From positions 1 to 53,278 of the forward strand of contig JBGPGO010000021.1 of NCBI GenBank assembly GCA_041483895.1: a stretch of DNA of 53,278 nucleotides, read 5' to 3'. The notes below the pieces were generated by a model. That model saw only the letters and a list, made by a program, of their open reading frames with translations, was not told the origin of the DNA and did not search any database. Made by a program: the position numbers and the translations under genes. This document shows positions 1 to 53,278 of this stretch, piece after piece. This DNA is from Fimbriimonadia bacterium (GTDB taxonomy: Bacteria > Armatimonadota > Fimbriimonadia > Fimbriimonadales > JABRVX01). Numbering within the stretch: position 1 is the first letter of the stretch; each line of letters opens with the position of its first letter.

Positions 1-134
1 CCGGCAAAGCAAAAAAGCAGGTCAACATCGCCGTCATGCGCAAACTCGCCAGCGCAATCGCGGCAGTCCTGAAGACAAAGACACCCTATGACCACAAATT
101 GCTATTTTCCCCTTGACAAATCAAGACAGCATCT
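1..134 (+). mobile_element. IS110-family element, transposase C-terminus and short right end (partial)
   Basis: Frame 3..116 reads GKAKKQVNIAVMRKLASAIAAVLKTKTPYDHKLLFSP*, the K..K..A..RKL...PY C-terminal pattern of IS110 transposases. It is followed by cTTGACAaatcaagacagcatCT, a typical IS110 right end. Confidence 0.75.
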
Positions 135-150
135 ACAGCGGGAGCAAATT

Positions 151-172
151 GCCGCCTGGAAGGCAGCGTTAC
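151..172 (-). repeat. GTAG/GTAA-type REP-like palindrome
   Basis: Minus strand GTAAcgctgccttccaggcggc: a tetranucleotide foot plus an imperfect hairpin, lying between the IS end and the sthA stop. Confidence 0.4.
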
Positions 173-193
173 GCGTGAGCTAAAGCTACCGAG

Positions 194-1567
194 TTACGCG
201 GCGAGGCGGAGGGTGCGGCGGATGCGGTTGGTGCCGTCGAGAGCCGCCACCTTGTAGCACTCCGCAAACGTCGGATAGTTGAAAACGTTATCCACAAAAT
301 AATCGATCGTCCCGCCAAACGCCAGCACCGCCTGCCCGATATGGATCAGCTCCGTCGCACTGGTCCCAATCACATGAACCCCCAGCAGCTCCCGAGTCTC
401 CTCATGGAACAGCAGCTTCAACATCCCAAAATCATCCCCAACCAACTGCCCCCGCGCGATCTCCCGATAGTGCGCCACCCCGACCTCATACGGCACGCCC
501 GCCTTCGTGAGCTGCCCCTCAGTCCGCCCCACCATCGATATCTCCGGCAAGCTGTAAATCCCATACGGAACCAGCTCGGGCATCGATTGCACCGGAAGAC
601 CGAAGGCATGGCACGCCGCAGCCCGGCCCTGCTCCATCGACGTGCTCGCCAGCGACGGGAAGCCGATCACATCCCCCGCGGCATAGATATGATGCACGTC
701 CGTCTGAAAGTTGCCGTTCACCCGCAGCCGCCCGCGCTCGTCCGCCTCCAGCCCGACCTTCTCCAACCCCAGCCCCAATGTCGCGCCCAACCGGCCCGCG
801 GAATAAAGGAGCATTTCCCCATGCACATGCTTGCCGCTCTCCAGCGTCGCCCGCACCGTCCCATCCGCGAGTTTTTCGATGTTCTGCACCTGCTCGCCCA
901 TGCGCAAGGTGATTCGGTTGTAGCGCATCTTGTACTTCAGCGCATCGGCCACTTCTTGGTCCACAAAATCCAGGATCGTGTCCTGGGCCTCGATCAGCGT
1001 CACCTGCACGCCAAGCGCGTTGAAGATGCAGGCATACTCCACGCCGATGACGCCGCCGCCAACCACGATGGCGCTCCGGGCCAATCGGTCCGTAGTTAGC
1101 AGTTGATCAGAATCAAACACGGAAACTCCGTCAAATGGCACATAGGAAGGACGGCTGGGTGTGGTTCCGACGGCGATCACGAAGAAATCCGCTTGCAGGA
1201 CAATCTCACGCTGGTCCTGGCGCGCAACTACCGTGTGCTCGTCCACGAACTCAGCCATTCCCGCGACGACCTCCACGCCGTTGCGGGCCATCTGCGATCG
1301 GATCACCTTGACCTCGGATCGGATCACTGATCGCGTCCGGTCCAGGATTTCGCCGATGTCCACAGGCCCGCGCAGGTCTTGGGGCGGGAGGCGCAAAACT
1401 GCCTCGCGCAGCGCCTTGCTGGGGATGGTACCGGTGTGGATGCACACACCGCCCAGCCAGTCGTCCCGCTGCACGATCGCCACATGCCGGCCCAGTTTGG
1501 CGGCCTGAATCGCCGCCTTTTGCCCAGCCGGGCCGGTCCCAATCACCACCATATCGTATCTTCGCAC
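194..1567 (-). CDS. sthA: Soluble pyridine nucleotide transhydrogenase (Si-specific NAD(P)+ transhydrogenase)
   Basis: YDMVVIGTGPAGQKAAIQAAK, GGVCIHTGTIPSK (single Cys), VGGGVIG, GDVIGFPSLASTSMEQGR and VFNYPT. GTG start at 1567 after AAGGGAG. The longer 740-aa ORF is an antisense extension over acnX. Confidence 0.9.
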   Translation of the reverse strand: MRRYDMVVIGTGPAGQKAAIQAAKLGRHVAIVQRDDWLGGVCIHTGTIPSKALREAVLRLPPQDLRGPVDIGEILDRTRSVIRSEVKVIRSQMARNGVEVVAGMAEFVDEHTVVARQDQREIVLQADFFVIAVGTTPSRPSYVPFDGVSVFDSDQLLTTDRLARSAIVVGGGVIGVEYACIFNALGVQVTLIEAQDTILDFVDQEVADALKYKMRYNRITLRMGEQVQNIEKLADGTVRATLESGKHVHGEMLLYSAGRLGATLGLGLEKVGLEADERGRLRVNGNFQTDVHHIYAAGDVIGFPSLASTSMEQGRAAACHAFGLPVQSMPELVPYGIYSLPEISMVGRTEGQLTKAGVPYEVGVAHYREIARGQLVGDDFGMLKLLFHEETRELLGVHVIGTSATELIHIGQAVLAFGGTIDYFVDNVFNYPTFAECYKVAALDGTNRIRRTLRLAA

Positions 1568-1603
1568 ATTGGCTCCCTTCCACAATGGCAGTAGAATCGC
1601 CAT

Positions 1604-2866
1604 ATGGCGCTTCGACTTACGGACAAAGACCAGGCAATGTTGTCGGGCAAACACGGCCCGGCGACCCAGATGGCCATGCGGATTTTGGTCCGGATGGCGG
1701 AGGTTTATGAGGCCGATGAGCTTCTGGATATCGTCGGGGCGCACATCGACAGCAGCATCTATGTGGGCGACGCTGGGCTGGAGTATGCGGAGAGGCTGGC
1801 CTCGCTGGGCGCCAAAGTGTCCGTGCCGACCACCCTCAACGTGACCGGCGTGGACGAGCACCACTGGCAGGAATGGCCGGTGCCGCGCGAGTGGGCGGAG
1901 AAGGCCCAACGCCAGGCGGACGCCTACAAAAGCATGGGCGCCATCCCGACTTGGACCTGTGCGCCGTATCAGACAGAGCACAAGCCCAAGTTTGGGGAGC
2001 AGATCGCGTGGGGAGAATCGAACCCGATCGTTTTTGCCAACTCCGTGATCGGGGCGCGGACGGAACGGTATCCGGACCTGCTGGATGTCTGCTGCGCCAT
2101 CACGGGCCGCGCCCCGGCGGTCGGCCTGCATCGGACGGAGAACCGGGCGGGGCAGATCCTGGTGCGGCTGGCCGATGTTCCGGAGCGGCTGCAGGCGGAT
2201 GACAGCTTCTATCCGGTACTCGGGTATCTGCTCGGGCAGATCGCGCAGGATCGGGTGCCGGTGGTGGATGGTCTGACGGTAACGCCGACGGAGGATCAGT
2301 TGAAGGCGCTCGGCGCGACGGCGGCATCGTCCGGCGCGGTGGCTCTGTTCCATATCGTTGGGGTTACCCCGGAGGCGCAAACTCTGGAGGCCGCATTTCA
2401 GGGCCGTCCGCCGCAAGAGACGATGGAACTCACGATGGCGGACTTGCGCGCGACCCGCGAGCAGTTGTCAACCGGCGCGGGGGAGACATTGGATATGGTC
2501 GTGCTCGGCAGCCCGCACTTTTCCCTCGCCGAATTCCGCCAGTTGGCTCGGCTGGCAGTCGGCAAATCGCAACACCCGCGCGTACAGTTTTTGGTGACTA
2601 CCAGCCGCATCGTGCGCGACGTTGCCCAGGCGACAGGCGTCTTGCAACCGGTCTTAGATTTCGGCGCGCGCCTCACGGTGGACACCTGCATCCTCGCAAC
2701 CCCGATGCTCCCGCCGGAGATCAAAACCATCATGACCAACTCCGGAAAATACGCCTACTATTCACCTGGACTGCTCGGCGTACGCCATGTGTACGGCAGC
2801 ATGGCGGACTGCGTGGAGTCGGCAATCGCCGGCCATGTCATTAGGGACGAAAGTCTATGGAAGTGA
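1604..2866 (+). CDS. Aconitase X catalytic subunit (DUF521)
   Basis: AHID, PTTLN, TWTCAPY, AWGESN..FANSVIGART, ASSGAVALFHIVGVTPEA, GSPH, DTC and TNSGKYAYY motifs. Confidence 0.9.
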   Translation: MALRLTDKDQAMLSGKHGPATQMAMRILVRMAEVYEADELLDIVGAHIDSSIYVGDAGLEYAERLASLGAKVSVPTTLNVTGVDEHHWQEWPVPREWAEKAQRQADAYKSMGAIPTWTCAPYQTEHKPKFGEQIAWGESNPIVFANSVIGARTERYPDLLDVCCAITGRAPAVGLHRTENRAGQILVRLADVPERLQADDSFYPVLGYLLGQIAQDRVPVVDGLTVTPTEDQLKALGATAASSGAVALFHIVGVTPEAQTLEAAFQGRPPQETMELTMADLRATREQLSTGAGETLDMVVLGSPHFSLAEFRQLARLAVGKSQHPRVQFLVTTSRIVRDVAQATGVLQPVLDFGARLTVDTCILATPMLPPEIKTIMTNSGKYAYYSPGLLGVRHVYGSMADCVESAIAGHVIRDESLWK

Positions 2867-3282
2867 TTCAGGGGCGGCCGATTGTCCCCGGCATGGCATC
2901 CGGCGAGGCGCTTGTGACAAACGAACCGCTGTCGTTTTGGGGCGGCTATGATGCCCAGACTGGCGAGATCATAGACCGCCGCCATCCGCTTTCCGGTCAG
3001 ATCGCGGCAGGGAAGGTGCTGATTCTGCCGTTTCATCGCGGCTCCTCTACCACAACCGCCATGCTCTTGGAGGCTCTCCGCGCCGGAACTGCCCCCGCCG
3101 CGATTCTCACCACCGGCATTGACCCCTTCTTCGCCCTCGCCTCCATCGTTGGGGAGGAGCTGTTCGACAAGTCGATCCCGATCGTGTCGATCTCAAAGGA
3201 ACACGCCGCAGCAATCCACACAGGCCAACGATTGGATATGGCTGAAGATGGCACGATCCGTAGCCGCGGATTCTCGTTCTGA
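2857..3282 (+). CDS. Aconitase X swivel subunit (DUF126)
   Basis: GEALV..EPLSFWGG.D..TGEIID..HPL.GQ and RGSST motifs; overlaps the stop of the large subunit. Confidence 0.9.
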   Translation: MEVIQGRPIVPGMASGEALVTNEPLSFWGGYDAQTGEIIDRRHPLSGQIAAGKVLILPFHRGSSTTTAMLLEALRAGTAPAAILTTGIDPFFALASIVGEELFDKSIPIVSISKEHAAAIHTGQRLDMAEDGTIRSRGFSF

Positions 3283-3401
3283 CCCCTGATCGAATCGCCA
3301 CCGCCAAAACCCGCGAGTGACCACACCGGAAGATGCGATACCGTTTTGGAAATTACACCGTGATCACGCGCGGTTCTTGGTCATCCCGCTCGGAAGGGAT
3401 G

Positions 3402-4229
3402 TCAGAACGAGGAACCGCGGCTACATTTAAGTCGCTCCTCTATCACCTTGACCGCCTCCGGATTGTTGTCGATCAAAATGAACTTCCGGTCCGCCTCTGC
3501 CGCTGCCACGCCGGTCGTCCCTGAGCCCGCGAAAAAGTCCAACACCAGATCTCCCGGATTGGACGAGGCCGCGATGATGCGCCGCAAAATCCCCAGCGGT
3601 TTCTGCGTCGGGTAGCCCGTCCGCTCCGACCCGTTCGTCGGAACGATGGTGTGCCACCAGGTATCGGTCGGCAGCTTGCCACGCGCGGCCTTCTCCGGCG
3701 TCACAAGCCCCGGCGCCATGTACGGGATGCGGTCGACGGCATCCTCATTAAAGGTGTAATGGGCCGGGTCCTTGACGTAGAGCAGGATGTTGTCGTGCTT
3801 CGGCGGCCACTTCTTGCTTGGCCGGCCCCCGTAATCGTACGCCCAAATAATTTCGTTCAGGAAGCACTCCCGCCCGAATATCCGGTCGAGCAGCACCTTG
3901 CAGTAATGCACCTCCCGATAGTCGATGTGGAAATAGAAGCTGCCGGTCGGCTTTAGCACCCGGTATCCCTCCCGAAGCCGGGGCTCCAAAAAGGCCAGGT
4001 AATCGTCGAAAACGTCCTCGTATGCCGCCTCCGCCACCACCTGCGTTTCGTACCGCTTGCCGCCAAAGCCAACCCGATCCCCGTTCTGGGACCTCGTGGT
4101 CTTGATCCGGGTCCGGCTCTGCTCCCTCCCCGTATTGAACGGCGGATCGATATAGATCAGGTCCACGCACTCATCCGGAAGGCTCCGCAGGATGGGTAGG
4201 TTGTCACCGAGGTAGACCTTGTTTTCCAC
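3402..4229 (-). CDS. Orphan DNA N4/N6-methyltransferase (beta class)
   Basis: GDNL, DLIYIDPPFNTG, NEIIW, YPTQKP and VLDFFAGSGTTG, with the catalytic motif before the SAM-binding motif. GTG start at 4229 is likely (ORF track gives 4265). Confidence 0.9.
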   Translation of the reverse strand: MENKVYLGDNLPILRSLPDECVDLIYIDPPFNTGREQSRTRIKTTRSQNGDRVGFGGKRYETQVVAEAAYEDVFDDYLAFLEPRLREGYRVLKPTGSFYFHIDYREVHYCKVLLDRIFGRECFLNEIIWAYDYGGRPSKKWPPKHDNILLYVKDPAHYTFNEDAVDRIPYMAPGLVTPEKAARGKLPTDTWWHTIVPTNGSERTGYPTQKPLGILRRIIAASSNPGDLVLDFFAGSGTTGVAAAEADRKFILIDNNPEAVKVIEERLKCSRGSSF

Positions 4230-4342
4230 GCGCCTATTATTGACGATTCCACGTAACGCCGGCATCCTGGCCTGCCCTCATACGTCGTATAGGTTGTATA
4301 TGTCCTAAAAGTCCGATGCTGGCGTTACGATACAATGCCTGC

Positions 4343-5227
4343 ATGAAGCTGTTCGCCATCCTGGGCCGGCCCGTATCCCACAGCCTGTCACCGGAAATGC
4401 ACCGCGCGGCCTATAGGGAGCTGGGTATCGAGGCGGAATTCATGAGGATTGACTGCGGTCCGGACGAGGTGCCTCGGATTGCCGAGTTGGTGCGGCGGGG
4501 GGTCCTGGCGGGGGCAAACATAACCCTTCCGCACAAAGTCGCCGCATTGGACCTCGCGGACGAGGCATCGGAAGAGACGCGTCTGCTTGGGGCGGCGAAC
4601 ACGTGGGTCGGCGCGGGCGGCAGGTTGGTGGCGCACAACACGGACGGTATCGGATTTCTGAGCGGATTGAAGAGCCCCCACCCCAACCCTCCCCCGCAAG
4701 CGGGGGAGGGGGCTAAGACGGGCGGCCCGCAAGCGGGGGAGGGGATTTCGGCGGGGGAGGGAAGTCCGAATGCGCTCGTTCTTGGGGCAGGCGGGGCGGC
4801 ACGGGCGATCTGCCTGGCTCTGCAATGCGATGGTTGGCAGGTCAAAGTGGCGGCGCGGAATCCAGAAAAGGCCGCTGCCGTATTTTCCGCATTAGGATGC
4901 GTTCTAATAAGATGGGACAAAAGTCACCTCGAAGCAATCGCTCCCTCGCTGAACCTGGTTGTGAACTCGACGCCGATTGGCATGGAACCACACGAAGGCG
5001 ACAAACCCGACTTTCCATTGAGGAACCTGCCGCCGAATGCGATTGTCTATGATATTGTCTACCGACCGAGAAGGACCGCCTTTCTTTCCGAAGCCGAGCA
5101 ATTGGGTTTGACCGTGGTGGACGGGCTGGAGATGCTGGTCGGTCAAGGGGCGAAGGCTTTTGAATTGTGGTTTGGCATACCGGCTCCCGTCGCCGCCATG
5201 CGGAAGGCTGCGCTGGAATGCCTGTAA
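4343..5227 (+). CDS. aroE: Shikimate dehydrogenase with an in-frame repeat insertion
   Basis: HSLSP.MH, GANITLPHK, AANT, HNTDG.GF, LGAGGAARA, VNSTPIGM, DIVY.P and GLEMLV.QG. Confidence 0.92.
   Translation: MKLFAILGRPVSHSLSPEMHRAAYRELGIEAEFMRIDCGPDEVPRIAELVRRGVLAGANITLPHKVAALDLADEASEETRLLGAANTWVGAGGRLVAHNTDGIGFLSGLKSPHPNPPPQAGEGAKTGGPQAGEGISAGEGSPNALVLGAGGAARAICLALQCDGWQVKVAARNPEKAAAVFSALGCVLIRWDKSHLEAIAPSLNLVVNSTPIGMEPHEGDKPDFPLRNLPPNAIVYDIVYRPRRTAFLSEAEQLGLTVVDGLEMLVGQGAKAFELWFGIPAPVAAMRKAALECL
4675..4762 (+). repeat. Palindromic repeat (one full and two partial copies) inside aroE
   Basis: ccccaccccaaccctcccccgcaagcgggggagggg, then cccgcaagcgggggagggga and gcgggggaggga. A near-identical copy lies at 9881-9930 on the minus strand. 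Confidence 0.85.
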
Positions 5228-5514
5228 ATCTAACGAGTTGGTTGAGATTGTCCGAACTACTTAGGTATCTTGACCCGACTAGTTTACGTACGCTATTGAT
5301 GACGACTAGAAATTTTGGATCGCCACTCAGACCTCTGGGGACGCCGGATCGTGTAGGTTCAGGCGCCTCACAAAAGCCCGACCAGCTTTTGGCGGCGCGT
5401 GCCTACCGAAGCGTCCGCATTGTCGCGTCGGTAGTGTATACTGAGCGGCGTCCGCACCCGGGTCGAAGTGATTTTTCAGTTCGACACCCCCGCAATACTA
5501 GGAGTGATCCGTAG

Positions 5515-7278
5515 ATGGCGATGGCTCGCAGGCCCCTCGGCGAATATCTGGTCGAGAAGGGCTACGTTTCCCAAGAACAGCTTGTAGAAGCGAAACAGGT
5601 CCAATCAGCCACCAAAGGCGCCGACCTGGGGAAAGTCCTGGTTGACCTTGGGTTCGTCGGCGAGCGGGAGGTGTACGAAGGCAAAGCGCAAGAGCAAGGC
5701 CATCGGTTCGTCGATCTGGATCGCGAAGAGATCGACCGGAGCGCGGTCAACGTCGTCAAGGAACAGGTCGCCCGCGCCCACAACGTAATCCCCTTTAAGA
5801 AGGAAGGCCAGAACCTCTGGGTCGCCATGTCCAATGCCAACGACCTAAAGGCGACGGATGACATCCGAATGGTTTCCGGTCTTCGCGTTATCCCAGTGAT
5901 TGCCGTTCCGGGAGCAATTGAGGACGCGATAAGAAAGAATTACGGCAGCTCGAACGGGGCCGCCAACGGCGGCGCGGAAACGAGCGGGTCAACCGGCGAT
6001 CTGTCCGGTCGAGCCGACATGAAGAGCCTGATCGCCGCGGCGGGAGCGAAAGGCGATTTGGATGCCCTCAAGGACGACGACAAGGCCGCCATCGAACTGG
6101 CCGAGCAGGCGCCCATCATAAAGCTGGCCAATTCCATGATCCAGCAGGCGATTGACGACCGCGCCTCCGACATCCACGTCGAACCGGGCCAGCGAAATGT
6201 GCGAATCCGGTACCGAGTTGACGGCGTGCTCCATGAGGCCATGACCGTCCCGAAGGCCATCCAAGCCCCCCTCATCTCTCGCTACAAAATCATGTCGGAA
6301 ATGAACATCGCTGAACGCCGCATCCCGCAGGATGGCCGTATCGAGGTTCGGCACAGCGCGAAGGAATACGACCTGCGCGTTTCCAGCATCCCAACCCCGT
6401 TTGGCGAGAAGATCGTCATGAGAATCCTCGATAAGACCAGCGTCTTGCTTGGTCTCGAGAAGCTGGGATTTGGGGCGGAAACACAGGCGAGGCTGGAAGA
6501 GCTGGTCAGCCAGCCGAACGGGATGTTTCTCTCCACCGGGCCGACCGGTTCCGGAAAGACGACCACCCAGTATTCCGTACTCAACAAACTGAATTCTATC
6601 GAGCGAAATATCCTCACGATTGAGGACCCCATCGAGTACCAGTTGAACGGCATCGCCCAGGTCGGCGTGAACCGGAAGGCGGGCCTTACCTTCGCCAGCG
6701 CCCTGCGCGCCTTCTTGCGGCAGGACCCGGACATCATCATGGTGGGTGAGATGCGCGACCTGGAAACCGCCGAAATCGCGGTCGAAGCGTCGCTAACCGG
6801 CCACCTCGTATTGTCAACCCTCCACACGAACGACGCTCCGTCGGCTGTCGTCCGAATGGTGGACATGGGGGTCGAGCCGTACCTCATCTCCGCAACCGTC
6901 ATCGGTATTCTTGCCCAGCGACTGGCTCGGCGGATCTGCACCAAATGCATCGAGCCCTACGAGGTCAAGGCGATCGACCTGCGCCGCTTCGGCTTCAAAC
7001 CGACCGATCCGGAAGAGATGGTTACGCTCAAGCAAGGCAAGGGTTGCGAATACTGCCGATTTACCGGCTGGCGAGGCCGGGTCGGTCTGTACGAGTTGAT
7101 GATCATGAATGCCGAAATCGCCGAGCTGGTCGTGCGGCGGGCCCCTCTTGCGGATGTCAAAGAGGCGGCGAAGGCCAACGGCATGAAGGAATTGCGCGAA
7201 GACGGCCTGGCCAAAGTGCTGGATGGGATGACGACGCCGGACGAAGTCATGCGCGTGGTCTTCACCGCCGGCTACTAA
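5515..7278 (+). CDS. pilB: Type IV pilus assembly ATPase PilB/GspE
   Basis: N-terminal LGEYLVEKGYVS (MshEN-like), ASDIHVEP, PQDGR, Walker A GPTGSGKTT, RQDPDIIMVGEMRD, STLHTND and tetra-Cys motif. Confidence 0.92.
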   Translation: MAMARRPLGEYLVEKGYVSQEQLVEAKQVQSATKGADLGKVLVDLGFVGEREVYEGKAQEQGHRFVDLDREEIDRSAVNVVKEQVARAHNVIPFKKEGQNLWVAMSNANDLKATDDIRMVSGLRVIPVIAVPGAIEDAIRKNYGSSNGAANGGAETSGSTGDLSGRADMKSLIAAAGAKGDLDALKDDDKAAIELAEQAPIIKLANSMIQQAIDDRASDIHVEPGQRNVRIRYRVDGVLHEAMTVPKAIQAPLISRYKIMSEMNIAERRIPQDGRIEVRHSAKEYDLRVSSIPTPFGEKIVMRILDKTSVLLGLEKLGFGAETQARLEELVSQPNGMFLSTGPTGSGKTTTQYSVLNKLNSIERNILTIEDPIEYQLNGIAQVGVNRKAGLTFASALRAFLRQDPDIIMVGEMRDLETAEIAVEASLTGHLVLSTLHTNDAPSAVVRMVDMGVEPYLISATVIGILAQRLARRICTKCIEPYEVKAIDLRRFGFKPTDPEEMVTLKQGKGCEYCRFTGWRGRVGLYELMIMNAEIAELVVRRAPLADVKEAAKANGMKELREDGLAKVLDGMTTPDEVMRVVFTAGY

Positions 7279-7334
7279 ATCGAGCTCAGTCCCGTCCCGG
7301 CGGAACCGGGACGCATTTAAGGGAGGTGGCGCCA

Positions 7335-8660
7335 ATGGCGTCCGATGAAACTACGACTCCGGGTGGTCCCGGTCCACAAGGCGTCAAAGTATCGGCTGCG
7401 GTAGGCAGCCAAGTCAATTTGTACGGCTTGCCCGGCCAAGTAAAGAGACCTGCCGAGGCGACGGAAGGTGTCGTAGGCCCGCGCCGCATGGAGGATACGC
7501 ATATTGACGATCTCCTCCAAATCGTCGTGGACAAAGGCGCATCCGACCTGCACATGTGCAAGGATTCGGAACCGGTCATTCGCATAGACGGAGCTCTCCA
7601 TCGCCTCAACTACCATAAGATGACCGGCTATGACTGCCAGCGAATCATTTATGATATTTTGACGGACGAGCATATCCAGCGCTTTGAATCGACAATGGAG
7701 CTGGACTTCTCCTATGAATTAGTTAAGGCCGCTCGCTTCCGTGTAAATGTGTACCGAGACCGAGGCGCGATTGCTTCCGCCTTTCGACAAATTTCTTCCC
7801 GCATCCCGACGATTGTGGAGCTCAATCTGCCCCCGATTTTGGAGGAGTTGACCCGAAGGCCCCGCGGCCTGATCCTAGTGACCGGGCCCACCGGCTCCGG
7901 CAAATCGACGAGCCTCGCCGCGATGATCCACGTCATCAACACCGAGCGGGCCGTTCACATCATCACGATCGAAGACCCGATCGAATATCTGCACACGCAC
8001 AAGATGTCGATCATCAATCAGCGCGAGCTGGGCCAGGACACGAAAGCGTTCCAAAACGCGCTCCGGGCCTGCCTTCGCGAGGACCCGGACGTGCTGCTGG
8101 TCGGAGAAATGCGAGACCCCGAAACGATCGCCCTTGCCATCACGGCGGCGGAAACAGGGCACCTCGTCTTCGCCACCCTGCACACCAACAACGCGGCGGA
8201 ATCGATCGACCGTATCGTGGACGTGTTCCCGCCAGGACAGCAGGAACAGATTCGAATTCAGCTCGCGAACAACGTGGTTGCCATCCTCTCCCAGCAGCTT
8301 TGCCCAAGGGCAGGACAGCCCGGGCGTGTCCCGGCGATGGAGATTTTGATTGCCACCCCGGCGGTTAAGAACCTGATCCGGGAGAACAAGACCCACCAGA
8401 TCCCCTCCTCCATCCAGACCGGAGGGAACTTCGGCATGATTACCATGGACCAATATCTGAGGGATATGTACAACCGCGGCCTCATCACTTATGAGGAAGC
8501 GATGTCGCGCGCGATGAATGTAGAAGAACTTAAGAAGATGCTCACCCCGTCCGGTGTGGCAGGAGAGGGTCGACCTGGCGGCGGCACAGGGCCAAATTCG
8601 GGCCCACCTCGCGGCGGCGCCGGGCCAACCTCGGCCCCACCTCGCCGAATAGATAGGTAG
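7335..8660 (+). CDS. pilT: Type IV pilus retraction ATPase PilT
   Basis: ASDLH, RFRVN, GPTGSGKSTSLAAMI, TIEDPIE, REDPDV, ATLHTN and AVKNLIRE. ATG 7335 follows GGGAGG. Gly/Pro-rich tail with two 11-aa repeats. Confidence 0.92.
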   Translation: MASDETTTPGGPGPQGVKVSAAVGSQVNLYGLPGQVKRPAEATEGVVGPRRMEDTHIDDLLQIVVDKGASDLHMCKDSEPVIRIDGALHRLNYHKMTGYDCQRIIYDILTDEHIQRFESTMELDFSYELVKAARFRVNVYRDRGAIASAFRQISSRIPTIVELNLPPILEELTRRPRGLILVTGPTGSGKSTSLAAMIHVINTERAVHIITIEDPIEYLHTHKMSIINQRELGQDTKAFQNALRACLREDPDVLLVGEMRDPETIALAITAAETGHLVFATLHTNNAAESIDRIVDVFPPGQQEQIRIQLANNVVAILSQQLCPRAGQPGRVPAMEILIATPAVKNLIRENKTHQIPSSIQTGGNFGMITMDQYLRDMYNRGLITYEEAMSRAMNVEELKKMLTPSGVAGEGRPGGGTGPNSGPPRGGAGPTSAPPRRIDR

Positions 8661-8671
8661 GAGGCGAAACA

Positions 8672-9880
8672 ATGCCGGTATTTGCTTATAAAGTCAGAGG
8701 CTCAGATGGCGAATTGCAGGCTGGGCAGGTCGAGGCCGAAAGCGCAGACCTGCTAAGGAAGCGATTCGAGGAGCAGGGCCTGGCCGTGACCGAGGTCATC
8801 CAGGTCAAGGGCGCGCGCAAGCAGACCGGTGGCTTTGGCCGAGTCAAACTCACGACCCTGTCTATCTTTTGCCGCCAATTCTCGACGATGGTAGATGCCG
8901 GTGTATCCCTCGTTCGATGCCTGGACGTACTCGGCACCCAGACTCAGGACCCCCGCCTCAAGCGCATCCTGGCCGACGTCGGGGAACGCGTTGAGGGAGG
9001 CGAGAGCCTTTCCCGCGCGATGGCTCGGCATCCGAAGGCCTTTTCGAAGCTGTTTATCGGTCTCGTCAAGGCCGGCGAGGTCGGCGGCGTCTTGGAAGAG
9101 TCCCTGCAGCGCCTTTCCCACTTTTTGGAAAAAGACGTCGAGCTGCGGCGCAAGGTCCGCGCATCCCTTACCTACCCGATCATCGTCGTGACCTTCGCCT
9201 TTATCGTCGTAATCGGACTCGTGGTTGGGGTCATCCCGCGATTTGCCGACCTCTACAAGGACTTGAACATAAAAGAGTTCCCCTGGTCCACCCAGATACT
9301 GATCGATATCAGCCACGGACTCTTGGACCGCTGGTACGTTTATGTCGGTACCATCGTCATCGTGCTGGTTTCTTGGAGAGTGTTCGCAAGCACTCGTTTC
9401 GGCCGCCGAGTGATCGACAGGATGAAGTTGAAGCTGCCGGTATTTGGGCCGCTTCACCATAAGATTTGCTTGGCTCGGTTCAGCCGCACAATGGGCACTT
9501 TGCTCTCTTCCGGCGTCCCGATCCTCCAGGCGATGGAGACGGTTGCGGAGACGATTGGCAACAACATCCTGTCGGACGCTATCATGGACGCCCGCGCCCG
9601 AATCCGAGAGGGAGACCGAATTGGCGACCCGCTGGAAGCGAGCCGCATGTTCCCGCCGATGGTCGTCCACATGATCGGGGTCGGGGAAGAGTCCGGTTCG
9701 CTGGACTTCATGCTCCAGAAGATTGCTGATTTCTACGAAATGGAAGTCGATTCGGCGATCGCGTCGCTGACATCTGCCATCGAGCCTGTGCTCATCGTTT
9801 TCCTCGGCGTGGTGGTCGGTTTCATCGTCATTTCCCTCTTCTTGCCCCTCATCAAGGTCATCGAAGAGCTGTCGAAGTAG
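8672..9880 (+). CDS. pilC: Type IV pilus platform protein PilC (T2SS F family)
   Basis: MPVFAYK start, RQFSTMVDAGV, AGEVGGVL, YP, GEESGSLD and IEP motifs; three TM segments. Confidence 0.92.
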   Translation: MPVFAYKVRGSDGELQAGQVEAESADLLRKRFEEQGLAVTEVIQVKGARKQTGGFGRVKLTTLSIFCRQFSTMVDAGVSLVRCLDVLGTQTQDPRLKRILADVGERVEGGESLSRAMARHPKAFSKLFIGLVKAGEVGGVLEESLQRLSHFLEKDVELRRKVRASLTYPIIVVTFAFIVVIGLVVGVIPRFADLYKDLNIKEFPWSTQILIDISHGLLDRWYVYVGTIVIVLVSWRVFASTRFGRRVIDRMKLKLPVFGPLHHKICLARFSRTMGTLLSSGVPILQAMETVAETIGNNILSDAIMDARARIREGDRIGDPLEASRMFPPMVVHMIGVGEESGSLDFMLQKIADFYEMEVDSAIASLTSAIEPVLIVFLGVVVGFIVISLFLPLIKVIEELSK

Positions 9881-9930
9881 CATCTTAATCCCCTCCCCCG
9901 CTTGCGGGGGAGGGTTAGGGTGGGGGTCTT
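9881..9930 (-). repeat. Intergenic copy of the aroE palindromic repeat
   Basis: Reverse complement aagacccccaccctaaccctcccccgcaagcgggggaggggattaagatg matches 4670-4720. Confidence 0.85.
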
Positions 9931-10008
9931 TGTCATGCTGAGCCCGTCGAAGCATCCCTTACTTCGGGGGCGGGGGGAAAGGGACCCTTTGACAGGCTCA
10001 GGGTGACG
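9931..10008. repeat. Inverted pair of CGTC-type REP-like repeats overlapping the gmhB stop
   Basis: tgtcatgctgagcccgtcgaag (9931-9952) and the reverse complement cgtcaccctgagcctgtcaaag (9987-10008). Confidence 0.65.
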
Positions 10009-10546
10009 GAGGACGCAAAATGAACTCCACGGCCTCCGCCAGGGTAGGGAAGACCGCCTCCGGCTGGGCAGGCAGGGAAGGGACGTCCTCCGGCCGGGTG
10101 TGGCCGGTGAGGACCAAGAGAGACCGGCAGCCGGCGGCATGGGCGGCAACCACGTCCTTCCATGTGTCGCCGACGTAGAACGTTTCGGAGAGCTCAAGTG
10201 CGAACTCCCGCTGCAGGTCCAGAATCATCCCTGGCTTCGGCTTGCGGCAGTCGCATCCGTCGGAGGAGAGGTGCCGGCAGTAGCGGAAGGCCGCGATCTC
10301 CCCGCCGGCCTCGACAACCGCCGAACGAATTGCCCGCTCGATGGCCTGGAGGTCCTCTTCCTGAACATGCCCGCGCCCGACTCCCTGCTGGTTGGAGACG
10401 ACCGCGATCCGGAACCCGGCCCGGCACAAGCGCGCGATGGCCGGGGGCGCCCATGGAAAAATGACCAACTCGCCTACGTTCTTTACATAGTCGTCCCGGT
10501 CGGCGTTGATCACCCCATCCCGGTCCAGTAGAACAAATCGGTCCAT
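9998..10546 (-). CDS. gmhB: D-glycero-D-manno-heptose 1,7-bisphosphate phosphatase (HAD IIIA)
   Basis: LDRDGVIN, VSNQQG, C.H....CDCRKPKPGM, VGD...DV.A and VLTG. Confidence 0.85.
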   Translation of the reverse strand: MDRFVLLDRDGVINADRDDYVKNVGELVIFPWAPPAIARLCRAGFRIAVVSNQQGVGRGHVQEEDLQAIERAIRSAVVEAGGEIAAFRYCRHLSSDGCDCRKPKPGMILDLQREFALELSETFYVGDTWKDVVAAHAAGCRSLLVLTGHTRPEDVPSLPAQPEAVFPTLAEAVEFILRPPSP

Positions 10547-10643
10547 TGGAGTCCATTATGGCTTGACTGTGTTGGGGTCTAGGCTGTCGTCATGCGGACG
10601 GCGTCTGAGGAAGTGAACCCCAACACATCAGGGCCATGCCGGA

Positions 10644-10672
10644 TTGACAGATTCCACGTTCCCGGATACAAT
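10644..10672 (+). promoter_or_regulatory. Sigma70-type promoter of the first prepilin gene
   Basis: TTGACA-N17-TACAAT upstream of GGAGG and ATG 10715. Confidence 0.7.
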
Positions 10673-10714
10673 AACGATATTCATTCCTATCGAAATCATA
10701 CGGAGGTCTTGAAA

Positions 10715-11527
10715 ATGCGTAGGCGAGCTTTCACGCTCATCGAACTTTTGGTTGTCATCGCAATCATCGCCATCCTAGCCGCCATCCTGTTCCCCGTGTT
10801 CGCGCAGGCAAGAAACGCGGCCAAGAAGACGGCCTGCATCAGCAACATGAAGCAGATCCTGTATGCCCACAGAATGTATTGTGACGATTGGTATGGCTAC
10901 CTAATGGGTGGTCGCGAGCATGGCCTTCCGCCCAATTGGGCCATCGAAAAAATGTGGCCCTCGTTCCTCCAACCATACGCCAAGAGCAAGGATGTATATC
11001 TTTGTCCGGCAGAGGCTCAAACACACTATACGGATCGCGGCGATGAAAGCCCATACAACAACCGTGGCTGGCTTTCCATCGGCTACAACGCCAGCGTTTC
11101 CATTTGGTACAACCCCGGCCCCAACACGCTGGTAAGGGTCAAGCAGCAGAGGATCAAGATGCCCGCGAAGACCGTCCTGTTCGCCGATACCCTGTCGGGT
11201 AGCGTTCGTGATACAACATGGCCGTACTACGGGTATTGCGCTGAAAACGTCGGGATCAACAAAGCGTATGAGGGCGAAGGCTCACCGTCCGCGGGCTGCC
11301 GGCTCGCCGATCGACATACCGGCAGAGACCAGGTTTCGAGACCGAGCGCCGTGGTCAACCTCGGGCTGTTCGACGCCCACGTCAAGTCTTATTCCTGGAG
11401 CTTCATTAGGGCGCATCCGGAAAGGGTGCCAAGCACGGGCGGCTGTGATCCAACCTATGACTATGGCGACTTTAATGACGCTGATCTGAAGTGGATGCTC
11501 TGGCGCGACTGCCACAATCCGAACTAG
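10715..11527 (+). CDS. Prepilin-type N-terminal cleavage/methylation protein (DUF1559-like)
   Basis: [41 protein letters not shown]-terminal RH...N..FDAH. Confidence 0.88.
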
Positions 11528-11530
11528 GCC

Positions 11531-11716
11531 ATGACAGATACTACAAAGAAACTCCTCATGGTCTTGGCCGTTCTCGTCGTCGTCGGCGCGGTAGTTTTCA
11601 TCGTCATGGGAGGGATGTCAGGCATGAACGGTCCCGAGCGGGCGAAAGGTGAGACGGTCAAAATACCGGGCGGTGGGGCGGGGGCCCGGGCCGCTCCGCC
11701 CGGCGCCGGGGATTAG
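11531..11716 (+). CDS. Small single-pass membrane protein
   Basis: 61 aa with KK, a hydrophobic helix and a Gly/Pro tail; starts 3 nt after the prepilin stop. Confidence 0.65.
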   Translation: MTDTTKKLLMVLAVLVVVGAVVFIVMGGMSGMNGPERAKGETVKIPGGGAGARAAPPGAGD

Positions 11717-11913
11717 CTTTGCCGTTCCCAGGGACGCTTCGGTAGCGGTGCAAGGCTCCCGGCCTGGGCCGAGAGCCGAAGAGCTTAGAGTCTCCTTGAG
11801 GATTTGGCCGATAATTCTTTTGGCAAGTTGGCCAAATTTGAGATAGAATGTATTATTAGCGCGGCTGGACAGCCGAGGTGTACGTTCTCTTTCATTCAGG
11901 AGGCAATCATCCT

Positions 11914-12690
11914 ATGCGTCGATACGCATTTACTCTCATTGAACTGTTGGTCGTTATCGCAATCATCGCCATATTGGCAGCGATTCTCTTTCCCGTATTC
12001 GCCCGGGCTCGGCTCCAGGCGATGACGACTTCAGATATTTCCAATCAAAATCAGATTGGAAAAGCCCACATCATGTATAGCGACGACAACGGTGGTCAGA
12101 TGGTCATTAGGGCCTATTACCACGACGTGACGGGAGCGCCCTATCCAAAGACACCTATTTGGATTGGCCTCCTAAAACCATACACCAAGGACAAAGGCGT
12201 CTACGCCGACCCTACGGCCAAGGGCACCATTTATGGGCAAACGTGGGAGACACGGCAGCACAACTCGATCGGTCTCAATACGAACATCAGCGGTTGGTAC
12301 AACACTCAAACTCTCAAGCTTGTGATCGTTTCGATGCGGAAAATGAGGTACCCGACAAAGGTCGTCTTCAATGCTGACGGCTGTCCCGTCAATCCCCTCG
12401 ATCCCAGTCGAGACGTTAACTGTAGGGGTTATTTGGCTGACAACCAGAACAACACCAACGAATGCGGCCTTTCAGCCGCAACGACCGGGTTGGGCGCCCG
12501 TCATAGCGGGAGTGGCAGCGGTGGGACCGTTGTTCAGTTCATGGACGGTCATAGCAAGAAATATGATGTCAAACGGATTCTCCCCAATGGGCAACCGCCA
12601 CCGAGCACTTGCTGGCAGCAGGCCTATGTAGATATGAACGATGCCCATGTCAAGTGGCTGGTAATTGATGACTGCGTTTGGTGGGACTAG
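11914..12690 (+). CDS. Prepilin-type N-terminal cleavage/methylation protein (DUF1559-like)
   Basis: [35 protein letters not shown]...FMDGH motif; AGGAGG RBS. Confidence 0.88.
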   Translation: MRRYAFTLIELLVVIAIIAILAAILFPVFARARLQAMTTSDISNQNQIGKAHIMYSDDNGGQMVIRAYYHDVTGAPYPKTPIWIGLLKPYTKDKGVYADPTAKGTIYGQTWETRQHNSIGLNTNISGWYNTQTLKLVIVSMRKMRYPTKVVFNADGCPVNPLDPSRDVNCRGYLADNQNNTNECGLSAATTGLGARHSGSGSGGTVVQFMDGHSKKYDVKRILPNGQPPPSTCWQQAYVDMNDAHVKWLVIDDCVWWD

Positions 12691-12813
12691 TCTATTCGGG
12701 GTAGTAATGCTTGCCAGGGCGCTAAAGACTTGGCGCCCTGGTGATTCCGATAGGATTAGGAAGATTGCATTCCGTGCCCGATTGCGCGCCATTCTTACGG
12801 AGCTAAGAAACTT

Positions 12814-13017
12814 ATGAACAGGAATTCTTCCATTTTTGCGATCATTGCAGCAATCGTTATTATCGTCGCCGCGTTCTTCATTTACAAGAATGTTACTGGC
12901 GGAGGTGGCTCAGAGGCAACTGCAGTCGTGAAGCCGAAGAGCCCCAAAGATACCAACCCGAACTGGAGCCCAGATACAAACCGTCCGCCAGAGTTAGGCA
13001 AGGCTGGCGGCGGATAG
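12814..13017 (+). CDS. Small single-pass membrane protein
   Basis: 67 aa with an N-terminal TM helix and a Pro/Gly/Lys tail; same layout as 11531..11716. Confidence 0.65.
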   Translation: MNRNSSIFAIIAAIVIIVAAFFIYKNVTGGGGSEATAVVKPKSPKDTNPNWSPDTNRPPELGKAGGG

Positions 13018-13039
13018 AACGAAAAAGATTTTCAACCTG

Positions 13040-13069
13040 TTGACAATCCCAGATTTGACTGGGTAACAT
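13040..13069 (+). promoter_or_regulatory. Candidate rpoBC promoter
   Basis: TTGACA-N18-TAACAT upstream of GGAGGAGG and the rpoB ATG. Confidence 0.5.
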
Positions 13070-13140
13070 GACCTTTCTGTGCCGCAGGTGCCGTCTGCCG
13101 GTCGTTTGTCTGTCCGCGCCAATGTCGGAGGAGGGTCCGA

Positions 13141-17127
<3,987 letters not shown>

Positions 17128-17170
17128 TCACGGTTTTTGCAGCAATCGCTGGAGAGGAAATTAGTTACAT

Positions 17171-20100
17171 ATGGCTGATGTCAGTCTCTTTGACAAGATA
17201 AAAATTGCCATCGCGTCTCCCGAAGACATCGTTTCTTGGAGCCACGGAGAGGTCAAGAAACCGGAGACCATCAACTATCGCACATTTAAGCCGGAACGGG
17301 ACGGTCTGTTCTGCGAAAAGATATTCGGTCCGGTCAAAGACTGGGAGTGCCATTGCGGCCGCTACAAGAAGGTCAAGTATAAGGGCATCATCTGCGAGCG
17401 CTGCGGCGTGGAAGTGTGCCGGCAGAAGGTTCGTCGCGAGCGCATGGGGCATATCGAGTTGGCCGCGCCCGTCTGCCACATTTGGTACCTAAAAGGCGTT
17501 CCTAGCCCGGTCAGCCTGGTGCTCGATATTTCACCGCGCCTTCTGGAAAAGGTGTGCTATTTCGCTTCATTTATTGTGATCGATATCGATCACGACGGAA
17601 TCGAACAGCACCTGCCGGAGATTCAGCAGGCCATCGAGTATGAGAAGGTCGCCATCGAAGAGGGCGGCAAGCAGATGGAGGAGACCATCCGCGACCAGTT
17701 CGCCGAAGAGATTTCGGAGAATAAGGATGTCTACGACGAGCAGCACATCAAGGACCGGACGAAGGCGATCAACGACCGGATCAAGGCCGAATATCGAGAA
17801 TCGGAAGAGCGCCAACAGGAGCTGACGGTCGCCATCGAGATCCTCCAAAAGCTGGAGCGCAGGCAGTTGATCGAAGAGGACAAGTTCCGCGCGGTCGACC
17901 GCATGCTGGACGTCGCGGGCCGCCGGACCGGCAACGACTTTAGTCACCTACTTCGGGCGGGGATCGGCGCGGCTGCTGTCAACGACCTGCTTGCCCAGGT
18001 TGATTTGGAGAAGCTCGCGCGAGAATTGCGGCATGAGATTGTCAGCACGCAGGGACCGCGACGCGCGCGCGCCATCAAGCGGCTGGAAATCGCCGAGGCG
18101 CTGCACAAGTCGCGCAGCCGGCCCGAGTGGATGGTGCTGACCAACGTCCCGGTCATTTCGCCGGAGCTAAGGCCCATGGTCCAGCTCGACGGCGGTCGCT
18201 TCGCCACGTCCGATCTCAATGACCTGTATCGGCGAATCATCAACCGCAACAACCGGCTTAAGAAGATCATCGAAATTCGGGCGCCGGAAAGCATCATCAA
18301 CCACGAGAAGCGGCTCTTGCAGGAAGCAGTGGACGCCCTGATCGACAATGGGCGCCGTACCCGGCCGGTTGTTGGCAGCAACAATCGCCCGCTGAAATCA
18401 CTGTCCGACATGCTGAAGGGGAAAGAAGGACGGTTCCGAAAGAACCTGCTCGGAAAGCGCGTTGACTATTCCGGGCGCTCGGTCATCGTCGTCGGCCCGC
18501 ACCTGAGTCTGCACCAATGCGGCCTGCCGAAAGAGATGGCGCTGGAACTGTTCAAGCCGCTGGTTATGAAAACGCTGGTCGAGCGGCGGGTGACGCAGAA
18601 CATCAAGAGCGCCAAGCGGCTGATCGACCGAATGCACCCGAGCGTGTGGGACAGCCTCGAAGAAGTGATCGCGGAGCATCCGGTACTGCTCAACCGAGCC
18701 CCCACTCTGCACCGGTTGGGTATTCAAGCCTTCCAGCCCGTGCTCGTGGACGGCAAAGCGATCCAGGTCCATCCGATGGTGTGCCACGCCTACAACGCGG
18801 ACTTCGACGGCGACCAGATGGCCGTGCATATCCCGCTGTCCGCCAACGCGCAGGCCGAGGCTCGCGTCCTGATGCTCTCGACCAACAACCTGTTCTCGCC
18901 GGCCAACGGACGACCCATCGTGTCGCCGATTCAAGACATTGTGCTCGGCTCCTATTACATGACGATGCGCACAAACGATCTCAAGGCCGGGAATCGGACC
19001 TATGCCAACCCCGAAGAGGTGGACAGCCTCCGAGAACTCGGTCACCTCGACCTTCACCAGCCGATCAATGTCCGGGTGAAGAAGCCGGACAGCGAAGAGT
19101 TCAGCATCGTTGAGACTACGCCGGGACGCCTGGTGTTCAACGGCGTCCTGCCGCCGGCCATGCGGTACGGCGACGAGTACATCAACATGCTGCTCACCAA
19201 GAAGAACATCGCGCAGGTGATTAGCGATTGTCACAAGTTGTCGGGCTCTGAGGCGACTGTCCGATTGCTTGACTCGTTGAAGAATCTCGGCTTCAAATAC
19301 GCCACCGAATCGGGCATCACGATTTCGATGACCGACATGGATCCGCCCGACGAACGGCGGGAGATCATCCACAAGACGGAAGAGGCCGTTGAGAATCTTG
19401 GCCGGCAGTACGATCGCGGCATGATCACCACCGGTGAGCGACGCCAAAAGGTTTTGGAGCAGTGGATGGGGGCGTACGACAAGGTCGCCGCCGCAATCAT
19501 GAACGCCTTCGACCAATACAATCCGCTGAGCATCGTCACGGACTCCGGCGCGCGCGGTTCTGTCAAGCAGCTCACGCAGCTTGCCGGAATGCGAGGGTTG
19601 ATGTCCGATCCGTTTGGCAACATCATCGAGGACCTGCCGATTCGATCCAACTTCCACGAGGGGCTGTCGGTATTCGAGTATTTCGTTTCGACACACGGCG
19701 CCCGAAAGGGTCTCGCTGACACCGCCCTGCGAACCGCCGACGCCGGCTACCTGACGCGCCGACTGGTTGACGTTTCGCAAGACGTGATCATTCGCCAACA
19801 TGATTGCGGGACATTCGAAGGAATCGTCGTCGGCAGAATCGTCAACGAGGGCGAGGTCATCGAGAACCTGGGTGATCGCGTCGCGGGACGAACCACCTTG
19901 GTCGCGATTCATCATCCGGACACCAAAGAGCTGATCGTTGATCAGAACGCCGAGGTGACGGACGAGCAGGCCGAACTGGTCCATCAAATTGACGACACCT
20001 ATCACAAGGCGTTGGTAGCGTTTCGGGCCGAGCTCGACGCTACCAAGGACGCCAAAGCGATTGCGGACCTGGAAAAGAAGTGGGGCAAAGTCCAAGCGAA

Positions 20101-21811
20101 ATATGTCGCCGCCGGCTTCATCATCGGTGAGAAGCGGGTGCTGCAGACGCAGCTCCGGTCACCGCTAACGTGCGAGTTGGAGCAGGGAATCTGCGCCAAG
20201 TGCTACGGTCGCGACCTTGCCATCGGGCGGCTTGTCGAGATCGGATCCGCCGTCGGCATCATCGCCGCACAGTCCATCGGCGAGCCCGGAACGCAGCTCA
20301 CGATGCGCACCTTCCATACAGGAGGCGTGGCCGGACTGGGAACCCTGACCGGCGTCAAGGACGTCAAGCGACAGCGCGGCGCCAGCATTCGAGAAATCAT
20401 GTCCGACCAGGACCTGGGTCTGCTGCAGTTTAGCGAAGGCGAGCTGTTGGACCTGCGCGGCGAACAGCATCGCATCCTGAGCGAAGTCGTGGCGTTCGAA
20501 GCCCGGGCGGAAGGGACCGAAGGCAAGCCGAAAAAGGTCGTCAAGAAAAAGACCACGAAGCGCGCGAAGGCCGACTCACCGGAAGACGAATCTGATGAAA
20601 AGGTACATAAGGCGACCAAGTCGTGGATGTCCCAGTTGGTCAAGCTGCTGGAGACCGAAATCTCCGGTATCAACCGGGTTGAGGAGCTGTTCGAAGCGCG
20701 CCATCCAAAGGGCGAGGCGATCATCACCGACATCGGCGGCGTTGTGATGAACATCCACCGCGGAAATCGTGGCCGATGGGTGGTTATCGAGGGCGAAGTC
20801 AACATTGTTGACCGCAGTCCCAGCGGTAAGTTCGTGGCCGTCGACATCCTAAACCCGAAGTCCGGCGATATCGAGCTGGAGGCAGGCACGGAGCTGACGG
20901 ACCGAATCATCGTGAAGCTTCGCGCGGTCGGCGTGACGAATATCAAGGTGGTAGACCTAATCCTCGTTCCGTACCGCGGGACGCTGGAGGTCAAAGAGCA
21001 CGAGCAGATCAATCCGTCCGACCGGTTGACACTCGGTCCGCTGGACCCGCATAAGGTGCTCAGCCTTCGGGGCGTGCGCGGCGTGCAGGAATATCTGGTC
21101 CGCGAGATCCAGTCGGTCTATAAGGCGCAGGGCGTAGATATCAACGATAAGCACATCGAGGTCATCACGCGGCAGATGTTGCGCAAGCGCAAGATCTTCG
21201 AGCCGGGTGATACGCCGTTCCTGCCGGGCCAGATCGTGGACCGATTCGTGCTCAAACGCGAGAACGACAAGATCCGGATCATGCGTGAAAAGGACATCAA
21301 GCTGCGCTACGCCGATCCGGATACCGGCAACCAGAAAGAGCGCGATCCGAAAGAGGCAACCGCTTCTTGGGTCCTCCTTGGAATTACGGAGTCCTCACTT
21401 GCGACCGAGAGCTTCCTGTCCGCGGCGAGCTTCCAAAAGACGACGCGCGTTCTTACCGACGCGGCGGTGCGTGGCAAGGAAGACAATCTCGTCGGCCTGA
21501 AGGAGAACGTGATTATCGGGCGCCTGATCCCGGCGGGCACCGGCTTCCCGGCCTATCGCAACATTACGATCGATGTCGACAAGGCGCCGGATTGGGCCGA
21601 GCGCTCCCTGGCCGCGTTGGTCGAGCCGGCCCTATCGACGGACGATCTGGACGATGATCTGGAACAGTTCGGCAGTGGTCTAACGCTGTCGGAGCTTGCC
21701 GATTCTCAGGACGACAACTTCGAGAAAAACGGGGACGGGGTGAGCGATCAGGCCATCGTTGAGTTCCCTAGACCGGCGGAAAACCCCGCACCCGCCGACG
21801 CCGATAAGTAG
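17171..21811 (+). CDS. rpoC: DNA-directed RNA polymerase subunit beta'
   Basis: N-terminal Zn finger, NADFDGDQM active site, [23 protein letters not shown] and [17 protein letters not shown]. Confidence 0.99.
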
Positions 21812-21816
21812 CGACA

Positions 21817-21858
21817 TCCCTCAACAGGTCCTCTGCACAGCGACACGACCTGTTGAGG
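21817..21858 (+). repeat. REP hairpin copy 1 (expanded loop); may double as the rpoC terminator
   Basis: tccctcaacaggtc...gacctgttgagg, 5 nt after the rpoC stop. Confidence 0.75.
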
Positions 21859-22230
21859 TATCATTTTGGTAGGTCCGCTCATCGCACTGCGAAAGTTACC
21901 GGTTTTTGCCTCTCGAACCGATCGGGCGGATTTGTGATGCAGGAAACCGAATCGGCGATCTTCGGTTCAAATGTAACTATAACTACAGCCGTGATCTTGC
22001 ATTGACCGCGTTTCTTCCTCCAATTGATCGGTTCCTCAACTTAAGGTCGCCCGTTTGCTCCTCAAAAGCGGCCACTTCGCGATTCAAGCCCTGATAAAAC
22101 TTCCATGGGGCTGATTTCGTCTGATCATTGAACAGCTCGTCCGGCGGGGGTACCGGGTGTGGCTGGATGGCTATATTCGGTGTATACTGCCGGCGGGTTG
22201 TTACTCAATTAAGAAAAGAGGACAACCACC

Positions 22231-23661
22231 ATGGTTCGATTAATTGCGTTGCTTATGATTGGGGGAGCGATGGCATCATCCTCTTCATTCGCTCAACTTT
22301 GGGGAACCTGGCCGATGGGCGGAAACGATATCTTCCACAGCGGAAGTTTCGCGTCCGCTAGCAGCCCGCCGACCTACACTTCCGGCGCGCAGAAGTGGGC
22401 AAAGACATTGCCCAATGGCGCCGTGGCGACAACCGGTGTAGTCATCGGCACGAAGGACGATCCAAACACCTACGAATATCGCTTCTATGTGGGAGCGAAC
22501 GACGATAAAGTGTACTGCTACCAGGTCAGCTATAGCGGCGGTACCTTCTCCGTTGGGACGGATCCGGTGTGGACCTACACGTGCGACGGCGATCCTGTCG
22601 GGACGCCGGTCCTTGCCGAGGCAACCGAAAACGAAATCCAAGTCCCCTGCGTGATTGTCAGCGACGCTGCGGGCCGCGTGCACTGCATCGACGCTTCCGA
22701 CGGCAGCAGGGTTTGGCGATCCTCCGGACTCACCGGCGCGAATGAGACGATCACCGGTCCAATTGTTGCCGACGACACGGTCTACGTTGGATGGGCCGAT
22801 ACCAGCGGTCACACGGGTAAGCTCATTTCCCTCTATCTGACAGACGGAACCGGGAAGTGGACGGGATCGGCCGCGGGCGAGATTGTGTCGACACCTGCGA
22901 TCGGTCGCGCAGCGGAAGCCGAGGAGGAACCGTATCCACCGATCTGGTACATTTACACCACATCGAAGAACGCGAGTTTGGAGAAGTGGGAGGATACAGC
23001 GGCGTACACATCCGCCGTAAAGCTGTGGGAGTACGACGCCCCAAGTGGATCCCAGACCTGCGATTCTTGGCCGATGCTGTCGGGGTCTTCGCGTATCTAC
23101 TTTTCCACCTACGACAACTCTAGTTCGGTCGGTCGAATCTATTCGGTCGACTTCTCTGGTCTCGGTAGGTGGACCGACCTAACCAACAACCGGGTGACGC
23201 AGGCGGAGGACTACAACGTCCCGCCGTCACAGCGTGACCTGGGCCGGCTCAACGCCAACATGGCCAATGACGAGGGCACGAACGCCAATCTCTTCCAGCT
23301 CACGATGGACGCTGGATCCGGGACTGGAAAGCCGACGGCGACCCGCATTCACGACTACAGAGCCGTGACTACGGGAGACCATAGAGCGAAGGGCTACGTG
23401 CAGGTGAAGATGAGCTCCGATTCGGACGAGCTCACATCGACGCCGATCTATCAAGCGCACCATTCAGGCAGCAAATACCTGTACTACATCTCAACGACCG
23501 GGAAGTTTTATGCCGCCGATCCGGGCGGCACCGCAATCATTAGCGGATTTCCCAAAACACTGAGTGAAACGATCCTTCGCCAGGATCTGGCGATGGACAA
23601 CGACGGAGCGATCGTCTTCGTAACGACTGACGGAGATATCAAGGCGTACTGGGGAGTTTAA
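22231..23661 (+). CDS. Secreted PQQ/BamB-like beta-propeller protein
   Basis: Signal peptide; repeated YVG...K.YC, G..VW and W.Y blade motifs (e.g. VHCIDASDGSRVW). Confidence 0.75.
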   Translation: MVRLIALLMIGGAMASSSSFAQLWGTWPMGGNDIFHSGSFASASSPPTYTSGAQKWAKTLPNGAVATTGVVIGTKDDPNTYEYRFYVGANDDKVYCYQVSYSGGTFSVGTDPVWTYTCDGDPVGTPVLAEATENEIQVPCVIVSDAAGRVHCIDASDGSRVWRSSGLTGANETITGPIVADDTVYVGWADTSGHTGKLISLYLTDGTGKWTGSAAGEIVSTPAIGRAAEAEEEPYPPIWYIYTTSKNASLEKWEDTAAYTSAVKLWEYDAPSGSQTCDSWPMLSGSSRIYFSTYDNSSSVGRIYSVDFSGLGRWTDLTNNRVTQAEDYNVPPSQRDLGRLNANMANDEGTNANLFQLTMDAGSGTGKPTATRIHDYRAVTTGDHRAKGYVQVKMSSDSDELTSTPIYQAHHSGSKYLYYISTTGKFYAADPGGTAIISGFPKTLSETILRQDLAMDNDGAIVFVTTDGDIKAYWGV

Positions 23662-23675
23662 TCCCCACTGACACT

Positions 23676-23695
23676 CGCGGCCCTTCGGGGCCGCG
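23676..23695 (+). terminator. GC hairpin with UUCG loop
   Basis: cgcggccc-ttcg-gggccgcg right after the stop; no U-tract, so it may be a stabilising hairpin rather than a terminator. Confidence 0.45.
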
Positions 23696-23728
23696 GGTCT
23701 CTACGTGGTGTCACCTGATTGGAGATGC

Positions 23729-25045
23729 ATGATGCGGTACATTGTTGGAATCATTTCGATACTTTTCTGCTTGGCATGCCAGGGCCAAAACCAATGGAAG
23801 CATGAACAATTGGTAAAGGGGACACAAGGAGCAGAAGGCTCCGAGCACACTCACTTCATTAACGCTCAGGGGATTCCTTGCTATACGACGATTGCCGCGG
23901 GTGGTTATCGTGACGCTTGGGAATACAAAACGAACCTCAACTTCAAGTATCTGGGACCGAACAGCAATGGCTACACATTCGGGATCAATGACGCCGGTCA
24001 AGTGGCATGGGAAGGCGGCACGAGCGCCTCGATCTCAGTCAACGTCGATGGACACGACTTCTACGGCCCGCTGTTCCCTCCGGATCCGACGCAAGACCGC
24101 GTCGCGATTCGAGGGCTTGATGACGCGGGCAATCCTTTGTGGATGTGGCTAAAATCCGGCGTTACGCGAGTCTTCCGTGGCGGCCAGGAGATATCGGGTG
24201 GCGCGGCAATCTCCAACGTTATGCTGTACGGAATTAACGGAGGGGGCGACACGCTCTATCGGGCGGCAACGTACGACGATCAAGGAGACTACTATAACGA
24301 TCTCTACAAGAATGGCTCCAACATAACGGCGGACCTGCTCGGGCCAACGAGAGTGGTGCAGGTTGGCACGCTGGGCTCAAGTGGAAGCGTGCTTTGGGAT
24401 GCGCTCGGCTCAACGACGAACGGCATTTTCGACCTGTTCCTCGACAATCAAAACCTCACCGCCGGCAAATTCCCGACAATGAAGGCGGCTCACCCCGAGG
24501 GTATCAATTCAAACAACGACTTTATCTGGATTCGCATCGACAAGGATAATACCGACCACATGATGAAAGGGATGGAGGACATCTCGGCAGGGGTCCCGGG
24601 ATTGGACATCGGGGGCATCCAACAGAACAAGAATTTCATCAACGATCGGGGAGATGTCTTATGGAATGCCTTGGATCGAAACTTTGGCAATATCGCGATT
24701 CTCAATGGCAAGAATCTAACAACGGATGTCGTGGGCATCGCCACTGACTTCAATGTGACGGGGATTGATCGCTTTGGGAACGGCGTCTGGTACGCGGCTG
24801 GTCCCAAAGTTCCTGTGCGAAGCGTGTTTGTCAATCAGTTCAATCTTTCCGCGGACGCGTACGGCGGATTCAATTATCGCGCAGCACGCTCCCTGGCCGT
24901 CGGCGTGAACGGACAGGTGCTTTGGGAGGGCGCGGACCTCGACGGCACCGCCTCCGTGTGGCTCTCCTCCCCTGTCCCGGAACCCGGCGTGGTTTTCGGC
25001 CTAACGATCTTGGCTGGGTTCGGACTGCGCCGCCGCCTAGGATAA
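23729..25045 (+). CDS. PEP-CTERM sorting-domain surface protein
   Basis: Signal peptide, repeated IN..G.V.W motifs and C-terminal VPEP-TM-RRR. Confidence 0.85.
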   Translation: MMRYIVGIISILFCLACQGQNQWKHEQLVKGTQGAEGSEHTHFINAQGIPCYTTIAAGGYRDAWEYKTNLNFKYLGPNSNGYTFGINDAGQVAWEGGTSASISVNVDGHDFYGPLFPPDPTQDRVAIRGLDDAGNPLWMWLKSGVTRVFRGGQEISGGAAISNVMLYGINGGGDTLYRAATYDDQGDYYNDLYKNGSNITADLLGPTRVVQVGTLGSSGSVLWDALGSTTNGIFDLFLDNQNLTAGKFPTMKAAHPEGINSNNDFIWIRIDKDNTDHMMKGMEDISAGVPGLDIGGIQQNKNFINDRGDVLWNALDRNFGNIAILNGKNLTTDVVGIATDFNVTGIDRFGNGVWYAAGPKVPVRSVFVNQFNLSADAYGGFNYRAARSLAVGVNGQVLWEGADLDGTASVWLSSPVPEPGVVFGLTILAGFGLRRRLG

Positions 25046-25067
25046 AGCAGCCGAATACCGGGCACTG

Positions 25068-25094
25068 TCCCTCAGCAGGTCGTCCTGCTGAGGG
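25068..25094 (+). repeat. REP hairpin copy 2
   Basis: tccctcagcaggtcgtcctgctgaggg, with a compensatory A-T to G-C stem change. Confidence 0.8.
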
Positions 25095-25156
25095 GTGAAC
25101 CGGCGTCACCTGCTGAACATGGTAATAAGCTCCACAATTAACAGTGGAGAACAACC

Positions 25157-27598
25157 ATGGGCAAGAAGATCACTACCCTCTGCATGGCAATCGTCGGGAT
25201 CGGTGGGGGCGTCTGGCTCTACGGCACCCTGCACGGCCCGACCGGGCCTCGGGTCACGGACCCGTTTTCCCAGCCATACAAACTGAGCCGGGACAGCGTC
25301 GCCTTCTATACGGAGGGCGACACGATGAAAACCATCGTCTACTCCGGCCCTTTCTATTGGGGCGCTACACAGCTGCCGGGGAACCGCGCATCTGAGTACG
25401 ACGAAGCTCGCCGCAAGAAGATAGATGAAATGCTCGGCGAGGCGGCCAAGATTCGCAAGGCGGCCACAGAACTCCGCCCTGAACTAGACGCGATGCGCTC
25501 GCGCATATTGGATTTCCTGGCTGCGGGCTCAACCGACCGGGGATTGGCTGGATTCGGAGCGCAACTCCGCGATACGATGCTCCGGAACAACGCGGTCGAA
25601 GCCGCCAGTGAAATGATGCAAGATGCCGTCGCAACTCCGACCGCCAAGGACCCGTACGGCGTTGCGATGCTGGAGGAGCATCGTGTGATGTCCGCTGTTG
25701 CGACCGCGATCTGTTATCTGGACGATATCACTTTCCTGACCGCCGCCGCCGCCCTCTGCGATGAGGCCGGATCCGCGTCCTCCGACTCCAAGTTGAAACA
25801 GGCCGCGCAGACATTGGCCGGCGAAATGCAAAAGCTGGGTGGCGTCTCAGACAATGGCAGGCAACTCGCGGACTCAGTAGCGAAGATTGAATTCGGCTAT
25901 CGCCAGATCCGAACAGGGGACTATCGGTATGCGAAGGGCGCGACGGAATATGTTAAGACGCACCTTCCTGCATTGCAAAAAGCTCTAGCCAACGCCAAAC
26001 CAAGCAAGGATGTCGACAAGGACGACATCGCGCTGGCAAAGGCATACCTGTCGGTTTGCGGAAACTGGGCACAGGCACTGGACGGAACGTTGGCAAAGTT
26101 CTCGAAAGGCCTGATCTCGGATCGGCTGCTTGGGGGCGGGGCGGGCTTGGCGGCATGGGCGGACGACATCAAAGATGAGTACGCGAAGGCCTTTCGTGCC
26201 TTGAACTCACCTGCCGAGGGAGTCAGCGAAAGACGATTCCTGCCGACCTGGGACGAGACCAAGACCGCCTTTCACAAACTCCAGCGGGGAGTACAGCTAA
26301 CCACCGACACAATGGGCAACGGCTGGGATGCAATGACCCGTGCCGCGGCGGGCGCCTACTATGGCGATACCTGGAAAGAGATTAAGACGGACCTGGCGGC
26401 AATTGGCAAGCGGCAGAGCGACAACTGGCAAGGTAAACCGCTCCAGAAAACCACGCTCCGAAAGGGCAAAGAGTATCTGGACGCGGTGGAGGCTGATGCG
26501 GAAGCAGCCGCTGCCGAATACGCCAAGTCCAAGGGCGCAGGCGCGTGGACGAGCTGGGGAGTGGGGAAGGTCGGCAAGGTCCTCGTCGGTACTTTCACGG
26601 GCGTTGGCAAAGGGATCATGCTCATCTCCGATCCCAACTCGACCACCGCCGATTACGTGGAAGGTTCCATGGAGCTGCTGCTTGCGTCCATCGGCGGATC
26701 GAAGACATTGCTGAAGGCGAGGCAGGTTCCAGGGTTCACGGTGGCGGCTGGGGAAGAGGCGCTTCAGGCGGGAAAATTGGGATGGGCGGCGTTGATGCGC
26801 AACCGCTTGGGGAACCAGATAGCCCGCCTTAGAGAGCTGATTCCAAATATGAACCCCGAAGAGCTGATCAGCAATAATCGAGAGATCATCGCGAAGCTCG
26901 TGTCCATGCGCGCGTGGGAAGACGCCATGGCCGTGCTGAAGAACGAGATTGGGGACGCCATGAAGGCGGGGATGAAGGCCGGGTGGGAGAACGCGAAAAG
27001 CACCGCCGCGCAGTCGTGGGAAGATATGTGGAAAGAGTACGGCCCCCGGACCCTGCGCAACCAGCTCGGCACCATGTGGCAAACGCTGACCGGAGAAGGC
27101 GTGAAGGACGCATGGGACAACTATTGGGGGGCCATCGCGGACGACTGGATCAAGGGCCAAGCGATCGCCGCAATGGCGGGGCCGAAGCCGGAGGAGATCG
27201 GTGGGACCTATGTCGGCACAGCCACATTTACCCGCATCGATCTGCCGAAAAATCCGCCGCCAAAGACGGCGTCCAAAGGCGAAGGCTGCGATATTGACCT
27301 CAACGACAAAGAACTGATCAAGGGATTATTGGACAAACCGCTGCCGATAACGATCGTTCTCACCCCATCGTCTGGGGATGCCGGTCATATCACGTTCGGT
27401 GGACCCTCATCCAAGAAGCGCAGCGCCGCTGTCTACCGCTACTATCCGGACGGCACCATCCGGGCCACGTTCAAGCAAGGTGGCGAACAGTTCAATCTGG
27501 ACGCGCGCATCAAGGACAAGGCGCTAGACGGAACCCTATCGGGGAGCGCCAAGGGGGCGTTTGCTGAGGCGACGGTCACGGGAACGAGGCGGCCGTGA
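25157..27598 (+). CDS. Hypothetical 813-aa membrane-anchored protein
   Basis: Long ORF with GGAGA RBS, N-terminal TM, Ala/Lys-rich helical middle and beta-rich C-terminus. Confidence 0.8.
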   Translation: MGKKITTLCMAIVGIGGGVWLYGTLHGPTGPRVTDPFSQPYKLSRDSVAFYTEGDTMKTIVYSGPFYWGATQLPGNRASEYDEARRKKIDEMLGEAAKIRKAATELRPELDAMRSRILDFLAAGSTDRGLAGFGAQLRDTMLRNNAVEAASEMMQDAVATPTAKDPYGVAMLEEHRVMSAVATAICYLDDITFLTAAAALCDEAGSASSDSKLKQAAQTLAGEMQKLGGVSDNGRQLADSVAKIEFGYRQIRTGDYRYAKGATEYVKTHLPALQKALANAKPSKDVDKDDIALAKAYLSVCGNWAQALDGTLAKFSKGLISDRLLGGGAGLAAWADDIKDEYAKAFRALNSPAEGVSERRFLPTWDETKTAFHKLQRGVQLTTDTMGNGWDAMTRAAAGAYYGDTWKEIKTDLAAIGKRQSDNWQGKPLQKTTLRKGKEYLDAVEADAEAAAAEYAKSKGAGAWTSWGVGKVGKVLVGTFTGVGKGIMLISDPNSTTADYVEGSMELLLASIGGSKTLLKARQVPGFTVAAGEEALQAGKLGWAALMRNRLGNQIARLRELIPNMNPEELISNNREIIAKLVSMRAWEDAMAVLKNEIGDAMKAGMKAGWENAKSTAAQSWEDMWKEYGPRTLRNQLGTMWQTLTGEGVKDAWDNYWGAIADDWIKGQAIAAMAGPKPEEIGGTYVGTATFTRIDLPKNPPPKTASKGEGCDIDLNDKELIKGLLDKPLPITIVLTPSSGDAGHITFGGPSSKKRSAAVYRYYPDGTIRATFKQGGEQFNLDARIKDKALDGTLSGSAKGAFAEATVTGTRRP

Positions 27599-28293
27599 CA
27601 GGTTATCTTCTGCTCCTTGCATTTGGGGCGGTCGTTTCCACAAGTCTGCTTGTTGCCTCGTTCATCCGTGTTGGTTTCTCGCGCGGCGCCGCCGTGCGTG
27701 TTGGACTTGCGTCGGTGGCCGGCGCGGCCGTTGGGGGCAAAGCGCTGAGCGTCGCTCTGCATCCGGGTGCCGGGTTTGCCATTGGGTCCGGTTGGTCGCT
27801 GGATGGCGGCGTCATCGGGGCTGTTTTTGCCGTCCTTGTGGCCACGCGATGCAATCTGCCGGCGCTGGATCGTCTGGCTGCGCCGTTTGTCGTCGGCCTG
27901 GTCTTCGCGCGGATCGGGTGTCTGCTCACGGGCTGCTGTCCGGGGGTGCCGACCGACTCCGTCTTCGGCATCCATTCCCCCGGCGCGCCGATTCTTTTTG
28001 GCCTTTCGCAGGCTCGGCACGCGTCGCCGGTGTATGAGATGGTGGCGGCCTTGGCCGCGTGGATCGTGGCCTGTTGCTTTGGGCCGCAAAGGCCGGGCGC
28101 CCACTTCTTCCTGTTCCTGTCGCTGTTTACCACCGCGCGCCTAGTTCTTTGGACATTGCGAGAGCCGGACCTGGCGACCGCGGTCCCACCGATGGCCCTT
28201 TCCGCCGCTATCATGAGGGCTTCTCTTTTCGGAATCCGTTCGGATTGGGACGGATTCGGAGCATGGTCAGCCTGGAAGGAGGGTTGCGCTTGA
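27595..28293 (+). CDS. Divergent prolipoprotein diacylglyceryl transferase (Lgt)-family membrane protein
   Basis: SLDGGVIGA, LD.LA, ARIGCLLTGCC.G.P, HASPVYE and R...W.LR resemble Lgt motifs; GTGA overlap with the upstream gene. Confidence 0.7.
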   Translation: MTGYLLLLAFGAVVSTSLLVASFIRVGFSRGAAVRVGLASVAGAAVGGKALSVALHPGAGFAIGSGWSLDGGVIGAVFAVLVATRCNLPALDRLAAPFVVGLVFARIGCLLTGCCPGVPTDSVFGIHSPGAPILFGLSQARHASPVYEMVAALAAWIVACCFGPQRPGAHFFLFLSLFTTARLVLWTLREPDLATAVPPMALSAAIMRASLFGIRSDWDGFGAWSAWKEGCA

Positions 28294-28370
28294 TGGGACA
28301 CCTCTTCATCTCGGAAGTACAAAATCCAAAAGGCGAGATGTCGTGTTTTTGGAGACTGGTTGCAAAGCGG

Positions 28371-28399
28371 CCCTCAACAGGCGGACCTGATTGAGGGAT
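28371..28399 (-). repeat. REP hairpin copy 3
   Basis: Reverse complement atccctcaatcaggtccgcctgttgaggg. Confidence 0.75.
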
Positions 28400-28460
28400 A
28401 GGTTGAGGCATCAAATCCGCTTTCGATCCGAATCCAAGACTCTAATCTCAACAGCCACCA

Positions 28461-29450
28461 TCAAAATTCCGGTTTCAGCCGATAACAGACCAGCAAATCT
28501 CCTTTGTCGGAAAAAGTCATGTTTGCCACCGGTCCTGGCAGGCCGAAGATCTTCGTCAATCTCGAAGTGGAAATATCAAATATCCTGAGCTTGCCGTCGC
28601 TACATGCAATGGCGAGACTCTTACCGTCGTGGCTTGCTGAAACCATATACGGGGTACTTCGGCCAAATTGAATCGCAATCGCGACGGGTTCGCCATCCCC
28701 CGGCCAGATCATTACACCTGATTTCTTCAGAACGTAGTAGGTGGGCCGATCCGGAGCGTATGATAATGAAAGTACATTGTTCAGTTGCCCTGAGTGTGTG
28801 GCAGCTTTCAGTCCATTGGAAATATTCCGTACCTCAATTTGTCCGTCAACCACACTGTATACCCGGGAGTTGTCGTCAGATATGCTAAGGCAACTGGGCA
28901 GTGACTGAGTCGGGAGGCGAGTTTTCCATTCCGGCCAACCCCCCGAAGCATTCCAGATGCCTAACCAACCGAGTCCAGCAATTGCGACGCAACGACCATT
29001 TGGACTGCATGCTATCTCTCCAGCGTTAGCTGAATCTGCGCAGACAGACCTCGAGGATGGTCCTTCTAGTGGAATGATAGTGACCCCCCTGAACATACTG
29101 ACGTACACCCGCTTCATCGCTGGATCCACAGCGACGAATCTGGCCTCGTCAGGTAGTGATATCGTGCTTAGTCCTTGACCCGACGATTTCATAACAGCCA
29201 GGTTGCTCTCGCCAGGTTGGACCGCAATTATTCTCTTGCCCCCATCAAGCCACTGAGCCGACCCCCACAGTGTTATGGTACTCGTCATCTTCGGATTCGC
29301 ACCAACTGAGAAAACGATACTGCCAGAATTCATTACCGTCCTGCCGACAGGCCCCTTCTTGCAATTTGTGCAGCCGACAGCAAAAAGAGCCAGAAGCACC
29401 GCCCCCCAATTACGGACATACCTAATCTCGTTCACACCGACGTCCGCCAA
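28461..29450 (-). CDS. WD40/beta-propeller putative lipoprotein (start uncertain)
   Basis: LLALFAVGC lipobox-like sequence; ACSPNGRCVAIAG, SHDGKSLAIACSDGKLRIFD and FSDKG repeats. Confidence 0.65.
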   Translation of the reverse strand: MADVGVNEIRYVRNWGAVLLALFAVGCTNCKKGPVGRTVMNSGSIVFSVGANPKMTSTITLWGSAQWLDGGKRIIAVQPGESNLAVMKSSGQGLSTISLPDEARFVAVDPAMKRVYVSMFRGVTIIPLEGPSSRSVCADSANAGEIACSPNGRCVAIAGLGWLGIWNASGGWPEWKTRLPTQSLPSCLSISDDNSRVYSVVDGQIEVRNISNGLKAATHSGQLNNVLSLSYAPDRPTYYVLKKSGVMIWPGDGEPVAIAIQFGRSTPYMVSASHDGKSLAIACSDGKLRIFDISTSRLTKIFGLPGPVANMTFSDKGDLLVCYRLKPEF

Positions 29451-29617
29451 TTTGCGCAGATGCCTGTTTCACACATAAACCCTCCGGCAGAGCCGGGACT
29501 TGCATCGAACCCTTTCATGCGTTGGCACCTGCAATGCTCAGAAGGGGCCCGGCGGACAGCCTGGAATCTTCTCTGTGCAACGTCGGGCGAAGCAATAGAT
29601 ATCATCGTGGGGACTGT

Positions 29618-29817
29618 TTATCCCTCAACAGGTCCTCCTGTTGAGCGGGGTTGAGCAGCCACCCCGGACGCCGCTGTTACTTGGAGACTAAACCCGGCCC
29701 CGGCCACATCGATCCCGCGACGGAAATGCGCCATGTGGATATCTTACACCATTCTAGGGATTGTGTTGCAGTCAGCCTCCCGGAAGACCCTCAATAGGAG
29801 GACCTATTGAGGGATGC
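29618..29817 (-). mobile_element. Non-autonomous mini-RAYT unit (REPIN-like) bounded by inverted REP copies 4 and 5
   Basis: REPs at 29620-29648 and 29788-29815. The internal 38-aa ORF 29618..29734 joins RAYT-like N- and C-termini, and the flanks match 32184-32866. Confidence 0.75.
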
Positions 29818-29984
29818 CAAATTTATCCCTTGTTCCTTCCACTCCTGCGCCGCACTAAGATATGCCCGACTCGAACTCAGAGGTCACTTTCAGATCCGCT
29901 GCAATGGTCACCAAAGCCTTCGGCACCAAACCTAGTGGTAGCCCTCAAGCGCGTACAGTTGAATTCAAGCATCTGGAACAGACC

Positions 29985-30560
29985 TTACGGCTCTACCCGC
30001 CTAATGTTTAAGAACCGCTTACCCCCTGACAATGATGTCCGATCCCCGTTCTTGTCATAATCACAGACTTGCAGCCACAAGAAGCATTCGCGTAAATCTG
30101 CATTCTTGGGAATCCAACTGAAAGATACCACTTGGTCGTTCCCGACACGGAATTCTACTTTCGAAACTTCGCACAACTCACCGGCCAGCTTCTCCTCTCC
30201 CACTTTCTTTTTGTCAACCTTAGTCTTTGACACTGCGTCTTTGAACGATCTTGGAACGTCGGAGGGGTTTTCTTGTATTACGGTACCATCAGGCTTCACT
30301 AGCGTCATAACGGTTTTACCATCAATGTATTTTGTGGTCCGCACGCCTTGATCACTGACAACCTTGACGACCGACGTTTTGCCGTTCGCGTCCAGCGTAA
30401 CCGACCAATGCTGGATGTGAAACGTTCCCGCCGCAAGGTCTGTCGGCGAGTCGGATTCTTCGTAAGACACGCAATCTGCCTCATATGTTCGCCCAGCGCT
30501 TCCAATAGCATGCGGGGGAAGTAGTATAGAATTGATTACAAACCCAATTAAGAACAGCAC
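29985..30560 (-). CDS. Hypothetical exported protein, candidate RHS immunity protein
   Basis: Directly downstream of the RHS core gene; hydrophobic N-terminus; KKVGEEKLAGELCEV motif. Start uncertain. Confidence 0.55.
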   Translation of the reverse strand: MLFLIGFVINSILLPPHAIGSAGRTYEADCVSYEESDSPTDLAAGTFHIQHWSVTLDANGKTSVVKVVSDQGVRTTKYIDGKTVMTLVKPDGTVIQENPSDVPRSFKDAVSKTKVDKKKVGEEKLAGELCEVSKVEFRVGNDQVVSFSWIPKNADLRECFLWLQVCDYDKNGDRTSLSGGKRFLNIRRVEP

Positions 30561-30570
30561 TCTTTGCCTC

Positions 30571-31149
30571 CTATTTTTTCGTACTAAACCGCCATGTCGC
30601 CTCGACAGTTAATAGTGTATTGTCGTCACCGCCAAATTTGATCGTGATCTCCGGCCAATGTTTGCCGCCAAACGAAATCTGGCATGCATCTTTACAGACG
30701 TCTGTTAGGCAACTGATCCAGTCGTTACCTGCTAGTATACAAAACAGCATGCATTCAAGACAACTCAAACCGCCGCTCGGATCGATCAGCGCCGTTGGAG
30801 CATTCAGAACGGAGCGATAAGGAGTCCAAGGCCATATGAACACTGGATCTCTCGCCAAAAACGCCCCTAGATTCGGATCGTAGTATCTCGCCCTCAAGTA
30901 GTCAAGCCCGGAGCTGTCCGAGTAGTAGCCATAGGCCCCAACATACTGATACGGCGTCGCTGTGTTCCCGGTGCGATTAAATACCTCGCCATACGCCTGA
31001 TACTCGAACTTGTCGGTGACGGTGAGGCTCGTTGTGTCGATCAGCTTCGTGGTGTTGCCCAAGGCATCGAACCGGTATACGGAATGGACTCCGTCCCTGT
31101 CTTCCGAAACCAACTTTCCGTTGCCGTAGCTGTAGTTCACGACTCCCAT
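30571..31149 (-). CDS. RHS repeat-associated core protein with a short Cys-rich C-terminal tip
   Basis: YRFDALGNT, Y.AYGE, PYQYVG..GYY, YLRARYYDP..G.F..RDP and DPSG cleavage motif, followed by CLECMLFC. Confidence 0.88.
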   Translation of the reverse strand: MGVVNYSYGNGKLVSEDRDGVHSVYRFDALGNTTKLIDTTSLTVTDKFEYQAYGEVFNRTGNTATPYQYVGAYGYYSDSSGLDYLRARYYDPNLGAFLARDPVFIWPWTPYRSVLNAPTALIDPSGGLSCLECMLFCILAGNDWISCLTDVCKDACQISFGGKHWPEITIKFGGDDNTLLTVEATWRFSTKK

Positions 31150-31151
31150 GA

Positions 31152-31259
31152 TTAATCCGTCCTCTGCTGCTTCACATCATCGCCGTCCCAGACAAAGGTT
31201 GTCACACTCTGCATCGGCTCCCACTTCGACTTCCGCAGTTCATCCTTGCCGCACCTGGA
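31152..31259 (-). pseudogene. Remnant C-terminus of an RHS/YD-repeat body
   Basis: Minus frame ...KDELRKSKWEPMQSVTTFVWDGDDVKQQRTD*, with its stop 2 nt before the RHS-core ATG; TTFVWDG is RHS-like. Confidence 0.6.
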
Positions 31260-31288
31260 CGGTTCTTCTCGGTTGCAGCCTCCAGTCC

Positions 31289-31912
31289 TCACGGATTCAT
31301 CTTGGCAGCCAATTTACCGCCAGGATCAAAAAAATCCTTCGATTTCGGATCCTCCAAGTGATATTCGTATGCAACGTACGAGTATGTACATTGGTTCCTA
31401 TACGTCTCGCCGCCGGGATCTGCTGCAGTGTCGTATGCTATCCATCCATTCCCGTTCGGGTCGAGCCTAGGATCCTTCGGCACCACCCGATAATACATGG
31501 TCTCACCGACGGTGCCATCGGTGTATTCCACGCATTCCATTCCGAAGATCCCAACGGTCTTTCCGACCTTATAGCCATCGGGCATTCGGGTCTTGGGCCT
31601 TGCTGCTGTTTCAACGGTTCCTTCCTCTCCGTCAGCGGAACTGGAATAAACAATTTGCTTAGCAGAATAGAGGGACCGGAACACCGATTTATGCTTGCCA
31701 TCCTGCCGCGTGTGCACAGTCAGCTCGTAATCTCCTTGTACGTAAGTGTCGCAATAATAGGGAAGTTGATCTCCCTCAGCCCACATCACGCCCTTGGTGT
31801 GATGGCATTTTTCCGACGCATCCTTGCCCGAGGAATAGCCTCCAAGAACAAGCACATAAAAGCCGGCTACGAAAACAAGCGAATTCCTAGAAATTGCATT
31901 CAATTCACTCAC
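31289..31912 (-). CDS. Hypothetical exported protein, candidate orphan immunity protein
   Basis: 207-aa ORF with a hydrophobic N-terminus; KVGKTVGIFGMECVEY resembles the motif in 29985..30560. Confidence 0.55.
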   Translation of the reverse strand: MSELNAISRNSLVFVAGFYVLVLGGYSSGKDASEKCHHTKGVMWAEGDQLPYYCDTYVQGDYELTVHTRQDGKHKSVFRSLYSAKQIVYSSSADGEEGTVETAARPKTRMPDGYKVGKTVGIFGMECVEYTDGTVGETMYYRVVPKDPRLDPNGNGWIAYDTAADPGGETYRNQCTYSYVAYEYHLEDPKSKDFFDPGGKLAAKMNP

Positions 31913-31998
31913 CTCGATTAGTTAAAACCAGTACCATAAGTAAGGCTCCCAGACAAGTGCTCGCTGCCACCAGCAGAGCCAGTAAGTTTAACCTTTTT

Positions 31999-32015
31999 TC
32001 CCTCAACTGGTCCTC
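31999..32015 (+). repeat. REP copy 6 (5' half only)
   Basis: tccctcaactggtcctc, interrupted by the IS-like sequence starting TGT. Confidence 0.7.
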
Positions 32016-32183
32016 TGTACGTTGACAAGACATGATTCACACTTCTGACAGGACATCCTTGACACTTTTGCCAAGAGGAAGGGATGCCATTTATGGGAAG
32101 TATCGAGCAGCAGCGGGAGCGATTGTTGAGCATCGTGTTGGACCAAGGCCGGTCGGTTTCGGAGGCCGCCCGCGAGGTCGGTT
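32016..32183 (+). mobile_element. IS481-like left end and truncated transposase HTH
   Basis: Starts with TGT; internal repeats gacatgattcacac and gacatccttgacac; ORF from 32084 MPFMGSIEQQRERLLSIVLDQGRSVSEAAREVG is cut at the REP. Confidence 0.6.
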
Positions 32184-32780
32184 TTATCCCTCAACTGGTC
32201 CTCCTGTTGAGGGGGGTCCGGCAACCACCTCGGATAGCGGGAGAACCTCCCTCGGCATGCAGATCAGCCCGGACTCGGGGTCCCACCGCCCGGCCTCATG
32301 CAGATGGACGCTGGACCATGGGTAGTCCGTCTCCTTCAAACAAAGACCCCGACGAACAGGATTTTCGTGCATGTATTTGATCTTCTGCCAAAATATCTCG
32401 TCGGATTCGATAGGAAAACTGCGGAAGCTGACCTGCCAGAGTGTGCGCTGATTCAGTCCCCGTTGTAGGGCAAACAGCGCGTCGATATCCGGCGGGATCA
32501 GCGGCAACAATTGCTTTGCGGTATACGACTTCAGATTCTTGACGAAGGTTGAAACGTCCTTGTCATCGGGCAGTCTTGTTACGAAGTGTAGATGCTCCGG
32601 CATGACCACATTTCCATGCAAAGCGGCGCCATAGTGTCGGTGCACCTCGAACAGCAGCTCCACCATGCGGTCGGCCAGTTCCTTCGTCCGGAAGATGGGG
32701 ACGAAGTCGAGGACCGTCGTGGTGACGAACACCAACTGACCGGCCTCGGCGACGTTCTTGAAGTGGCGATACCGCTGCAT
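32184..32780 (-). CDS. REP-associated tyrosine transposase (RAYT, IS200/HUH Y1 family)
   Basis: FVTT, HUH motif VVMPEHLH, K..T, LWQ.SF, YMHENPVRRGL and YPWSS; flanked by inverted REPs at 32186-32213 and 32836-32863. Confidence 0.9.
   Translation of the reverse strand: MQRYRHFKNVAEAGQLVFVTTTVLDFVPIFRTKELADRMVELLFEVHRHYGAALHGNVVMPEHLHFVTRLPDDKDVSTFVKNLKSYTAKQLLPLIPPDIDALFALQRGLNQRTLWQVSFRSFPIESDEIFWQKIKYMHENPVRRGLCLKETDYPWSSVHLHEAGRWDPESGLICMPREVLPLSEVVAGPPSTGGPVEG
32186..32213 (+). repeat. REP copy 7 (encodes the RAYT C-terminus)
   Basis: atccctcaactggtcctcctgttgaggg. Confidence 0.8.
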
Positions 32781-32835
32781 GTAGCAATATTACACCATTT
32801 GAGGGGTCTCGGCAGCAGGGAACCTCCCCGAAAGA

Positions 32836-32863
32836 CCCTCTACTGGGGGACCTGACGAGGGAT
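32836..32863 (-). repeat. REP copy 8 (degenerate)
   Basis: Reverse complement atccctcgtcaggtcccccagtagaggg. Confidence 0.65.
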
Positions 32864-32953
32864 GCAAAGCCCAAATACCGGGTATACTGAACCCAATCCG
32901 GCGGCCGGTGGTGAACCGGGACGCCGGCTTGCATTAGCGTGGGAGGTCCCTTG

Positions 32954-35230
32954 ATGAAAGCCCAGATCGGCGACCAGCGAATAGCCTTTATCGGCACCTA
33001 TCCGCCCCGCCTTTGTGGGATCGCAACCTTCACCCAGGACCTGGCCGATGCCGTCAGCAGTCATTTGGCCTCCCCGGAGAACGCGGTCGTAACTGCCGTC
33101 ACGAATGGCAGCGAAGTGGGCGACTTCGCCAGCCGCGTCAAATTCGTCGTCCAGCAGCACAATCTCAACGACTACAAGCGCGCCGCCGACTTCCTGAACT
33201 TCAGCCGCGTGGATATCGTCTCCCTCCAACACGAATACGGCATCTTCGGCGGCGATTGGGGCGAGTACCTACTGACCCTGCTCCGCGAGCTGCGCGTGCC
33301 CGTGGTCAGCACCTTCCATACCGTTTTGCAGGACCGCCGCCCGGTCCAGTCCCGCGTGTTCGACGCGCTTGTCGACCGCAGCGACAAGATTGTAGTGATG
33401 ACCCACAAAGCCGTCGAGATGATGAAGGGCCACGGCGTTTCCGAGGACAAGCTGGTCTACATCCCGCACGGCATTCCGGACCTGCCCATCGTGGACCCCA
33501 GCTACTATAAGGACCAATTCGAGCTGCAAGGCCGCACTGTCCTCTTCACCTTCGGCCTCATCGGACCGGGGAAGGGGATCGAGACGGCGATCAAGTCGGT
33601 TGCCAAGGTCGCGAAGAAATACCCCGAAGTCTGTTACATGATCCTCGGCGCGACCCATCCGGAGGTCAAGAAGGTGTCCGGCGAGGAGTATCGGCTGGGT
33701 CTCGAGCGTTTGGTGAGCGAGCTGGACATTGAAGACAACGTGGTTTTCTACAACCGCTTCGTGTCGTTCGAGGAGTTGTGCGAGGCGCTGTGCGCCGCCG
33801 ACATCTACTTGACTCCGTATCCGAATCGCGAGCAGATCACGTCGGGAACGCTGGCCTACGCGCTCGGGGCAGGGAAGGCGATCGTTTCCACCCCGTTCTG
33901 GCACGCCGAGGAGCTGCTGGGCGAAGGCCGCGGCCTCCTGACGGAATTCAACGATCCGGACAAGATGGCGGACAAGATCATCGAGCTTTTGGACAATCCG
34001 GTCGAGATGCACGCGATGCGAAAGCGGGCCTATCAGTACAGCCGCAGCATGGTCTGGCGCGAGGTCGGCCGGGAGTACGTGCGCGAGTTTGCGGGCCTTT
34101 TGAGCAATCGGGCGGAGATCCGGCCCCAGCCCGCGAAGGCAACGGCCATCATCGGCAAGAGGAGCCTCGCGGAACCGAATTTGGACCATCTGCGGCGGAT
34201 GACGGACAAGTTCGGACTATTCCAGCATGCGACGTTCTTGGTGCCGGACTATTCGCACGGTTACTGCGTGGACGATAATGCCCGCGCGCTGGTAATCGCC
34301 ACCAAGTATTTCCGCCTCACCAGCCGGCATGAGATTTTGGAACTGCTTGGAACTTATCTGGCCTTCGTCCGATTTTGCCAGAATCCGGACGGGAGCTTCC
34401 GAAACTTCGTCGCGATCGACCGGCGATTCCTGGACGAAATTGGCTCCTCCGACTGCCAAGGCCGCGCGCTGTGGGGGCTCGGACACGCGATTGCCTACGC
34501 ACCGACGGACTATCAGGCGGTGGCGAAGGACTGCTTTGACATGGCGATGTCGGTGGTGCAGGATCTGAACCTGCGCGGGGCGGCGTATGCCATGCTCGGC
34601 ATGTTCCGGTATCTGGACCGATACCCCGGCGCCATTGAGGTGCGGAACGCGCTGCAAATGCTTGCCGATCGAGTTGCGCGTCACTATGAGGTCGCCAAGG
34701 CCGAGGGTTGGGATTGGTATGAACCGATTTTGGCATACGATAACGGTGTGATCCCGCGGTCGCTGTGGCGGGCCAGCCAGGTGTTTGAGGATGAGAAATA
34801 CCTTGAGATCGCGAAGAAGACCACAGATTTTCTGTTCGATATGTGCACACGGGACGGGCATATCAGCCTGGTCGGCTCGAACGGCTGGTATCGGAAGGGC
34901 GATAAGGAAAAGGCCCACTTCGATCAGCAGCCAATCGACGCCTGCGCTCTGGTATCGCTTGCCGCCGCCGCGTACCAGACAACGAAAGAGTCGCGCTATC
35001 TCAAGCTGATGCGGCTATCCTACGACTGGTTCCTGGGCGCGAACGATCTGAACGCTCAATTGATCGATTTTCGGTCGGGCGGCTGCAGCGATGGGCTCAC
35101 TCCGAATGGGCCGAGCGGCAACCAGGGGGCGGAGAGCACCCTTTCCTGCCTGCACGCGAGCATGGTGATGCTGGAACTGCTGCCCGAGGAGTCCGAGCGG
35201 CGCACGGATGAACCGGTCGCAGCCTCGTAA
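32954..35230 (+). CDS. GT4 glycosyltransferase fused to a C-terminal six-hairpin glycosidase-like domain
   Basis: GTYPPRLCGIATFT, QHEYGIFGG, IPHG, GKGIE and QITSGTLAYA; second half has GY.VDDNARAL, FDQQP and NQGAES. Confidence 0.88.
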   Translation: MKAQIGDQRIAFIGTYPPRLCGIATFTQDLADAVSSHLASPENAVVTAVTNGSEVGDFASRVKFVVQQHNLNDYKRAADFLNFSRVDIVSLQHEYGIFGGDWGEYLLTLLRELRVPVVSTFHTVLQDRRPVQSRVFDALVDRSDKIVVMTHKAVEMMKGHGVSEDKLVYIPHGIPDLPIVDPSYYKDQFELQGRTVLFTFGLIGPGKGIETAIKSVAKVAKKYPEVCYMILGATHPEVKKVSGEEYRLGLERLVSELDIEDNVVFYNRFVSFEELCEALCAADIYLTPYPNREQITSGTLAYALGAGKAIVSTPFWHAEELLGEGRGLLTEFNDPDKMADKIIELLDNPVEMHAMRKRAYQYSRSMVWREVGREYVREFAGLLSNRAEIRPQPAKATAIIGKRSLAEPNLDHLRRMTDKFGLFQHATFLVPDYSHGYCVDDNARALVIATKYFRLTSRHEILELLGTYLAFVRFCQNPDGSFRNFVAIDRRFLDEIGSSDCQGRALWGLGHAIAYAPTDYQAVAKDCFDMAMSVVQDLNLRGAAYAMLGMFRYLDRYPGAIEVRNALQMLADRVARHYEVAKAEGWDWYEPILAYDNGVIPRSLWRASQVFEDEKYLEIAKKTTDFLFDMCTRDGHISLVGSNGWYRKGDKEKAHFDQQPIDACALVSLAAAAYQTTKESRYLKLMRLSYDWFLGANDLNAQLIDFRSGGCSDGLTPNGPSGNQGAESTLSCLHASMVMLELLPEESERRTDEPVAAS

Positions 35231-35259
35231 ATATCCATAAACCAGCAATCTTTTCCGCT
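35160..35259 (+). repeat. 100-bp direct repeat, copy A (GT 3' end plus downstream bases)
   Basis: Matches 36327-36426 with 6 mismatches by my manual alignment. Confidence 0.9.
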
Positions 35260-35289
35260 GTCAGATATGCTTTAAGCGATAATAATGTG
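35242..35289 (+). promoter_or_regulatory. 48-bp array leader (candidate promoter), repeated at 38457-38504
   Basis: ccagcaatcttttccgctgtcagatatgctttaagcgataataatgtg; 41/48 identical to the second copy; CTG(T/A)CA...ATAAT boxes. Confidence 0.6.
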
Positions 35290-35334
35290 TTATCCGGTCC
35301 AGAAGGCCGGGATGCCCGCTGAAAGGATTGGAAA

Positions 35335-36252
35335 ATGAGGAAACTGTTAGTTAGCGTGCTCACTCTATGTACCGCGGTACTGGCGGTCGCCGAAACGGAC
35401 ACCGGAATCGTCTATGGCTATGACAACGACATTTTCATTTTGCATCAAAATACCGTCCGTGGGATTCTCGACTTGTGGGTCGCTGGATCCCCAACCGGCT
35501 TCATTCTCGGTCACTTCTCCTTTACGGAGGACCCGCTCCTCGGCGGGAAGATCGTTTTTACGGCTACGAAGGGTATCTCCTTTAAGGGATACAAAGATCG
35601 GTTCTTCGGTAATGTAGCCGACATGTGGTTGGAGGGCCTGTTTGACAGCCAGGTCGGTTATGGGCGCCCGATGATCGCAAGGTGTTGCCTTACTGATCCG
35701 TTGAGGGATGCCCAGAATTATTTCGCGATCGAAATTTTTGATCCTCGTGACCTGAGCAAACCGGTCTACACTCGAGTTGGCCTCGCCACCAATACAACAC
35801 ATGTCCTCATCAAGAATGATGCCGGCGGGCTCGCGGACGGGCAGGGTTGGAGCGATGTCGGCCTAGCAACCAGCAAGGGGTTCGACGGTGGCTACTGGGG
35901 GATCGAAAACGTCACGGCATCCTTCAGAGCGTACTCTAACGGCCTGTTTAGTTTCGAGCTGGAAACATCGAGAAAAGTCGGTTTGGTCGGTAAACGATTG
36001 AGGTCCTTCCATTGCACCAACAACACGATCCTCGGGAAAGCTGCGGAATTCTGGTTTGATGCGTGCATCGGATCGAGTGTGAAAACGGCGTACACCCCAG
36101 TGGTCGTACGTGTTATGGTAACACAAGCTAGCCTTACGATAAACCACGACTTCATGTATGTTGCGGTCTACGATCGCACAGACCTGACAAAGCCTATTTT
36201 TGAGCGCCTATACCTCAGCGGATACGGGCGGAACAAGATCCTTTGCAAGTGA
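35335..36252 (+). CDS. Secreted CK-terminal array paralog P1
   Basis: Signal peptide, two-fold internal repeat, ends GRNKILCK. Confidence 0.9.
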   Translation: MRKLLVSVLTLCTAVLAVAETDTGIVYGYDNDIFILHQNTVRGILDLWVAGSPTGFILGHFSFTEDPLLGGKIVFTATKGISFKGYKDRFFGNVADMWLEGLFDSQVGYGRPMIARCCLTDPLRDAQNYFAIEIFDPRDLSKPVYTRVGLATNTTHVLIKNDAGGLADGQGWSDVGLATSKGFDGGYWGIENVTASFRAYSNGLFSFELETSRKVGLVGKRLRSFHCTNNTILGKAAEFWFDACIGSSVKTAYTPVVVRVMVTQASLTINHDFMYVAVYDRTDLTKPIFERLYLSGYGRNKILCK

Positions 36253-36326
36253 CAATGCCGCTAATTTGTAGATTCATTGCCGCAGGAGCAGGGCTGGCTC
36301 TTTCCGTGCCAATTGCTTTCCCGCCG

Positions 36327-36426
36327 GCATGGTGATGCTGGAACTGCTGCCCGAGGAGTCCGAACGGCGCACGGATGAGCCGATAGCGGCCTCGTAAATA
36401 TCCTTAAACCAGCAATCTTTTCCGCT
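36327..36426 (+). repeat. 100-bp direct repeat, copy B (stranded GT 3' end)
   Basis: Encodes MVMLELLPEESERRTDEPIAAS* versus ...PVAAS* in the GT. Confidence 0.9.
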
Positions 36427-36551
36427 CCGAATCTTGCTGTTCGCTGTTATACTGATGACACTATTGACGGGGCCGGCAATCTGCTTGGTCGGCGCCTTCA
36501 TCTTTGGTGTTCGTGCCTTTCGGCGCAATGATAGAAGGGGGACAGTTGACA

Positions 36552-37463
36552 ATGCGTGGACATTTCTTAACGACTCTACTCGCCTTTGCCGGTATATCGG
36601 CAGCACAAGCGGCCAGCAATCTGGGCCTCGCTTACGGCGTGGACGCAAATATGGAGACAAACAAACACGTCACCGCCGGAGTCGATCTTTGGGTGGCCGG
36701 AACTGCATCTGGGATTTTCCTCGATCACTTTGTGTATGGCGAAGTGGGTGGCCAGTATCTTACATTTACCGCTGCACGCGGCATCTCATTCAGCTGCTAT
36801 CAATGGCCGTTCTTTGGCCTGACGGCGGAGATATGGATGGACGGTACGTTTGGTCCAACGACGACCGGAGGTCCGCCGGTGGTTGCGCGATACCGATATT
36901 CCGATCCAGCCGGAAGTTCATTGCAGTTCAGCTACTTTACGATGGACATCTATGATTGGCGCGATTTGACGCATCCAATTTACTCTCGATTTGGGATTGC
37001 CAACGATAAGACTCACATTTTGTGTTCGGGCGATCCGGGACCAATATCCGGTGGAAACGGCGTGAGCTCCATGGGGCTTGCCTACGCGAATCTGTTCGTT
37101 GGCATCAGCAATCGCAATGCAAAAGGATATGCGAACTATCGCGTCTATTCAAACGGCATCATAGATTTCACCTATAGCTCAGAGGCCTTCGTTTTCATGG
37201 CCACACGTCTTCGATCCTTTCAATGCACGAATACGGGTCTTGTCGGCAAGCAGGCAGACTTTTGGATGGACGGCTACAGCGGAGTCGCCGCAGCATGTGC
37301 CCGCACCCCCGCGGTCGCGCACGTAGTTGTTACGCAGTCGTCCGGAGACCCTGGAATCGATCTTGTATTCATAGCGGTCTTTGACCCTCACAATTTGACG
37401 ACACCGGTATACACGCGGCTTCTGTTCGGAAACGGGGGACAGAATCACATTTTGTGCAAGTGA
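36552..37463 (+). CDS. Secreted CK-terminal array paralog P2
   Basis: ATG 36552, signal peptide, ends GQNHILCK; extra Cys pair in repeat 1. Confidence 0.9.
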   Translation: MRGHFLTTLLAFAGISAAQAASNLGLAYGVDANMETNKHVTAGVDLWVAGTASGIFLDHFVYGEVGGQYLTFTAARGISFSCYQWPFFGLTAEIWMDGTFGPTTTGGPPVVARYRYSDPAGSSLQFSYFTMDIYDWRDLTHPIYSRFGIANDKTHILCSGDPGPISGGNGVSSMGLAYANLFVGISNRNAKGYANYRVYSNGIIDFTYSSEAFVFMATRLRSFQCTNTGLVGKQADFWMDGYSGVAAACARTPAVAHVVVTQSSGDPGIDLVFIAVFDPHNLTTPVYTRLLFGNGGQNHILCK

Positions 37464-37499
37464 GTTTGCGATTCGAAATACTTATGAAGAGGAGCGGCC

Positions 37500-38429
37500 A
37501 TGAAAATCCTTAGTCGCAGTTGTTGGACGACATTGTTGTTCATTGCAGCATCACTTAGTTTCGCTGAGACACAATCAGGGATCGTGTTCGGCGGGGAGAA
37601 CGAGGGCGTTACCAATCGAGGAGGCGCGCAATTTCATCTCTGGGTTGCGGGCACCGAATCCGGCCCATTGCTGGGATTTCTCAACTACGTATCATTTCCC
37701 AAACCGGGCGGAGGAGGCAACGTGCTCTATTTCACTGCTTACCGCCTTCGCTCATTCAGGGGCTACGAAAGTATGCTGTTCGGCAAAGTTGCCGACATAT
37801 GGGCCGAGGGTCTCGCTGGTCCGGATCCTGGAATGGGCAAGCCGGCGGTTCTGCACTTTCGAGTGACCGACAGCGCGAAATTTACCGGACGGCTGGCGTA
37901 CTTTACCGCCGACATCTTTGACGCGAACAGCCTCAACAAGCCGACCATCAGCGAAGTCGGGTACGACAACAACCATGTCCGAGTCATCATTGCGGACGGT
38001 ACGGGACCCGAGGCTGGCGGCCAGTTGGGAAGCGACAATGGGCTTGCATATTCGAATACGTTTGGCGGCATCACGAACCGGAAAGAGAAAGTCACCGCTG
38101 AATTTTGGGTAGCGTCCAATGGCGTGATGCGATTCGCTTTGCTCGATCCCCATATCGGACTTGTGGGTACTCGCCTGAAGTCGTTCCATTGCGCGAACAA
38201 TACGTTTCTTGGGAAAGCGGCCGAATTCTGGATGGATGGGTACATGGGACCAAACACGAAAAACGCACACACACCTGTAGTTGCGCAGGTCCTTGTCACC
38301 GACTCGAGTGCAGACTATGGCCTTGAATTCATGCTCTATTCCATCTACGATCCTTCCAATCTGACGACGCCGACGTATCAACGGCTGGTCGTGCGTAACA
38401 ACGGCGACACGAAAATCCTGTGCAAATAG
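37500..38429 (+). CDS. Secreted CK-terminal array paralog P3
   Basis: GAGGAG RBS, signal peptide, ends GDTKILCK. Confidence 0.9.
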   Translation: MKILSRSCWTTLLFIAASLSFAETQSGIVFGGENEGVTNRGGAQFHLWVAGTESGPLLGFLNYVSFPKPGGGGNVLYFTAYRLRSFRGYESMLFGKVADIWAEGLAGPDPGMGKPAVLHFRVTDSAKFTGRLAYFTADIFDANSLNKPTISEVGYDNNHVRVIIADGTGPEAGGQLGSDNGLAYSNTFGGITNRKEKVTAEFWVASNGVMRFALLDPHIGLVGTRLKSFHCANNTFLGKAAEFWMDGYMGPNTKNAHTPVVAQVLVTDSSADYGLEFMLYSIYDPSNLTTPTYQRLVVRNNGDTKILCK

Positions 38430-38431
38430 AT

Positions 38432-38504
38432 TCTGTCAGCCTCGCAATTATGCAATCCGGCATTCTTTGGGGCTGACAGATATGCTTTTAGCGATAATAA
38501 TGTG
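38432..38504 (+). promoter_or_regulatory. Second leader copy (38457-38504) overlapped by a 10-bp inverted repeat
   Basis: tctgtcagcc (38432-38441) / ggctgacaga (38471-38480); leader homologous to 35242-35289. Confidence 0.6.
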
Positions 38505-38538
38505 ATCCCTGATACCAGGGGCGAAAGGGAGGAATCTG

Positions 38539-39444
38539 ATGTTGAAGCAATTGCCGATTTTGGTTGCTTGCTTCGCGTTCGCGCAGATCGCGTGGTCCGA
38601 CACGAATGTAGGACTCGTCTACGGCTCCGACACCTCGATGAGGACGGATCACGGCACTTCGGCTGTCGTTCAGGTATGGATTGCTGGGACGGAAGCAGGA
38701 CCGCTCTTAGACCACTTCCAATATATCGACGACACGACGAAGCAACCGTCATGGCAGTTTGTCGCGTCGCGCGCCAGATCATTCAAAGGATACATCGAGC
38801 CGTTTTTCGGCAAGGTGGCGGACTTTTGGTTGGACGGCCTCCAGGAAAGCTATCCCGGCCAGTCTGGTCGGCCGATGGTCGCCCATGTTGTTATGACGGA
38901 CCCATCCGCGGGCACTGAGCAGCAGATCGGATTCTTTCTCATTGAAATCTTCGATGCAAGAAACTTGAATACTCCCACGGAACGCGTGTTGGCGAACACG
39001 AACGACCGCACTCATGTTCTCATCTCGGACGACGCCGGAGGTATGCTCGGCGCGACTGTTAGCGACACGGGCTTAGCGTACAGCAACGACTTCTTTGGGT
39101 ACACGACTCGGTACGAGATGACCGGCGCCGAATACAATGTTTCATCCAATGGACTTGCAAACTTTGTGTACGAATCAAAGGGGATTGTATTCCGTAGCGC
39201 CCGTCTCAAGTCCTTCCATTGCACGAACACGGGCTTCGTGGGGAAAGAAGCAGACTTCTGGCTGCGAGGTTACTTGGGCGCTAAGAATCTCACACTCGCC
39301 AATGCCCATGTGATCGTGACGCAGAGCAACGCAGGGTTTGAGTTTCTGTATATTGCCCTGTACGATCCGGTGCATCCGGGGGCGCCGACATACGAGCGGC
39401 TGGTAATCCGCTCCACTGGCGGCAATCATATACTTTGCAAGTAG
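38539..39444 (+). CDS. Secreted CK-terminal array paralog P4
   Basis: GGGAGG RBS, signal peptide, ends GGNHILCK. Confidence 0.9.
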   Translation: MLKQLPILVACFAFAQIAWSDTNVGLVYGSDTSMRTDHGTSAVVQVWIAGTEAGPLLDHFQYIDDTTKQPSWQFVASRARSFKGYIEPFFGKVADFWLDGLQESYPGQSGRPMVAHVVMTDPSAGTEQQIGFFLIEIFDARNLNTPTERVLANTNDRTHVLISDDAGGMLGATVSDTGLAYSNDFFGYTTRYEMTGAEYNVSSNGLANFVYESKGIVFRSARLKSFHCTNTGFVGKEADFWLRGYLGAKNLTLANAHVIVTQSNAGFEFLYIALYDPVHPGAPTYERLVIRSTGGNHILCK

Positions 39445-39466
39445 TTATCAAAGAAAGGAATTTCTC

Positions 39467-40399
39467 ATGAAAAGATTTTTTTGGAGCATGTTCGTATTCT
39501 CTGCAGCGCTGGCTGCGTGTTGGTCAGAGACGGATACTGGGATCGCTTATGGCATGGATCCCGGGATTTTCACGACTCAAGCCTCATTCTCCCTGATCGA
39601 TCTATGGGTCGCAGGTTCTCCGGAGGGAGTGTTCTTAGATCATTTCCTTTTTACAGACCGTAAATTCGGCAAAGGCCCTGTGGTGTTTACCGCGACGAGA
39701 GGACTTTCGTTCAAGTGCTATACGGAGCCGTTTTTTGGCACGGTGGCCGACATCTGGCTGGAAGGTCTCTTCGGCAACAGTGTCGGTGGAGGTGGCCGAC
39801 CGGTGATCGCGCACTATCGCATGACCGATCCGGCGGGTCGCTCGAGGCAATATAACTATTACACGATTGATATCTATTTGCCTGATAATCTGACTACTCC
39901 CATTTTCAGTCGAATTGGTGTCGGACGAGACTTAACCAGCGTTCTGTGCCATGATCCAGGAGCGGTTGCCGGTGGTCAAGGCGTGAGCAGCGTCGGTTTG
40001 GCATACAGCCCGAAATATCGCGGTGAAACGCTTTATGAGGTAATGAGTGCTGAGTACAGGGTGTATTCCAACGGAATCCTGAAGTTTCTATTTTCCGCAT
40101 CGAATGGGGGTATAGATGACATTTTGGGTGTAGTAGGAAGCCGATTGCGTTCTTTTGAGTGTACCAACAACGGTTTCTTCGGCAAGCAAGCCGAATTCTG
40201 GATGGACGCATACGTGGGTTCGACACTCAAAACCGCTTATACACCGGTTGTTGCCCGCGTAATCGTTACCGCATCGTTGTTTCCACACGGTGTGGAATTC
40301 ATGTACATTGCGTTGTACGATCGGCGGGATTTAACGAGTCCGATCTACGAGCGATTGTGGATCGGCGGATCTGGTCAGAACCACATCCTATGCAAATGA
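39467..40399 (+). CDS. Secreted CK-terminal array paralog P5
   Basis: Signal peptide, ends GQNHILCK; extra Cys pair in repeat 1. Confidence 0.9.
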   Translation: MKRFFWSMFVFSAALAACWSETDTGIAYGMDPGIFTTQASFSLIDLWVAGSPEGVFLDHFLFTDRKFGKGPVVFTATRGLSFKCYTEPFFGTVADIWLEGLFGNSVGGGGRPVIAHYRMTDPAGRSRQYNYYTIDIYLPDNLTTPIFSRIGVGRDLTSVLCHDPGAVAGGQGVSSVGLAYSPKYRGETLYEVMSAEYRVYSNGILKFLFSASNGGIDDILGVVGSRLRSFECTNNGFFGKQAEFWMDAYVGSTLKTAYTPVVARVIVTASLFPHGVEFMYIALYDRRDLTSPIYERLWIGGSGQNHILCK

Positions 40400-40451
40400 T
40401 TTCGCGAAAAGGGTTTCGGTAAATTGACAAGATGAATGGGAGGAAAAGAAC

Positions 40452-41372
40452 ATGTATCGAACAATGATTAGCTTGCTCGCATTGTGCTTCTTTTGCGGAG
40501 TTGCCAGTGCAGAGACGGACATCGGTGTCGTTTATGGAGAAGACGATAGCATACAGACAGACCATGCCACCGACGCGTTCATTGCTCTTTGGGTTGCGGG
40601 GACGGCTTCTGGACCGATGTTTGGCCACTTCATATATGCGGACGGGACACTGCTCCACGGCTTTTCACAGTTTGTGGGGACCAGAGAGCTTTCGTTCAAG
40701 GGTTACATCGTGCCAATTTTCGGCAAAGTTGCCGATATATGGCTGGAGGGATATTTCGGTCCTCACAAGGCAAACTCCGGTCGACCAACGATTGGCCATT
40801 TCCGAATCAGTCATTCTGAATCGCTTCCGCGCTCGATTGTCACGGTGGATCTCTATGATGCAAACAACCTAGCAGCGCCGTTCCTGACGAGAGTGGCTGT
40901 AGCTAACAACAAAACAGCGGTCCTGATCAGCGACGACGCGGGCGGACCAAAAGGTGCGTCGTCGAGCAACACGGGTCTAGCGTACTGCAAGGAGTTTGAT
41001 GTCACGACAATGCAAGGAGAAGGTGTCTGCTCCAACTACCGCGTCTATTCGAACGGCTTCGTAGATTACCAGTTCTTTGGCTACCCTTTCTATTTCCGAG
41101 GCAGCCGCCTACGGTCCTTCCAATGCTCGAACGACGGGTTCCTCGGCAAGTACGCGGAGTTTTGGGTGGACGGTTACGCTGGCAGCACTGATTTCGCTGG
41201 AAGTAAGGCATATACGCCCGGCGTCGCCCATGTATTGGTCACACAGGCGAGCAGCGGATCGGGCTTTGAATACTTCTATATTGCCGTGTTCGATCCTCAT
41301 GACTTGACGAAACCGGTTTATCAGCGTTTTGGCGTCGGTCGTGCCGGTCAAAACCGCATTCTTTGTAAGTAG
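40452..41372 (+). CDS. Secreted CK-terminal array paralog P6
   Basis: Signal peptide, ends GQNRILCK. Confidence 0.9.
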   Translation: MYRTMISLLALCFFCGVASAETDIGVVYGEDDSIQTDHATDAFIALWVAGTASGPMFGHFIYADGTLLHGFSQFVGTRELSFKGYIVPIFGKVADIWLEGYFGPHKANSGRPTIGHFRISHSESLPRSIVTVDLYDANNLAAPFLTRVAVANNKTAVLISDDAGGPKGASSSNTGLAYCKEFDVTTMQGEGVCSNYRVYSNGFVDYQFFGYPFYFRGSRLRSFQCSNDGFLGKYAEFWVDGYAGSTDFAGSKAYTPGVAHVLVTQASSGSGFEYFYIAVFDPHDLTKPVYQRFGVGRAGQNRILCK

Positions 41373-41415
41373 CTATCGTACGCTACAGTTTGTTCAGAAT
41401 TGAAAGGAGATAGAT

Positions 41416-42336
41416 ATGACGCGATTTCTGATGATCGTTCTATCATCATTCGCGGCGCTTGGCATTTGCACGGCCGAGACAGACACAGGCATTGTCTATG
41501 GCAGCGATGACAACATGCCCACCGAACTGGGCAGAGATGCCGAGATTGCTGTCTGGCTGGCCAATGGACCGTCAGGACCCTTGCTCACGTTATGCAACTA
41601 CTATGATCCCTCGGTCCCTGGCAATCTGGTCTACAACCTGTTTGCCGGGTCGCGGCTTGTTTCATTCAAGGGCTATATCGAACCGTTTTTCGGCAAGGTA
41701 GCGGATTTCTGGGTGGAAGGGTATTTCGGTCCGGAAAAGCAGGGACCCGGCCGGCCGACGCTCGCTCATTTCCGGCTCAATCGATGGGACGGTATTACCC
41801 TGGTCCGAACATTTATGATCGTTGATCTGTACCAACCCGGCAGCGCAACCCCATTCGTTCACCGGCTGGTCGGCTGCCATAACGTCGTTCGGGTTGTCAT
41901 TTCAGACGATGCCGGGCCGAAAGAGGGAAGTTCGGGCGTGAGCAACAATGGCCTCGCCTATTCTCTGGGATTCCAGGGCATGACCAATCGGCAAGAGCCG
42001 GCGCTTTCAGCTTATACCGTCGCCTCGTCGAACTTCACCCGATTCGAGTATGCGGACACAAACATCTCCTATCGCGGATCTCGAATGAGATCGTTCCAAT
42101 GCCAGAATGATACGTTGGTCGGAAAGGCCGCCGATTTTTGGCTCGACGGACACTTTGGGACCGGCAAGAATCCACTTACACCTTGTGTCGCGCACATTAT
42201 CGTAACGGATAAGGCGTCACCCAACGGCTTCCAGTTTCTGTATATCGCTCTCTACGATCCGAGGAACCTATCCAGTCCGTTTTATGAAAGACTGGTCTTA
42301 CGGAACAAGGGAGCGAATCACATCATTTGCAAGTGA
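41416..42336 (+). CDS. Secreted CK-terminal array paralog P7
   Basis: AAGGAG RBS, signal peptide, ends GANHIICK. Confidence 0.9.
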   Translation: MTRFLMIVLSSFAALGICTAETDTGIVYGSDDNMPTELGRDAEIAVWLANGPSGPLLTLCNYYDPSVPGNLVYNLFAGSRLVSFKGYIEPFFGKVADFWVEGYFGPEKQGPGRPTLAHFRLNRWDGITLVRTFMIVDLYQPGSATPFVHRLVGCHNVVRVVISDDAGPKEGSSGVSNNGLAYSLGFQGMTNRQEPALSAYTVASSNFTRFEYADTNISYRGSRMRSFQCQNDTLVGKAADFWLDGHFGTGKNPLTPCVAHIIVTDKASPNGFQFLYIALYDPRNLSSPFYERLVLRNKGANHIICK

Positions 42337-42355
42337 CGGAAGGGTAGGTATTGAA

Positions 42356-43270
42356 ATGAGAAGATTGTGTTTGATGATATTGTTCGCCCTTTCGGCAGGG
42401 TTGGCGTTTGCCGAAACGAACGTCGGCATTGTATATGGCAGTGATGGTGATATTATCTTCACCGATCACCAGACATTGGAAGAACTTGATCTGTTTGTCG
42501 CCGCGACAGAATCGGGTCTGTTCTTCGATCACTTCCGGTTCTACGACCACAACAATTTTGTCAGAACCTACTTTACCGGCTCTCGGTTGATTTCCTTCAA
42601 GGGTTACATACTGCCGTTTTTTGGAAAAGTGGCGGATATTTGGCTAGAGGGCTACTTCGGAAACCAGCCGAATGGGGGACGACCCACGATCGCGCATTTT
42701 CGCATTACCGACCCCGTGGGTTTCGGAGTCCAATACAGTTTCCTGACGATGGATATCTACCTTCCAGGTGATCTAAAGTCGCCGATTTTCAGCCGTGTCG
42801 CCGTTGGATATGACTACACGCATGTGCTGATTGCCGACGATGCGGGACCGCCCGAAACGAGTCCAGGTTTCAGCTCCAACGGCATGGCCTACAGCAAACT
42901 GTATTTGGGAACAACGAATCGGCGAGAGCCCGCCGCCGCGGTATATCGCGTGGCGTCGAACGGACTGATTGATTTCTCTTATGGTGCGCCCAACACAGCC
43001 ATTCAATCTGTGCGATTGCGGTCTTTCAAGTGCACCAACGCGAGCATTGTTGGTAAGGAGGCGGAAATCTGGTTCGATGCGCGATTCGGACCGAACGGCG
43101 ACAACATGTGGACGCCGCGCATCGTCCGGCTGATTGTCACGCAGTCCGCATCATCGACCGGTCTGGAGTTCATGTATATCGAAGTGTACGATCCGGGAAA
43201 TCTGTTGACGCCGGTGTATCAACGTCTGATTTTTGGAAAGTCGGGCCAAAATCATATCTTGTGCAAGTAG
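42356..43270 (+). CDS. Secreted CK-terminal array paralog P8
   Basis: ATG 42356 (MRRLCLMIL), ends GQNHILCK. Confidence 0.9.
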   Translation: MRRLCLMILFALSAGLAFAETNVGIVYGSDGDIIFTDHQTLEELDLFVAATESGLFFDHFRFYDHNNFVRTYFTGSRLISFKGYILPFFGKVADIWLEGYFGNQPNGGRPTIAHFRITDPVGFGVQYSFLTMDIYLPGDLKSPIFSRVAVGYDYTHVLIADDAGPPETSPGFSSNGMAYSKLYLGTTNRREPAAAVYRVASNGLIDFSYGAPNTAIQSVRLRSFKCTNASIVGKEAEIWFDARFGPNGDNMWTPRIVRLIVTQSASSTGLEFMYIEVYDPGNLLTPVYQRLIFGKSGQNHILCK

Positions 43271-43322
43271 CTCGAACCGTGAGAATATTTCTCATTGGAT
43301 AGATAGAAAGGTCACTGTCATA

Positions 43323-44237
43323 ATGAAAAACATCATTGTTATAACAGCCGCCATATTAACCGCGATTTCCTATGCCGAAACGGACCAGGGAGTCGTCTAT
43401 GGCACCGATTACAGCGCTATCATCGGCAAATCGGACATCGTAGGGGTTGATCTTTGGGTCGCCGGCACCGAATCGGGAGTATTGTTCGATCGTTTCAACT
43501 ATGTCGATAAAGGCCCGACGCTCGCCATCGTCGCGACGATTACTGGCACTCGTGGTATCTCGTTCAAAGGCTACGTCGAGCCGTTTTTTGGCAAGGTGGC
43601 GGATATCTGGTTCGAAGGTCTGTTCGGCAACTATCCCGGAACCGGAAAGCCCGCGATCGTGCATTTTCGCACGACGGATCCTCCCGGTTCCAGCATGGTT
43701 AAGTCGTACATGACGATTGACGTTTATCAACCCGGCAACCTCAGCACACCGTACTACAGCCGATTTCTTATCGGAAACAATATCTTGAATGTGCTGATTC
43801 CCATCAATGCCGGGGGTATGGCGGGCGCCGAAATTCCGAGCTCAACCGGATGGGCTTATAGTCTTCCATACAAGGGATATACGAACCGTTACGAGCCTGT
43901 GCAGGCCTATTACAAGGTCTATTCGAACGGAATTCTTGATTTTGAATACTCCTCGTCGGCAATCGGTTTCATGAGTAAGCGGCTGCGGTCGTTCAAGTGT
44001 ACGAATTCGGGCTTCTTTGGAAAGCAGGCGGAGTTCTGGCTGGACGGTTATTCCGGCCCGGCGGCAACCTGCGCGTTCACGCCGCAGGTCGCACGGGTTA
44101 TCGTCACGCAATCTTCCGGGCCGCTGCATTACGACTTTATGTACATCGCGTTCTATGATCCGTACAACCTAACGACACCGGTTTACGAGAGATTTATCAA
44201 CGGCGACGCGGGACAGAACCACATTTTGTGCAAGTAG
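43323..44237 (+). CDS. Secreted CK-terminal array paralog P9
   Basis: ATG 43323 (MKNIIVIT), ends GQNHILCK. Confidence 0.9.
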   Translation: MKNIIVITAAILTAISYAETDQGVVYGTDYSAIIGKSDIVGVDLWVAGTESGVLFDRFNYVDKGPTLAIVATITGTRGISFKGYVEPFFGKVADIWFEGLFGNYPGTGKPAIVHFRTTDPPGSSMVKSYMTIDVYQPGNLSTPYYSRFLIGNNILNVLIPINAGGMAGAEIPSSTGWAYSLPYKGYTNRYEPVQAYYKVYSNGILDFEYSSSAIGFMSKRLRSFKCTNSGFFGKQAEFWLDGYSGPAATCAFTPQVARVIVTQSSGPLHYDFMYIAFYDPYNLTTPVYERFINGDAGQNHILCK

Positions 44238-44265
44238 CCGGCACAATCGGAATTAAGGAGTGATT

Positions 44266-45189
44266 ATGATGAAACTAATTCTATCAGTTTGCGGCCTGCT
44301 CGCCCTGACGATCGCGCAAGCGGAAACGAACGTTGGCATCGTCTACGGTCATGACGGTGACACGACAACGAACCATGGCACGAATACCCTCTACACCATC
44401 TGGGCGGCAGGAACGGAAGCCGGGCCGTTCCTCGGTTACTTCGATTTTGTCGAATTTCCGCTGCCTCCTGGGCTGGCTACCACCCCCACCTTTCATGCGA
44501 CGAGAATTCTCTCATTCACCGGGTATCGAGAGATATTATTCGGGAAAGTGGCCGACATGTGGTTTGAAGGGCTCTTCGACGGAGACTCCCGCGGAGGCAG
44601 CCGCGTTATCGCGCGGTTTCGCCTGACTGATCCGGACTATCCCGTCGAATCTCTCAGCTTATTTACGCTGGACATCTATTCCCCGAATAACATGACGACT
44701 CCGATATACAGTCGGCTCGGAGTGGCCAATGATGGCGTTAGCATCATGATTCGCGATGATGCCGGCTGGCTAAACGGCGGCTCCAATGCAAGCAGCAACG
44801 GGATGGCTTGGTCCACCGGGATAACGATGACCACGAATCGATTCGATACAGCCACGGCTTGCTATCGGGTGACATCGAACGGCATCGTTGACTTCAACTA
44901 CAAGGATCCGCATATCGCGTTTCGGGGCGCTCGCCTGAAGTCCTTCCAGTGCTGCAACAATGGGTTTGCGGGAAAAGAGGCTGACATTTGGCTAACCGGA
45001 TACTCTGGATCATGCCCCTCGGCAACCTATACGCCTCGTGTCGCGCACATCATTATCACGGCCTCAGCGAGCGCCGTGGGATTGGAGTTTATCTATATCG
45101 CCCTCTACGATCCGGTCAACCTTTCGACGCCGGTCTACGAGCGGCTTGGATATCGTCAGGTCGGCGGAAACAATGTTTTGTGCAAGTAG
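44266..45189 (+). CDS. Secreted CK-terminal array paralog P10
   Basis: TAAGGAG RBS, signal peptide, ends GGNNVLCK. Confidence 0.9.
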   Translation: MMKLILSVCGLLALTIAQAETNVGIVYGHDGDTTTNHGTNTLYTIWAAGTEAGPFLGYFDFVEFPLPPGLATTPTFHATRILSFTGYREILFGKVADMWFEGLFDGDSRGGSRVIARFRLTDPDYPVESLSLFTLDIYSPNNMTTPIYSRLGVANDGVSIMIRDDAGWLNGGSNASSNGMAWSTGITMTTNRFDTATACYRVTSNGIVDFNYKDPHIAFRGARLKSFQCCNNGFAGKEADIWLTGYSGSCPSATYTPRVAHIIITASASAVGLEFIYIALYDPVNLSTPVYERLGYRQVGGNNVLCK

Positions 45190-45237
45190 ACGGTTGTTGG
45201 TAGCAAGCCACAGACAAATTGGAAAAGAAGGGACGAC

Positions 45238-46161
45238 GTGAAACGAATAGTTTTATTACTGGTCGCAGCGTGCTGCTCGGCGGCTCACTGCTTCGGCGAA
45301 ACCAAAGTCGGCCTCGCTTATGGGATCGACGATTCGTTGCTGACGGATCATCAAACATTTGCCAATGCCAACTTATGGGTGGCGGGAACAGCCGCCGGTC
45401 CGCTGTTTGGTCACTTTTCCTACACCGACGATACGGGAGGCGCGCCGACCTGGCAATTTATCGCCCAGAGCGCCCGATCGTTCACGGGTTACATCGATCC
45501 GCTGTTCGGAAGAGTGGCGGATGTGTGGTTGGACGGTTTCACGAACAACACCTTCGGAAATCCCTTCGGCAGTCCAACTGTTGCGCACGTCCGTATCTCC
45601 GATCCAAGTTCAGGAATCGGCCAAATGCGTGGATTGTTTCTCATCGAGCTATTTGACCCCCATAACTTAACGGCTCCGTTCAGGACTGTTCTGGCAATCA
45701 CGGAAGACCAGGTAACGATTCTTCTCAAAGATGACGCAGGCGCTCAGACCGGTGCTAAGATCAGTCAGAACGGATTCGCATATAGTACTTATTTTCAAGG
45801 CGGCACCGATCGCGGAGAGAAGTCTATCGGGAACTTCCGTGTGTATTCGAACGGCATTGTCGATTTTCACATCAATGATGGACCTGCCGGATTCCGGGGA
45901 ACGCGCCTCAAGTCATTCAACTGCACGAACACCGCATTTGTCGGAAAGGTCGCGGAGTTTTGGCTGGACGGATATTGCGGTCCGACGGAAGACAATGCTC
46001 ACACGCCGAAGACTGCTCATATTGTCGTCACGGATCCGGGCAACTTCGTCGGTATCAGTTTCGTCTATCTTGCGCTCTATGATCCTGGACATCTTGACCA
46101 CCCGACATTCGAACGTCTGGCATTTGTTCGCGCTGGGTTTATACATGTCATGTGCAAATGA
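45238..46161 (+). CDS. Secreted CK-terminal array paralog P11
   Basis: GTG start, signal peptide, ends GFIHVMCK. Confidence 0.9.
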   Translation: MKRIVLLLVAACCSAAHCFGETKVGLAYGIDDSLLTDHQTFANANLWVAGTAAGPLFGHFSYTDDTGGAPTWQFIAQSARSFTGYIDPLFGRVADVWLDGFTNNTFGNPFGSPTVAHVRISDPSSGIGQMRGLFLIELFDPHNLTAPFRTVLAITEDQVTILLKDDAGAQTGAKISQNGFAYSTYFQGGTDRGEKSIGNFRVYSNGIVDFHINDGPAGFRGTRLKSFNCTNTAFVGKVAEFWLDGYCGPTEDNAHTPKTAHIVVTDPGNFVGISFVYLALYDPGHLDHPTFERLAFVRAGFIHVMCK

Positions 46162-46258
46162 GAGGCCGATTGGCGGGCATTTCGGGCCACCGACTTCGAT
46201 CCGCCGGCCGGAACTGAATTTCGATCGGTCAGGGAAGAACAAAATCTTTTGCAAGTAG
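46162..46258 (+). pseudogene. Relic 3' end of a 14th array paralog
   Basis: The spacer ends with the frame ...DRSGKNKIFCK* (TAG ending at 46258), matching the family C-terminus. Confidence 0.7.
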
Positions 46259-46266
46259 GTGAACAA

Positions 46267-47190
46267 ATGTTACGCAAAATCTTGGCTGTAGTTTGCATCG
46301 CGCTTGCTTCCGTCGTAAGCGCAGAAACTCACGTCGGCATCGCATACCGCCCCGGTAGCGAAGGAGTGCGAACGAACAGAGGGTTTATGCTACTCAGCTT
46401 CTGGGTAGCGGGTACGGACGCGGGTCCGTTGTTGGGCAACTTTTCCTATACGTCCCAACCTGCCGACGATCTGGTCGCAACGACATTATTTGTTGCCACG
46501 CGCATCCGGTCATTCACCGGCTATCACATGCCGATATTCGGCAAAGTCGTGGATATCTGGTTGGAAGGCCTGCACGGAGCATACAACATGCCAGGCAGGC
46601 CCGTGGTTGCGCATTTCCGAATGAGCGATCCAGGCGAGAATTCAGGAGAGTTCGCATTCTTTACGATGGACATCTATTTGCCGGGTGACCTGTCCAAGTC
46701 GGTTCTCAGCGAATACGGCGTCGCATTCCCCAGCACCCGCGTTCTCATTGCGGACGATGCGGGCTTGCAGGCGGGCGGCCAATGGGGCAGCAACACAGGG
46801 CTGGCCTATACAAACGGCACCTACGTCGTTTCCGTGTCTCATTCAGAGATCGCGGCAACGCAATATCGTGTCTTTTCAAACGGCATTTTGGACTTTCTCT
46901 ATGAGGACAAACACATCGGTTTCATCGGCAAGCGGCTCAAGTCATTCCAGTGCGCCAATAAGACCTTCTTCGGCAGGGCGGCGGAGTTTTGGATGGACGG
47001 CTGCATCGGACCAAACACAAAGACAGCCCATACCCCCGTGGTCGCGCGCGTCTTCGTAACCGACTCCTCGGAAGTGCCGGGTCTGGAGTTCCTGCTGATC
47101 AGCATCTTCGACCCGATCGATCTGACGAAGCCGGTATATCAGCAGTTCGGGGTTCGGACGAAGGGGGACAATCGCATTTTGTGCAAATGA
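46267..47190 (+). CDS. Secreted CK-terminal array paralog P12
   Basis: ATG 46267 (MLRKILAVV), ends GDNRILCK. Confidence 0.9.
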   Translation: MLRKILAVVCIALASVVSAETHVGIAYRPGSEGVRTNRGFMLLSFWVAGTDAGPLLGNFSYTSQPADDLVATTLFVATRIRSFTGYHMPIFGKVVDIWLEGLHGAYNMPGRPVVAHFRMSDPGENSGEFAFFTMDIYLPGDLSKSVLSEYGVAFPSTRVLIADDAGLQAGGQWGSNTGLAYTNGTYVVSVSHSEIAATQYRVFSNGILDFLYEDKHIGFIGKRLKSFQCANKTFFGRAAEFWMDGCIGPNTKTAHTPVVARVFVTDSSEVPGLEFLLISIFDPIDLTKPVYQQFGVRTKGDNRILCK

Positions 47191-47250
47191 GCCCGTCCCT
47201 GAATCAGATATGATTAGATAATTGTTGGAACTTGAAAGGAGTTGTCAACT

Positions 47251-48177
47251 ATGTGGAAGACGATACTTGTCGCGTTATTTGCTGTGGCCCTCTTCGGTTC
47301 TCGCGCGCCAGCAGAATCCACCCAAGGCGTTGCGTATGGCAGTGACGCCAATATGGTCTCCGATCATCAGCAGATCGCGGGAGTGGAGCTATGGGTGGCT
47401 GGTACCCCCAGCGGTGTTTTCTTCGAAAACTTCCAATACATCGAGGGCTCGAACAGTTCTGGGTATGTGAATTTCACGGGTTACAGGGGCATTTCTTTTC
47501 GCTGCTACCGTGAACCGATTCTCGGCAAAGTCGCCGATTCTTGGTTGGAAGGTCTGTTCGGGACCCAAATCACGACGGGCGGCCGCCCGGCAATCGCGCA
47601 TTTTCGTATGACGGACCCTGTGGGTGCCGGTAGCAAAATTACGTTTTGCTCGATTGAAATCTATCTTCCGGGGGATCTGACTACGCCAATCTTTTCCCGC
47701 CTTTGCAGTGCGAGTAATTTCTTGCATGTGCTTTGTGACGGTGATCCAGGGCCTATGACTGGCGGATCGGGTTGGAGTTCGAATGGCCTTGCGTATTCCA
47801 ACAACTTTTCCGGTAGAACCACTCGGGACGAACCTGCGGATGCCGTTTACCGCGTCTATTCGAATGGGATCATAAGCTTTGCGTATGGCTGCAAAGGGAT
47901 TGGGTTCGTAGCCAGTAGACTGCGGAGTTTCATGTGCACAAAGACAGGATTCCTTGGCAGAGAGGCGGAGTTTTGGATGGATGGGTATACGGGACCCACT
48001 CCGAAGGTCGCTAGGACGCCGGCTGTGGCTCATGTTTTGGTAAACGCTAACTTCTCTGATCTCATTGGATTCGACTTCATGTTCATCGAGTTCTATGAAC
48101 CGCGGAACCTAATGAAACCGATCTATCAGAGATTGATTATCGCGCCGCCGGCTTCCAATCACATCATGTGCAAGTAG
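47251..48177 (+). CDS. Secreted CK-terminal array paralog P13
   Basis: AAGGAG RBS, ATG 47251, ends ASNHIMCK; extra Cys pair in repeat 1. Confidence 0.9.
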   Translation: MWKTILVALFAVALFGSRAPAESTQGVAYGSDANMVSDHQQIAGVELWVAGTPSGVFFENFQYIEGSNSSGYVNFTGYRGISFRCYREPILGKVADSWLEGLFGTQITTGGRPAIAHFRMTDPVGAGSKITFCSIEIYLPGDLTTPIFSRLCSASNFLHVLCDGDPGPMTGGSGWSSNGLAYSNNFSGRTTRDEPADAVYRVYSNGIISFAYGCKGIGFVASRLRSFMCTKTGFLGREAEFWMDGYTGPTPKVARTPAVAHVLVNANFSDLIGFDFMFIEFYEPRNLMKPIYQRLIIAPPASNHIMCK

Positions 48178-48255
48178 CAACGGAATTAGTACTCTGAACG
48201 AGCAACCCGATGGATCCGCTTTCCATTGCGTCTCCTCATCGGGTTCAATTGCTGC

Positions 48256-49359
48256 GTGGACTACACGATTGACCATGTGCGCGCGTTTCGGTTCCAACGC
48301 CACCATTTGACTCAGCCGGCCAACGGTATCTCAATTGCCGAACTGGTTCATAGCATCTGCGGCTGCCAGGCGCAGGTGTTGAGCGCGGCGGAGCTGCAGA
48401 TCCGGGCCCGGATGCCGCAGGTGACGCGGGAGCGGATTCGTACGGCGCTGGCTGTGGACCGATCCATTGTGAAGACCTGGTGCATGCGGGGGACTGTTCA
48501 TCTCTTGCCAGCTAAACAGTTGGGCATCTATCTCGCCGGACGCCGCGAGGCGGGTCTGCAGCGTAATGCCGGATGGCTGAAGAAGATGGGCTATGAAAAG
48601 ACGTGGTTCGATGATGTGGTGGCGCAGATCCGCTCTGCATTGGCAAATGGTCCGATGACGCGGCGGGAGATTGCCGGGCTCGTTTCGCCGAATCTGCGCG
48701 ATCTGATCGTCCATTCGTGGGGCGCAGGCATTCAGTTGGCGACGGCGGCAGGCGCGGTGGTCTTTGCCCCAGGGGAGACGAAAGATGTGCGTTTTGTTCG
48801 CATGGACCATTGGCTGCCAGGCTACTCCGATCCGCCCGAAGAGGAGGCGCAAAACGAACTGTTGCGTGGCTATTTGCAAACGTACGGTCCCGCGTCGCTC
48901 GGTGATTTCGCGATTTGGCTTGGCGGGACGGTCGGTCTCGGCCGAAAGATGCTGAATCGGATCGCTGACGAAGTGATCGAGATAGAGGTCGGCTCGCAGC
49001 GCCTGCTGCTGTTGAAAAAGGATTTGAAAACGCTCGTGACAGTGGCTCCGCCGACCGGCGTGAAACTGCTGCCCAACTTCGATCCGGTCCTGTTGGGGCA
49101 CAAGGATCGTTCTCATTTGGTGCCAAGAAAACATCATGCGCAGGTGTTTCGCGTGGCCGGCTGGATATCACCCACGATTCTTCTCGATGGCCGGGTTATC
49201 GGGACGTGGGGTTGGAAGAAGAAAGGGAAGGGGATCGAGATCGGACTCGAACCGTTCGGTCGGCTGCCAAGAGAGGCGAAAGTTGGCATTGAAAAGGAGG
49301 TTGCCGACATTGGGCGGTTTTTCGACCAGCCCGCAATCAAGCGAGATCGCACTCGCTAG
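48256..49359 (+). CDS. AlkZ-like (HTH_42) winged-helix DNA glycosylase
   Basis: QAQ catalytic motif, W.MRGT.H, YL..YGPAS..DF..W.G, LLP.FDP.LLG.KDR and G.V.G.W. GTG start inferred. Confidence 0.85.
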   Translation: MDYTIDHVRAFRFQRHHLTQPANGISIAELVHSICGCQAQVLSAAELQIRARMPQVTRERIRTALAVDRSIVKTWCMRGTVHLLPAKQLGIYLAGRREAGLQRNAGWLKKMGYEKTWFDDVVAQIRSALANGPMTRREIAGLVSPNLRDLIVHSWGAGIQLATAAGAVVFAPGETKDVRFVRMDHWLPGYSDPPEEEAQNELLRGYLQTYGPASLGDFAIWLGGTVGLGRKMLNRIADEVIEIEVGSQRLLLLKKDLKTLVTVAPPTGVKLLPNFDPVLLGHKDRSHLVPRKHHAQVFRVAGWISPTILLDGRVIGTWGWKKKGKGIEIGLEPFGRLPREAKVGIEKEVADIGRFFDQPAIKRDRTR

Positions 49360-49799
49360 GCATCCGCATAACTCATCCAAATCTCAGAAATGACCCAGCG
49401 GCCTTTGAAATATCGAAATACAAAACGGAAGAGATCCATCTTGTTCTGCGAGGATGGTGGCGGTACGTCGACATAAATTGTCCCGGGCTTTTCCATGCTG
49501 ACAATTTTGAAATCAGTTCCCATCGACCCAAACTCTGATATCGGGCCCTTATTCTTGTAGTGTGCCGCGAGAAGTTTCCTAGCTGTCCAGCGTTTCTCGG
49601 AATCAATTTTGTTCGTGTGAGAAATCACGTCAACAACGCTTACTGTCGCCCCGGGGGATCGATCGAAATATTTGTCAATGGCGTGCTTGTTTTTGCTACG
49701 CGTGGCCACTAGAAAAGCTTCAGCAGTTTTGCGTGGAAGATTTGGCTGCTTCGCAGGCGCGATTTGCAGCGCCGAAGCGGCGCCAGCAAAAACCAACAC
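49356..49799 (-). CDS. Hypothetical exported protein (true start may be 49833 with a frameshift)
   Basis: 147-aa ORF beginning in the middle of an apparent signal peptide. Confidence 0.55.
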   Translation of the reverse strand: MLVFAGAASALQIAPAKQPNLPRKTAEAFLVATRSKNKHAIDKYFDRSPGATVSVVDVISHTNKIDSEKRWTARKLLAAHYKNKGPISEFGSMGTDFKIVSMEKPGTIYVDVPPPSSQNKMDLFRFVFRYFKGRWVISEIWMSYADA

Positions 49800-49862
49800 G
49801 GTTGCTATGGCGAAAAAACGCTCGCTGGTTCATGAAAGGAGTCTACCGCCACGTCTGGGGCT

Positions 49863-51026
49863 TCAGGCCACTACCAGCTTCTCTTCCGACTGCTCCTTGT
49901 CCATGACCGCCTTCAGCGAGGTCAGCGCAACCTCCACCTGCTGGGCGTTCGGCTCGCGCGTAGTCAATAGCTGCGTCGCCAGGCCGGGCCAAAACGCCAG
50001 CTTCGTGAAAAAACTCGCCCGGAACTTGCCCGCAAACCGAATGCACTCATACGCGATCCCCGCAATCGGAAACAGCAGCGCGATATGCAGCGGAATGCGG
50101 ATATATGTCGGCGGCCTGGGTATGAAGGCGAACACAACGATGCTGATAAGAAAAACGATGATGACGAAGCTGGTGCCGCACCTCGGATGCAGCCGCGTCT
50201 GCGCCGAGCAGTTCTGGAGCGTCAGGTCCTTGCCGGCCTCCAGCGTGTTGATCGCCTTGTGCTCCGCGCCATGATATTGGAATACGCGAAAAATCTCCCG
50301 GTTTTGTCCAATGAGCGCGACGTAATCCAAAAAGATGAACAGCCGCAAACAACCGTCGAGCACATTAAGCTTCATGCTGGGCCATAAGTAGGGATCCCCG
50401 CGAAAAGCGTCCACAGCGGTCGTGGGGATGACGACAAAAACCATAACGCCGAACAGCAGCCCAAACGCCATCGCCCCGATGAACGCCGTGTCGTTGATGC
50501 TGCTGCCCTGCTTCTTGGAGTTCCTCGCCGATGCCTGCAGCGCAAGGACAATGAGGACAATGACCGAGGCGATAAGAGTGAGGCCCTTCGGTGACCGGAT
50601 CCAATTCCAGACATCAGCGGCCCTGTCCACCAGCAGACCGCCAACCACCGGAACGAGGAACCAGGCAACCACCGCGTTGATGGCAAGGAAAATCGGCCAA
50701 AAAATCCATCGTTCCCTCGTCCGATTCACCCGCTCGTCCTTCGACGGCCCCTCGCCCTGCTTCTCCTCATCGAGCTGAAGGTTGGAGGCAAACTGCAGCG
50801 CCTTGATGCCGAGCGCCATCGCATCCAGCAGCGCGAGCGATCCCCGCAAAAACGGCTTCTTCAGCCAGGTCTGCCGTCCGATCCAGGTCTTTTCGATCGG
50901 CTCGGCCTGGCACACGATCTCCTGATTCGGCGCGCGGCAGGCGACAGCGAAAAATCGAGGGCTTCGCATCATGACGCCCTCGATTACCGCTTGACCACCG
51001 TACTGAAGGTATTCGCCCTTCGGCAT
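49863..51026 (-). CDS. DUF1385 (YqhQ-like) membrane protein
   Basis: GGQAVIEGVMMR, PFLRG, FQYHGAEHK.I, HPRCGTSF and Q.LTTREP; lies downstream of rpmE. Confidence 0.9.
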   Translation of the reverse strand: MPKGEYLQYGGQAVIEGVMMRSPRFFAVACRAPNQEIVCQAEPIEKTWIGRQTWLKKPFLRGSLALLDAMALGIKALQFASNLQLDEEKQGEGPSKDERVNRTRERWIFWPIFLAINAVVAWFLVPVVGGLLVDRAADVWNWIRSPKGLTLIASVIVLIVLALQASARNSKKQGSSINDTAFIGAMAFGLLFGVMVFVVIPTTAVDAFRGDPYLWPSMKLNVLDGCLRLFIFLDYVALIGQNREIFRVFQYHGAEHKAINTLEAGKDLTLQNCSAQTRLHPRCGTSFVIIVFLISIVVFAFIPRPPTYIRIPLHIALLFPIAGIAYECIRFAGKFRASFFTKLAFWPGLATQLLTTREPNAQQVEVALTSLKAVMDKEQSEEKLVVA

Positions 51027-51085
51027 CTAAAAACGTGGGCCCCGGTTGTTGGTCATAGAAAGGGTTGTTGTTATCCGGCCCACGG

Positions 51086-51298
51086 CTACTGTGGCTTGCC
51101 GGCCTTTTTGTACTTCTGCATGAATTTCTCGACGCGGCCTTCCGTATCGACCAGCTTCTGCTTGCCGGTGAAGTAGGGATGGCACTCCGAGCAGATTTCG
51201 ATATTTACGTTCGGCTGATTGGAAATCGTCTGGAAAGTATTGCCGCAACCACAGGTAACGGTTGCCATCATCATCTTCGGGTGTATGTTCGCTTTCAT
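51086..51298 (-). CDS. rpmE: 50S ribosomal protein L31 (Zn-binding type)
   Basis: MKANIHP..., CGCGN, CSECHPYFTGKQK..D..GRVEKF; GAGGA RBS. Confidence 0.97.
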   Translation of the reverse strand: MKANIHPKMMMATVTCGCGNTFQTISNQPNVNIEICSECHPYFTGKQKLVDTEGRVEKFMQKYKKAGKPQ

Positions 51299-51430
51299 TT
51301 CTAATCGTTCCTCGCTGAATTGGACACTCATTATACCTATACGACAGCCCAAACCTCATCCTCAGCATGGTCCCGGAACCCGGTAGGATGGGGGTTCGCA
51401 CGGCCCGCTCCCGACTGGTATGCTGAATGT

Positions 51431-52702
51431 ATGAGCACAGCGACCAAGACGAGCATACTCGGCAAGCTGGCATCCGACGGCATTTTCGAGACGGTTGACG
51501 GGATGACCCATGAGGAGACAATTCGGCTGACCAACGAGGTCTGCGCCCACAACTACCATCCCATCGATGTGGTTGTCACGCGAGGGCAGGGGCCGTTCGT
51601 GTGGGACAAGAACGGTAAGAAATACTACGATATGGTCGGCTGCTATTCGGCGCTGGCTCACGGCCACCTCAATGAAGACCTAATCGCGGTCGCGAACAAG
51701 CAGATGGAACGGGTGACGCTGACCTCCCGCGCCGTCTACACCGCCGAGATGGCGGTCTTTTTGGCCGGACTATGTGAATACTCCGACTCTGAGATGGCCT
51801 TGCCGATGAACAGCGGGACGGAAGCCGTCGAGACCGCGATCAAACTGGCGCGCAAATGGGGCTATCGCGTGAAAGGGGTGGCGGACGACAAGGCGGAGAT
51901 TATAACGGCGGAGGGCAACTTCCACGGGCGCTCCATCTCCATCATCAGTTTCTCCTCCGACCCGCAATATCGCGAGGACTTCGGACCGTTCCCGCCGGGG
52001 TTTGTCTCGGTACCGTTTGGCGATGCTGGGGCCGTCGAGCGGGCAATTACGCCAAACACCGCAGCCGTGTTGTTGGAGCCGATAGAAGCGGAGGGCGGCA
52101 TCATCGTCCCGCCGGACGGGTTTCTGGCCGAGGTTCGGCGAATTTGCACCCGCCACAATGTACTGCTGATTTGGGATGAGGTACAGACCGGGTTCTGCCG
52201 CACGGGGCGGCGGTTTGCGTGGCAGTGGGAAGACGCCAAGCCGGACCTGATGACGCTGGGGAAGGCATTGGGCGGCGGGCTGATGCCGGTTTCCGCTGTG
52301 GTCGGGACGCGCGCCGTGCTGGGGCTGTTGCGCCCTGGGGATCACGGCAGCACCTTTGGCGGCAACCCGCTGGCCAGCGTCATTGGCGTTGCAGCCATCG
52401 TCGATCTCTACCAAGGCAAGCTGGACGAACTAGCGGATGCGAACGGCCGGTTCTTCAAAGGGCTCCTGCACCCGCTCATTGGACCGATCGTCAAGGATGT
52501 TCGTGGCAAGGGGCTGCTGATCGGCGTGGAGCTTCACGAATCGGCTGGTACCGGACGGGATTTCATTCCTCGCCTCTTAGAAGAAGGGGTGATCTCGAAG
52601 GACACCCACCATCAGACCTTGCGGTTCGCCCCGCCGTTGGACATCACGCGGGAGCAGATTGAGGACGCCGCCGGCCGAATCGTGAGGGCGTTGGCGCGGT
52701 AG
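51431..52702 (+). CDS. rocD: Ornithine-oxo-acid aminotransferase (class III PLP)
   Basis: AHNYHP, YSA...GH, LTSRA, PMNSGTEAVETAIK.ARKWGY, NFHGR, DEVQTG..RTG, LGKALGGG and HGSTFGGNPL. Confidence 0.9.
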   Translation: MSTATKTSILGKLASDGIFETVDGMTHEETIRLTNEVCAHNYHPIDVVVTRGQGPFVWDKNGKKYYDMVGCYSALAHGHLNEDLIAVANKQMERVTLTSRAVYTAEMAVFLAGLCEYSDSEMALPMNSGTEAVETAIKLARKWGYRVKGVADDKAEIITAEGNFHGRSISIISFSSDPQYREDFGPFPPGFVSVPFGDAGAVERAITPNTAAVLLEPIEAEGGIIVPPDGFLAEVRRICTRHNVLLIWDEVQTGFCRTGRRFAWQWEDAKPDLMTLGKALGGGLMPVSAVVGTRAVLGLLRPGDHGSTFGGNPLASVIGVAAIVDLYQGKLDELADANGRFFKGLLHPLIGPIVKDVRGKGLLIGVELHESAGTGRDFIPRLLEEGVISKDTHHQTLRFAPPLDITREQIEDAAGRIVRALAR

Positions 52703-52705
52703 GTC

Positions 52706-53278
52706 ATGGGCATCGCCACAGCCCGGGGGACGGAGGAGTCGGGATACCGGTGCAACGAATGCGGGCGTCAGATCGGGATGCCGCCAAAGCCATTGACATC
52801 GGAGATTGTCCATTTCAGCCTTTTGTGCGGAAAGTGCTTCTACGCTCGGTTGGCGAAGTGGATTTCGTCTAACCCGGACCGCTTCTTTTGCGACAGCGTC
52901 GCGGATCGACTATCTGGTGGAGACACCGATTGGCAGACCGGGGAATGGGAAGCAATCCTGGATGTTGGTGACGCGCTTGCCCCCACTCTGGGACGGATCG
53001 CCCAGTTTTCTGTAAGGCCATCGTCCCAACGAGTGGCCATAGACGTATTGGCCGAGATGAAGACCGACCGGGCCTGCCGTGCGCTCTGCGACTGCCTCAC
53101 CAATCCTGCCACAAGAGACGTTTCACCGAGAGAAAAGCTATTTCTCGGCATGACGCGGCAGGGCAAGGCCATCGCATTCGCGTCCGTTTCTCTCGTCGCT
53201 TGGGTTATGTTCTTCCCCTCGCTGTGGCTAGCAGGATTGCTGTTCGGCATTGTCGTTGGGCTGTTCGCATACCTTTTA
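52706..53278 (+). CDS. Hypothetical protein with N-terminal CxxC...CxxC and TM helices (runs off the window)
   Basis: Open frame from ATG 52706 to the window end: ...YRCNECG...LCGKCFY...IAFASVSLVAWVMFFPSLWLAGLLFGIVVGLFAYLL. Confidence 0.6.
   Translation, partial: MGIATARGTEESGYRCNECGRQIGMPPKPLTSEIVHFSLLCGKCFYARLAKWISSNPDRFFCDSVADRLSGGDTDWQTGEWEAILDVGDALAPTLGRIAQFSVRPSSQRVAIDVLAEMKTDRACRALCDCLTNPATRDVSPREKLFLGMTRQGKAIAFASVSLVAWVMFFPSLWLAGLLFGIVVGLFAYLL

What the first reader, a model, noticed from the sequence alone, without database searches (positions are those of the whole stretch)
35335..48177. Tandem array of 13 divergent, intact secreted paralogs with a two-fold internal repeat and an invariant Cys-Lys C-terminus
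Seen: 13 co-oriented ORFs of ~300-310 aa, mostly with short spacers, each with a Sec-type signal peptide (mature start usually ET[DN].G[IL][VA]YG). Each mature protein is two homologous beta-rich halves: GIVYG/GLAYS, R..SF.GY/RL.SF.C, FGKVADIWLEG/GK.AEFW.DG, AHFR.TD/AHV.VT, Y.P.NL..P.F.R/YDP.NL..P.Y.R and VLI/ILCK. The scaffold is conserved while the loops differ widely, none of the 13 is broken, and the DNA looks more AT-rich than the core genes. I recognise no family. Inference: a diversified repertoire of exported binding proteins (adhesin/lectin-like, receptor decoy, poly-immunity, or subunits of a hetero-oligomeric surface structure), possibly linked to the upstream GT4 fusion gene.
Basis: partly seen in the sequence, partly recalled or inferred. 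Interest (0 to 1): 0.92.

Follow-up and report, generated by a model that had tools for sequence, protein, structure and literature searches.

The report
Library of 13 secreted double-barrel proteins
A sediment bacterium carries 13 intact, side-by-side genes for exported proteins that share one barrel-shaped scaffold but differ on one surface, and DNA scars suggest new versions get added at the front, like a growing kit of binding proteins whose targets are unknown.

Summary
Confirmed: 13 intact, co-oriented genes (301-310 aa, 33-50% identical) encode Sec-exported proteins of two homologous 8-stranded beta-barrels; the terminal Cys most likely closes a disulfide. Four sequencing runs support the assembly. 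The host is a Fimbriimonadales (Armatimonadota). No copy matches Pfam, NCBIfam, PADLOC or PDB sequences. Stepping-stone profiles, independent bridge proteins and matching fold hits make the barrel a remote derivative of NCBIfam's functionally unknown post-COAP-1 domain; the direct comparison is not significant. The genome holds three more double-barrel genes and at least nine single-barrel kin; strong matches occur in 3 of 228 class genomes, all one family. New here: the end of the upstream GT4 gene plus leader recurs after copy 1 (90%) and copy 3 (81%), although the enclosed genes are anciently diverged, and one relic gene end survives. This suggests copies were gained at the leader end and sometimes lost. 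One barrel face is hypervariable (0.14 pair identity against 0.58). Best reading: a library of exported binders, most likely defensive (0.4). No ligand, toxin or expression is shown. GT4 looks like a landing site, not a partner. The scan's earlier notes did not hold this family.

The parts
32939..35230 (+). GT4 glycosyltransferase fused to a glycoside-hydrolase-like C-terminal part; conserved neighbour of rpoC; its 3' end is the anchor of the array, not shown to be a functional partner
   Evidence: Pfam PF00534, PF13439, PF07470; orthologues in G001 and G002 without an array behind them
35147..35259 (+). Repeat copy R0: last 28 codons of GT4 plus first 29 bases of the leader
   Evidence: 90% identical over 113 bp to 36314-36426, E 3e-38
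35258..35289 (+). Promoter-like element in front of copy 1 (sigma-70-like match 35258-35286)
   Evidence: found at only two places in the genome at up to 7 mismatches (here and 38473); consensus match only, the scan as a whole found no more sites than shuffles
35335..36252 (+). Copy 1 (305 aa), flanked by repeats R0 and R1; candidate most recent addition
36314..36426 (+). Repeat copy R1: orphan GT4 gene end plus leader start, in the spacer between copies 1 and 2
   Evidence: 0 of 1000 shuffles reach the score
36552..37463 (+). Copy 2 (303 aa; Cys pair in both barrels)
37500..38429 (+). Copy 3 (309 aa; sister of copy 12)
38437..38504 (+). Repeat copy R2: older, decayed GT4 end plus well-kept promoter-like element (30 of 32 bases) in front of copy 4
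   Evidence: 81% over 70 bp, E 1e-11; score 88 against shuffle maximum 30
38539..39444 (+). Copy 4 (301 aa; sister of copy 11)
39467..40399 (+). Copy 5 (310 aa; the modelled copy, two 8-stranded barrels, Cys pair in both)
40452..41372 (+). Copy 6 (306 aa)
41416..42336 (+). Copy 7 (306 aa)
42356..43270 (+). Copy 8 (304 aa)
43323..44237 (+). Copy 9 (304 aa)
44266..45189 (+). Copy 10 (307 aa)
45238..46161 (+). Copy 11 (307 aa, GTG start)
46229..46258 (+). Relic 3' end of a lost 14th copy (ends in the family's Cys-Lys-stop)
   Evidence: scores 26.6 bits on a matrix of the 13 gene ends; best other genome sites 18.9 (a single-barrel member) and 17.3, among 7.9 million positions
46267..47190 (+). Copy 12 (307 aa)
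47251..48177 (+). Copy 13 (308 aa; Cys pair in both barrels)
48226..49359 (+). AlkZ-like DNA glycosylase, downstream boundary
   Evidence: PF06224 E 7e-58; not found with this query in G001 or G002

Best explanation
The array is a library of exported binding proteins that most likely defends the cell envelope. Each protein is exported by Sec (inferred from signal peptides), folds into two 8-stranded beta-barrels derived from a freed post-COAP-1-type module (predicted), and is locked by a disulfide to the terminal Cys (inferred from covariation). Conserved outward-facing aromatic patches pack the barrels on each other or on a common partner, while the upper outer face of strands 1-4 and its loops differ in every copy and give each a different target (inferred from sequence register, not from coordinates). 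The likeliest targets are foreign proteins reaching the periplasm or surface, such as rival enzymes and toxins or phage receptor-binding proteins, which the binders neutralise or mask (inferred by analogy). The library changes by recombination at the GT4 gene end: incoming segments carrying a GT4 end, leader and a different paralogue are added at the promoter-proximal side, older copies stay intact and some are deleted (scars shown; direction and donor inferred).
For: Purifying selection on all 13 (pS 0.73 saturated, pN 0.40). Face contrast 0.14 against 0.58 mean pair identity for 20 and 24 positions, same pattern in both barrels. Cys covariation in the N-barrel 8/0/3/17 among 28 homologues, Fisher p 5e-5 with kin not independent; C-barrel pair 28 of 28. 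GT4-end repeats at 90% and 81%, decaying with distance from GT4, around genes only 38% identical to their neighbours, longest exact DNA shared by any two copies 19 bp, so not a plain in-place duplication. Relic gene end. The 13 form one side of a branch, 100/99, against 15 other double-barrel proteins. Low GC3. Family mates have single-barrel arrays of 2 and 4 genes, each headed by a decayed copy. Fold neighbours include a T6SS immunity protein (9jdd_B, Z 7.3, rmsd 3.0, 90 aligned) and a Brucella PhiA (7dpy_A, Z 6.0). Strings of non-identical paralogues shaped by recombination are the known form of esaG, tsaI and tipC immunity loci (PMC9484751, abstract and passages). The genome holds 9 Rhs cores, so polymorphic-toxin conflict exists in this lineage.
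Against: No toxin gene lies next to either array or the relatives' arrays; the upstream gene is a conserved glycosyltransferase. No T6SS TssC match in the genome (95% complete). No PADLOC match for 28 of 28. The fold matches are middling (best Z 8.5) and cover adhesins, avidins, hemophores and OMPs as well, so they show no function. Canonical post-COAP-1 domains are tails of secreted multidomain proteins, which fits anchoring or glycan binding as well. No recombinase in the array; only two repeats support the polarity; a third candidate (spacer 12-13, p 0.014 in 13 tests) and the leader match in the second array (score 38, shuffle maximum 41) were not significant. The repeats could also have been kept alike by later gene conversion. 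Positive selection could not be measured. The inner/outer assignment was made by hand from the alignment register after the conservation values had been seen, so its p-value (9e-8) overstates.
Confidence: 0.4

Rival explanations
1. Adhesin or lectin-like repertoire: the proteins are secreted to the surface and each binds a different glycan, mineral-associated polymer or partner cell, for attachment or feeding in sediment.
For: Best fold match for both this model and a canonical post-COAP-1 model is Tp0751 (5jk2_A, Z 8.5), described as an 8-stranded barrel without a pocket that binds matrix proteins (PMC5040251, passages; its surface role is disputed in PMC7521688, search listing only). Structural look-alikes of a single-barrel member are domains in Big_1, VWA and S8-peptidase proteins (TM 0.71-0.74). 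Aromatic content 12-16%. The genome has 3 secretins and BamA.
Against: No anchor (no lipobox, no dockerin tail, no transmembrane helix); no carbohydrate-uptake genes beside either array; frequent gain and loss suits an arms race better than a stable diet.
Confidence: 0.27
2. Structural envelope subunits: the copies co-assemble through their conserved outer patches into an S-layer-like or hetero-oligomeric coat whose exposed face varies, for example to escape phages or predators.
For: Conserved outward-facing aromatic positions on strands 5-7 and at the base of strands 1, 2 and 9 (0.54-0.74 pair identity); one operon-like run with an RBS before each gene; the double barrel looks like a fused dimer of the single-barrel kin.
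Against: The conserved patches can be explained by the barrel-barrel interface inside one chain; copy number varies freely (2, 4, 3, 13) and many kin are scattered singletons, which does not suit a fixed assembly; GC3 is low for a highly expressed coat.
Confidence: 0.15
3. Small-molecule carriers of the calycin type: each barrel holds a different hydrophobic ligand, toxin or antibiotic in its interior.
For: Avidins, nitrophorin, YceI/Bcn proteins and hemophore barrels are among the fold matches at Z 5.3-6.4.
Against: The inferred inner positions are hydrophobic and conserved (0.50 and 0.64 pair identity) and the variation lies outside; the lipocalin G-x-W motif on strand 1 is absent.
Confidence: 0.08
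4. Outer-membrane 8-stranded barrels of the OmpA/OmpW/NspA type.
For: OmpA, TtoA, NspA, OprF and PagL barrels score Z 6.8-7.5.
Against: In register with the soluble post-COAP-1 domain the outward faces carry conserved Asp, Glu, His and Arg (hydrophobic fraction 0.32-0.58 on four of six outer sets); GRAVY about zero; the C-terminus is Cys-Lys, not an aromatic BAM signal (recalled feature).
Confidence: 0.03

Closest known systems
post-COAP-1 domain (NCBIfam NF041523)
   Same: Same predicted 8-stranded barrel and strand register; linked by profiles through single-barrel kin (array halves to family singles P 99.3; those to two further singles sets P 97.5; those to 16 over-cut-off post-COAP-1 domains P 96, E 4e-9; family singles directly to post-COAP-1 P 43, E 2.5e-4). 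Double-barrel secreted proteins from two other Armatimonadota families match both my model and the canonical model although neither was built from them; one also hits NF041523 at E 1.3e-5. Both models have the same best PDB match.
   Different: No array copy scores against NF041523 (0 of 13 at E up to 10) and the direct profile comparison is not significant (P 2, E 0.022; 1 of 20 shuffles did better). Here the domain stands alone behind a signal peptide, is doubled, carries a disulfide, has lost the GEPG and GGNIxIH motifs, and is amplified into arrays. The domain's function is not described in the libraries or papers searched.
Tandem immunity paralogue strings (esaG, tsaI, tipC of T7SS loci) and the S. 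aureus lpl cluster
   Same: Many intact, non-identical paralogues in one orientation, gain and loss by homologous recombination, partial copy of the upstream gene inside the string (tspA fragment) (PMC9484751 passages; PMC2568036 abstract).
   Different: No cognate toxin upstream, no sequence or fold kinship shown, and no homology blocks inside the genes (longest shared exact DNA 19 bp); the scar lies in the neighbouring housekeeping gene end.
rAID-1 acquired interbacterial defence clusters of Bacteroidales
   Same: Co-oriented low-GC gene run with repeated intergenic sequence, suggestive of active acquisition (10.1101/471110 passages).
   Different: No tyrosine recombinase at the head, one protein family rather than mixed immunity families, and only 2 of 12 spacers carry the repeat.
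Tp0751 and other pocket-less 8-stranded calycin-like barrels (also BtaiB, PliC, avidins)
   Same: Fold: 5jk2_A Z 8.5, rmsd 3.2, 102 aligned, 8% identity.
   Different: Middling Z, no sequence match in the PDB, no lipocalin motif; analogy only.

Membership tests
post-COAP-1 domain (NF041523) | Score at or above the curated cut-off of 40 bits | tested here: not met
   0 of 13 copies listed at E up to 10; genome's best matches are other proteins at 24-28 bits
post-COAP-1 domain (NF041523) | Homology to the domain by profile comparison | tested here: inconclusive
   Met through stepping stones and bridge proteins, not met directly (P 2)
post-COAP-1 domain (NF041523) | 8-stranded antiparallel barrel of about 115-140 residues | tested here: met
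   Models at pLDDT 88 and 92 share best match 5jk2_A, Z 8.5, and most top rows; the two models could not be superposed directly
post-COAP-1 domain (NF041523) | C-terminal tail on a larger secreted protein | tested here: not met
   Stand-alone double barrel; search of 269-2000 aa proteins found only 2, both from this genome (weak evidence of absence)
Polymorphic-toxin immunity string (esaG/tsaI/tipC type) | Tandem intact non-identical paralogues with gain and loss | tested here: met
Polymorphic-toxin immunity string (esaG/tsaI/tipC type) | Cognate toxin gene directly upstream of the first copy | tested here: not met
   Upstream gene is GT4; second array lies between an amidase region and pyrG; nearest Rhs core is 4 kb away on the other strand with its own downstream gene
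Polymorphic-toxin immunity string (esaG/tsaI/tipC type) | Neutralises a toxin | not testable with these tools
   needs bench assay
rAID-1 / integron-like cassette array | Tyrosine recombinase at the head of the array | tested here: not met
   No such Pfam family among the window proteins scanned; only an IS200-like transposase at 32184-32780
rAID-1 / integron-like cassette array | Repeated motif in most intergenic spacers | tested here: not met
   2 of 12 spacers match the leader significantly; no other spacer pair matches
Lipocalin / calycin | G-x-W motif on strand 1 (SCR1) (motif recalled; SCRs named in PMC5040251) | tested here: not met
   Strand 1 reads G-[IL]-[VA]-Y-G
Lipocalin / calycin | Ligand pocket in the barrel | not testable with these tools
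Known anti-phage defence systems (PADLOC 2.0) | Match to a system protein model | tested here: not met
   28 scanned, one chance-level hit at E 0.065

The most novel reading that the evidence does not exclude
A recombinase-free, gene-level acquired-defence library: a natural antibody-like scaffold (a freed, doubled post-COAP-1 barrel with one hypervariable face) whose variants are swapped between relatives and stacked in time order at the end of a housekeeping gene, each neutralising a different envelope attacker such as a phage or toxin.
Probability: 0.2. Interest if true: 0.85.

Novelty: new variant of a known kind. Interest (0 to 1): 0.57.

Why it matters
It is an undescribed, lineage-restricted protein family with an unusually clean natural diversity series: 13 intact variants of one disulfide-locked scaffold, with scars that record how the set grew. 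It offers the first handle on what the widespread but uncharacterised post-COAP-1 barrel does, because here it works alone. If the variable face binds foreign proteins, it is a new small binder scaffold and a new kind of envelope defence in a phylum with almost no molecular biology. Its limits: the form (tandem paralogue strings) is known, the target is unknown, and the host is uncultured.

Tried and rejected
Family libraries: Pfam 0 of 13, NCBIfam one chance hit, PHROGs only single weak hits among 24, PADLOC, PDB sequences, Rfam none in 28000-53278. Foldseek against PDB and viral structures: nothing at E 0.001 or better. ESM Atlas by features: unnamed clusters only, 0.79 for copy 5 and 0.91 for a single-barrel kin. 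Loci of the other double-barrel proteins could not be read: metagenome and genome scans with the 8-sequence alignment found none, nor did a motif for the GT4 end, viral scans or plasmids; so the arrays of other organisms are inferred only from shared contig lengths, and no second strain with a different first gene was seen. No RNA holder listed; expression is open. dN/dS for positive selection rejected: 61 of 78 pairs have pS of 0.7 or more. Trees of the N- and C-halves were too weakly resolved to show or exclude domain shuffling. No joint deleting copy 1 between its repeats was listed; one weak joint 41662-43681 (side 20 letters, one run) was set aside as a likely repeat effect. Promoter and terminator counts did not exceed shuffles. 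A shared 16-base leader in the second array was not significant. P0022 was dropped as a repetitive chance match, and P0020 and P0024 as near-copies of copies 7 and 10. The idea that the single-barrel gene on contig C17 is a prophage moron was weakened: the surrounding portal has matches in 145 of 228 class genomes. Papers: 'post-COAP-1' 0 hits; NF041523, post-COAP and choice-of-anchor P gave 12 unrelated medical papers; listings for 'choice-of-anchor', Fimbriimonadales with paralog or tandem and Armatimonadota with secreted, barrel or tandem array showed no title on this family; subscription papers and bioRxiv supplements were not searched and may bear on novelty.


Full report
Observation. 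The window holds 13 open, co-oriented ORFs from 35335 to 48177. With starts chosen by RBS and signal peptide they are 301-310 aa and 33-50% identical. Every one has a Sec-type leader of 18-22 residues. The mature chain is two homologous halves (hhalign P 99.7, E 2.2e-26). GC and GC3 are below those of seven core genes. Contigs of four public sediment runs lie on the region with flat depth; of the 32 pieces listed (616 in all), zero-difference pieces bridge 10 of 12 inter-copy junctions and both flanks, junction 1-2 is tiled through unique sequence and junction 6-7 is not among those listed. The array is real.

Host and range. A family mate's record is titled Fimbriimonadales bacterium (L059), so the host is an Armatimonadota of that order; the runs that hold the DNA are sediment metagenomes. 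The same genome has a second run of three double-barrel genes on contig C8 (about 30% identical) and single-barrel kin: six found by iterating a half-domain HMM, three more through the post-COAP-1 model and its neighbour, and one weak candidate. Among 1.84 billion representatives only 25 proteins match the array profile: 9 are from this genome, 2 are near-copies of array genes, 1 is a chance match, 13 come from other, unnamed organisms. A single-barrel model matches 3 of 228 genomes of the class, all of the host's family, and 5 more of 400 across the phylum weakly. The two family mates carry tandem single-barrel genes, 2 and 4 copies, each run headed by a decayed copy. Shared contig lengths suggest tandem double-barrel genes in other organisms too, but I could not read those contigs.

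Structure. AlphaFold2 on the 13-row alignment gives an all-beta model, mean pLDDT 88, pTM 0.68. Each half aligns to 8-stranded antiparallel barrels, best Tp0751 (5jk2_A, Z 8.5, rmsd 3.2, 102 aligned), then designed barrels, OmpA, the T6SS immunity protein BtaiB (Z 7.3) and avidins (Z 5.7-5.8); these are middling scores and carry no function. The invariant terminal Cys pairs by inference with the Cys of the SF-x-C motif: both are present in 28 of 28 C-barrels, and in N-barrels the first Cys occurs 8 times, always with the second (8/0/3/17; kin are not independent).

Family. No curated family matches. The motif order recalled the post-COAP-1 domain, so I built an independent profile from 16 over-cut-off NF041523 matches of other Armatimonadota (three further over-cut-off rows were left out: one partial with a split, one with a stop, one partial, and one had no locus). 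Profile links run array halves to family singles (P 99.3), to the C5/C26 singles (P 97.5), to canonical domains (P 96, E 4e-9); family singles reach the canonical set directly at P 43, E 2.5e-4, whereas the array halves do not (P 2; one of 20 column shuffles scored higher). Secreted double-barrel proteins of two other families, found by my model, also match the canonical model (E 1e-16 to 4e-12 in a small database), and one hits NF041523 itself (E 1.3e-5). A model of a canonical domain has the same best PDB match and many of the same top rows, and the Atlas places a single-barrel member at TM 0.71-0.74 with domains of Big_1, VWA and S8-peptidase proteins. I put the homology at about 0.85; membership by cut-off fails. 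I found no paper on the domain.

Selection and surfaces. Synonymous sites are saturated (mean pS 0.73) while pN is 0.40, lower in strands (0.37) than loops (0.48); the longest exact DNA match between two copies is 19 bp. All copies are old and kept intact. Using the register with the soluble canonical domain to call faces, inner positions are hydrophobic and conserved, outer positions of strands 5-8 and of the barrel base are conserved (0.54-0.74), and the upper outer face of strands 1-4 is hypervariable (0.14 and 0.13 in the two barrels). The face call was manual and made after seeing the data. Conserved outer charges argue against a membrane barrel.

How the array grew. The 13 copies form one side of a branch (100/99) against the C8 trio and 12 outside proteins, with sister pairs 3/12 and 4/11 out of positional order. 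The spacer after copy 1 contains a 113-bp copy of the GT4 gene end and leader start, 90% identical (E 3e-38); the spacer after copy 3 has an older copy (81% over 70 bp) in which the promoter-like 32-mer is kept at 30 of 32 bases and occurs nowhere else in the genome. In the last 23 codons of the younger repeat the four changed codons are three synonymous and one Val to Ile, a mild hint that both ends once served in working GT4 genes. Because copy 1 is only 38% identical to copy 2, a plain tandem duplication cannot explain a 90% repeat around it; the simplest reading is that a segment from a relative's locus recombined in at the GT4 end, twice at least. Later gene conversion between old repeats is the alternative. 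A relic gene end between copies 11 and 12 shows loss. No recombinase was found in the array, and only 2 of 12 spacers carry the repeat. In both family mates GT4 follows rpoC with no barrel gene behind it, so GT4 is a landing site rather than a partner.

Function. Shown: export signals, fold (predicted), maintenance, one variable face, turnover. Inferred: binding, and its target. The cell is diderm (BamA, three secretins), so unanchored Sec proteins sit in the periplasm or are secreted on. Strings of non-identical intact paralogues remodelled by recombination are the known form of T7SS immunity loci (PMC9484751, passages), the lpl lipoprotein cluster (PMC2568036, abstract) and, with a recombinase, rAID-1 (10.1101/471110, passages). 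Against immunity in the strict sense: no adjacent toxin, no TssC match, although nine Rhs cores exist elsewhere. I rate a defensive binder library at 0.40, adhesin or lectin repertoire 0.27, structural coat 0.15, small-molecule carriers 0.08, membrane barrels 0.03, other 0.07; polarised acquisition at the GT4 end about 0.6.

Verdict. A real, undescribed and lineage-restricted family; a new variant (freed, doubled, disulfide-locked, arrayed) of an uncharacterised known domain, arranged like known paralogue repertoires but with its own growth scars. Interest 0.57. Tallies over class genomes include one genome marked unpublished (G036); no claim depends on it alone.

Noticed in passing
L053:1789-8146 (G000:C17 about 53500-69600): A compact phage-like head and tail module (terminase phrog_38, portal phrog_113, protease phrog_976, major head phrog_371) whose portal has a match in 145 of 228 Fimbriimonadia genomes, mostly one per genome (tally includes unpublished G036). 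It looks like a domesticated, gene-transfer-agent-like element; a paper search for gene transfer agent with Armatimonad listed no title on it.
   Followed up: partly
L053:4783-5265 (-): A single-barrel member of this family is inserted antisense between the portal and protease genes of that module; no match in the 1.5 kb behind the portal in G002.
   Followed up: partly
L001:8985-12047 (-) (G000:C8:162984-166046): Second array of three double-barrel paralogues, between an amidase region and pyrG, forming its own branch (100/100).
   Followed up: yes
window:29985-31149 (-): Short orphan Rhs-core gene (TIGR03696, E 7e-14) with a small C-terminal extension, followed by a 191-aa unannotated gene, probably a toxin tip and immunity pair; one of nine Rhs cores in the genome.
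   Followed up: no
window:21812-32938: About 11 kb lie between rpoC and GT4 (PQQ-type propeller, two unannotated large genes, Lgt-like gene, WD40-like gene, Rhs pair, IS200-like transposase), whereas rpoC and GT4 are adjacent in G001 and G002: a second variable region beside the array.
   Followed up: partly
L091, L092, L093, L095: Secreted proteins of two tandem post-COAP-1-like barrels without the disulfide in two other Armatimonadota families: an apparently separate doubling of the same domain.
   Followed up: partly
L023 (G000:C1:298879-300579, -): A secreted protein resembling vanadium haloperoxidase/PAP2 enzymes (resemblance recalled, not scanned) ends in a near-canonical post-COAP-1 domain.
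   Followed up: no
G000:C11:154753-155343 and G000:C17:77470-77807: Two near-identical starts of a further, weakly matching single-barrel gene, both at contig ends; possibly a collapsed repeat or another small array.
   Followed up: no
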